Source of the DNA: Tubulanus polymorphus
Taxonomy: Eukaryota > Animalia > Nemertea
Length of the DNA: 64,000 bases
Assembly (NCBI RefSeq): GCF_964204645.1
Contig: NC_134036.1
Span: forward strand, 2,356,001-2,420,000
Reading direction: 5' to 3'
Positions 1 to 64,000 of this stretch are shown piece by piece; the stretch's first letter is position 1; each line of letters opens with the position of its first letter. The translations under genes were made by a program, and so were the position numbers. The notes beneath the pieces were generated by a model, which worked only from the letters and a program-made list of their open reading frames with translations, was not told the DNA's origin and did no database searches.

Positions 1-53
1 CGGGGGAGGGGGAGGGGGAGTCGGTGGGGAGCATCACCCGGATCGAAACTCAC

Positions 54-178
54 GGGGCGGAGAATGAGAGAAGGTTAGTTGGTAGCGTGCGAAGGAAAAC
101 AGAAAAAGGTCTGTTTTTGATTTTTTAAAGGATTTTATCGGTTTGCGACGGGGTTTAGTAGAAAAGCCGATAGTAACA
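54..178 (-). other. Possible non-coding exon (UTR-like)
   Basis: ttctcccctgcag| ... ccgcccc|gtgagt on the minus strand; no convincing coding content. Confidence 0.25.
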
Positions 179-602
179 CTGCAGGGGAGAACGCTATTGA
201 GCAGACGACTCTAGAACAAGAAATATCAATTTAAAAAAGAAACATTTACCGGGTTTGATCTGGTTTTCGTAGAGATTGTCAGATTCGATACGGGAACGAC
301 TACTCCAGTGGTAAGATTAGCGAGATTTTCAGATATCGTGAGAGCTGATATTTCGAGATGCGAGAATTGAGATTTTGATATCAAGCTAGACACATATGAT
401 TTTGAGATATTTTGAAGTATTTTGAGATAAAACAACTGAGATTTTGATATCGTGTAAGATAACTAAGATTTTGAGATTTGTGTTAGATAATGTGAGATAA
501 AACAGCCGAAATTTTGAGATCCTACAAAATTACTTAAATTTTGAGATAATTGAGAATAGATATTTCAAATCTGAAACCAATATTTATCATGATATCAGGT
601 CT

Positions 603-1336
603 AGGAACCAGTTCAGCAGTTATTAACCGGGTCCTAATCTCCAAGTAGGGGCCCATCTTGATGTGAGAATTTTAGATTTTGAGATAAAGCGAAAAAGCTA
701 TCATTTTGAGATAATATAAGGTATTTTGAGATAACGTGATATATATGTATATTTCGAGATAGTGCATGATAACTGAGATTCCGAGATTATTCAAGATATT
801 TCGAGATAAAATCAGATTATGTGTGATTTTAAACAACCTCGATTTTGAGATTGAACTAAATTACTTAGATATTTGAGATAATATCGAAAACGAATATTTC
901 AAATCTAGAGTTTAGATTTAAGCAATAACTATCATAATATTAGATCCAGGAACCAGTTCAGCAGTTATTAACCGGGTCCGGGTCTCCAAGTAGGGGACCA
1001 TCTTGATGTGAGAATTTTAGATTTTGAGATAAAGCGAAAAAGCTATCATTTTTGAGATAATATAAGGTATTTTGAGATAACGTGATATATATGTATATTT
1101 TGAGATAGTGCATGATAACTGAGATTATTTAAGATATTTCGAGATAAAATCAGATTATGTGTGATTTTTAACAACCTCGATTTTGAGATTGAACAAAATT
1201 ACTTAGATATTTGAGATAATATCGAAAACGAATATTTCAAATCTAGAGTTTAGATTTAAGCAATAACTATCATAATATTAGATCCAGGAACCTTAAGTTA
1301 TTAACCGGGTCCGGGTCTCCAAGTAGGGGACCATCT
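603..1336. repeat. Tandem duplication, ~340-bp unit (2 copies plus a partial), GAGAT-rich
   Basis: AGGAACC...GTTATTAACCGGGTCC recurs at 603, 948 and 1286. Confidence 0.9.
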
Positions 1337-4300
1337 AACTAAACATCAGTTGTCCAAACATATTGCGAATTAACCAACAATTTATGGCTGAAGATTGCGT
1401 CGTCTGCGTCAGGCAAATAGATCATCAAACCATAAGGGTTCCTCCAATATCCCCCTCTATCCAAACTACAACAAGAATATATCAACAACGCTTAAACGTC
1501 AAGAACGTATAATACTCGCGTTAACGTTACGCTGTTTATTGGCAACGTTTACGGCCAATAAACAGTGATATAACAACAATATAAGACGTTAACGGGATGA
1601 TCGTTAACGACGAGTTGGCGAATAATTGCCAGCGTTATTCGGTTTGCGTTCGGTAGTTTTTTCGACGTTAATAAGCGAGACGGCGTTAACGGCCGACAAG
1701 AGCAGACGATAATAATGTAAAAATATTTGGGAAAAATAATGAACTCGGAAATTACTTGGGGGAGAAATTCCCCCGAAAAATGTCAACTGTCGATCGATCA
1801 CAAGTTGGTTACGATCGGCACTTGAAATGATCAATGGCGCGATCACCTGGCGATCACTCACACACGCGATCACCTAGCGATCACTCACATGCGATCACGT
1901 TAGACAGACATCGATTCGTAGTAAATAAATTGATAATCGTCGTAGAGAGCCGCGCACGAAACGAAACGTAGATCTGATGACGATGACAAGTGCGCGAGAG
2001 TTGTATATAGCAGACGACACGCGATATCACTATTGCTTCATCTGTCTTTCTGCCACTCACTCCTCCCTCTCTCCCCTCCCCTCATTTCCCCCTCTCTCCC
2101 CTTTTCTCCGTCTCCCACTCTCCCTCTCCAATCTCCTGCATCATTAGAATTAAACCCATTGTTGACAGTGTTACGCTTTTACATGGTAACCTTCATTCAT
2201 GATGTCACTCATTTGAATATTTACGGCAACAATGCTCGCAGTTGAGAAAATCAACATTGATTATTCATTATTTGTTCATCGCATTCAAAAGCTGCTCGTG
2301 ACTCTAAGAAATGCTAAACTTACGTTTTTGAAATTTTCAAGCTTAACAGACGACACTGCCAGTAAGTGGGAGGGGGAATCATCCCATCACATTTTGTGGA
2401 ATTGAAGAGATACAATTTCAAATTGCACGAGCAAAGAAGAGGGCAAATCGAGAAGAGAAAGATTGATTTATATAGTGTGAAAAGCGTCCCTGGCAGTCGA
2501 GTAGAGTGAAATAATGAAGATATATTCCTGGCCGTGTAATCAGCGGCGCAATCTAAAACTACATGTAAGCAAATATACAGTAATCGTTAGAACGAGGCTC
2601 AATTCGGCGAGCAGACGACACTTTTAAACACTTGTGTCAACACGTGACACGCTTTAAATCAACAGACGAAAGAGAGAGGATTTCAGAACCGCAACAACTC
2701 ACGCGGTTCTATCTCCAACTCGATCTGAGTCAATAACATTTATCTTCTCGTCTGCGAAGACAAGGCGTCCCGCAATTTGTACTAATTACTCGGTATACCG
2801 CTCGCAGCTTAATTCGAACTGAAGTTCAACAATGTAACCGAAAATGTTCGCATCCATAACAACAATCGCCGAGGAGACTAACTGACTGAATTGTTGAGCA
2901 GTTTGTAATATAGCTATAGTTGGTCCAAATGAAACGGATCCGAAAGAATTAACGGATGTCTTTGAGACATTTCGAATAGATCACGATTGATGGGAAGAAG
3001 ACTTTTTCCATGATTCAAACGAAGCCAAGAAAAGGTCGCGTTACCATCACCAAGGATACTAGTTAACCAACTACATTGTTGCTCTCGTCTCCATTAACGA
3101 CTGGCGTTTCGGTGAGGGTAGCATCCTGTACTGGTGTGTGAGCGCTGACAATTTGTGAAATTTGGAAAGGTCGAAGGAAGAGAACAACAAGGTCAATGAA
3201 CCAAAGTGATTTTGTCTGACCATCGACAAGGAGAAAGGCGGCGTCATTGTTGTTCGTCTTCCCACACAACAACAGCGACATCTGCTGACAGAAAAACGTA
3301 CTGATAATAAATAATGAACTTTTGGCATTATTGTGGCAAAAAAAATTCAATACTCAATAGTTAAGTAACTCCTCTTTTTGTTAAAATGTCCTTCAAAAGG
3401 TCATTCTTATTTCCAATGGCGATTCTCATTGGGGCCACAAGGGCTTAATTTGATAAACAGCAAATGTCACCACCAGGAGGCGCGTGAAACTCTTAATCTT
3501 GATCGCTAATTATGACCAACCAATAACATTGCGATCTGACTTACGGATCATCAATTCTCGGAGCACTCCGTCAGAACTCGGGATTACTCCAGTGTCAAAT
3601 CGATATAAGTGACCATCACCGCGTGGTCAGTGTAGTGGTCACTTTATGATCGATGACCAACGGTCAGTAACGATGCAGAATGACATATCGCGTATTTTTT
3701 TCCAACAGTGCAACTTACTCTACGTCGTAATATATATAGTCTCGGAGTAAACGCTAATCGAGGAGAGTAGCCGCGGGTGATTTTTCATCCCGAGAATAAT
3801 ATTTAAACCCGTTGTCAAACTAACACGATTTAGCCATAAATCCGGATTAAGAGAGATTCGACTACGAGCAGACGATATACGGAGTCGTTTTTGTTCCGTT
3901 TATCATTCAGACAGGCGGGAATAGACAGCAACGACTCATTCTGTATCTTCGTGACCTCGAATCAAGATTTTCCACCAAAAAAAATTAACCGAGAGATTCA
4001 CTGAAAATGATATATCATTATAACGAATTCTAAATAGTTTTTCGGGTAGAAATGTGAATTTTATGAGGTAAAAAGAAAGCGTTACAGGAGAAAGTCGGAT
4101 AATTTTCGTAATAACCACTCATTTCCAAGAATAATTCAATAATATTTTTTACACAATGGAATCTATGTTAATCCGTGTTTAATTTGATTTTAATCCCCGT
4201 TGTTGATCGGTGCCTGCTACGACGTCCCGATACGCGCACGACTAAAAGACATTGTGATACATTTAATTTTTTTTCTGCCGTAGTGCATCCAGGGACTTGC

Positions 4301-5502
4301 AACAGAAGTGCTGAAACGTTTTGCTCATAGAACCGATAATGCTGACATCCTATACTTTGAACCCTCACTTTCAGAAAACTTTATTCTTAAACTTGTTTAC
4401 ATCATTTGCATCGGTCTACCATGGTATTTTGAGCTATAAGATGTTTGACGTTTTGACGGAACTGACAATTTCTTATCGAATGGCCACATTCTCTTGGTCA
4501 AAGACTTCTCGCCTGACTCGAACACAAAAAGGAAGAAGATCCCCGTCGTTAAGAACAACAATCAAAATCGTTTGTTTGTTTTTTTTGTTTCACTTCAAAC
4601 TAATTCCAGTCGCCATGGAATCCTAATCTAACTTCGTCGAGGAGCAACAATACTCATAACTATCGCGTCGCCTAGCGCTAGGATACATTCAAAAACTAAC
4701 TGATTGCATTGTAGCTAGCTAGTGCTATTATGAAACACTATTACTGACCACTGTGACGTCAGCAGGCAGATGCCGACAGTATTGCCTCATGAGATGACCA
4801 TCGCTAAATACAGAAACTAATTTAGAACGAGATATAATATCGTCGGCTGCTCAGTACGGCATATGCGGCAGCAGCCGAGAGATTCATGGGGTCAATATTG
4901 ACTTGGACCCCGAGCCCAATTAGCCGCGCAGGCAACACGACAGTGTACAGTACACACAAACAGCGCGCGCGTTTCGTCTGTCTTAATAATCCCGATGTAT
5001 AATTCAGTTATCGAAATGACGTCTGACGAATTCTCTGAATAATCATCACCGTTAACCATATGTAGATATAGTAGTGTATATCGGATACAACATTGGTGGT
5101 CGAGCGGGTGTTGATTATTCAAGAGATAAGATTTACAATTTACGATACGATATTCGATATGCGTCATTTTACTCTTGGATGTCGAATTATGCAGATACAG
5201 AAAGTGTGGAATGTAAACATTCGCGTTTGCGAGCGCCGCCACCAGGGGCAGCACCAGTGTCCTCCCCAACCGAATTGTCGCGTATTTGTAGTTTGTAGCT
5301 CTAGGAAATGTGCGACAATATCGAAGGTCAATATTCCTCCAGAGCAAATAATCCCGGCACGAAGATCAAAGAGTCGCCCGTTAGGAACCGTTAGATTTGA
5401 AATTCAAATACTAACTCGGCGAATATACAATATACGCGCACGCGTATTTGTGTAGATGCGCCAGCGAAATTGAACGTAATGAGAGATGAACGCTTTCTGA
5501 AG

Positions 5503-5531
5503 TTAACCCTCTCCATCCGAGTCCCGACCGC
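5503..5531 (-). CDS. Candidate terminal coding segment (GGRDSDGEG*), followed by a 3'UTR-like region to about 4360
   Basis: Strong acceptor ttactgttctcctcag|GCGGTC; stop TAA at 5505-5503; AATAAA on the minus strand at 4385-4380. Confidence 0.45.
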
Positions 5532-7879
5532 CTGAGGAGAACAGTAATAATAATATTTTGATATCTTTACCATTATCATAAAAATATTTCGATATCCTTA
5601 CCATTATCTCAACAATATATCATCATCTAATTATGAAGTATATATCAAGTGTTTGCACTGTCCCACACTGTGCACTGTCCCACAGTTCCTTTCTATATCC
5701 TTTCATCAAACAATCTCAACAATATCTAAATCTTAAACATAATCTCATGATCTCAAGACAATAATCTCTAAAGAATCTCAATAACTAGCTAACTATCTAA
5801 TCATCTAATGATGGAGTATATCAAAAGTGTAATTTTTCCCGTCCAACACGATCAACCGCGTTATATTAAAAACAAACATTAAAAACCACATTCCTTAAGT
5901 AGCAAAGACAAGACGAGATTCTCATCTGCGCTATCAATCCATATCTCACAATCTCAGATATATCTCTATCAAAACGTAATTAATCTGGACAGTTACTATT
6001 GATCCCGACAAGCCGAACGTCGAAAGCCTTTAGCGTTAAAACGTTCTCTCATCTCTACAGACCACCGCTAATTAGCAACGTTACGCTGTCCGTGTGACGT
6101 TAACGTAAAAACCGACCCGTAAGCGTGTCGGTTCTGCATAACGTAACGACGACGTCGAGACAACAATGAGAGAAAGTAACGTCGGCAACGTTATCATTTC
6201 ATCATAGCGGTCATTACGGCAAATCCGTGGTCAGCGTTAATTGGACTCGTAGCGTTACGCTTACGTGACTTTATTACGTAATTAACCCTCGGAATCTTTG
6301 AACGCAGTTGCTAAGCTGCGACGTTCATTTTCTCTCTTGACCCGTTACGCGAAGATCGACGACGGACGTTTCGATTTTTTTCGCTTGTCTCGTTGATCGG
6401 ATATCGATGAGAAAGACGATGAGGGGGATGATGAGGACAAACGATTGCGGCGGTGATTTACGACGAAGTCTCAATTTACGACGGAGATGAAAATAAAAAA
6501 AATACGTCAGTAGCGTGACTGGAGTTTGTTATGATTCTCTTTTCTTTCTTCTTCGACTCCCGCGCGGTCCAGTTTTATGAAAAGACGTAAACTACCGTAA
6601 ACGTACACTCAACCCGTCTGATAACGGAAAGTATTGTTGTTGTCGCTACGGGTATTGTTGTTGTTTTGTAGTACTCGAACAAATTGTAGAATATAAACTA
6701 AGGTTAGTTTAAAGTTGGTGAAAGTGAAACTAGATACTATTGAAAAAGTGACCGTTCAAATGACGCCTGGACGACTGGATGGAGGAAGCGGAACGGACGG
6801 CTGGACGGACAGACAGCCAGACGGACGAATATGTCTGTAAAGTGAACAGTTTGTGTTAAGTGGTCTCTAGATGGTTGGTTCATTTAGTTCCCAACCCGAA
6901 ATGGACGCCCTAATTACCGCTTCCGACAGACGCAAACCGCATGTATTTACGGTTAATTCTCTCTAACGGAACGTATAATATACATCCGCGTAACGCCAGC
7001 GTTAACGCTGCATACGTTAATCAGCGTTCGACCACGAGTACGTGAGAGGCATAGGTGACGACCACATCCGAGATTATACCCAACCGCCGTCGAGATGAGA
7101 TTTTCAGATATATTTATTCATATCTCAAATTCTGACACTCGCTTGTTGACACTTTCCGGATTCTTGCAGATGCGTTACACCGTCATAATATCAATTGTTG
7201 CATATTGCTCCTCACATATTTGAGATTGTTGCTTAGCACCCCTTCCAACAGTTAAGTTATCAATGGAAACGTAATAACGATAAACTTTTAATTGTGACTA
7301 TGGCAACTGTCCACTGGTTAACATAAAACAACCTTAAATGTTTGAGCAACTGCAACGCCAGGTTTATATCAGACTCAGTTCAAAGGAGTCACCCGCACAC
7401 ACACGATGCCCTTTTCGTCCCCTACTCCGCTACCTCGTGACCTGTCCTTACTTATAAATCAACAATCGTTCGCCAATCAGTAATCTGACACTTTCCACTC
7501 GGTTGTCAAGGGGAATACTCCGAAACTAACGAACTCGCTATGCCGTGTGGCATTTAACAGTTTTTTATATGGACAATCAACAAACAGCCGAAGAGTTTTA
7601 CTGATTCTGCGACGCATTGGTGAAAAAAGTTTTGCTATTAGGTCACAACATATGGAGGTAAATCGGGACAAAGAAGCCGATCTTTGGTCATGGTGGTTGA
7701 TTGAGTCATGGTGGATTAGTTTTAACAAAACTATAGCCTGAGCATCTTCTCCGATACTTTCTTTGCAACCGTTTTTGGCCAATAGTTTATCACGACATAT
7801 CGTATGGTTCATTACTTCGCAAACCTACCTTTTTCTTTATGTTTTTTTAACCGTTTATGATGGCTAATATCTGATGGAG

Positions 7880-8285
7880 GCATCTTCCTAGTTAACCAAA
7901 CTAGCTTGGGAATTTATCCATAATTTCTTATCTACAATTTTTCCAACTTAACTTAACGAGCATTTTTTGTACATTATTTTTCAGATAGCGCAGTATGCTG
8001 TGGGCGCATTCCTTCCTAGTTAACCAAACTAGCCTGCGCATTTTTCCATAACCACTTATCAACCGTTTGTGGCCGATAGCCTATCGTGACATATTCTTCA
8101 TAGTTAACTAAATGAGTCTGGGCCTTTTTCCATAATCTGTGACCAGTAACTTATCGAGACAATGTCTAACTATAGCCTGGGCATTTTTTCATAATCTCTC
8201 ATCTTCCGTGTTGCGCCAACAGCTTATTGAGACATATACTTCCTAGTTACCTAAACTATAGCCTGGGCATTTTTTGTAGATTATT
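7880..8285. repeat. Degenerate tandem repeat
   Basis: TTCCTAGTTAACCAAACTAGC and variants recur about five times. Confidence 0.7.
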
Positions 8286-8443
8286 TTTGGTGTCCAGGTA
8301 TCTCAGTAACACTGTTGGCGCGCATTGACTGAATGAGACGTGAAGTATGCCGTGGTTTTGAAAATCTCTAAGATCGAGTATCACTCTCACGCTACTCGAG
8401 ATAGTGCGTATCCGTATTGAGAGTGAGTGTGGACTGTACTCAC

Positions 8444-8473
8444 CGTCTGTTACTGGCTGTATGGCGCAGACGA
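8444..8473 (-). CDS. Candidate 30-nt frame-preserving micro-exon (VVCAIQPVTD)
   Basis: taactcttcag|TCGTCT...CAGACG|gtgagt; phase 1-1; open in the chain frame and has a TAA in the alternative MDFP frame. Confidence 0.4.
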
Positions 8474-8530
8474 CTGAAGAGTTACTAGTGCTAATTACTG
8501 TTGCGGACGTTTTTATGGGATGAATGTGGC

Positions 8531-8763
8531 GAGAGTGAGAGAGTGAGAGTGAGAGAATGAGAGTGAGAGAGAATGAGAGAGAGAATGAGAGAGTGAGAGT
8601 GAGAGAGAGAGAGAGAGAGAGAGAATGAGAGTGAGAGAATGAGAGTGAGAGTGAGAGAGAATGAGAGAGGGAGAATGAGAGAATGAGAGTGAGAAAATGA
8701 GAGAGAGAATGAGAATGAGAGTGAGAGAATGAGAGAGTGAGAGAGGGAGAGAGAGAATGAGAG
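8531..8763. repeat. GA-rich compound microsatellite (GAGAGT/GAGAAT)
   Basis: Direct inspection. Confidence 0.95.
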
Positions 8764-9249
8764 ATGATTCTTGAGATTCAGGAGCAGTGATGCGGTGAGT
8801 TATTGAGACTCTGCACTCAGGATGCAGTCTAGGGCAATTATTGAGGTTTTTGGGGTAGTAGTTCTTGAGAAGGGCGCAAATGTAATGGCAAATGAAACAA
8901 ATGAAATAAATGAATAAATTGTCATTTAGTTATTGGTTGATTATTTATACATATCCTTTTAGCAAGAATTCCTTCCAAGCATAATGTCGATATTTTAATA
9001 GAAATTTGATTACATTAATTACCATACATACAACAGGTCAGAGCTACTATTATGATTTTGAAAAAAATGTTTAAAGCCACTAAACGATTTAATGGCGAAG
9101 TTCATAAAGTTCTCTAGCAAAACCTTACAATATGATCTAGCTTTACCGCAGTCTTCAAAATTTAGGCAAACTTAGGCCAGTCCTTCGCCAATTTGATAGA
9201 AGAATTCCTATTTGTAGAAATGTTCGCTAAATTAATTACAAATTAAGTG

Positions 9250-9578
9250 TAAATATTGTCCAAAATCTACAAAGAAGTCTTCTGCTTCTGGTTGCCAGTG
9301 ATTTTAGTAATGCGCAGCACACACTTTAGTCCTACTTGTAATCTCAAGGTTGTCCGAGATACTTGTTGATATTCTAGCTAAAAGAAAGTCCAAAATCTAA
9401 GAAGTCAAACCCACGCTATGTTTTTCCCTGAGAATACACTTTTGTCCTAAAAATTATCATTTTTTGGAAAGATTCCAATTTGTAGTGTAAATTATCCAAA
9501 ATCTTCTAAAAAAGTCTTCTGCTTGCCAGTGATTTTAGTACTTTTGTCCTACTTGTAATTTCAAGGTTGTCCGAGATA
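9250..9578. repeat. Local ~100-bp direct duplication
   Basis: AAGTCTTCTGCTT...GCCAGTGATTTTAGTA...GTCCTACTTGTAAT.TCAAGGTTGTCCGAGAT occurs twice. Confidence 0.8.
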
Positions 9579-9945
9579 TATCGGCCTGACGACAAGAGAG
9601 GGAGATACGTATTAGTTATAGAAATGCATATTCCGATTCCGTGCGGAGATCACGTGACTTACACCGGTGCTCATACATATAAACAATGTCTCAAAGGCGG
9701 TTATGTAAATAAAACCGTTACAGGAGCAGACGATACCGAGAGAAAAACGTGATTACATGGCGCAGACGGCAAAATGTCGATCAACCGTGGAAACAAGAGA
9801 TGGAGAAAAGTTTTCGTCCGTCGTTTGTTTCTGCTAAACGAATTACGCACAGAGTAGTTGGGCGTAAAGTAGTCCTCGATTGCCGCAGGAGGAACTAAAC
9901 CGGTAGAAGAAATGGACGGCTGTAAAATCTTGTGTCCTCGCTTAC

Positions 9946-9997
9946 CTGTGCAGACTTTGTTGGAATGGGAAAGTCCATAGTATGGCGATAACTTAAC
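9946..9997 (-). CDS. Candidate 52-nt exon (VKLSPYYGLSHSNKVCT)
   Basis: atatttag|GTTAAG...GCACAG|gtaagc (consensus donor); phase 0 to 1. An alternative frame reads MDFPIPTKSAQ. Confidence 0.5.
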
Positions 9998-10317
9998 CTA
10001 AATATCTCAATTTTAAAGATGGATTGAATACAGACTATTGTCAGGACTCCTCAATTACCGAAGGAGACCATTTTGGTAGAAATATGCAGACGAACGAATT
10101 ATACACAGACTAATTTATAAATTATGAATATTCTATTTGAGACGATGCAGATTTTATATGAACGGCCTTTGATCCAGAAAAAGGATTTAGTTTCAGGAGC
10201 TATTGTACCTATGAAGGCCTATAATTTATATTTCATCTTTACTTCTAATGCTAAGTACTATAAGTATATGAAATATTGTGTCCAATGCCCCCATTACAAT
10301 TGTTTTTATACATATTG

Positions 10318-10390
10318 GCCTAGTCCAACTGCACCTAGTCCGACTTCGTCTAGTCCGACTTCGCCTAGTCCGACTTCGCTATGTCCAACA
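10318..10390. repeat. 15-bp minisatellite (TAGTCCGACTTCGCC-like)
   Basis: About five units; explains the SPTSP ORF pattern. Confidence 0.85.
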
Positions 10391-10877
10391 AGTGCATATA
10401 CTCGTGCAAATATCCAGAAAGGTCTCATGCGAAACTTATGCCGAGGAATTGGGCATTTTGGAGGAAAAGAGTGATACTTTTTTCTGGCTTGTAAAAGTGA
10501 ACAGGGACCTTAGAAAATAGTTCTGTGCCGATGAATGGAAACTGTGCAGCACCAGGTGGAGTAATTCTGTCTCCAATTTGAAAATCTTTGACGAGACGAC
10601 GAGCAGACGATCGTACACTGCTAACAATAAGGTGTAATATATATTACGAGTCCGGACAGACAGACGACTATTGATAAACAGTAATTGTACGCTCACGCTC
10701 GTCAGGATCCTATCCACGTTTAAAGCAAATCAGATCAATCCTTCAATCGGGAGAATGAGAATGGGAAATTGGAATTTACACTGCTCTGTCGTCTGCTCGG
10801 AATCCGAGTTTTTCCAATCGGAAAGGTTGTATTCCGATGCTACGATGGGACCCAAATACAGCAAGTTCCAAAATATT

Positions 10878-10970
10878 CAAAGTTTCAGTTCAAAAAGGTC
10901 AAGTTCGAGTTCAAACTGGTCAAGTCCCAGTTCAAACAGGTCAAGTTTCAGTTTAAATAGGTCCAATTCC
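10878..10970. repeat. 21-bp minisatellite (AGGTCAAGTTYCAGTTCAAAC-like)
   Basis: About four degenerate units. Confidence 0.8.
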
Positions 10971-13451
10971 ACAGTTGGGGAGAGAGATCGATGGCCTTTG
11001 TGTAGTCATGACGATAAAACCAGCCCAACGGCTGAAGTTGTTAAAATGATAATAGAACTAAGTCGATGTTAGACTGGTCTTAAGTCTTCCATACATGGAA
11101 CCACGACTTTAGTTGTTAGATGAACGCAATTGATTATCACGGGTTATTTGCTGCCCGCAATCCAAGATAAACCAGGTATTAATATTTTGCAGCCTTATGA
11201 AGCCAGAATATCTACAAATTTCAATCAAACATCCACGATACATCAGACTCGTCGTGTGACGTTTGACGAACGTCGTAACTCGTCAGTCGTAGGACGAATA
11301 ATCTGTCAGTCTGCGCGATACGTGGCTGCCTGGGGGCTATATTTATCTTCTGAATGGAATCCCTGCTATGTTTTTCATTATTTGTAAATCAACTTTTCAA
11401 AATTCGATTTCAAACCGCCGACGACGACGACGATAGCGAGGTCGTCTATATGTAGTTGCATGGCTACGGCAACGGTATTCATTGTTAGTTATATTAATAG
11501 CTATCGGGTAGGGTGGATTTTATAAGGAAGGATTACGAACGAACGTGCGGGTGAGCTTGTTGTTGTTCGAACCCAGAATATTTTGGTTGTAACTAGAAAG
11601 GCTCTAAGAAACGAAAAATATGTCCATGATGAATAAAGTTTTTTTGTCAAAAGTTGTCAGGTAAATCAACGTGAGCTAACTGTTCTAAGGTCATGTGAAT
11701 ACTATCTGAAGGAGGTTAGGGAGATAACGTTCAAAGATATCTTCCTTTTATTTCTGGGATTGAGGGCCATAAGGGTCGTGCTTCATATTTTAATGCCTCG
11801 AACAAGTTTTGGAACGCATTCAAAGACTCTTTGTGCGGTAGACATTTCCATAACCTATCTGCACTATTCTTCTTAAAGCAATATAGTTCGTCTTTGAAGC
11901 TTCTTCAAGGTTTTTTCGTTCATGACCAGAATTCCAAAAACATGGAGTGAACTTTCGCTTTTACATACGTTTGATGCCATCACGAAATTCTGTTCTCCTA
12001 ACTTTCCATTTTCGTTAACAAAATCGTTAATGATGTTAATTTTTTTTCACGTTAATTTTGTGCGAAAGAAAATTCTTAGAATTAAAAAAGAAAATTAATT
12101 TCATCACCTCGTCGCCAAAAAACTTTCAGTTTCCATTAACAAGATTTTTTGGTAATATTGGTTTTATCATAAAAAAACGGAAGCTCTTAATAGAAAATTT
12201 ATCGATTTTGTAACAGCAACACGTGATGTGTCGGAGCATTCCCTTCCCCGAGCCTGGGCCGAGAGTGCTGTAACTCTCCCCAGCCAAGTTCAGTGATAAA
12301 CTCTAAATATCTATTTCATCCAGAATTTTTTCATCAATGCAGTTTTCATGTATCATTTTTGATTTTGAATTTGAAATTAATAAAATCATAAAAAAATGAA
12401 GTAACACTCTGGAGTTCAATGAAGGCATCAGATACACATCCACCAGATTGTCCCTATTCCAAGGCCCCAAGTCTTACACTATTCTCCAGCACCGTGCATT
12501 ACAAATTTGCCTTTAAAGCAACTGGTAGATTATTCAAGATGCCAAATTAAACCGTCATTTATAATATTACGACATGAGTGGGAGTCCCCGGGGGTGTGAA
12601 CGGAGTGCGCGCTGCACCACCAGCAGGAGAGTACATCGAGAACTGCCGCTACGGCTACTGCTGAATTAGCGATAATTTGTAACAGTCCATAAAACGGCAA
12701 TATTTCAAACGACGACTCATTTTGAAAATTACAGTCTGTTCCAACACCGCAAGCATCTATTGAAGGAAGAAAATAAAGATAGGACTGGTTAATTTTTCTT
12801 TTCTTTTCTTGAAACAGGGATTCCCCTTGCTATTTATTTGAGTGGTAGCGAAAAGGAGTTTGATTCTTGGATATCCCATAACCAATAAACGTATACCCTA
12901 TCTCTAACAACAACAGGGCGGTCAGTTGAAAAATCCAGTAACCAAGATAAGGTTTTTTTTCTAGATCCCCGGGACTGGAATAAAACGTAAAACCCAGATC
13001 GTGAACGACGAACCGACGCAGTAATTATTTTCTTTTTTTCTGTCTCGAGATTTTCATTTTCAAAAGGTTATCTCCGCCAGTACAGCTCGGAGCTCGGAGC
13101 TCGGCTATACGGCTGTTTCAACAGACGAGCGTGTGTTTACTCACTAGCTGAGCAGACGATCACATTATTAAACGATTTTTTAACGAAGATGGTTTTGATG
13201 AGAAAATAAAAATAAATAGCCAATGGCTTCACAGACGGCGTTTCACAGGTCTTACGACGACTAACTACGGTTGAATCGACAGTAAGGTCATACAGATCTA
13301 TGATGGCAGACGACATGTTCACTTAAAGGATCTTAACCACATCGACATGATTTCCAGGATGATAGGGAGGAAGGTTCAGCGTTTTTCTAAAAGTTTCTCA
13401 ACTAAAACGACTGTATGATACACAACTTTTCCGGAAGTGTCTATATCACAT

Positions 13452-13742
13452 TAATTCCATAATCATGAATTCAATTCCTCATTCACATTCATTCAGGACT
13501 TTTCTCTGAAATGGCATCATCAACTTGATCAGGGCTCGCGGTTTCACGGAAAAAGTTTCGAACTCGAATTTATATAGGCTATACGGTTTGAATTGTTGTC
13601 CTCATTGAATATATGAAGTAACCAATAGCAGTTACACCTAAAAATTCGAGTTAAACTTTTTCGTGAAACCTAGCCTAGATGGTGCCATTTTAGAGAAAAG
13701 TCCTGAATGAATATGGATAACGAATTGATGATTATGGAATTA
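13452..13742. mobile_element. Nested palindromes: inner MITE 13532-13675 inside an outer inverted repeat
   Basis: Outer arms ATTCATTCAGGACTTTTCTCTGAAATGGCATCATC / GATGGTGCCATTTTAGAGAAAAGTCCTGAATGAAT; inner arms GGTTTCACGGAAAAAGTTT / AAACTTTTTCGTGAAACC. Confidence 0.75.
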
Positions 13743-16169
13743 TACCCTTACAATACTTGCACCTTTGACTAATATCAGCAACACTTGTATCTTTGACATT
13801 ATCAGCCCCATCGGCCATGCATCTATAATAATTCCTTCTCTTTTTTACCCCGAGTGTCAAAAGTTAACAAGCTTTTAAGACCGCATTAAACTCACACCTA
13901 CAGGTGCTCGACGCACTCGTCTGTCTGTCATACGACCCTAACGGCTACCCTAAATCCGTGAGATCTAAATTTAATAACCGAATTAAAATTACACCATCTC
14001 GTCGTATAATAGAGCACATCGGCTTTTTTACTCCGGGTGTAAATTTTACTCGAAGACTTTCACCAAGGTTCACCTTTAACGCGCGACCTAGCCGACGATC
14101 AAACTAAACTTCATTCGACGTAAAGGAGTGTGATTCGCGATGTCGCTAAATTTAATCTACGTCTAATCTCCATGAGAACAAGATTATTCGACAAATCTAA
14201 TTTCGACAAATAGCCACAAGCGATCGAGACCCCGATTCAGAGACAAGACACGCAGACGATTCCTCCCGTTTACGATGGTGGCAAGTGACTGATTCCGGTT
14301 CAAGTCAAATAGTAAAAGTCGAATGTGATAAATTAGTTTCGCGGTTTCTCCGAAACTTGAATGAATAGAATAATTTACGAGGGGTATTTACTTCCTGCGC
14401 GGGACACATCTCCAACGACCGAAATTAAATTCAGCCCTCTCTCGATTTAACGGGCGCGCATTGTTGCCGCTTTTGAAATCAAATGAACATGATTGTTGTG
14501 TCGTCGTCCTCGACAACGAGGGCGGCATAAATCGAACCGGCTTGTTCTGGAATTTACTTGACGCCAGTGATTGTGTTTGGAGAGTCGAGGATTTGTTCTC
14601 TGGCGAGAAATCGAATTGGTTTAAACCACGGTACGATCGAGGAGGAGCAGACGAGAGGATGAGGCCGTTATTTACTATCTGTGAATTATTGCAAATGGAG
14701 TTCAGGTCAATCAACTCAAAATGTCAAGAATTATTTTCTTCAATTTTTTAGGGAATCATCTTTAAATTTTTCATCAATTTCTTTCCTAATTGTTTCAGTC
14801 AAAATGTCAAGATATATTTTCTTCAGTGTTGAGGAAGTGTTTCTTTAAGATTTCCTCCCCGAGATCAAGATAATGATAATTATTATCAATCAAGATGGAT
14901 GGTTCTCATTTATGTTAAAGTGTGATCTATTGAGAATAACGATAAAAAAAGATTACGATCTACTAAAAACAAAAAAAGTAATTGCAGCAAGCTCTTGCAA
15001 CTTAAGTAAAAAAAAAACAACAATACAAGAAAGACGAAGAGCCCGATCCGATCAATTCACCTCCTTAAAGCGATCAGTAGACGTGCAGACGACCCTCTCT
15101 AATGCGCCGTTGATGTAGTCGGTATTATTGTTACAAGCAAATCAAGTCTTAGTCTTTTGTTTGCGAGACGAAATCCTCTTACACTTTTTATCCCTTACTC
15201 ACGAATAAGACTTAGTCATATACGTGTAGTATGTACATGTACCATAGGGCAGGTACTTTGTTGTTTTGAATTTCAAATGAATAATTCAGGCCGTTGAGCG
15301 TTGTTGTTGCCGTGGGTATCAACTGTACTCATTGTTATGAACTTGGCATTCGTATTATTTTTAATAATTAACTTAGGAATTTTCGGAGATGAATAATCTT
15401 AAAAAGATAATTTCAATTCATCTTTCAGTAAAGAAAGAGTTCCATAATCCCCACCACCTCGTCAGGGGATCATTACCGATTTGCGGATATTGTGAATTAC
15501 AAACACCCATCACGTTCAGAATTTCCTCAATAGATTCCGATCAAACCAAACAAATAATGGATACGCCATCGACACGATTTTTATTCGAAAACTTGTACCG
15601 GCAGTTTTTACATTTTTTTAACGATTCCAAACGCGGAGCGCATTACGCACAATTAAGCGTCCAATTTCCTGTGGAAATAATTTCCTATTCCCCGAAGAAA
15701 ACCGATCTGTTCACTGGGGGGAAAAATGGGAGAATGGGGGATAAAATGTTCGTCGGTCGCCTCGCCAACGCGCGCACGGTGTCGTATTGTTGTAGTATTC
15801 GAACTGGTAACGACGGGCGACGAGCGTCAATAATCGAAATCGTTATCAACCGACGCGCGCGATCCAGTTTGAAAATTGATCCCGAAGTTAATTATTTTCT
15901 CTATTATGGGTGAAAAAAGATCGAGACGACCGCCGAGAGAGCGAAAAGTGAATTATCGCCAGACGATACCTGATGGTGAAGACACGTCGAGTAATTCTAG
16001 ATTAACGGGAACCTGAGATCGAGAAAGACGAGATCATATTCGATTTCTTCTTTTTTTAGGTTGGGCGACGCAACTATACGAGATCTAGCAACGCGAGAGA
16101 AATGAAGTTCTGAAAGTTTATGAGGAAAGATGTTGACTTTTTTACGGATTCCCTGTGAATATGACCCAG

Positions 16170-16277
16170 GACCCAGTTCCACAGTTGTGAGTTAGAGTTA
16201 ACTCTGAGTTAAAATTAGTTCATTTTCAATGAAATAGCTCAGAGTCAAATCTTAACTCAGATCTGTGGAACTGGCGC
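16170..16277. mobile_element. Palindromic MITE, family A
   Basis: TIR CCAGTTCCACAG/CTGTGGAACTGG, internal GAGTTAACTC symmetry, CAG on both flanks; second copy at 30980-31073. Confidence 0.8.
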
Positions 16278-18419
16278 CAGATTTTTAAGAGTGGGCTCGG
16301 AACGTTCGAACCAATCACTTTTTTCGCAGTGCGCTCTCCGGAAAATGGTCAATGGAAACATGAAAATGGTCCACAAGAGATTAAATATGGGGCCGCTGAG
16401 TAGAGGACGAAGGAAGTTCTTTTTTCGTTCGAGCCCATCCCGTTTCTCGCTGAGTGTCCATCGAAAAATTGTCAACGGAAAAAACTGGAAATGTTTACTT
16501 CCAAAAAGATTTTGACTCAAGATTGCATCAAAAAAAATGTCTCCTGATTTCCAAACCCACACTACTATATACAGCCCTGGCTTCTGGAAATAGGTTTCCA
16601 TTTTCATTCTAACCAGACGCACCATGCAGTAACGGTAAAAAGATTAGGACCCCATTCAGGAAAACGAGTATCGGACAGAATACTGAAATCGTGTTTTCAA
16701 TGCATGCACAATTCACCGGAATGTTTACGATGCGTCTCCACATTTTGTAAAGGACAATCGCGCGCATTAGTGAACGTCGCTATGTCACCGAAATGGAATA
16801 AATATTTACGCGCTCGGTCGGAATGGACGGACTGGACGGGAGGGATATCATCTGAGTTTTATAATCGCGTGTCGATCGAATTATCGGCGCTGACAATGAA
16901 CGTACAGACGGTAAGGGAACGTGTCATGAGGAATTCCGTGCACGCATTACAGCTTTCACTCGGGCAGACGACTCTGCTCGCTGTATCAGCTGACCAATTG
17001 TAACGCAGACGACTCTCGACCCCAGCTGACCGATTGTAGGCCCTACTCGACGAACTACAAGCCTGTGTAACTGTTTGTTGGGATGGATGGCTTCTGCATT
17101 ATGATGTTCTTAGAAAGCCGACTGAGAAATGATGCAAGGTGGGATTCGGTGAGATGTGAGGTTAAGGTTAGCGAGGAGAAGGGGGAGAGAAGAGGAGAGG
17201 TGGAACTGTCGGCAGTGAAAGAAGAAGTGATGGCGAAAAGTAAGATGAACGAGATGAGGTTGAGTAGAAAAAGATTAGTATCAGTAGTAGCGTCGTAGCA
17301 AGGAAGTTTATAAGTTGGAGTGACTGTTTCACTGATACCGATTGTAAACGGACCACAGCAGCAGCAGCAGAAGCTACCGTAACCGACACGGAGACAGATA
17401 CGGATGCGTGTTCCGGGGGTATCAGAGATAATCACATTAAACTAATCGAATCAGACGCAGACACTGGACGCCGCAGACGCCGCAACGGCAGTATCCCTAT
17501 TTATTAGTACTTAAATCACTCTGTGACAAGGGGATCCCTATTGGGGATATCTCTGTCACGCGACAGACGAATGCTCATTGCGCACCCCAAGAGATTCGAG
17601 TACATGGACATGATGAGCAAATTTACTTGATAAAAATCAGGTAAAATGTTAAAGTTAGCTATGAGGAGAGGGAGGCATAATGTTGGAGGTAAAGAGCTTA
17701 CGACAGATGTTCTTGGTTGGGTCAATGGAAGGGGCGAAAACAGAGGCGGAGGGAAAGACAAAGGCTTTGAGGTGGAGTAAAAAATGTGAAACAAGCTTAT
17801 GATACACCGAGGTGAAGAGGTGAGGATGAACTTACAAAGATCGACTACGAAAATGCTGGAGATGTTTGAAATGGGAACAGTGACAGAGGATGTATAGAGT
17901 GAGGTGAGGTGGGATAAGGTCGTACCAGTTCAAGGGTGCAGATGGATAAGGTAGATAATGATGTATGGAGGGCTGACAAAATAAGATGCTAGATGAGAAA
18001 AATGATGAGTTGATAGATGTGGGAGAGGATGCGAGGAAAGATGGTTTGAAAAATGAAAGGGCAAATGAGTTGGTAGATGAAAATGAAAGTATGTTGGTAG
18101 TTGAGGGAGATGAGTTGGTAGATGAAAAAGATGAGGGAAAGAAGAGAGATGGCGAGGTGATATGCAGCATTGACTAGATGAAGGCAGACGTGATTCGACG
18201 GAATAATACATACAATATGAAAGTAAGATGAGTATTGATTATGTCATATTAGTTTAGGCAAATGTCGCTTGATGAGACGTAAAGTGTCGTCTGGCAGTAG
18301 ATGTTATTGTCATATCTACGATTAGAATGGGATTTGTGTAATAACAGTGACCTGTCCCAGCGCGCAGTATCGCAGCATAATGTCCGAAAAACCGACCGAG
18401 AAAGTTGGATGGCAGATTT

Positions 18420-18960
18420 GAAGTAGCTGGGATGAGTACCATAAACATGGAGAAAGTTAGAAGGAGGACCACAAACTCGAAGGAAGCTGGAATGAACACG
18501 ACAGTCTCTGGGGGAGCTGGAATGATACCACCGACTCGAAGGAAGCTAGATGATACGACAGACTCGAAGGAAGCTGGAATGATACCACCGACTCGAAGGA
18601 AGCTAGATGATACGACAAACTCGAAGGAAGCTGGAATGATAACACAGACTCGAAGGAAGCTGGAATGATTCGACAGACTCTGGGGAAGTTGGAATGAACA
18701 CCACAAACTCGAAGGAAGCTGGAATGATACCACCGACTCGAAGGAAGCTAGATGATACGACAGACTCGAAGGAAGCTGGAATGAACACGACAATCTCTGG
18801 GGGAGCTGATATGAACACCACAAACTCGAAGGATGCTGGAGAAGTACCATAAACTTGATGAATGCCAGAAGAAGGATCTCACACTCGAAGGAAGCTGAAA
18901 TAATTACCAGAGACTCTGGGGGAAGCTGAAAGAAGCGTCACCTCGAAGGGAGCGGGGATG
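18420..18960. repeat. ~30-bp minisatellite (ACTCGAAGGAAGCTGGAATGA core)
   Basis: More than 15 units with alternating variants. Confidence 0.95.
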
Positions 18961-19193
18961 ATTACCAGAAACTTTTAGAAAACTTGAAGGAAGGTTGGAG
19001 ACTCGGAGGAAATTTCAATAAATACCAGGCTGAAGGTTTGAAATTGGAATTTGGACCAAAGACTTTTAGGAGGTTGGAAGTAAGAAGCTCTCATTAAGTT
19101 GGCAGGCATTCACAGACTCACGACCGAGTTGACGACTCACTACGTACCAGTAAAGAGAATCAGTAGAGAACGCGCTAAACAGTAACATCAGAC

Positions 19194-19220
19194 CTGTTGT
19201 TTCGGGCTGCTATATTCAGT
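19194..19220 (-). CDS. Possible optional 27-nt cassette micro-exon (TEYSSPKQQ)
   Basis: T-run acceptor (...tttttag|ACT) and CAG|gtctga donor; phase 0-0 and frame-preserving, but the donor is weak. Confidence 0.2.
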
Positions 19221-22200
19221 CTAAAAAAAAACGTGTTATGATGAATTCTTCCGTTTACAGGCGAAATTACCCACTACAGATCCGTCATTAATTATCAGCG
19301 TGAATGAAAGGACAGACGATCGTGCTTCTGCAGACGATCAGGGCCAGCAGACTTCACGCCTGCTTCGCCAGAAATAATGACAATCAAAACGCAATTTCGT
19401 CCGTAAAGCCGCTGCGATAGAAAAAAATATACGCCAAACATAAAAAAAACCGCAGAGAAGGGATAGTCTACTCTGGAATAATAACTACCACCTCTGTTGG
19501 ATTAATAACCATTATTAATTACGTCATAATTACACCGTCGTATAGAGAAAATTAATCTTACGTCGTTGCCAGTATCTCTCGACGTCGACGACAACGTGAT
19601 GAAAAATTGTTTTTCTTTCTCTGCATCAGCGTTTGTAGCAGCGTCGTCGCGACGCTGCGTTCCGCTCATCAGAACGCTGCGTTCTCCCGTCGACAACGCG
19701 AAAACGTCGTCTACAACGCTACCGTCGCCCGAAGCGTTAGAATAATGATAGCGTTAGGCGTGATGTAATTACGGTAATTTAATTTCAATTTACATTGTCT
19801 ACAATATAACGCCGTCGTTACCTATCAACCGTTCGATCATCTCGTCGCGGTCGTGCTTGTTGTAAGAATGACGACGGTTATTTCAAAAATTCAAATAATA
19901 ACGGAAACGAGTCGACAGTTGAGAGTGATGATGGTAGCAGCAAAAGTTAAATTGCCTATCGACTTTTGATAGCGTCAAAAATTAAATTTCTTAAGAAATA
20001 ATTAATTTCTTAAGAAATTATTTCATCAAATCTTAAACTTCAATTTTTAATTAGACGAACAACAGGAAGTTGGTTCTATGAGGAATTCGATTGCCAGGGG
20101 CTAGTTCCATAACTGATTTGTAAAACTGTATCAGTTTTACAAATAAAGACCAGTCTAGCCTCTTTCCATCAAACTGTAGGGCATCAATCTTAGTTCACTA
20201 CGGCCCACATAAACTTGTACATGGGCATACCCAACAGGGATTGGACTGCGAAACCCCATTTTCTGGGCCATAGTTCACTTTTTGAGATAAATATGAAAAA
20301 AAAAATTTTCTTTTTTTATGTTACGCGGTCTACAACAAAATCTAGCAAATTCGGTATTTACGCCACAAGATCTAGCGAATTCGGACCCCTTTTAAAGAGA
20401 AATCTGTCGCCCAATTCTGGAAAAATCTCATCAAAGACCATATCGTACTATCTCGTGATATTTGAAACAATCTCATTCTGTTTGATATTTGATCTCACAC
20501 TGTTTGATAATATCACGTTCTATCTCGATTTATCACTGACCGAACTAGTTCTAAAAAATTCTCTCTTCGAAAATCGACCGATAGAAACTACACTGTCAAC
20601 GGAAAGAATAAAGCTATGATTTATAAACGAACCAATTAGAGCTCGTCACACTGTTCCGCCGTTTCGTTCTATACAAGAGACCCAGTATAGTAACGGAGGA
20701 TGATGAGAGAGGCTTTGAAGTTAACTCGCAACAGACGATCTCTCTTTCTATCTCTCTCGAGTCCTCAAGATCGGCAAAGAAACCGATTCACGAGAATCGA
20801 GGATCAGCACTAGCGATCAATATTATCGATCGGCTTGTATGCTATTCATTGTAACACACTGGTGTACGTTTACAAAAAAATATACCAACTCTCGGGTCAC
20901 CAGGGGGCGTTAAAAGTTGTAACGATGTTGAAGTCCTAGAAAATCTATTCGATTTCAAAGACTCAGAATTTACGAAAAGACATTTTTAATAGATTTACTT
21001 TGTTCTGATGGCAACAACTATCGTCTTTCGCTCGTGGCAGGTGTGGGATTGTAAGGAACACCAAATCAAAAACTAATCTACCAATCAAATAAATAAACAG
21101 AAACAGGTTTAATCCCGCTTAAATCTAGCCCCTATTCTACGAAAAATAGCTTAAGAGCCACAGACATCTCGACATTTTGAATTGAAGATCACTACGCGCT
21201 ACAATTAAAGCCGTTATCACGGTTTTTAATCTATTATTTTCAAAATTCAATTTCAAAGTGCAGATAATAATCGAAAAAGGGGGCACCTGCTGCGTGCACC
21301 AGATAAAATATCGATTATCAACACACGCGATAAGACCCGCCGATTGTTTCGATTTAATTGGATCGTAACACGGGCCAACCGTCGTCAACAGCGTTACCGA
21401 TGTCGATTGTTGGGCAAAGAAACTGTTTAAGACCTAATATGATATATTACGTAGATCTACGCAACGTCTTCGAAACATCGCAGGAGAATCCCTAATTAAT
21501 GAACTTCATGGACCGACATTTGCGGCGTCCAATTTGTTACTGACCTTGGAGGAAATAATATCGCCCAGCGAAATAGAAAAACTAGTTTAACGAATTTGAT
21601 AAATAGACGTTGTTGTCGCCAAAAGGTGATCGTTATTTTGAGTGCCTAAAACTAATCAAAGTTTAAACAAGAATATAAAGAGATTCAGAAGGATGTTCGC
21701 GCGCTAAGATTTAATGGCGGATGTTGTTTGAATAGCGATGAAGTCGTTAGGAACCTGTGCGCGCATGTCGATAGCTGATAGCACACAGCGCGCGCAGGTG
21801 CAGCAGTAACGGAGAGAGTTCAGGGACAGACGACAGCGAGCGGCACAAGGGATGAAAACAGAGGCTTTAAAATGGAAATGAAGTTGGGGAAAATTCAAAT
21901 CGAAAGATTTACGGCCATTAGATGAAGCGGAAGAGAGAAAAGTGATGAGAGAATGGGAGAGGGGGAGATTGGAGAAAGGGAGGGCGTGAGGTGAGAAGAT
22001 GGCGAGGAGAGAGAAGGGAGAGATTGGAGAAGAAGGATAGAAGCAGTAATGGAGAGAGGAGAAAAAGAATTGAGAAGGGGGGGGGAGAGGAGAGATGGGA
22101 CGAAGAGATTACGTAATTAATTATAAAATGTTGAATGTCTAAAGAAAATTAAAATTTTTTTGCAATTTGAATTAAGAATGTTGCGCAACAATGCCCGTCG

Positions 22201-23013
22201 TTTGAGCAAATATCTGGTTTCACTGGCAACGAGTGAAACTATAAACACGATCAGGAAATTAGGTTTTGATGATAGAATATTATGTAAATTAGGATGATTT
22301 AAACCTTATAGATATTAATGAATGGGGCTAACCAAATTTCGGGTGACTTCAGAAGGTATGGAATATTCTGTTTCAAGGCCATTTAGAAATATCATTCCAG
22401 TAGAAAAATCACTCAATTTCGACGATTCAGTAACCCTCCAACCCTCCAATTAAAAACTACTCAAGATCCTAAAATTTCCCCCCAAATTAAAACTCGACAA
22501 TCTCCTTTCCTCCCAATGACAGTCGGAAAGAAGCGTCTTCAAATTTTCCCCTTAACTAAAAACAGCCCGCAGGCGACCACAGCAACTATTAATAGACAAG
22601 TTAATAGCGGTAAATTGGCGAGAAGGATCCCGTTCGTCTGTCAAACCAACCGAACAGCTAAAAAAAGAGCCCCTGGCAGTAGAGTAATTAAGCCGGTATG
22701 CCCTTACGCTGTTAGCAGCGGTAGCAGTAGCAGTAGCCTGACGGGCAGACGGATGGATGGAACACAGATAACTCATGGCAAACTTCTAAACAAGAGAAAC
22801 ATTTTAGCAGACGACACTGAATCTGTTTCGAGTGGCGCGATATTTAGAATTCCGCCATGGGGATCGGTTTTACACGCAGAGTAATACCAAGTTTACTCTT
22901 GATTTAATCATTAACTTCGAGTCCTTGGAAAAGATTGCCAGAGTTTGAGGGGGGCAAATAACGCCTGGAAACATTATCAAAAGTGATATTATTATCATTT
23001 TCAAGAGAATCAG

Positions 23014-23148
23014 GGACTACTACAGTTGCTTAAAAGTTTGTTAGAGTAAAACCAGTGTTTAGTTGACATAATCACGATTAAAACTTCATTGTTACCATGG
23101 CATTTATCTCCCGCTTATCTTTAAACATCTTTTGAGCAACTGCAACCC
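23014..23148. mobile_element. MITE family C
   Basis: CAGTTGCTTAAAAG...CTTTTGAGCAACTG; internal similarity to 25602-25727; CAG on both flanks. Confidence 0.7.
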
Positions 23149-25601
23149 CAGGAATACTTAAATTTGCTATTGGCCGAACATATTTTAGAGCGAGGGGTTT
23201 CATATTCATCTGTCTTTATTGTTTAATATTGAATGCAACTAAAGTCCTTAAAAATTCTTTTTTTTCAGGTAATGCATTATTGAGGTTGAAGTATATATCA
23301 GTAATAATGGAACCTGGTTACATATTTATGTTGGGGCCTAGATAATCCCCCGAGATCATTTTCAAATATGTGCAATTGTTACAACGGTTTTTTCCATGGT
23401 TACACGGAGCCTTTACCGAAGTTCAGTATCTATCTACGAAAGATAACTTCACAAGAATCCGCGCCTACGTTTAGTGTTTTTCTTTGTCTACATGTATATT
23501 CTAATATTTCAAAGGGGAACAGTCTCTGGCAAGCAATCGTTGCGATGCAGACATACAAAACTCTCAACGGTAAATTCGTAATGAATTATTCAAAAAACGC
23601 GACAACAGACGAAACCGTTAGGAAACAAGATGAAAATGCTAACGGTAAAAACTGTTGGCGTTCTATTTTAAGGCGAAAGGTCGCGACGACGTCTTTTTAG
23701 TTTTTGCTGATCGACTTTTGGTGTTCTCATAACGAATGGCGAAACTTTATCAAAGATGACATACGGGTCTAAACTTATCAACTGATAAGAACAGATAAGA
23801 TCGGCGAAAACTGGTAAGAATAAAGGGAAAAAAAACTTCCGGTAACATGAAGCTTGTCTGATAAACGAGGAGTTCAAATAAAGGTCTGAAAGTAAATCCC
23901 GAGTCTGTTTTACGTTTGAAACTGGATCCGCGATTTGTTTTTATTTACATCTGTTTGTGAAATTTACACCTCGTTCCAGCATGTTATAGGCCTAAACAGA
24001 AATATATTTCGGGAAACAGACGATAAACGTGTAGACTTATTCCTGCATTCCGTGCTTTATTGCCACTTTGCCATATCTTTTCTACTTACTTGATTTACAC
24101 CCAAAACCAACCCAACAATGCGGGAACTTACTTTCAAAAAGTAGTCGTTATAGCGATAGGTTTAACGGTATTTCATTGTTGATCGGTCGTTAGGAGACGA
24201 GATACTGGAATACGGTCTGTTGGGGGTAATGTTCTAAAAGCTGGAATGCTGAGATTTGTGTAAAGAGAAATGGTCCCCGAAGTAAAACGAAAGAGGTAAC
24301 AAATTTGTAGTTCTAGAGTTCGTCGGCCGCTCGGGACGCGCGTGTCCAGAGTTTTAATGAGTGTCAATAAAGAAGCGACCGATAGAGAGAGGAGAGAGAA
24401 GAGAAGAGTGGAGAGTGTGGAGAGAAGAGAGTGAAGAGAGAGGAACTTGAGTAAAATACATAATGATTTTTTTGTGGGCTTCTCCAGTGTTGCCATTTAC
24501 AGACAGATTGCCTGAGCAGAGAGTCAATTACGTCAACGGCGGCAATGCCTCTTTTAACCAGCGGACAAACGCCGCATTTCCATCTATAAAGTACAAGAGA
24601 CCTAGAACATTAGGGTGACCTTCACATTCGGCCTGAAATATCCAAGGCTTCCTGCGTGGGAAAAGGCTTTACTGGGGATTATGGATTGCCTTTGATATTT
24701 CCTATGGAAACTGTAGTTAGAATTCTCGGAGATCTTTCGCCAAAAAGAATTGAATAGTGACTGATTCAGCTCAGGATCAGACTTTGAAGGAAACTACCCG
24801 TTTTCATATAGACTGATTGGGTATAAATATTACCCGTATCGTAAAATCCTTAACATTTCCCCGGTTTTATGGACAGGGTATGAAAGGTAGCCCTAGGTAT
24901 TAAATTCCAACCTTAGGGTGACTAACTACATAGTAACAATGAGATTAAACCATGGTAATAACGGACAAAATTTCAAAATATTTCCAGGAATTTTTTCGCG
25001 GGAACTCAGATCAAAGAAAGAATTCAGTTTCTAGTAAGAGGCCTAAATTGCGAGGGATGTTGCTATAACTGCTGTTGTAATACAGGAAAACATTTGGCCG
25101 GTTTATAGATATCGGTTCGAAAGGCGAGAAAGCGAGAGGGGGTGGGAGAGGGTATCGGTCGGGGGAATAGGAGTACGAGGGGTTTGTTCAGGTAATCAAT
25201 ATACACTCACGTACGGCTAGTCATAATACCGGCTTTATCGATCGATACATTCCTGTATACCACAGCGAAAAGAGCGTCCGTCTCATTATAAAAAAATAGT
25301 TTAACTTTCTTCTGTTCAGAAGTGAACGTTTCTATTACGATAATCCAAGTTTAAATTTAACTGTTGGCGTAAAGTGTATAGTAGTGTATTTATTTACGCG
25401 CGGGAGTAGTAGTAAAATCTCTGATATCAGCTCGCCGGTGAAGGTGTGAATACTTTATATCTACACACCAGCAGCAGCAGACGATTGGAATCACTCCGTT
25501 AAACCTATGTTTGATTGCTGTAGAATATCGGAATGTCAGAAAAACCTCCCCCGACACCAGAGATACACGTGTTTCGGTTGCTATAGTATCGGAACAGACA
25601 G

Positions 25602-25727
25602 GGCCTGTTGCTCAAAAGTTGGTTAGAGTTAACCAGCAGATAGTTGGCATAGTGACAATTGAAAGTACAATGTTACTATGGTATTTATCCGCCAGTTATC
25701 TTTGACCATCTTTTGAGCAACAGGCTC
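25602..25727. mobile_element. MITE family C
   Basis: TIR GCCTGTTGCTCAAAAG/CTTTTGAGCAACAGGC; relatives at 23014-23148, 7250-7358 and 32833-32928. Confidence 0.8.
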
Positions 25728-26674
25728 CTGGTCTATATCTAAGGTAACTGTGGAACTGCGTGGAACCAGTATATCCTGACCTCCGCAGTGGGTCAGTACG
25801 CGGTATATCGGTAAGCCTGGTTGCAAGTGGTGTGTCGAACTGGGATGGAATCATGGTGGATATGTACCGACCCCTTCTTCAAAGGAAAAATCTCAATTTG
25901 CAAACGAGACGCGATATCAACATCTCAACGAGTCGAGAGAACGATATATCATCACTTTGAGATCGATATATCTGGGAGAATGAATGAGTGCTGAGAATGC
26001 GTATAAGCTTGATTTGACAAATCTGTCGCGTTACAAGACGTCCTTGAGAAAATTCGGTTTAGAGAATTATACGGTATTAAAGACACTTCAACTGTATGCG
26101 TGCGATGTTCAGTAATTGGCGGGGGTACTATATCAACTCAAATTGTGATATCTCACATTTATAGATACATATCAGTAAAGTTGTATTCCAGTTGTCGGAA
26201 ACAGTTCTCCTTGACTTTGGAAAAATGACGCAAAGTTCACTTTTATCGACCGGTTTTAATTTGAACCCATCAAACCTTTGAGATGGTTGGTTTATAGACC
26301 AGATTTAACTTCATCCTTGCTGGGACTGGTTTTAACTTAAACCAGGCAGGTTTTATAGACCAGATTTAATTTGAACCACACAGGGACAAGTTTTTTGAAC
26401 AAGTTTTATGTGATGCCATTCCACTTCATCGTTTGTTTGCCCTTTTTACTTATTCGTGATTGAAAATGCTTGACAAAGACGAGTTTGGATGTGGGGCCAG
26501 TTTTCACAAATAAGTCAGAAAAAAAATCTAATTTGAAAAAAAAAACTAAAATCGCTCATGAATTTTACATATTTGAATTGAATTGGTACGAAAATATTAA
26601 GGCCTACAATGAATGAATTATTGAATATAAAATAAAACTTAAAAAATGAATAAATGAATAGTTAATATTCCTAC

Positions 26675-26700
26675 CTTCGCTGTTCGTTCGACTTGTTTTT
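26675..26700 (-). CDS. Candidate 26-nt coding micro-exon (EKQVERTAK)
   Basis: ttctaatttgtctaatttcag|AAAAAC...GCGAAG|gtagga with CTAAT branch-like motifs; phase 1 to 0. Confidence 0.45.
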
Positions 26701-27824
26701 CTGAAATTAGACAAATTAGAAACACATTTTGAGAAAAGTTATGACAATATTTAATGAAAAGGTTTTTTCACAATATAGTTTGTTCAATGTTCAGAGAAAA
26801 CACATTTCATCCGAACAGGCAGCCATTTAATCATCACGCTTTAAAACTGTTTACAATATCAAATCCGTGTTTAAATAAACAGTTTAGAAAATGAAATCCC
26901 TGTAAATTGTCGGGGCCAAAGGAATATTCTATGACAATGTCAATCCCACACGTGTTTCATTCTGTGCGTTTGGTAGAAAATCTTCCAAATCTTGATAAAT
27001 ATCAAAAAGATGATTTATTCATCCCGTGGATTTACAAACACTCTCCCTCACACACACGCAAACACACAACACCTGCGCCGATTCGGAGAAAGCTGAATAT
27101 TGCGCTTTTAAGTGATAACATAAAAACTGTTTATAGGAAATTTATTTCGTGGAATTCTGATCGAAAAAAAAGACACAATTCTTTGAGGACAGATCAATAA
27201 TTTGATCATCCAAGCAAGCAGGTCATAGGGGTTTAATGTAAAGGTCAATTTGATGATGTCATTGGGAGATTTGTGCAAGCGGCCATACGTTCCTGAAATG
27301 TCATACCACTACATCGTTTCCCCGATTCCCTGGGGCGATTTATGATGGAGAGACATAGATTTGTGAAGTTCTCAAAAGGGGCTCCGTCGCAATACATTGA
27401 AACGATGACGTCATAGGGGGATCTACGAAAACTTCCATGTTTCCTAAATTTGAATAGGACAATATATAAACTGCAACGGGTGAAAGTGAGGCTGAACAGA
27501 CGACAGACGACAGCCGTTACGCGTGTGTGACGTCATTACTTATCGTCATCGCCAAATTACCATCAGTCCAGTTATTGCCGTTCACGCTTAGTTACCGCGT
27601 TAGCAATAGCGTTAAATATCGGCGTTAATTTACAATTCAAATTACACCGGGATTATGAACTTAACCGTGATTTAACCGATGGTCATTGTAAACATGTTAT
27701 CATTATGGCAGACGTGTATGTAGCGTGGACGTCTGTCCGATATGTCTTAATGTGTGATGAAGACATCGCAATTTCACGGTATTAGCAACATCGATACCTA
27801 GGGCAGATGGAGAGCGACAATCTG

Positions 27825-27962
27825 GGCCCTGTTCCATAGTCCCGGCTTAGACTTAAGACCAATTTAAGACCATTTTAGTTCTATAGCCTATCTAACAACT
27901 CAAGACCAGTCTTAAAATTTAAGGTCATTTTTGGACTCAAGTCTCAAATGAGGAATTGGCCC
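27825..27962. mobile_element. MITE family B (CTTAAGACC-rich)
   Basis: GGCCCTGTTCC...GGAATTGGCCC with CTG on both sides; degenerate relatives at 11053-11107, 31206-31320 and 34853-35071. Confidence 0.7.
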
Positions 27963-28308
27963 CTGGGGTTTAGCGGACACAATTTACTCCTTGGAATAAA
28001 ATACAGCCTTTTAAATCTTGTATACGTCGCTAGACCTTACCGATAAACAGATGGGACGGTTGGAAAAAGCGGGGTTTGTTGGAAAAAAATATATCCCCAT
28101 TCTTGGAATAGACTTTTTTATAATTTCCAGGCAATGGGTTCTTGTAATCAGCAGAGAATGATAGCGGGTATTGTTAGCGAATTGAGTCGGGTTACCATAG
28201 AGCTTAACAGTCGCCACACCTGACTGGTCACACCTGACTGGTCACCAGTCAACTTCACCTGGCTGCTCGCCAGTCACCACGCTGACCAGCCAAACCAAAT
28301 AACACACT

Positions 28309-28440
28309 GGTCTATGGTTTTATGGTCAGGGCGTTGAGCTACCAAGCCGACGGTCCCAGGTTCGAGGCCAGTGTAGGCGTCAGTATTGGCATGACTTTGA
28401 ATATGGCTCATCCTAAACGTCCCGTGCGGTGTAACAAGTT
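28309..28440 (+). mobile_element. tRNA-derived SINE-like head or tRNA pseudogene
   Basis: A-box-like TGGTTTTATGG and B-box-like GGTTCGAGGCC at tRNA spacing; anticodon-loop-like CTACCAA; broken T and acceptor stems; non-tRNA 3' extension. Confidence 0.55.
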
Positions 28441-30233
28441 TTTATTGTATTTACTACGGACACATTATGTCATCATTTTTATGTATCTTCAATAAATAAA
28501 TGTTCTTTTCTAGTTTTGCCAAAACTATGTTTCGTTGGACGAGTTTTCCATTAAGAAACCAACAGCTGCTATGATATAGATCGAGAAGTCAGACAATTTT
28601 GGGGGTTATTTCTAAAATCGTTTAAAGGTGGTTGTGATCGATTGGAGTGAGTGGAAAAATCTCCATCGATTCAGTTTTTCTTTCGAAGTTTTTAGTTTTT
28701 CCCCGGAACAGACGCCATTTTAATTGACGGCGAAAAAAATCCAATCGGCAGAAAAAAGAAACGCGCTTAAAAATTCCTGTCTCCGGATGAAAAAAAATCC
28801 AGCATTTTTTATTTTTGCCGAATTCTCTCGGAAGATGCAACAATTTCAACCGTTGAATAATAGAACGATTCGGCAGACGAGAGATGACGTCACGGGTTAA
28901 TAGTCGAGAGCTTTTTCTCGAAGGTAAATGACATTAATGCAGACGTTAGCGTATCAGCGGAATAGCGACCCCTGGTGGTGCGAGCGATCACTACTACATT
29001 TTCATGATTCGACCATTTTTATTGATTATTTTTATGAATCCTTTTTAGGAATCCTGTTCATTCTTATGGATCATTTTTATCATTTTAATGGACTATTCTT
29101 ATGTACCATTTTTATGAATCATTTCATGGATCGTTTTTTGGGTCATCTTAAAGTATCATTTCCATGAATGATTACACTATCGTTTTTTCTATCGGCATTT
29201 TTGAGATTTTCATTGAAGAACATCATTTAATTTTTTCGATGGCAAAATTAATTAAATTAACTTCGTTTGCTGATTTTTCGTCAGTAGACCAAATTAATCA
29301 CAATTTACATCCAGGAGTAGAGCGTTTAATCCACCGCATAGCGCCGTTAGAATAACTCTCCCAGCAGCGCGCACGCTTATACAAATAAATTCCCGCGCAG
29401 ATTTTACAGGGGGGATAATCCTCTTTCGTGTTCGAATCGGATTAAATCGTTAATCCGTCGCTTGTAAATAGGATAAACGGATAATCCGTTAATCTGTTCT
29501 CGACGTCGTGTTTACGCTGTTTGAGTTAGAGTGTTGATACAGTAACGGAGACAGATTGGTAGGTTGTGAGAGAAGCTATCGGGTAGGTTGGGTGAAGCTG
29601 TCAGGAAGCTGTCACGCGAAGCTGTCAGGAATGATGTGAAAATGTACTGATAATTTCAAATGTGTTTTAATAGTTATTTTTACACCGTAAAAATCGTTAC
29701 AATAATATTTATATAATTTTAATTCTATTAAGTCTACGTCATCAATATTGGTGTTTCAAAATAACAATTACTTTTTATTCATAATCTTGCAATTTTCTTA
29801 GTTTTTATTTTTTTAGGGAGAAAAAATATATTCAAGATTTTGGCAAAGTAAAAAAAAACCGATAAAAATATTTCGACTCACTTGACGAATTGCTAGTCAA
29901 CGCGAGGTCATCGAACTATCAGCGATATTCCAAACGGCTGTTGTTATAATCCATGTACGGGACAGGTCACAAACATTTATAACAGAAAATCGATCCTGGT
30001 TTTTCAAAACTTTCAAAGCAGTTCAAAACGTTTATCAATTTTCCTTTTTGTATCATTTAATCCTTTTTTTTCTCAATTTGAGATAAAACTGTTTCACAAT
30101 TTTTAAGACCAGGTTAGAGAATTTTTTCGCTTTAATCGTTTATCATTGTTAATCCGTTAATCCTTTAATCCGTAAATCCGATACTCAATCCGATGTTTAC
30201 ACGCGCATTTGGGCGATATTCAGTGAATTTCAC

Positions 30234-30261
30234 CTTTGAACTGGTCGTCCTCGCGCTGAAC
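30234..30261 (-). CDS. Candidate 28-nt coding micro-exon (VQREDDQFK) of an unidentified minus-strand gene
   Basis: ttttctccag|GTTCAG...TTCAAAG|gtgaaa; phase 0 to 1, compatible with the next candidate exon. Confidence 0.45.
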
Positions 30262-30979
30262 CTGGAGAAAAGCGTTCAATTTCAATTTTTCACAAATTAC
30301 CACAATATTCGACTCTCAATTTCTCATCTTCGAGAAATTAAGTTTAAAAACACATTAAATCCGGCAATCAAATTCTCAGAGGATAATCCACCACAAAGTT
30401 GGGAACAAAAGTTTAGCAGCAATGATAAATTTACGAATTTTTTGATAAAGGCTTCACACATAAGTATATAATCTAACACTTTACTACCACTGTGCTTACT
30501 CCAGATAAATCTATGTTATATTTTGTTTTTTATCCGAAATTTCTTTTCATCCGAAATCAACTAAATTAATCAAAATCACAATTTCTCCACAATTTCACAT
30601 AAATCCACGAATCAATAAAGCTATTCTCTGATCCTTAAGTTATTCTTTTCCACCCGTTGTTTATTTTCTAAATCCAATTTAGGAAGAACCGTATTTTATC
30701 GATATCGTCCTCTCGGTCGGTCCGTTCGGTTAACCTCCTCGCTCGACTAATGACGAGTCGAAGAACGCGCCACGCTGCAGCCGTTACAGTCGACGCTGCT
30801 GCCGCTACGTTACAGCGTTAACGTTGCTTAACTAACGCTGACGTAACGCTACACATGTTCTTTCGGAAAACGCGTTGAGTTTTACAAATCGAAGAAAAGT
30901 CTTAGAATCGTAAACTTCCCCGATACGTCGGATCAAATTACTCAAAACCTGTTTGAGGTAAAAATGGAGTAAATGCCAG

Positions 30980-31073
30980 GATCCAGTTCCACAGTCATGA
31001 GTTAGAGTAATCAGTTCATTTTTAATGAGTTAACTCTGAGTCAAATCTTAACTCACAACTGTGGAACTGGGTC
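30980..31073. mobile_element. Palindromic MITE, family A
   Basis: GATCCAGTTCCACAG...CTGTGGAACTGGGTC; homologous to 16170-16277; CAG/CTG flanks. Confidence 0.8.
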
Positions 31074-31810
31074 CTGATGTCCAATTGCGCGGTCGTGTCT
31101 CAAGTTGGAAAAGGGGTCTTGAATTCAAACAGATTGTTCCCAAGTTGTAATATTTTATCGGAAATAGTGAAGAGCTTTCGCTACCAGTGTAGATATCTTC
31201 ATCCGTCCAAAAGTGATCTTAAATCGTAAGACTTGTCTTAAGTTGTTTAACTGGCTATAGAAACTAAGTTGGTGTTTGACTGGTCTTAAGTCCAAGTAAG
31301 CCACGACTAAAACTGACCCGAGAGTGACAATCAAAATCGATTTTAGTCCACTAGTTTAACTCAATCTAATTAAAGTATCTTCGTAGCCAATATTTCAGAA
31401 TTAGGGATTTAAATTTTTAGAGGAACATTTTTTATTTTCAGGTACAGTGAGAAGTGTGTATAGTGTATTGATTCGTCTGCTGCTACTACTGCTGCTGCTG
31501 TTTAGTACTGAATCTTAGCGGTTGAAATGATGACACATTGTTTACAAACAATTCCGTCCGATAGCAAATAATTTGCCAGGATCCATTACAGTTAACCGCA
31601 GGCGCTGAACCCGAACACACGCGGCAATACTGTCTAATAGTGAGAGAGGAGGAGAGTGAAGAGAGAATGATGAAAAAGAGAATGATAGTGAGAGACGAAG
31701 GCTAATTCAATTAAACTCCCGACCCCCGACTCCGACTCTACGTAAGAGATGAAGAAAATCCCGTGAAATTTCATCAAAATACAACACGAAGCAATACGAG
31801 TTCTTCGGAA

Positions 31811-32517
31811 AAATTCAATATGGCCGCAAATCAGACATATTGGTCTATCTAGTGATGGTAATCGTATCCATGAACGTGAAACAAGTTGCGAAAAACAGGA
31901 GCAAAAAAATCCACGTCAAATCGTCAACTCCTCGAGGATAACACAGGAGAATTCAAAATTCAATATGGCCACAAATCAGCCATATCGGTCTACCTGGTGA
32001 TGGTTATCTTTTCCATGAACGTGAAACAAGTTGCGAAAAACAGGAGCAAAAAATCCACGTCACATCGTCAACTTTTCGGGAAAACACAGGAGAATTCAAA
32101 ATTCAAGATGGCCGCAAATCAGCCATATCGGTCTACTGCTGATGGTTATCTTCAAAAAGTCCACGTCAAATCGTCAACTCCTCGGGAAAACACTAGATAA
32201 TTCAAAATTCAATATGGCCACAAATCAGCCATATCGGTCTACAGCTGATCGTAACCTTTTCCATGAACGTGAAACAAGTTGCGAAAAACAGGAGCAAAAA
32301 AATCCACGTCAAATCGTCAACTCTTCGAGGATAACACAAGAGAATTCAAAATTCAATATGGCCACAAATCAGCCATATCGGTCTACAGCTGATGGTAATC
32401 TTTTCCGTGAACGTGAAACAAGTTGCGAAAAACAGGAGCAAAAAAAATCCACGTCACATCGTCAACTTTTCGGGAAAACACGGGAGAATTCAAAATTCAA
32501 GATGGCCGCAAATCAGC
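31811..32517. repeat. ~140-bp tandem satellite with CAAGATGGCCGC/CAATATGGCC motif
   Basis: About five units; related degenerate copies at 51260-51450. Confidence 0.95.
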
Positions 32518-35500
32518 ATAACTATATGAAGGCCACTGAAATCGATGTGTCGAACACACACTGTGCGGGATAGAGGATAATTATCGTTATCGTCTGCAGG
32601 TGGTGGAAATATCGTCTGCCGGAGTTCCAGCTGGGAATCAGTCACCGAGATATATATCCCGACAATCAGACGGACAATCAGACGCACAATCAGAATCACA
32701 ATCTCCGCCGAAACAAACACAGATCCCGGTAATCAAAATACATATATCCCGATAATCAGACAGACAATCTCACAATCCCCACAAAGAGATTGTTTGATTA
32801 GAAACATAAATACGGCGGCTCTGAAAATATCCGGCGCCAATTGTTCAAATGATGATTTGAGTTTGAAAAATTCATTGTTACTATTGAATTCATCCACCGG
32901 TTATCTGTAAACAACCTTTCAGCAACTGATAACTGAAAAATAGTTTACGATATTTGCTTTCAAAAGTAAGAACCAACCATTTATCATTTCTAGAAGAGAC
33001 TAAACATACACGTATCTGAAAGTAAATTTAATGATGTCATACGGGGATTATAGGATTGTCTCGAAAAAATAAATTCACTCCGATTTGAATAGTTTTTATA
33101 AAAAACGAAGAGTTTTTAGAATTGGAATTTTATCCGTATTCCGAAAATAGTGTAAGTGATGATAGCCAACACGAGGAGCCATTTCTAGATCAGTCACTTT
33201 GATAACGCCATTGGGGCAATGATGCAAAGAGCCGCCATTTGTTTTCAAAAGCAGCCAGCCATCATTTCTAGAAGGGATTTGCCTATATTGGGCCTACATT
33301 TGGTTCCAAGAGAAAAACCGAGTTTAAGAATTGATAGACGTTTTCTTCATACTCGAGAAAATTTCACAGAAAATCGCTGTAAGCGGTGGTAGCTATGCGA
33401 GCGGCCATTTCTAGATCGGAATGGTCGACATCAACGCCCTGTCATCAGTCGAACACGAGAACGGATCGAAAATCTATCCGCGTATAAATCACTTTCTACC
33501 ATCCGATGAAACGTAACGCGTAAACGTTACACCACACAGCTGTGGCAGTTACAACGTTACGTTCGGTTGACGTTATAACGTAAAAACGTCAACGCGCTAG
33601 AACGACGAACAAACGCCAGCTAATTGTCTAGCGAACGTCAATTTTACAAGAACGTTTGAGAGACGAGAAACGGCAACGTTCGACACTCTCAAACGTGACG
33701 TGAATAACGCTTCAGCGTTATATAGCGTTCACGTCGAGATATACGTTTTCCATTAATACGTAATAAGTAACGTAAAGATAAGCCGTCGGATTAATGCACG
33801 CTGTTCGAGTGAATGTTGCGCCCGAACGCAACAACAACGGCGGCAACGCTGGCGACGTTATTAATGCGTTTTAGAAAAAAAATATTACGTTGATAAATCG
33901 CGACGTAAGAAAAAATGAACGTTAGAAATGAACGTTAAAAAATGAAGCTGAAGTAGGAAGTTTGTTTAAACTAAAACTTGTCTAAAGCATCAAGTGGCTT
34001 ATTGCATTAATACACAAACCACTTATCTTCACTTCAATATTCTCACCAGCTCTTTAAATGAATAAGGGCTTCATAATGATATAGGCATGAATTAAAGGGT
34101 GCAACCGAACATTTTTGACTCAAAGAAACTTTTTTATGTTGAGTGGGATTTATTTGGTCTATCTTTTTTGCGTCTGTTCATCTTTCACTCTCATTCTGGA
34201 TTTATTTCTAATTGAAAGGAGTTTGAGATTCGGAGTCATTCAGTTGTGTTGAACACACTGTTTAAAGCTCAACTGTAAATCTGGAGGATTGGGAGGTTTA
34301 AACAGGGGGTCATTCTGATGGAGGTTAGGGAGGGGGTGAAGTGTATGTTCTAGTTGCAGACGATGCATGCTGCTACACTGCTGCTGAAATATTGATGCAG
34401 TCAGTCGTCTGTTTCAGTCGCGTAGGAGGTTACAGTGAAGTACCAATAAAGATTAAGACAATAAATTGTGTCCCCATTCTGAATGACGCTTAGATATTTA
34501 TGGCAAGTGCGATCTGTAAGTGCAATCTGCATTCTGCGTAGATAATCGTCGCAAGTGCATTGTAAACATAATTTCATCGCTGATACGTGAGATAGATCAG
34601 GATAGGTTAGTTGGGTTGGGTGAATTCTCAGACGCCGACACTTCTCCTAGGTACTTGGTACTGTCTGACGTCCCGAGTTCGAAACTTGTTAATTTCGCCC
34701 AGAAAAATAAAGAAGGCTGAGTGATTTTACGAATGGGTAAATCTAGATTCCCCGTTTCTTCGGTTCAAACAGTGTCCATTTTCTTGATAAATTTCACGCT
34801 TAAAAAACTTCAGTTATCACTGATAACATAAAAGTAACTGACAGCATTTGAGTGGGCCGGGTGAAAGTGGCTTAATCATTTGAGACCTAAGACCATTGTA
34901 GTTCGATGGTCTATCAAACAATGAACACCATTCTTGAAATTTAAGACTAATCTACTATCTTTGTTACAGTTATGGTCCAAAAGTGTTCTTAAATCTTAAG
35001 ACTGGTCTCAAGTTCTCAGTTGGTTTTAGATAAGTTTTAGATCTCAGCTACGACTGTGCAACCGGTCCCTGAGAGTCCCATCTATTTAGAATCACTTTAA
35101 TAGAAAATCAGTAATTCATAAATAAATGAATAAAAACCCAAAGTTTTCTCATGAAACTGAATTTCGAGTGTTAAAAGAAGTTCTGTCAAGATTTTTCCGC
35201 GAGTTTTCTTCCCATCCGATGAAAAAGTTTTCCTGTTTAACGTCTCTCAAATATCGCTTAATTGGAAATCATTTGAAGCAAAAAAAAGCTATAAAGTTCC
35301 CCATGAATCTGGATTGCAAGGATGAACGTCTCCTCGATTGGAAAGGAAAAAAATCCAAGGATGACGAACAGAAAAAGTAACTTCTGACATTTCCCGCTAA
35401 TTAGCCAGACGACATTCGCCGTTTGACAGATTCACGATTTACAACACACAACAACGCGATCACGCGACATAAGATTTAGGACATAAGTCATGCGACTACT

Positions 35501-35874
35501 GGTTTGTTTCAACGTACACGGATGAATAACGGAAATTATGTGTCGTCATATCCGGTGAACGGATATTGTGTACTTTGCGATAAAGAGATCGAGTGTGGAG
35601 CCGGTGTTTGCGTGTGTGTCGTCTGCCCGCGCGAGAAACGAACGAAGATTTCATCGTCCGTTAAGCGTCAGTGTATCTAAACCGCTAGGTATCTTTGATC
35701 TGTTTTTTTTTTTCAGAGGAAAATTTTATGGGTGAGCACCCCTGTGCTTAACGTTTATATATTTAGATTTGTTGAAATTTCACAAGAGGCGGAAGGTCTC
35801 GTGTAACTATTAACAATAACAGCTAGGTTTCCAGACAGGTATTGCCCAAGACATACAAGGGGTACTCATTATGA

Positions 35875-36440
35875 CCATTGGCATTGCCCATGATATCACA
35901 ACAAGGCTATATTGGCCCAGCCCAAAACATTACGACAAGGCTATTGGCACTGCCCATGACCTTCCGACAAGGCTATTGGCACTGCCCATGACATTACGAC
36001 AAGGCTATTGGCACTGCCCAAGAGATTTCAAAAAGGCTATTGGCATTGCCCATGACATCCCAACAAGGTTATTGGCACAGCCCATGACATCCCAACAAGG
36101 CTATTGGCACTGCCTTAAACATTCCAACAAGGCTATTAGCACTGCCCAATACGACCATTGGCACTTCTCAAGATATTCCAAGTAAACCATCGGCTTAAGA
36201 CCTTCCCACAGGAATCATCAGGACAGCTCAGTACAATATTGCAAAGCGCGCCAACACGACCATTGTTTCTGCTCAAGATCGTTCCATCAAAGAACATTGG
36301 TACTGCTAAATCTTTATCAGTACCATCGGTACCGCTGAAGATATCTTATCACGACCATAATGGCACTGCTCTCAAAAACATTCCAACAAGAATCATCAGC
36401 AGTGCTGATGGCATTCCAATAAGACCATTGATACTACTCA
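35875..36440. repeat. ~31-bp minisatellite (ACAAGGCTATTGGCACTGCCCATGACAT), decaying rightwards
   Basis: Direct inspection. Confidence 0.9.
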
Positions 36441-37221
36441 AGAAGAATCATCAACTCAAAAGTCGAGAACGATCAGTACTATTTGTTACCTACAAGGCGA
36501 CCAAGGAAAACTTTGAAAATGCCTTAAAAGCGCAAACATTCCTTCACAAGTTCCACCCGCATTCTCATACACTCCAATGCACTCGATTAAACTCGGTTAA
36601 ATAAAACCCGTCGTAACTTTTAACATCAATCCGGCGTGAATATCGATTATTGCCAATATGCGTGGGACGAACGCTGTAACCTACCAGCCAACGGACAACA
36701 ATGATATACGTTCGCACCGAGAGGTATTAGTGGTATTTGCAACAATACCGCCGATACTGTTAGCAACGACGTTAACGTAAATTCTACTTATAGGACGTCG
36801 TTTGACGTTGCGGACGCGTAAATCGTAATAAACCGCGTAACGCTCGCTTAACTACAATGATCGTAATAACGCACAATAATGATAAACAATGGTTGTTACG
36901 TGCGTTTTACGTTACGACGTCGAAGACGTTTTCATAACGCTATCAATTCGCGGGACGTATAAACAACAATCGTTGTAATGTAACGCTGCGTCGTAGATTA
37001 ATTTACCAGCGTAAGAATGTCGACAACGTGTTCGCGTCATTAAAACGCGTTTATCCTGACGTTATGACAACGACGGAATTGTAATCTATTTTCCATTAAG
37101 CGGTCGTATATTTAATTGTTTATGATTGTGGACTCGTTGGCCCGTATCCTACTACCCCAATAGCCTCTACCCTCTCTAATATCACTCCACTTGCTCCCCT
37201 GCATGTTCAGTCTGTGTAATC

Positions 37222-37368
37222 GCCATTTCGTCTGGCCCTCAAGGACACGGCGTCACTGATGGAGTCCTTGTTGGGTAAACATCATTTTGTCTGGCCCATA
37301 TGGACACTGCGTCACTGGAGGAGTCCTTGTTGGGTAGACATCATTTGTCTGGCCCTCAAGGACACTGC
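37222..37368. repeat. ~60-bp tandem repeat, 2.5 copies
   Basis: GTCTGGCCC...GGACAC.GCGTCACTG.GGAGTCCTTGTTGGGTA recurs. Confidence 0.85.
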
Positions 37369-37715
37369 ATCGGTTGGAAGGCCTCGAATCGTCTTAAGAA
37401 TTATATCACTATATGAATCTTTTAGAAATCCTAAATCGGCTGAATGTTGATGAAATGTCTGCCGTTTGAAGCTGATTTTCTGATAAAAATTTCTCAGACG
37501 AAGATTTTGATAAAATATCTAAACGTTTGAGCGTTTGAAGACGATTTTCTAATTAAGAATATATCTCAGACGAAGCCAGGACGATCGGGAAAAATTGAAA
37601 ACGTGTCAAGTTTCTTTTCAAACGTAATGGAATTATGTAATAATGTTCTATCGAGTTTGAAATGGTTTTCAGGTTGGTTCAAAAAAATATAGGAATCGTG
37701 AGTATTAGTCGGGTG

Positions 37716-38314
37716 CCCTCTCTCTCCCCCTCTCCCTTTCTCCCTCTCCCTCTCTCTCTCTCTCCCTCTCTCTCTCCCCCCCTCTCTCCCTCTCCCTCTC
37801 TCCCTCTCTCTCTCCCCCTCTCTCCCTCTCCCTCTCTCTCTCTCTCTCTCCCTCTCTCTCTCTCTCTCTTCCTCTCTCTCTCTCCCCCTCTCTCCCTCTC
37901 CCTCTCTCCCTCTCTCTCTCCCCCTCTCTCTCTCTCTCTCTCCCTCTCTCTCTCTCTCTCCCTCTCTCTCTCTCCCCCTCTCTCCCTCTCCCTCTCTCCC
38001 TCTCTCTCTCCCCCTCTCTCCCTCTCCCTCTCTCTCTCTCTCTCTCCCTCTCTCTCTCTCTCTCTTCCTCTCCCTTTCCCTCTCCCTCTCTCCCTCTCCC
38101 TCTCCCTCTCCCTCTCTCCCTTTCCCTCTCTCCCTCTCCCTTTGCCTCTCTCTCTCTCCCACTCCCTTTCCCTCTCTCCCTCTTCCTTTCCCTCTCCCCT
38201 CTCTCCCTCTCCCTCTCCCTCTCCCTCTCTCCCTCCCTCTCTTCCTCTCCCTTTCAATCTCTCTCTCCCTCTCCCTCTCCCTCTCTCCCTCTCCCTTTCT
38301 CTCTTTCCCTCTCT
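37716..38314. repeat. ~600-bp polypyrimidine (CT/CCCT) microsatellite
   Basis: Direct inspection. Confidence 0.98.
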
Positions 38315-38954
38315 CAACAAAACACTCCAAGAGGCGATAAAAACTACAATGTCGACGCTAATGGAATTCTATAAAGGAGCAATCGGTGACCAGCAGAAAA
38401 TAACTAAACCCAATAAAGATTTTTATTCGGTATTCGTTAGAACCGAAACGTGTTTTAAATGGCTAAAAGAATCAGACAATAAAATAGGCACGACTCGTAC
38501 CGAACTGCGGGGGTCGAAAGCACATTCAATACAGATTAAAGTAAATAAGTAAATATTGACTATTGAAGCACTTATGTTTGGTGACAGTGGCCACTGTGCG
38601 GTCAGAATATATGTACCGGCAAACTACTGTCTTTTATAAAAGATTTAATGAATGAAATGTTACTCTTATGTCTGTCTCGAGGCTTCAATTCCCACCGGTG
38701 AATTATATGTGGGTTTTGTAATTTCTGGTCGATGTTTGAAGGAAAGGATTTAATTAAGAATAGATAATGGGATATAATGGGATTTATCGTATACAATAAA
38801 TCAGGCGGTGTTATGACTAAGAGGGTCAGAAGGTTTGATTTGAAAACATTGACCTTCATTTCATATTGAGTGAAGTTTTCAATCTGTAGCCTGTAATCTG
38901 TAGCCTGTAACCTGCAGCCCTTCAGGCATATACTTGATGAAAGTGTGTTGATAT

Positions 38955-39125
38955 ATGTCTAATGTCTAAAGTTCTTAGTTAATTATGAATTAGAAATGTC
39001 TCAGGTGAAGCACTGAACACGTGTGATGAGTGGACGATCAGTTTTTGAAAGTTGCGCTGATAAAATGTCTAATGTCTGGTGTTTGTAGTTCATTTTCAAT
39101 TAAAAATGTCTCAGGTGAAGTACTG
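38955..39125 (-). repeat. Inverted dispersed copy of the ~110-bp monomer
   Basis: AATTAGAAATGTCTCAGGTGAAGCACTGAACAC is the reverse complement of the 44000-45000 monomer. Confidence 0.85.
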
Positions 39126-39829
39126 ATTAAACTGATTAATTTATTTATAGCATTATTGTTAAAGCTTTCAACGATTAGTGATGCGACGATTCAATTTCAT
39201 TTTGAAATATTTATTTTCTTATTTTGAAATATCTATTTTGATATATCTTTTTTCCCCCTCTCTTTTCTCTCTAATGCGTCCTAGAATTAGTTCCCGAGAT
39301 CCTCGAGGCTTTCAATTCCAAACGTAACGAAGATTTTAAACCGTATTTAAGCCGATTTACTCCCAGGGTCGTCTGCCAAAGATCGGAAACGTTACAGAAT
39401 TAATACTATCTACAATCTGTTTATTTGAGAGTGGTTTCCGAAAAACGTCAAGGCTTTCATTTCTTCTAGCATCCACTAATAGCTGGGGTTTTTTTCAAAA
39501 TCCAAATAGTACTTTACGTAAAAAGAGGATGTGACAATTTAACAAAAAGCGCACAGTCCTCGAAAAGAGATTTTAAGGAACCCTCGGGTGAGACATCAGG
39601 ATTAAAATCTAGATCTCCTAATGCTCGCATCGTACGAGGAAGTCAAAGCTACTAAGAAGGCTACAGCTGAAAGGTTGTTTTGAGTAGCTACATTCAAACG
39701 ATACCTTGAACTAACCGATCAAAGACTATATGTTTACAATTTACGAGAATCGAAAAAGGGATAAATAAATGTGCACAGATCTTAAACATATTAAAGACCT
39801 AACTTAAGCCCTTGTACTAAATAATTCAG

Positions 39830-39938
39830 GGTCCGGTTTTATAGACTGGTATTACCTTTAACCCGGGGGCTAACTCAATTGATAATGAATTGAGCTAGCC
39901 CCCGGATTAAAGGTAATGCCTGTCTTTAAAACAACGTC
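39830..39938. mobile_element. Fully palindromic MITE, family D
   Basis: ATTACCTTTAACCCGGGGGCTAACTCAATT paired with AATTGAGCTAGCCCCCGGATTAAAGGTAAT; CAG on both flanks. Confidence 0.75.
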
Positions 39939-42900
39939 CAGGATTTTAGAACATCAGAATCATTTTTAATTCTAAGGTACCTCCAACGTCTGAGATATTC
40001 GTCCGAGAAAATTACCCGATCTTATCTTATAGGAATAGGCTGCGTTAACGTTTGCGGAAATTGTTGAAGGCCCCCGACTAATTATGATTTCAAACATTTT
40101 TAGGCGAATGTTTTTCGTTGTCGTAAAATCCTTTTGAAATATTTTTTATGGACTCCATGGACTCCAAAGAATTCATGCTCCACACGAAATAATGGGTTTC
40201 GGGCCCAAACGAATGATTTAATTATCTAAACGGCCGTGTAGTTTGTCTCATTCCTCAGAAATGTATTCCACAAATCAAATTCACAATCAATGAGTCATTC
40301 ACGGTTTTGGTACAGAACATACTAATATATTTGTTCAAAAACGACTTTCATTGTTGTAAATTTTATCGATTCAATCAATCAAATTCAATGCGTAAATATA
40401 TATAATTAAACCCCCGACGATTGTAGATTTTTTTCTTGACTCTCCTCAAAACGGCTGTCGACTAACGCAAACATCGTGACGTCGTAAATTCTAACGTAAA
40501 ACGCTGTCAAATCGAACCTCTAATTACAACAATGCCGACCAGTACCGACAAACCACAGAGACATTCCAACGGCTTCGACTGTGAGCTCTAAGCGGCATAA
40601 ATCAAAGCAGGTTTAAGTATCGTAATAGTTGCGCCGTTTGTGGTCGCGGCATTGAAAGGTTTTGAAAGTAACCACAGCTTTTTCCTCCCGAGTTAATAAG
40701 CACCCTATTACCGGACTCTGACCGCCTGAAGGGCATTGTCGCAGCTAACAGTGTCGCAAGCAGCGAGAGTGGCTACATTGGAAAATATCATGGAAAAGAA
40801 ACCAAAATAGTGAATCAATAACACTAATTGTATAGTATTAATACTTGTTTCGCTGTATCAGCCATAATCAGAGCTTATTCAAAAACAAAACTAGATTCAA
40901 ATTTACTCGTAAGAGTCCTCCACTCGAATATAGACTCTTGGCTAGCCCGATGTCCTTTCCCTTTTTATATCATCTACATAATCAGCTTGATGATTTTATG
41001 AAAAGTGTTCGTTATAAAGCACATGAATAAAGAAATAATAGTATTATTATTATTATCATGAATGATAGTTTTGCTGTAGGCTAGCAAAGCAGCAAAGTCT
41101 CGATCCAAATTTCTTATCTTCGAATTTAACTGTGTCGGAAATGTTTATTAACGATATGAGGAGCTTATTGAATGTTTTGACTTCATCCCAGTAATGTAGG
41201 GAGGCTGCAAGGAGCGCGGGTCATTTCTAACAACTGATATCGTTTTTTCACTTATGTTTCGGGCAGAACCTTTCCAACTATATTCACAGTTTATTCGATA
41301 TATATATATATATATACAGTTAACTGAGTAGAAATGGGGGGTGAGGGGAGGAGAGGGGGGTGCGGTATTGTAGGGTGCAGATATCACTTGTTATCATTCA
41401 CCAATATACAAGCAACACAACAATACATCTCCTAACAACAATCGCTCGTCCAGACATTAATCCTGATTAATGACCGTTTATTAGCTATATCCAATGTCAT
41501 CCGTTTCAGTAACACGCCGCGGCTATTGTATGTCTACATGTATACGGGACATTTTCCGTTGTGGGCTTTCAGGCCCAAATAAACCCAACACAACACACGT
41601 GTTCTTTATTGTTCGGAGCAAAAGCCCCCTGACAAATATTCGTGATAGTTTACGAACAGTTAACGAGATTTTTATTGCCGGACATTTTGTGAAATTGCGA
41701 CCGAAGTCGTTTTAATTTCACGCCTTGAGTCCGCCGGTCGATAATGTCTAAAATAATTTATTACCCCAATAAAAACTATAGGCCCTGAATTAACTATATT
41801 TTTGTTTTAACTCCTACAGAATTTTAATATTTTCATTTTTTGATATGTAGTTTTTTTCTGAACAGATGAGGGAAATTTTATATTATCATTTATTTCATAG
41901 GTCAGACCTGACGAGTTGTTATCACTGACTGAAAAGGGTTTTTTGCCTAAATTCTAAGGAACCGAATTTTATCCGAAGATTCAGATACCCCAATAAATCC
42001 CCCAAATAGTTTTTAAACTTACTGTTGAATTTTTATATCATCTTAGGATCACAAACTCATGGTGTTTCGTCTCCGGAAAAAAATTTAGCAAAAGATTAAA
42101 ATATTTTTTTCGCATTTTTTTTTTAGTTCTAAGTGTCTATGGATATCAGATAATCTAGTACTGAGTCTACTTTATCAAACTATCGTACGTCTGTGTGTAT
42201 ATATGTAAATACAAGTGCCTCAAAACTCGATATATCTAGAATTACAACAAATTAACTAGCAATCGATATATCCAATCATAATACCACTCTCACTATATAT
42301 CTTGATATTTTCAGCTGTTGAATTGAGATTTAGCTGATATTCTCAACACTTCGAGTGGAAAAAATCTCTCCAACTTCGAATCGATATATCCAATCATGAT
42401 TATACTTATTTCTATATACTCAAATGATATATGGGAGCTGTTTTGGAGTGAAAATCTCAGTTATATCGATATATCAGACATAAATCCGATATTATCGACT
42501 AAACTATCATATATATTTCAGACTACAAGATGTGTATCGACAACAAGATGTTATCACCTAAAATCTCATACATTTCGAATAAAATCTCAAATTATCAACA
42601 TCACATATCATCAGTCGATATTTTCCGATAATCATACTATCGAAAACAGCTCAAATCTCTCAAACTATGGTAAGAGAATATATCATTACTGAAATATCAA
42701 TATATCAACAGACACATCAATATCAGATCATTACAATGATAATTATTACATATGTTCTATATGTTTGATATATGAGATAGTTTTAATTACGTTCGATTTA
42801 TGGAAAGGTTGTATGTAACAGCACTTGGAATGGACAGACGATACACACTCTCACAATCAGGCTCTGTATCTAGTTCCACAGAGTTGTAGCGTTTAGACTC

Positions 42901-43767
42901 AATCGTAAACGGAAAAGAAAATTTAAATTATGGTGAAATTGCTATCCACGAACATCCTACTTATATTTAAATATTCACCCATACATCATATCGTTAGTTT
43001 TTTCTGTGAGCTAAAGCAGACGGTTTTTTTGCTTTGGTTTCTTTTCTCTCGAACAAAATTAACTTATCCTAGTAATACTGACCATTGAATCATTACAAAT
43101 ATTTATTTTTCTTGCTCGCAGGATAAACTAATTCTACTAAATCCCATCGTGGAATCTATTTATTCATAAGTTATATTGTTAATTTCTTCTTTGACTAAAG
43201 CAAATTTAATTCTTTATTCTTGCTTTTCTTTTTGTTTAACAAGATAAACTGATTCTACTAAATCTGATCATGGAATCATTATCTGCAAGACTGCCAATGT
43301 CAAGCCAAGACCAAAGAATTAACTTATTTCTAAAGATTCCTTTATCTCAGAACTGTGGAAATCTGGGTCCTGATCGTGCCAATGGTCTTGGAATTAATCC
43401 GAATATTTTCAAGGTATTGATCTCAGACCCGCGAAGATGATTTACGAAGACTTGGAATAAATAATAGCAAAAAAAACATGGAATAGATCTGAAAATTTTG
43501 TTTCGACCGATGGACCAAAGGTGGCAAATCACCTGAGAAAAAAAAATGCGTCAGCGACATATACGCCAAACTGTGCATTTAGCAGCGAGAGAATAAATGA
43601 AATAAAATTTATAATACCACGAATAAATATTTGAACGACTAATTAAACACAGTACAGGGTGTTTTATTATACTCAAAGTGGCACGAATCGCAGAAAGGTG
43701 TCACACGAAGTATTACTCAAACGACCCACTGTCTAATGTCAAACCGAAGCCCGTAAATACGACAGTT

Positions 43768-45006
43768 CGAGGTGCGAGGAATGAGGGCTAGAAAATTATT
43801 CCGTCAGACGATTCTCTGGAATTTTTATTTGCGAAGTGTTAAGTCAATATTACGCGAAGTGCCCATAAAAATGAACTGCGAACCGAGAGAGTTTTTAACC
43901 GATTGCGATAAAAAGCTAATTAATCGCTTAGTCTGGTTTAATGCACCTTATCGCGCAGATATCGTCAATCTGCAGCCTGGACCCTCTACCCTGTAACCCC
44001 AAAATGAACAACAAACACCAGATATTAGACATTTCATCAGCGCACTTTCAAAAACTGATCATCCACACTTCACATGTGTTCAGTGCTTCATCTGAGACAT
44101 TTCTAATTGATAATGAACTACAAACACCAGACATTAGACATTTTATCAGCACATTTTCAAAAACTGATCATCCACACTTCACATGTGTTCAGTGCTTCAC
44201 CTGAGACATTTCTAATTGAAAATGAACTACAAACACCAGATATTAGACATTTTATCAGCGCACTTTCTCAAAAACTGATCGTCCACACTTCACATGTGTT
44301 CAGTGCTTCACCTGAGACATTTCTAATTGATAATGAACTACAAACACCAGATATTAGACATTTTATCAGCACACTTTCTCAAAAACTGATCATCCACGAT
44401 TGACGCTATGTTCGATACCACAAATACCAGAGACATCGAGGTGCGAGGAATGAGGGAAATTTCGGGCTAGAAAATTATTCCGTCAGACGATTCTCTGGAA
44501 TTTTTATTTGCGATGTGTTCAGTCAATATTACGCGAAGTGCCCATAAAAATGAACTGCGAACCGAGAGAGTTTTTAACCGATTGCGATAAAAAGCTTATT
44601 AATTGCTTAGTCAGGTTTTTATGCACCTTATCGCGCAGATATCGTCAATCTGCAGCCTGGACCCTCTTCCCTGTAACCCCAAAATGAACTACAAACACCA
44701 GATATAAGACATTTTATCAGCACACTTTCAAAAACTGATCGTCCACACTTCACATGTGTTCAGTGCTTCTCCTGAGACATTTCTAATTTAAAATGGACTA
44801 CAAACATCAGATATTAGACATTTTATCAGCACACTTTCAAAAACTGATCGTCCACACTTCACATGTGTTCAGTGCTTCACCTGAGACATTTCTAATTGAA
44901 AATGAACTACAAACATCAGATATTAGACATTTTATCAGCACACTTTCTCAAAAACTGATCATCCACGATTGACGCTATGTTCGATACCACAAATACCAGA
45001 GACATC
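43768..45006. repeat. Higher-order duplication: ~670-bp unit made of a ~230-bp head plus an array of ~110-bp monomers
   Basis: CGAGGTGCGAGGAATGAGGG at 43768 and 44437; monomer ATGAACTACAAACACCAGATATTAGACATTTT repeats. Confidence 0.95.
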
Positions 45007-46094
45007 TGGAATTTTTATCAGCATTGGATGATAAGAAATGACCTTAGTTTGGCATCGAATGTCCGTCAAAAACAATGACAGTCGATTGAGGAGCTACACA
45101 AAGTTTGACATCTTATATTGACATGATTAAACAAAAATCTCGGATTAAACAATTAACAGATTAAACCCGAAGACTCACCTATACCAAGGCAATATATACA
45201 ACGATAATCTGTGATAATCCGATTATAATCCAATGGAATTAAAAATAATCCAATATATTTAAATATGTCTCGTTAATCCAGAAGAATCAAGAAATATCGA
45301 TAGTTAGATATTTGAGGCAGTATTCATATGAAACTTCCAATTTTCAATATCAAATCTCAACGTCAATGTGGGAAAAAATCCAGAATCACTTCTTTTTAAT
45401 CGGAGATTTTATCCGTTAAATCGTGAAAACATTTCTATTTTCGAGACACGCGAACAATTGATATCGTGTATTCCAGAATTCCGACGTCGAAAGCGAATGA
45501 AATGATTATTTCACTCCTTCACTTTTAGTAAGAATCAAAATATAGTATTCTTTTTTAAGTCTGAGTTTTTAGTTTTGCATATGATTTTCACATTTCGTGT
45601 TGCCTGAATTCCACGAAAAAAAATGCACAAAACACCAACTGCCGAATGATGATATTTCAAAATCCGATATATCGTCTTTACATCCGATATAAATTCAAAC
45701 TCGTCAGTACTGCTTCACTGTGACAGTAACTTTTATCTAAACAGACAAAACTGGCAGACGATAGTTCCCGAGTAAACCAAGTTCGATATTTCCGATTCAG
45801 ACTCTTCCAATTCAGCAAAATTCTAACAAAAAAATTGTCGTCGTTGGAATTTTGTCGGCGATGTTGAGAGTATCGGTAAAGATTTTCCGACACTCCGGTA
45901 AACCGAGTGACACTCGCGCACACTCGCAGGTCAGTCCGGTGTAAAATCTAGTACTGGTGTATTATAACACTGTCGCAATGTCTAAATGCAGAATAGTCGT
46001 CTGCGAATCCTGTCGGCGCAGTACGTGATTATATTATTACACAGTTCTGGTCGCCGGCCGTGGTTTGAATTCAAATTCGATGACTATAAAGATT

Positions 46095-46376
46095 ATTTGA
46101 TATTTGATATTTCAAAGTATAGAAAGACGACCAGAATTCTTTTTCGGATATTTTTTCTTTCTGAGTCTGGGATTTTCTACAACAACCGAAAAAATATTGT
46201 CCAAAATTAATATCAAATCTTCATTCAATCCGATAATTATAAAGAATATTTGATATTTCAAATAGAAAGACGACAAGAGTTTTTTTCGGATAGTTTTTCT
46301 TTCTGAGTCTGGGATTTTCTATAACATCAAAAAATATTGCCCAAAATCAATACCAAATCTTCATTTAATTCGATGA
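46095..46376. repeat. ~150-bp direct duplication
   Basis: TTTTCTTTCTGAGTCTGGGATTTTCTA occurs twice. Confidence 0.85.
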
Positions 46377-46932
46377 CAATAAATTATTCGTATTTATCTT
46401 GTATTACGAATTTTCGTCAGTACTGAGGGAAATACTACGTATATCTCCTGAGTCTTGTAATAAAAAAAACTGTCAATTGAATTTCTTTCTTCTGTATTTA
46501 GATATATATTTGGTATAATTCCTCCTTTCTTCATATATTACGGTGACATAGAGATAAAACTGAATTTAATCGAAATGTCTCCGATTTCGTGCCCGAAGCT
46601 CTATACACTACCGGGCTAGTATACTTCATTACTATATACATTAAATTTCACACTGTTATCGCAATCATCAAATATTGACTTCATTCGCTGCTTGAGATTG
46701 ATATATCACTATCGAGTACGCGTATACAGCTATATTGATATATCATTCAATTGGTCAGTACACACGACTACCTGAATTATAGAAACCTTTGACCCATCGC
46801 GTCCAGAGCTGACGAAGTCAGTTTTATCAGTAACAAATTGAAATTGGCTCGAAGAACATTTCATAGAAATGATTAAATAAAACTGGTCATAAATCGGTCA
46901 TAAATCTTGGATCGTGAAGACAATAAAATTAT

Positions 46933-46936
<4 letters not shown>

Positions 46937-46980
<44 letters not shown>

Positions 46981-46990
46981 GAATAATAAT
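46937..46990. repeat. (AAT)n microsatellite
   Basis: Direct inspection. Confidence 0.95.
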
Positions 46991-47327
46991 CATGATGAAA
47001 TTATAACGATAATTAATATTTCTATATGGTGCCTTTTACGCCTTACAGACGATTTTATATGAAATTATACACAGCCATTACAAATATTTCAAATACAAGT
47101 TTCATTAAAATAAAATTAAAACAAAAGGGATTAAATAAATTTTCTTGAGCTATATATCTCATATCAAAGGCATCCGATTTCATAAGGTTGATATCCCTTT
47201 CGGAATATACTAGGAGCTTAGAATTTTAGGTTGAAAGACCCTGAAGGGATATCAATATACAGGGTTTAAACAGTTTACCATCTAGACTAGAACTCTCTAT
47301 GACAAAACGAGTGTAAGTAAGTTATTG

Positions 47328-47430
47328 TGGCCCCCTGGTGTTTTAACGGGTAACTATCGAAGCAGACGATCTAGCGGACAATACACGCGGTGTCAGGGGT
47401 CAGACACTCGACTCTAGCGCCCCCTGGCGA
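47328..47430 (-). promoter_or_regulatory. Two CTCF-like motifs in minus orientation
   Basis: Reverse complements CACCAGGGGGCCA (47328-47340) and TCGCCAGGGGGCGC (47417-47430). Confidence 0.5.
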
Positions 47431-47554
47431 GAGCTATTGACAAACGGCAGGCGGCCACTAACCAAAACCATTTACATTGTTACCGTACACACTTATATTA
47501 ATTATCACATAGTGCGCTAATCGTCTGCAAAATTCCGAGCGTTAATGAAATAAC

Positions 47555-48090
47555 GGAATTATTATAATCCGATTATTATTACGATAGATATTAATAAATT
47601 ATTATCACTATATCATATTGCTTGTATTCCTAACGCCACAAAGGCTCTTAAGAGAATATTAGACGGACGTACTATTAAGAAACAGTTAAAACGAACAGAG
47701 GAACGTTAGTACGATATCCGTTTATTTGTATTGAGTCAGAGGGAAAAGGAAAAATGACCAAACCGAATCGGAATTTCACATCGAAAAATCGTTTAAAATA
47801 TAGTAAGAACTGAAATAAGACTGCTATATTTACTATATTCGCAGATTTATGAAATAACTCCCAACGAATTATTATAATCCGATAATCATTACGATAGATA
47901 TTAATATGATAATTATTACGATATATATTAATATATAATTATTACCCTACGGCGCCTATAGTACAGAATGAAATAATTCACTATATTCGTAGATTATTGA
48001 AATAACGCCTAATAGCGAACTATTATAATCCGATTATTATTACGATAGATATTTATATACAAGATAATATATCATTATTACTATATATTG
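47555..48090. repeat. Three dispersed-tandem copies of TTATTATAATCCGATTATTATTACGATAGATATT
   Basis: At ~47559, ~47869 and ~48021. Confidence 0.8.
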
Positions 48091-49516
48091 CCTGATGTCT
48101 ACGAAATGGAATAAGGAAGTAGCCTACTGGCCTAAATTATTGTAATTTAAATCGTTAACAAAATATCAATATAATAATCTACTTTATTTACAGGGGCCGG
48201 AAAGTATAGTTAATCTATTTTTAGAACGGTAGATTAAATCGTGGTATTTCTGTCGCACAAACGGCTCGGAGAGTGACATGTTTTGAAGTGATTAATGGTT
48301 TGTTTATTGTTTGGGCCTCGGGGCAAATTTCACCGGGGCCGCCCTCACAACAATTCACTGGACGCCAGACTGTTATATCTGTACAATCATTTAATGAATA
48401 TCTATTATTCTAATTAGCAGTTTCATGTGAACAAAAAATAATTTTTTACGTAGTAAACAGTATTTCAATAAACATTGATGTTGTTTCAGTAAAGTCAAAG
48501 CGATTTATGAGGTTTAAGAGGCCCACGATTTTTTCATGTCATAGTGGGATTTATGTATGAAGGCGGTCATCTTTTCTTGAATTTTCTGTATCAGCGAATC
48601 AATTTGATGAAGTCATACGGACATTAATGGAAATAATCGATTGTTTCTCTAAAAATCATTAGGAATTTGTCGACGTCATTGGTGTATTACGGAAGGAGCC
48701 GTTGCTTGTGAAATTCTTTGTAGTAACTATGATGTCATAGGGGGATTAATGAGGACGTGTTGATATCTTGGAAGGTCCTATATTACGACTTGATTTGATG
48801 ATGTCAGAGAGGAATTTTCGGAGGCAGCCATTTTATCTGTAGTTGCCGGGCATGGAAAATGACCGCATCGTTCAATACCCGTGACGGCTCCACAAATTAG
48901 ATCACGTCGCGCGGGATAAATAATCATTAACCGAAAATAAGACATAGTGTTATTCAGCCCCGCCCCTGCCAGTCGGACCGGAATGAAAATACGCCATTAA
49001 CAAAGCGTAAAAAGCGGTCGTCGGACTCGACACGACGAATCCAATAATGAGTCCCACCCCGGATCGCAACCGTCAACAACATGATAGGCAAAAAAAGAAC
49101 GAACTCCAGCGTAATCAATATACGTGCGGAACATGCACGGAATACGGAATCGGACATCGACAACTCGTCTGCGGAACATAAATTAGATAATGTGACAATC
49201 AACCGTTCAGGTTATCGGTTGGGGGGAAGGGGTGAGCGGGGGTTCATTTGCTGTGGCGGAGTGGTCTGTAAACAAGGTGTGTAACGAGGTCCCGCGATGA
49301 TCGATGGCGGATTAATCTTGATTAATCGACTGGAAGCAGACGGATCGACGAGAACAGAGAGCTCCACTCGAACTCTTGAGTATCTCGCGACTTACAGAAA
49401 CAACAACACGACGTCTCATAACCGCACGAGAAGAGCAGACGACATTCTAACATTGAACCGTCGATCGAAAAAATGATTGATAACAAAAATGATAAAATTA
49501 GTCGTTTGCAGTTATC

Positions 49517-49639
49517 CCGCTAGGTGGGGTATTTGTTGCTGCATCCGATATACCGCTAGATGGCACGCAGTGCTAAACAAGAAATCATCCCGCTAGGTGG
49601 CGTACCTCGCGCTGCACAGGGTATCCAGCTAGATGGCAT
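49517..49639 (+). promoter_or_regulatory. Four CTCF-like motifs at 36-37 bp spacing
   Basis: CCGCTAGGTGGGG (49517), CCGCTAGATGGCA (49553), CCGCTAGGTGGCG (49590), CAGCTAGATGGCA (49626); resemble the CCRCYAGRKGGC core; spacers diverged. Confidence 0.55.
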
Positions 49640-49968
49640 GTACCTGTGATGTTTAAAATTTCGTTTACTTTAGGGTCTATTTGTAGTTTCCAAAGATTTG
49701 CGAGTTAATAAAGCAGCTAGGCAGAAAACCCGTTATAGCTGCTTTGCGGCTATATTGTTTTTTTTTTTATAATCATGTTTATACTCTGAATTCCTTCATA
49801 AACCATAGAAATGATCGCAATGTTAATAAATCTATTCTTATTCAGACATTCGAATTGTCTACGTCTAAAGCATTGAACACATTAGTTTCAGGTGGCGCAA
49901 GATTTATTTTTCTAACATCGCGACCGTTGGCTGATAATAGGACATTCTAACACGTGGATCAACAAGTA

Positions 49969-50040
49969 GCGTTCGTGGTGTAAAGGTTAGCATCGTTGCC
50001 TTCCAAGCAATGGATCCGGGTTCGATTCCCGGCGAACGCA
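49969..50040 (+). tRNA. tRNA-Gly-TCC: tRNA-Gly, anticodon TCC (copy 1)
   Basis: 72 nt; acceptor stem GCGTTCG/CGAACGC plus discriminator A; D arm with TGGTGTAAAGG (A box); anticodon arm GTTGC-CTTCCAA-GCAAT; T arm CCGGG-TTCGATT-CCCGG (B box); T-rich run downstream. Confidence 0.97.
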
Positions 50041-50163
50041 CGAATTTATATTTTCCTCACGAAATCTTCGGAATCTTTTCTTTTTAATGTTTAAAGATCC
50101 ACTGAATACTCAGATTCAAAATAAAGCTTCTTTTTCTAAACCTATTTCAAAATAGTCAAAGAA

Positions 50164-50195
<32 letters not shown>

Positions 50196-50291
50196 GTACC
50201 AATATAGAAAAATGTAGGCTCAGCATTAATTTTGACATGAATGACCACGACCTAGGAATTTATGACTACTTAAATTCATTGCGCATAAGCG

Positions 50292-50363
50292 GCGTTCGTG
50301 GTGTAAAGGTTAGCATCGTTGCCTTCCAAGCAATGGATCCGGGTTCGATTCCCGGCGAACGCA
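50292..50363 (+). tRNA. tRNA-Gly-TCC: tRNA-Gly, anticodon TCC (copy 2)
   Basis: Identical 72-nt sequence to copy 1, followed by a TTTTT Pol III terminator. Confidence 0.97.
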
Positions 50364-50497
50364 CGACTTTTTCTCACAAATTATTCCAAAAAAATCTAAT
50401 CATACGAATGCTCTTCATTAATCCTTTTCAAAACATCTCTTATTTTCATAACTCCGTGGTATCGTTTTTAAAATTTTGAAATCAAACACCCGGTTTC

Positions 50498-50653
50498 CCG
50501 GTTTCATAGACTGAGTAACAAAGTTATCCCTAGGGGTAAATCCTCAATCTGGGTAACAACCACCATGGTTACAATGAGAAACCATGGTAATAACTGACAA
50601 ATTTCAAAATGTTCCCAGGGACTATTTTTCTTCCACATCTATGAAACCGAACC
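50498..50653. mobile_element. MITE family E
   Basis: TIR CGGTTTCATAGA/TCTATGAAACCG; homolog at 24859-24995 shares AAACCATGGTAATAAC-GACAAA-TTTCAAAAT. Confidence 0.7.
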
Positions 50654-52179
50654 CTGAGCAACAATATTTTTTACTAGGCAACGACCTTATCTTAACCGTC
50701 ATCATTATCTTCCATCGTAATTATTTCCTTTTTTACAATTAATTTCAATGACATAAAATTCAATATCTAAACTATTTGACACGATACTTAAAGTTCGTCT
50801 GCCCTAAAAGAAATATATTTCTCGAATCCTCTGAGAAGAACGAACTGTTCGTTCGGGGAATATGGCGACTGACGGTCGTTAATTAGAAACGAAAAACGGA
50901 TGACATTGTTGTGAAAAAAAATCCATATTTTCGTAGAAGGATATCGAAATTATTCCCGTGGTTTTGTATAAATTCCTTTGCCATGCGTTCACTGGTCGGG
51001 ACGTTACAAGAATTTAATAATAGCAAAATCTATTTCGGTCGTGATCAATCATCGCTTAATATCAAACCAAACAGTCACAAGTCAGTATAGTGAGAGTGAT
51101 ATTTCAAAGTAACGCACGATTTTCTCTCGTAGTTTCGTTTCGATATATCGATTTCGGATTTAGAATTGTTATAGGATTTCGGAGGGAGGGAGATGGGAAG
51201 TAAAGTTAACGTGAGAAGGAGAGTGGGAACAAAACAGGGAGATTCAGTCAGAAATATTTCGAAAATCTAATATGGCCACCAGTCAGCCTTTTTGCTGTTA
51301 TTTTAATAGATTCAAAGCTACACACACAAGATATTCGCATAAAATCTAATATAGCCACCAGACAGCCTTTTTCCTTTTATTTCAGTAGATCCAAAGCTAT
51401 GCACACCAAAGATATTCCCATAAAATTAAAGATAGCCGCCAGTCAGCCACGTTGGAGCGGTCCCAGTCAAAGGACATCAGACTTCAGACTGCATACAACC
51501 AACATTCATGTTGATAAGTTCCAAGACAATAAATCTTCGGAATTTAATAAGGTCACCAATCGGCCTTTTTGGATGGGTTCTCAAACCAACAACTCCGATA
51601 TATAGTTGGAACCAAATACAACAAGATTCCATCGAGAGGTCCTCACCGGTAGAGGAAACAATTCCGAAGGTGCACTGGTTGCGGGTTGCAAATAGCGATA
51701 TCAAAAACACCTAACCAAACAAGATAACCCGATATTTTTCTAAAAGTTCCAAAAGATGAGAACAATTCACTAATTAGCTGAAACTACTAAATAGAAGTAG
51801 TAGCCATCGCCACCTGAGCTCGCTAGCGACATGGGACGTTGATGCCATGAACTGCTAAATGTAATTAACTTTGTAATATAAGTTTAATAGAGACCCACTG
51901 CTCCATCCTGTCATACGCAGAACATCATAATTACGTCTAAATTCAAAATTGTCGAAGATAATTATTACAGACAATAATGACGGTTAATTAAGGTGGTTGC
52001 CTGGTTACAATGTTGAAACCGTTGAAGTCGTTTTATTTGAAAATTTGAAATTCCACGAAATATCTCGTAGATAAAGATCTAGAGATGACGGGATGTCTTG
52101 ACATAGTTTATTGAAGGCATTCGATCTGATTAGAATAAAATGTTGGGATATTTAATTTCGTGAGAAAAAAATAAATTCC

Positions 52180-52251
52180 TGCGTTCGCCGGGAATCGAAC
52201 CCGGATCCATTGCTTGGAAGGCAACGATGCTAACCTTTACACCACGAACGC
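52180..52251 (-). tRNA. tRNA-Gly-TCC: tRNA-Gly, anticodon TCC (copy 3, inverted)
   Basis: Exact reverse complement of copies 1 and 2; the A-run near 52165-52171 is a T-run terminator on the minus strand. Confidence 0.97.
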
Positions 52252-53237
52252 CGCTTATACACAGCGCATTTCGAATAGGGACCCATTTCTAACACGTGGT
52301 CACGAGTTAAAAAAAAAATCTTCGGCCATCTGAATGCAGCATATTGCGTGTTAACAGATGGTAACATATCTTATACGGGTTTATGTCTATTTCTATACGC
52401 GGAATGTACCGCATGTTTCCTTAATTCGATGATGTCATAAGGTTTAGCCATTATTCGATATTTTCGCATCAATTCGCATCAATTAAATGACGTCATAGGG
52501 GGATTAGCTGCCATCATTTCTTTAAGTGTATCATATCAAGTGTATCAGTCATCAAGATCATGATGTCATAGGGGGATTAGAAGCAGATCTTTACGATATC
52601 AATCGCGACGTCATTAGTACATTTCTAGCCGTCGCTGTTTTTTTATATTACGTCATAAGGACATCGGAGGGCGCAGACATATTTACGGGAAGGAATGATT
52701 CCCGAGATGGTTGTTTTGGGTAAGAATCTCAGAAATGCGCAGTTGTCACCACGCGACAGGCGCGGGTGGTACAGATATGTAAAAACGTTCATTTGCCTGA
52801 ATTGCTGGGTTCAATCTTTCAACAGACGACAGGCTGATTAACGGACAGCTAGTCAGTCTGCTGATAGGTATACTGATTGATAAGACACTGATAAGCGCTT
52901 ATTACATTGTCTAAATTGTCACGTCTGCCGATGAACAGGTGACGGTAACAGTGAAATAAACACCGCCCATTTTAATCAGTCTCTGTCCTCCCCTCTCTCT
53001 CCTCCAACCGCCCTGATTCTGAGGAGATACTGACATTGTCCTTTTGATAATCAAAGGTAGGAAATTGATTAGAGTTCGTTCCAAAATACAAAACTTCTAA
53101 AACAGAAATTGAAGTTAGAAACTTATCGTTAAAAGCCTCTTTTAATTGGCATTCACTGTTTCTTAACAAAAATTGACCGTTTTTTGCAATATTACCTAGA
53201 CGACAGAGTATCAATAAATAATGAATTCCTCTGAAGA

Positions 53238-53699
53238 AAATATATTCTCAAAACGGCCAACTTCACAAGAGAGGCTTTAAATAAATATATTCTCAAAACG
53301 ACCAACTTCTCGCAAGAGAGGCTTTAAATAAATATATTCTCAAAACGACCAACTTCTCACAAGAGAGGCTTTAAATAAATATATTCTCAAAACGACCAAC
53401 TTCTCACAAGAGAGGCTTTAAATAAATATATTCTCAAAACGACCAACTTCTCGCAAGAGAGGCTTTAAATAAATATATTCTCAAAACGACCAACTTCTCA
53501 CAAGAGAGGCTTTAAATAAATATATTCTCAAAACGACCAACTTCTCACAAGAGAGGCTTTAAATAAATATATTCTCAAAACGACCAACTTCTCACAAGAG
53601 AGGCTTTAAATAAATATATTCTCAAAACGACCAACTTCTCACAAGAGAGGCTTTAAATAAATATATTCTCAAAACGACCAACTTCTCGCAAGAGAGGCT
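53238..53699. repeat. 47-bp near-perfect tandem array, about 10 copies
   Basis: Unit AAATATATTCTCAAAACGACCAACTTCTCRCAAGAGAGGCTTTAAAT. Confidence 0.97.
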
Positions 53700-55319
53700 A
53701 CAGAAGAATAGCTGTATTCTTCACTTACGGGACGGAGTTTCATTAGAAACGCCGTAATGTTTATGCACTGATTATTTAGTGGAATAACAGAAAAGATACT
53801 CGTAATATCTCCTACTGTACAATTAAAGATTACAAAAATAGTTTGTGCGTGTGTGTTCAGATGGCAGCACCGGCCGATCTATCGCCGAATTCAAACACAT
53901 TTTAGAAAATCAGATGTATTAAAAACCCCATATTTCCAAAATGGTTTAGATATATGTAGATCTCGCCTGTATTTGCGAATAGCGTTAACAGCAGGCTTAT
54001 CGAATAGATCTGAAGTAATGCTGGTGCAATGGAACGTTAAAATTCTACATCTTAAATAGTTTTTAAATTCTTTAGGACACGGGCAAAACGACGGCTTTAA
54101 CCTAACAAAAACGAATCAGTCGATAATAGGTAGACGATTATCAGATATTTTGCTAGAAATAAGTGGATATACTTCCAATATCAATGATCTAATAATAATA
54201 ATTTATCGGTTTAAAATCTGTTTAATTGATCTGATTAATTTATCTGTTAAAATCGCTCTACTAAACGGTAATCATAGCGCTTTACGATAGTAATACCTGA
54301 AACCGTTAAACTATTAAAATAACATTATGCATTACATGAACACGAAAACAAACTGTAAAACACATTATTCAATGGTAAAAACTTTCCTAAACGGATTTGT
54401 TTTGAGGTTTCGTTTAAAAGCATCGACGGATAAGGATTCCCAAATACTGGACGGTAAAATATTCCATCTCAGCGGTCGTTGTATTTATTCAGAACGTAGA
54501 CCTTAGTAGACTACCAACTGCGTCCAGCATTTGACTCGAAATTAACGTTCATTTTAAGTTGGTCGATATTACTTGTTTTTTATTACATATACCGGTTGTA
54601 ATCGAACATTAAATCAATGATAAACTAAACTTCGTTGCAAATAAGAGGGTCTGAAAACGATCAGTGTATTTTCATGGGCATCATCGCAGCATTGGAGCAG
54701 TGGGGATTCAAATTGTTTTCTTTTTTAATCATTAGTTTTCGATAAAGTTTATTCCATATGCCGTGTGTATAGAGGTGACGTCGCGTCGGTGTTTTATCAT
54801 GCGGCAACTTCGACAATTCGAATGTTCAGAGATATTTCTATAGATCAATATTTCAATGGTACCCGTGTGCCCGGTCTATATGCTAGATGTATTACAGAGG
54901 TGACGTCACGATCGCTCGGCGTGTGTAACAGCGGAACGATCTATACACTTCAATGTAAACCCTTTCAACGACCAGAGACAACAGCGCGGCTGCCTATTGG
55001 TCAGTATTGAAATACGCCACCGGTCGACAGTGAGTAGAATCACTAAGCCGGTCATTCATCTCTTGATCTTCACACTGTGCAGACCTGATTTCGAATATGG
55101 CGTTCATCCCGGCGATCATCCTGGCGATCATCCTCGCGATAACGCTGCGCTCTACTAGCTGGTTCTTTCCATATAAAGAACGACGTCTTTATGTTTTATG
55201 TGTTACTGTCCGTCCGTGTACTGTCCTGTACTGTTCTGTGTTTATTAACCCGTTCTATTTTTCAGGATCTAATCCGTTTTATTTTTCAGGGCCGATTTAT
55301 CTGTCGATTTTCAACGTTC

Positions 55320-56098
55320 TATGGAACAAAACTAATGTCCGAAAGCGTCGGCTCTTTCGCCGGTCATGTGCAGGGGATGTCAGAAAAAGAGTCGGTCAGG
55401 AAATGCTGCCCTCTACACGCCTTCATACGGAACACGAAAACCAGGACGACAACTGCTTCACGTTCGTTATCTAACTGCAGAGTGTGCTTGGCGACGTCAA
55501 TGACGGGCACATCTGTCGGATTGTTCGCGGTAAAAATGGCGCGGTTATACTGGACTGTCACGCTACTAGCATTCATTGTGTCCTTGTGACCGCCCGGATG
55601 AGGGATGATTCTACTGTCACGCTCTTTGTTTCTGGTATTCTGAGTCGGCTGAGGGATGATTCTACTGTCACGCTCTTTGATTTCTAGTTTGAGCGCTAGT
55701 TTTCATTGTGTCCTTGTGATAACCTCGGTCAGTGGATGAAGTCTCTCGTCGGCTTGTGAGTGCTAGTTTCATTGTGTCCTTGCGACAACCTCGGTCAGTG
55801 GATGAAGTCTCTTGTCACGCTTTTGGGTGCTAGTTGAGATCCTGAATCTCAACCCGGTCAATCTGGTTGTACTGCGCTATTTTTGCCTTGAACAATCGCA
55901 CAGGTTTGTCAGTTACTAACGTCGCCCAGTACACCCTGTGGTTAGATGGTGTACATGGGGAGTTGTCATTCAGGTTTTCGCGTTCTGTGTGAGGGCGTGT
56001 AGAGGGCAGCGAATTCCTGGCTGACTCTTTTTCTGGTATCCTCCGCTCATGAACGGCGAAGGAGAGCCGACGCTTTCGGGCATTAGTTTTGTTCCGTA
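55320..56098 (+). ncRNA. Candidate long hairpin RNA: diverged inverted repeat, arms 55320-55557 and 55859-56098, ~300-nt internally repeated loop
   Basis: Manual alignment of arm 1 with the reverse complement of arm 2: ~78% identity; 28 differences form G:U on the + strand RNA, 8 form A:C, ~14 are transversions. The inverted repeat is certain; RNA function is inferred. Confidence 0.6.
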
Positions 56099-56203
56099 CC
56101 AGGTTTTCATCTCTGTTCTTTTTTTTCATTTCAGGACTCCCACAGAAGACGACGACGCCCCAAGAGGACAGAAGATGGCGATGCTACAACAAGACGATAC
56201 TGA

Positions 56204-56638
56204 ACTCGGCAATCTTGACAAAGTTAAGTTGATAAACATGAACATTACAATTAATCGAAGAATTGTAACTACAGAATGTCTTTCTTTTACTCATTTTAGG
56301 TACACTTAATCTGAACACGCCCATCATGATTAAGAAGATGACGGAGACACCATAGGACGATGAAAAAAGGATGCTCGGCAATCTTGAGAAAGTTAAGTTG
56401 ATTAACATGTAAATCACAATTAATCAAAGAATTGTTTGACTACAGTATGTCTTTCTTTTACTCATTTTAGGTAAACTTAATCTGAACACCCCCACCACGA
56501 TTAAGAAGATGACGGAGACACCATAGGACGATGCAAAAAAGGATGCTCAGCAATCTTAAGAAAGTTAAGTCGATACACATGTCAATTACAATTAGTCAAT
56601 TCTGTGACTACAGAATGTCATTCTTTTACTCATTGCAG
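56204..56638 (+). repeat. ~171-bp tandem repeat whose unit resembles exon plus intron (2.5 copies)
   Basis: CTCGGCAATCTTGA.AAAGTTAAGT...TTTACTCATTTTAG recurs. Confidence 0.9.
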
Positions 56639-57577
56639 CCTAACATGAAACTGGAAAGGCCCAGCATGAGATACATCAGCCATCTAGAACCTACCGACCA
56701 AAAGTCACCACAGAAAACTCCAGCTTGAATTAAACTCGTCAACAAAACACCAAGAGACCTTTCGAAACGGAACCTGGCAGTCTTGATAAAAAGCTAAGTT
56801 GATTTTTCATTTCTGGTTTAGCATCAATGGCAGGATGCGTAGCACTGAAGAGAACAGAGGCGCTGGTGAAGTTCTAAATTTTACTATTAACTGATTGAAG
56901 ATTGAAGCTCTGTAGCCGGTATATGGTTATCAGTGAGTTGAAATCTATGACAATCATTGCTCTAAATAGTACTCGTATATATATTCTCGTATATATATTC
57001 TCATATGTATATTCTTGGCTGAGTAATGAAGTGTAGATAGGTCAGTTATTAATCAACAGATTTAACTTAAGTGTTACTAGGATATAGGCAGTCAAATTAC
57101 CAAAACAAACTATAGCTAAAACTATAGCTATATAGCTTAATAATTAACTGATTGTTTAGATATCTAAAATAAAGATGAATTCAAATGATCCGAAATTCTT
57201 CTAGTATAGACATTTCAGACCTCTATATTGTTTAATTTACATGTGACGGTCTGCACGGCTGATCTTATATCCAGCCTCATATTCTGTTGTCACAAGTGTA
57301 AATTATCATCAATGCTTATTAGGATGGTGTGCCTCAAAGGATGTTTTTTTTTCTTATTTCAGCTGAACTCTATCCTGGAAATAATGGTCTTCGATTGGTA
57401 AATGACAACCAAAAGTAGATGACTACTGATGCCGATGAAAACTGCAGACGTCCAGATGAGAAGTTGTAGAGCCAGCAGCAGCGAGTTATCGCCCAACGAT
57501 GGATTTCTTCAACGAATGATGGTGGATCTCTACCAACACCGATTCAGGAGCAGCAGTAGCGGATCCCATCAACACTC

Positions 57578-57779
57578 GAGGAGCAGCATGGACAATAGCG
57601 CGTCTTATAAACACTGATCCAGGAGGAGCAGAGACAATAGTGTATCTTATAAACACTGACTGAGGAGCAGCTAGTGCATCTTATAAACACTGACTGAGGA
57701 GCAGCTAGTGCATCTTATAAACACTTGAGGAGCAGCTTGTGCATCTTATGAACACTTGAGGAGCAGCAGAGACAATAAT
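57578..57779. repeat. ~31-38-bp tandem repeat (GAGGAGCAGC...CATCTTATAAACACT)
   Basis: About six units. Confidence 0.9.
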
Positions 57780-60700
57780 GGACTTCAAAGTAAAGTACTG
57801 ATTTATTTTTACGCTTCAAACTTGTACAAACTGGTCTAGTCAGAAATGTATTTCACAAAATTTACTAGATTACAGTCTACTTGTAATGAATTATTCAATG
57901 AAATTGAAGTTAGGTTAATTAGGGTTCTGTGGCCTGAGAAGGAACTATCTACGTTTGAATATTGCAATAAAATCGCATCCTTATACTTTAAATTAATTGG
58001 GCGAACTGTTTTCGAGAAGACTAATGAATTTATAAACAGGAGTCATTCTGTTTTGTAATCTTTACTGAAAGTTCCTTCTTAGAGTCTCAAAAAATCTACG
58101 CTGCGTGATTTTGACCTTTGCTCCCAGATAGATTAGTTAAGTTAGGTTAGATTAGTTAAGTTAGGTTTGTGACGCTGTTTCAATGATCGCGTCCACCGCC
58201 AATCGACTCATAGGTTGGTTGAGTTGCGCCTAAACTGAGATATAGAATCAACATGATATTGCGAACTTTAGTTCAGATAATTTTCATACTTCGTTAAGCT
58301 TAACTTGGAATGATTTGTAATAATGACATATAAACCTGTTCTCCACATCAGCCTGCCATGATTGGATGAATTGGTCTTTTAGTCTTCTATCAATCTTAGA
58401 AATAGTGGTTCATTTTATATTTCCTTGGCATGAAAATAATGTGCTATGCCTAAACGTTTAAGTAGCCAGGATTTTTAACAGTTGTATATCTGCGAAAATA
58501 TGTCGACATAAATTTTTAGACTTAACTTTTAGACATAATAAAAAAGATATGCGTAATATTCTCGTTTTTGGATTTCAATGTTTAAAAAATCGTAATTTGG
58601 CCAAAAAGTGTGGTGCCACACCTACAGTTCTGTACATACTCGCTTTTTAACATTGGTTTGGAAACAAATTTCTGCGATTGGAAATCATTTAAATGTATCA
58701 AGATTTTTATGGACGACTGACCAGTCCGGTGCGCCTTGTACCAATCATTTTAGAGCAGATAATAACCGCTTTGAGTTCATAACGTTAGGCAGTGTTCTGC
58801 GTACAAATGAGTATTTACAGAACTGTAGATGTACTATTCTCGTGGCTTTGATTTTTCAAAGGCCCATATTTGGGAAGTTGTACAAGATGACGGATTTGAC
58901 CAATGAGTTGACTATTTTGATTTTCACCTGGAGTTCTAACTTAAGAGCTTTCATAGCTCTGTACGATGATCATACCTGGTTATTTGAAAACAGTTACATC
59001 ATCATATAGGAGTTGTTTGTATTCACATAAAAGAGGTATAGCCAGGAATAACTTGGTCTTAGGTTATAGCTAAGAATAACTTTGAACCTTTTTGTTTGTT
59101 GATAGCTGTTTTAACTTCTATTGTAATGGGTAAATCCATATCACGAGGTTGAGATGATCACTTAGCTTCAAATCTGGGTGTTTAATTGTAAACGATTATA
59201 TAAATACAGCAGTGAATTGATAGCGCTTTTCGAAAAATGAGCCCGCCAGAAAAAATGCCTGATGATGTAAATAGAGAAGTATAAATAATACTCAACACAA
59301 AATACATACGTAGTACATAATTAAAGGAAAATAAACAAAACAATAAATAAAATAAATAATAAAAAACTAAATAAATAATGACAACAAAGAATTAATGGAT
59401 ATTCTATTTACATCAATCATCGGGCATTTTTTTCAAAAATCTATCAGCGCAGTAAATAAGGTTCTTCATTTTATAGATTAACCTTCTCTAAGTATGCCAA
59501 CAACTTGTGATCTTTTCTGTTGTTATTTTTGAAGCATTCTATCAGCTCAGTTAATAATAAACGAAACAAATAATCATAAACCTAAACTAAATCGAACACA
59601 CTGAAAAAAATAACTGATAGGATAGAATGCTTTGAATAACTAATGAGAGGTCAAACGTCCTTTGAACTAGCGCACCCAGTCACTGTTATAACTATTGATT
59701 GTTTAAGGGGTACTCTGGTGAATAAAATGTGATTGGTACAATTTACACAAGTGTTAAAACAGCTATGAACTTAAATTATTGATATCATTGCTGATATCAT
59801 TGTTGATTATTTATTGACAGTATAATCATTTAATGTTTTCTTAAGCTGGAAGAAAAATGTCAGAATAGTTATTTCAAGTGAAGTAATAATGTCTGAAAAT
59901 CTTAATTGAGACAATGCAACTAGGTAAAAATATAGTTTTCTAATAAAAATGTCAACGAAAATGAAATTAAAGATTGATTTATTAATCTTAAGCTTTCCAG
60001 AGTGAATTCATAGGTTTTATCTCTATTTTAATGCTTTTATATTGAACTGTTTTCGCAATACAGTTCACGTGTTTGTTCACGAGGAACTTATATATCATAT
60101 GTTCATTAGGACCTTACATGATGAATCCTTGAGTTTAATATCTGCCATTTAACAAGATATAATTGTTGTCATAAGAATAAAACTACATGTTCATCACTCA
60201 TGTTATATCTCTTCAATCGTTTAATTTAGTTCAGTTTAGTTTAGTTCAGTTTAGTTTATAGCAACTTTTTCAATGTTGTGGCTTTCAGTGGTTCATAAAA
60301 TACAGATTTAATTAAGGTCCTGTCTAAACTAAAGGAGCAGTTCCTTGATAAATGAGGAACATTTAGCAGTGTTAATTAGTAAGTTGTTCTAGTTTAAAGT
60401 TTATACGTCCATACTGTGGTTGGACTGTTTTTGAAATATACAGTCATCGTGTTTGAGGAACTTACATTATGATTCCTCAAGCACGTAATCTGGCATCTTC
60501 TATAATTGTTGTATACCTCCCATGGTTGGACTGTTTTTGAAATAGAATCCAAATGTTAGAGGAACTTATAATTCCACGAGCATTTTGTATAAATGTTGTA
60601 AGAGAATAAATATGATTTACGTTAAAACCTTCTAATTCTTAAGCGAAGTTTTTAGCAAAAATCCAATTGCTTTCCTACCGAAATACCGATTTCAATTGTG

Positions 60701-62249
60701 GTTCAACCGAATATAGAGGAGCAGTTTCTCGATAAATGAGGAATTTCTGAATAGTGATAATCATTTTTGTCCTAGCTATATTTTGATTGTCATCTCTGTT
60801 TAATTCGACTCTTGTTTTGTCACTTGTAACAGAAGCTCAAACTTTTTGTCACCTTGCAACCATGCGTGCGTACGGAATACACATATGTCTTAGGAGAAAT
60901 ACTCAATTCAGGGACAATATTTCGTCCGTCAATCAAGTTTTTGAAAGGCACCTGGATACGTATCTGATTTCAATGTGACGATTGGTTTTTAAGTGAGCGA
61001 CTTTTGAATTGATGTTGATATTGTGGTTTTGTCTCAATGATATTTATCAATACTGGAAATAGTATCAATTATTTACGTCAACCAGATTCATTGTCACTGG
61101 TAGTCGATAATATCGCCAACTGTTAGAATTTCTCAGAACTAGTATTTACGTTGTGCGCTGCCGAGCGATCACTCAATCGCCATCTATTGGAACACAGCAT
61201 CATTATATCTTACACAATATTTTTTGGAATCAAGTTTTACTCAGGCCTTATTTCAGATAATCATACCCATCGGCAATATTGTTTCCCCCAAGGGATGAAA
61301 ACTATATTGCGACGTGATAGTAAAAATTTGTTAAGACTTTTATCTTTCATCGGCACATAAAATTCTCAAACCCTTGGGGGCTTTGCTCGGCGTGCGAAAA
61401 ATCTATTTCAATGATTTTTGTCTTTAAGACTACTTCATCATGTTGCATGTACTATGATAAATGTTTGTAGACTTTTATCTTTCGAAAGCCTACTTGAAAG
61501 CCTACATCGAAATCAAGTTATGAGAATTTAATTCTTGTTCAAATGAAGCCCACGGGCTTGGTCCTGTTTTGTTTATTTCATCGGTGTTCCATCAGTTTTC
61601 TTCAAATAAATGATGTTGACTTTTATCAATCGAATCAAAATGTTCAAATTCTTCTTTATTTCTATCTTATCAAATGCGATGATATTTTTCGAAATAAAAG
61701 TTGTATTTTTCGTTGGTTCGTTCATTTATTTGTTCGTCTAACTCACACAGAACTTGGTTTCCCAAATTTTATCGTTTTCTTCCAAAGAAGGAAATATCAT
61801 TATACCAATGCTTTCAAATTCTACAAAGTCTTAAGACAAAAATTGTTTGATTTTAAACACCACCTCGATAAATTTCAATAAATTTCTCTAATTTTTACAC
61901 AAAACTATATCCTACTATCACTGACTTGCGTTAAGAAAAAAGAAATTCCCAGACTTTTCCATGATATCACTGGTTTCTCGGTTAGTGACCTTCTTGCCTA
62001 TCTAAATCACTTGTTGCAACCTGTTTCATGTGGGGAACCCCAAAGTTCAGCACAAAAACCCCCAAATAAATAATTCACTTTATCGAGACTACTTGATGGA
62101 AAAGTTCAAACATATCCCTTTTCAAATGAGGCATATTACATATTTTTAAGACAGAAAACCTATCCAAAAATTAAAACGGTTGTCGAAAAAATGTCTCCAA
62201 CATTCAGCACTATGTGGCGCTACTGGTACGATCACCAAAACGATGAATG

Positions 62250-62253
<4 letters not shown>

Positions 62254-62312
<59 letters not shown>
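62254..62312. repeat. (TA)n microsatellite
   Basis: Direct inspection. Confidence 0.98.
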
Positions 62313-62314
<2 letters not shown>

Positions 62315-62700
62315 GGACGTATATAAGGCACTTCCGGTTGACTAGTTCCAGTTGGTTAAGTTCCGGACGACTAGTAGTCAACGGCGATGATGAAGGCAAT
62401 TTATGTCGTCTGTTACCGAGAGAGACAGTGACGCAAAGATAACGCGGATGAATGCAGGCGACTTCACACGCTGCAACTCGGATGCTGAAACGTGCTCCGT
62501 TACTAAACATCTTACAGTAAGATGAAATCAGCCAATAATTCACATTCCGAGCACTATAAAGATATCGGTATGTCTTTACAGCAAGACACTTCTAGAAAAA
62601 AATCGTCACCGCATTCATATATTCCCATATGTAGAGAATCCCATAACAAAAAGATGATATAAAGTCTAATAAAAGTTTCCTTGTGGTAGCATTTGAAGGA

Positions 62701-63525
62701 TTCCTGAAAATGACTATTAGGACATAGCCAAAATAACGAATAAACTACACTAGCTCAAGTAATACAGTATTTCTGAAGATGACTATTAGGATAAAGTCGA
62801 AACGTCGAATAAACTACACTAGCTCAAAGAATACAGTTGTATTCTTGAACATGACTATAAGAATAAAGTTGAAAAGTTGAATAAACTACACTAGCTCAAG
62901 TAATACAGTATCCCTGAAAAGACTATTAGGACATAGTCAAAATAACGAATAAACTACACTAGCTCAAGTAATACAGTATTCCTAAAGATGACTATTAGGA
63001 TAAAGTCAAAACGTTGAATAAACTACACTAGCTCAAGGAATACAGTATTCCTGAAGATGACTATTAGGATAAAGTCAAAACGTTGAATAAACAACACTAG
63101 CTTAAGAAATGCAGTATTCTTGAAGATGACTATTAGGATAAAGTCAAAAGGTTGAATAAACTGCACTAGCTCAAGGAATACAATTGTATGTATTCTTGAA
63201 GATGACTATAAGAATATAGTTGAAAAGTTGAATAAACTACACTAGCTCAAGTAATACAGTATTCCTGAAGATGACTATTAGGATACAGTCGAAACGTTGA
63301 ATAAACTACACTAGCTCAAGGAATACAGTATTCCTGAAGATGACTATTAGGATACAGTCGAAACGTTGAATAAACTACTCTAGCTCAAGGAATACAGTAT
63401 TCCTGAAGATGACTATTAGGATATAGTCGAAACGTTGAATAAACTACACTAGCTCAAGGAATACAGTATTCCTGAAGATGACTATTAGGATAAAGTCGAA
63501 ACGTTGAATAAACTTCTGGCTCAAG
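62701..63525. repeat. 69-bp tandem satellite, about 12 copies
   Basis: Unit TTCCTGAAGATGACTATTAGGATAAAGTCGAAACGTTGAATAAACTACACTAGCTCAAGGAATACAGTA. Confidence 0.97.
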
Positions 63526-64000
63526 AAAACATTTTTTGGAATTACCGGGGGTAATGTTATTTTTTCGCTACTACAGTGGGTCTCTCTACAATATCATCGT
63601 GACAATGAAAAAGAGAACTGATGTTACTGAACAAGTGTTTGATACTTTGACAACAAGTTAAACCACTAAGTACAGATAAGTTCTACATCGTTTGCCACTA
63701 GCCGCCCACAGACCGCCGGTAATCACTAAACCACGGATCGTCTGCGGTCTATGAACGGGAATCGATAGCCAGTGCTGGTGCTACTGCTGGTCTATCACAA
63801 CGTAATCCGTCTGCTTATAAATAAACTCGATACACAGGTTTTTATCGGCATCAACCGGCGAAGAAGAGATCATTGGAAAATAGGTTTCACATAAAGCACA
63901 GACGCGCGCGCATCCCCAGGAAAATATGGACTTAGTCGAATGAGTATTTCAGGTCAGATGGGATTAGTGTCTGAGTCCCATTCGGTTGAGTATTCGTGCC

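What the first reader, a model, noticed from the sequence alone, without database searches (positions are those of the whole stretch)
55320..56098. ~240-bp inverted repeat with strong G:U-wobble bias: candidate long hairpin-RNA (hpRNA/endo-siRNA) locus
Seen: arm 1 (55320-55557) aligns end to end with the reverse complement of arm 2 (55859-56098) at ~78% identity. Of 36 transition differences counted by hand, 28 give G:U pairs in a + strand RNA and only 8 give A:C mismatches (rough binomial p about 0.001), so about 90% of positions still pair. A neutrally decaying DNA palindrome such as a MITE should give the two classes about equally. The arms are non-repetitive, more GC-rich than the flanks and lack the TIR/CWG signature of the local MITEs. 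Established: wobble-rich long fold-backs in spliced Pol II transcripts are characteristic of Drosophila hpRNAs processed by Dicer-2 into endo-siRNAs; long dsRNA is also an ADAR substrate. Inference: selection maintains a long imperfect RNA duplex here, in an animal group where I know of no described hpRNAs.
Basis: partly seen in the sequence, partly recalled or inferred. Interest (0 to 1): 0.88.

Follow-up and report, generated by a model that had tools for sequence, protein, structure and literature searches.

The report
Multi-copy wobble-rich RNA hairpin module
The long fold-back and its one-strand G:U bias are real, but it is one copy of a repeat family in a ribbon-worm genome, not a unique small-RNA gene, and no RNA from it could be examined.

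Summary
Arms 55313-55558 and 55859-56105 align over 232 columns: 185 Watson-Crick pairs, 26 G:U, 7 A:C, 14 transversion mismatches and 3 indels. On the + strand 90% of positions pair (binomial p 0.0013). The + strand RNA folds at -438 kcal/mol against -345 for the - strand, with unbroken helices of 36, 30 and 29 bp against at most 17. Other inverted repeats in the window show no such bias (pooled about 12 G:U to 17 A:C).

The claim that the arms are non-repetitive fails. Contigs of two public runs of the same organism lay 708 and 279 distinct, mostly 90-99% similar pieces on 4 kb around the hairpin, and summed contig depth peaks over 55170-56107.

This scan found the same module before on other DNA of this genome. 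Three earlier follow-ups put it at about 100-150 copies inside a long gene-like repeat.

The arms show no coding origin, no protein or Rfam match, and no ADAR-like neighbour pattern. No RNA run was available, so transcription and small RNAs are untested. Published work reports that nemerteans lack Dicer-2 and that a nemertean small-RNA library showed no endo-siRNA signature.

Best reading: a repeat-borne + strand RNA fold-back kept by selection, with an unknown product.

The parts
55178..55312 (+). T-rich leader just upstream of arm 1. It carries two copies of an acceptor-like motif (ttctatttttcag|g at about 55266 and 55290).
   Evidence: Direct repeat D8. The 55170-55303 bin has the highest summed contig depth. 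A contig of another copy stops matching left of 55178. G+T is 0.61.
55313..55558 (+). Arm 1 of the fold-back.
   Evidence: Alignment and pair classes; fold. The inner part, 55438-55571, has far lower contig depth than the rest, so it varies among copies.
55559..55858 (+). Centre ('loop'): about 4.5 degenerate units of a 51-66-nt tandem repeat. It is G+T rich (A 16%, T 35%).
   Evidence: Repeat families D4-D7; TRF period 66; G+T 0.613. The + strand folds at -96.1 kcal/mol (z -2.05), the - strand at -61.2 (z +0.70). High contig depth.
55859..56105 (+). Arm 2 of the fold-back.
   Evidence: At 56053 every covering contig of other copies has C, which would pair with G55363.
55308..55313 (.). TTTTCA, left copy of a 6-nt direct repeat flanking the arms. 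Possible target-site duplication or chance.
   Evidence: Read directly. It is weakened by high-copy sequence continuing left of it.
56104..56109 (.). TTTTCA, right copy of the flanking 6-nt direct repeat.
   Evidence: Read directly.
54760..55030 (+). Promoter-like and first-exon-like stretch. It has two TGACGTC(A) motifs and ends at a GTGAGT donor-like site at 55031. Inferred from sequence only.
   Evidence: Contig depth rises from near single-copy level at 54500-54633 to multi-copy from about 54768.
56134..56634 (+). Exon-like pieces after an acceptor-like ttcatttcag|g. They include 2.5 units of a 171-nt tandem repeat with splice-like signals and in-frame stops.
   Evidence: Many variant contigs also lie here.

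Best explanation
This is one somewhat decayed copy of a repeat-family module of about 0.9 kb (about 55178-56105). The module sits near the 5' end of a longer dispersed, gene-like but non-coding repeat of a ribbon worm. An old inverted duplication of about 240 bp has diverged to 80% DNA identity. Most transitions were ones that leave G:U pairs in a + strand transcript, so that RNA can still form a duplex of about 235 bp with unbroken helices up to 36 bp, while the DNA is no longer a good palindrome.

Shown here: the repeat, the strand bias, its specificity within the window, and the multi-copy state. Inferred: that the + strand is transcribed, and that selection on the RNA fold produced the bias rather than chance or mutation.

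Most likely action (about 0.3 of the total probability): the duplex is a substrate of double-strand-RNA enzymes. It could be cut by the single Dicer into small RNAs loaded on the siAGO that nemerteans keep, acting on the repeat family itself. The alternative is a cis-acting structure that the repeat's own RNA needs.
For: 26 G:U against 7 A:C, p 0.0013. Fold energies are -438 against -345 kcal/mol. Unbroken helices are 36/30/29 bp on + against at most 17 on -. Control inverted repeats in the window pool to about 12 G:U against 17 A:C. Arm differences fall evenly over codon positions (15/18/14), so there is no coding constraint.

708 and 279 distinct contigs, mostly 90-99% alike, lie on 4 kb around the hairpin, and depth peaks over 55170-56107. 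At 56053, 56047, 56044, 55952 and 55955 other copies carry the base that pairs with this copy's partner base. At the first three the depths are nested (3060 > 412 > 40), which argues against cross-mapping of the opposite arm.

The loop folds better than shuffles only on the + strand. Splice-like signals in the flanks face the + strand. PMC9263138 shows that G:U-substituted hairpin transgenes keep RNAi activity while escaping silencing that perfect inverted-repeat DNA attracts, which is a rationale for such divergence. Three earlier follow-ups on other copies reached the same multi-copy picture. Those are leads, not independent proof.
Against: No RNA run was available, so transcription, strand and small RNAs are untested. 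I could not fetch other copies, so covariation was not tested here.

The bias is a single p of about 0.001 event in a family picked out of thousands of notes, and its copies are not independent, so chance is not negligible. If the loop's G+T share (0.613) is taken as the local mutational expectation, p rises to 0.026.

The kind of runs X1 and X2 is not on record. I read them as DNA because they cover every bin, show no GT..AG joints, and hold a share of the window's words (0.50, 0.24) in line with their contig totals (219 and 108 Mb) against a genome of about 313-358 Mb. Copy numbers taken from depth are therefore rough. Nemerteans lack Dicer-2, and a nemertean small-RNA library showed no endo-siRNA signature (PMC11114477).
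Confidence: 0.55

Rival explanations
1. Neutral relic: an inverted duplication or fold-back piece of a mobile element decays without RNA-level selection. The G:U excess would come from chance (look-elsewhere effect) or from a local strand-asymmetric mutation process such as deamination of the non-template strand.
For: The loop (G+T 0.613) and the leader (0.61) are also G+T skewed. With p = 0.613 as the null, the excess is only p = 0.026. The family was picked out of 4823 notes on this genome. It is multi-copy like a transposon.
Against: Control inverted repeats show no bias. The skew stops at arm 2 and is absent from 56106-57800 (0.44-0.49), which is unlike a transcription-wide asymmetry. The observed 3.7-fold ratio is larger than the transcription-associated asymmetries I know of (own knowledge). 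Variants in other copies restore pairs.
Confidence: 0.25
2. A Drosophila-type hairpin-RNA (endo-siRNA) gene. A Pol II transcript folds, Dicer cuts it into 21-23-nt duplexes, and these silence a trans target gene.
For: Long imperfect duplex with 29-36-bp helices on one strand only. Gene-like + strand signals around it. Nemerteans keep an siAGO (PMC11114477). In Drosophila simulans hpRNA families and their targets amplify together (titles and abstracts listed).
Against: It is not a unique locus but one of many copies. No target-like sequence lies in the window. There is no coding origin of the arms. Dicer-2 is absent from Trochozoa and Notospermus geniculatus showed no endo-siRNA signature. No RNA data are available.
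Confidence: 0.12
3. A MITE-like DNA transposon whose roughly 240-bp arms are its terminal inverted repeats.
For: High copy number. A 6-nt direct repeat TTTTCA flanks the arms.
Against: The outermost 12 nt are the worst-matching part of the outer stem (8 of 12). High-copy sequence continues at least 135 nt left of arm 1, and the flanks on both sides are themselves multi-copy, so the arms are not the ends of the repeated unit. This model does not explain the strand bias.
Confidence: 0.05
4. Fossil of ADAR editing. A retroelement RNA hairpin was A-to-I edited and then reverse-transcribed, which fixed A:U as G:U.
For: It would give G:U pairs on the transcribed strand only. Other first readers called the family LINE- or RTE-derived.
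Against: The 5' neighbour of the G in the 26 G:U pairs is G in 10 cases and A in 1, opposite to ADAR's dislike of a 5' G (the ADAR preference is from my own knowledge). I saw no poly(A) tail (read). There is no reverse-transcriptase or other Pfam match and no protein homologue in either open frame.
Confidence: 0.03

Closest known systems
Drosophila hairpin RNA (hpRNA) loci such as hp-CG4068 and hp-CG18854, and the D. simulans Nmy/Tmy hpRNA families
   Same: A long imperfect inverted repeat in a non-coding, gene-like unit, whose single-strand RNA would form a duplex of several hundred bp. Some of those families are amplified.
   Different: Here no transcript or small RNA is shown and no target was found. 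There are on the order of a hundred dispersed copies. The host phylum is reported to lack Dicer-2 (PMC11114477).
Engineered G:U hairpin-RNA transgenes (PMC9263138)
   Same: One-strand C-to-T type divergence keeps the RNA duplex through wobble pairs while spoiling the DNA palindrome. About 11% of pairs here are G:U, against about 18-22% in those constructs.
   Different: Those are designed plant transgenes with all the changes in one arm. Here the G of the wobble pair is split 13/13 between the arms, and its origin is natural and unpolarised.
MITE- or fold-back-transposon hairpins that yield small RNAs (own knowledge: for example the mir-548/Made1 type and plant IR loci)
   Same: A multi-copy inverted repeat that can fold as RNA when read through.
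   Different: The arms are not the ends of the repeated unit and have no sub-repeats. A strand-specific wobble bias is not expected for such elements.
Mouse oocyte inverted-repeat endo-siRNA precursors (own knowledge)
   Same: Hairpin transcripts processed without a dedicated Dicer-2. This is a precedent for single-Dicer processing.
   Different: No data of that kind exist for this animal.

Membership tests
hpRNA / endo-siRNA locus (Drosophila type) | Inverted repeat able to form a long (over 200 bp) intramolecular RNA duplex | tested here: met
   232 aligned pairs, 90% paired on the + strand, MFE -438 kcal/mol, z -24.
hpRNA / endo-siRNA locus (Drosophila type) | The hairpin strand is transcribed | not testable with these tools
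   No RNA run is listed for the organism. The two runs laid are contigs of unrecorded kind that behave as DNA.
hpRNA / endo-siRNA locus (Drosophila type) | 21-23-nt siRNA duplexes with 2-nt overhangs from both arms, dependent on Dicer and siAGO | not testable with these tools
   No small-RNA data are available. PMC11114477 reports no Dicer-2 in Nemertea and no endo-siRNA signature in N. geniculatus.
hpRNA / endo-siRNA locus (Drosophila type) | A trans target with complementarity to the arms (arms derived from the target gene) | tested here: inconclusive
   There is no other match in the 64-kb window. There is no protein homologue in either open frame, no Pfam match and no codon-phase bias. The rest of the genome could not be searched.
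MITE / TIR DNA transposon | The inverted repeats are the termini of the mobile unit | tested here: not met
   Multi-copy sequence continues left of arm 1 to about 55178, and the wider flanks are also multi-copy. The terminal 12 nt match only 8 of 12.
MITE / TIR DNA transposon | Target-site duplication | tested here: inconclusive
   TTTTCA lies at 55308-55313 and 56104-56109. This is T-rich context and no empty site is available.
Foldback (FB) elements | Long arms built of tandem sub-repeats | tested here: not met
   No internal repeats in the arms. The tandem repeats lie only in the centre.
Retroelement carrying ADAR-edited hairpin | Reverse-transcriptase gene or derivation, and ADAR neighbour preference at the G of G:U pairs | tested here: not met
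   No RT or other Pfam match. The 5' neighbour is G in 10 of 26 pairs.
Rfam families (miRNA precursors, ribozymes) | Score at or above the family gathering threshold | tested here: not met
   The only hit is mir-329 at 25.9 bits against a threshold of 76.8, E 0.015. Nothing reaches gathering.

The most novel reading that the evidence does not exclude
A ribbon worm, from a phylum reported to lack Dicer-2 and a detectable endo-siRNA signature, carries on the order of a hundred copies of a hairpin-RNA gene kept by selection. Its wobble-rich duplex would feed a non-canonical Dicer-1/siAGO small-RNA pathway (or serve as an ADAR/dsRNA-sensor substrate) that polices the repeat family carrying it.
Probability: 0.2. 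Interest if true: 0.75.

Novelty: new variant of a known kind. Interest (0 to 1): 0.42.

Why it matters
If the + strand hairpin is expressed and processed, it would be the first hairpin-RNA family in Nemertea. It would show that trochozoans without Dicer-2 still make siRNAs from long fold-backs, and so give the orphan siAGO of nemerteans a substrate. It would also be a natural example of the principle exploited in G:U hairpin transgenes: keep the RNA duplex and lose the DNA palindrome. If the bias is instead mutational or chance, the locus is an ordinary decaying repeat. For the scan, the main point is that the many 'hpRNA candidate' notes of about 775-780 nt in this genome are copies of one family and should be counted once.

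Tried and rejected
1. Fetching paralogous copies through open reading frames failed. Two searches of the 5.8-billion protein set with the 132-aa and 99-aa ORFs over the arms gave nothing. Ten exact look-ups of local ORFs were all absent. No covariation analysis could therefore be done here.

2. An exact-pattern scan of metagenome contigs with a 38-nt degenerate stem segment gave 0 hits.

3. Coding or LINE/RTE origin of the arms is rejected for this copy. There is no Pfam hit at E <= 1, no homologues, and differences are spread evenly over codon positions.

4. The Rfam scans found only three tRNAs elsewhere and a sub-threshold mir-329 hit that I take as chance.

5. The ADAR-fossil idea is rejected on neighbour preference.

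6. CpG decay cannot be the cause. It is strand-symmetric by logic, and 18 of the 26 G:U pairs are not in TG context. Window CpG o/e is 1.17.

7. Cross-mapping of arm 1 onto arm 2 as the source of the 'pair-restoring' variants at 56044-56053 is unlikely, because their depths are nested (3060 > 412 > 40) rather than equal. It cannot be excluded for the single contig at 55952-55961.

8. A look-alike search among earlier findings gave nothing.

Full report
**What is there**

Reading 55000-56500 and the repeat finder show three collinear inverted segments. A gapped local alignment joins them into one fold-back. Positions 55313-55545 pair with 55871-56105 over 232 columns with 3 gaps, and the RNA fold extends weaker pairing to 55558/55859. 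The pair classes on the + strand are:
- 185 Watson-Crick
- 26 G:U
- 7 A:C
- 14 transversion mismatches

DNA identity is 80% of aligned columns (79% by blastn over 229), and 90% of positions pair in a + strand RNA. The two-sided binomial p is 0.0013.

The + strand RNA of 55300-56115 folds at -438.4 kcal/mol and the - strand at -344.6. Unbroken helices on the + strand are 36, 30, 29, 17 and 16 bp, against at most 17 bp on the - strand.

**Is the bias special?**

All other inverted pairs within 6 kb of each other in the window give balanced counts: 4:6, about 6:5 for one repeat family, 0:1 and 2:6. Pooled, that is roughly 12 G:U to 17 A:C. There is no general + strand bias in the window.

CpG decay cannot produce the bias because it is strand-symmetric. 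Only 8 of the 26 U's sit in TG context, and the window shows no CpG depletion (o/e 1.17). The differences between the arms fall evenly over the three codon positions in every frame (15/18/14), so the arms did not diverge as coding sequence.

The 5' neighbour of the G in the G:U pairs is G in 10 of 26 cases and A in 1. ADAR disfavours a 5' G (own knowledge), so an editing fossil is unlikely.

The 300-nt centre is itself strongly G+T rich (0.613, top 0.8% of 300-nt windows; A 16%, T 35%). The 150 nt before arm 1 are also skewed (0.61). The sequence downstream of arm 2 is not (0.44-0.49 over 56106-57800).

If 0.613 is taken as a local mutational expectation, the G:U excess is only p = 0.026. However, the centre is not a clean unpaired control. 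On the + strand it folds better than shuffles (-96.1 kcal/mol, z -2.05), and on the - strand it does not (-61.2, z +0.70). The skew also ends at the module's edge rather than running along the putative transcription unit.

**It is not a unique locus**

Within the window there is no second copy. The run search returned two runs of the same organism and study, with no RNA run. Laid on 54500-58500, they gave 708 and 279 distinct contigs, most only 90-99% alike (155/232/321 and 50/106/123 by identity class). Variant letters were carried by up to 11 different contigs at single positions across the whole stretch. So many distinct variants cannot come from one locus.

Contigs that match this locus perfectly have depths of about 35-55 in X1. 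Summed depth is about 65 at 54500-54633 and 750-860 at 54768-55169. It is 1,000-11,000 over 55170-56107 and 225-1,570 beyond, apart from a 2,954 peak at 57582-57715.

The tool warns that contig depth is a poor measure, and the kind of the runs is not on record. I take them for DNA for three reasons:
- Every bin is covered.
- No joint has GT..AG ends.
- Their share of the window's words (0.50, 0.24) tracks their contig totals (219 and 108 Mb) relative to a genome of about 313-358 Mb (genome size from PMC8468679).

Only the order of magnitude is claimed: tens to a few hundred copies of the module, inside a longer repeat whose other parts are either rarer or less conserved.

**Agreement with earlier work of this scan**

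This scan found the module before on other DNA of this genome. Earlier notes list at least nine first-reader findings of G:U-biased hairpins, most of them 775-780 nt long. Three follow-ups (s1-516393, s1-500207, s1-506711) describe about 100-150 near-identical copies of the most conserved part of a long gene-like repeat, with no RNA product shown. I used these as leads. My depth and variant data agree with the multi-copy claim. Their claim that the stem is kept as structure I could not re-test.

**Hints from other copies**

Of the 11 listed variant letters inside the arms, 7 change a non-Watson-Crick position of this copy into the exact complement of this copy's partner base. One turns a pair into G:U, one is neutral and two break a pair. 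At 56053 every covering contig has C (depth 3060), at 56047 a subset has A (412), and at 56044 a smaller subset has T (40).

Nested depths argue for real subfamily variation rather than cross-mapped opposite-arm contigs. The family consensus therefore seems to pair better than this copy.

Loose ends show that other copies differ strongly in the inner stem. There, a GCCTCAC in arm 1 and a GTGAGGC in arm 2 appear. These are complementary to each other, but the fragments are too short to build on.

**Context**

Upstream lie two TGACGTC(A) motifs and a GTGAGT donor-like site at 55031. Two acceptor-like ttttcag|g motifs precede arm 1, and an acceptor-like ttcatttcag|g at 56133 follows arm 2. After that come exon-like pieces with in-frame stops, inside a 171-nt tandem repeat whose units carry + strand splice-like signals.

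The hairpin thus sits in an intron-like or 5' exon-like position of a + strand, non-coding, gene-like unit. That is read from sequence only.

T runs inside the stem (TTTTT at about 55880 and 56028) would stop Pol III (own knowledge), so Pol II is the likelier polymerase. Larger ORFs elsewhere in the window gave no convincing Pfam domain.

**Transposon tests**

A 6-nt TTTTCA flanks the arms on both sides. However, the outermost 12 nt match only 8 of 12, multi-copy sequence continues left of arm 1, and the arms contain no sub-repeats. A MITE or Foldback element bounded by these arms is therefore not supported.

No reverse transcriptase, protein homologue or Rfam family matches. A 38-nt stem pattern has no match in metagenome contigs.

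**Literature**

- PMC11114477 reports that Trochozoa lack Dicer-2, that Nemertea keep an siAGO, and that a small-RNA library of the nemertean Notospermus geniculatus shows no endo-siRNA overlap signature. It leaves open processing by Dicer-1. This lowers the prior for a Drosophila-type pathway but does not exclude a single-Dicer route.
- PMC9263138 shows that hairpin transgenes with G:U pairs remain active in RNAi while avoiding the silencing that perfect inverted-repeat DNA attracts. That offers a reason why wobble-type divergence could be favoured.

**Verdict**

- The 'non-repetitive, distinct hpRNA gene' reading is wrong in its first part and untested in its second.
- Selected + strand RNA fold-back carried by a dispersed repeat: 0.55. 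Within that, small-RNA production is the leading but unproven action.
- Neutral or mutational origin: 0.25.
- Classic trans-acting hpRNA gene: 0.12.
- TIR transposon: 0.05.
- ADAR fossil: 0.03.

Small-RNA and stranded RNA sequencing, and a tree-aware covariation test over all copies, would decide.

Noticed in passing
window 49969-50041 (+), 50292-50364 (+), 52180-52251 (-): Three tRNA-Gly(TCC) genes, each scoring 63.4 bits in Rfam. The first and third lie in a 97-nt, 97% identical inverted pair.
   Followed up: partly
window 53238-53699: 47-nt tandem array, 9.9 copies, 98% matches. Purpose unknown.
   Followed up: no
window 56205-56634: 171-nt tandem repeat (2.5 units). Each unit carries an acceptor-like ttttag|g and a donor-like aaa|gttaagt on the + strand, and the exon-like part has in-frame stops. 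Other copies differ by whole-unit deletions (joints skipping 168 and 197 nt).
   Followed up: partly
window 62700-63514: 69-nt tandem array (11.7 copies) that another first-reader note calls a polymer of minimal hammerhead ribozymes. Rfam gives no hammerhead match at gathering or at E <= 1. The unit does contain CTGAAGA and CGAAAC motifs.
   Followed up: partly
window 55097-55180: An ATG-started reading frame with a 12-nt repeat (TGGCGATCATCC, 3.6 copies) encodes a hydrophobic start, MAFIPAIILAIILAITL, just upstream of the hairpin. It could be a relic signal peptide or a by-product of the repeat.
   Followed up: no
window 38934-39126 and 44001-44966: A roughly 190-nt repeat with several inverted copies 5 kb away at 87-91% identity and balanced G:U and A:C counts. 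I used it as a control.
   Followed up: partly
whole window: CpG observed/expected is 1.17, so there is no CpG depletion.
   Followed up: no
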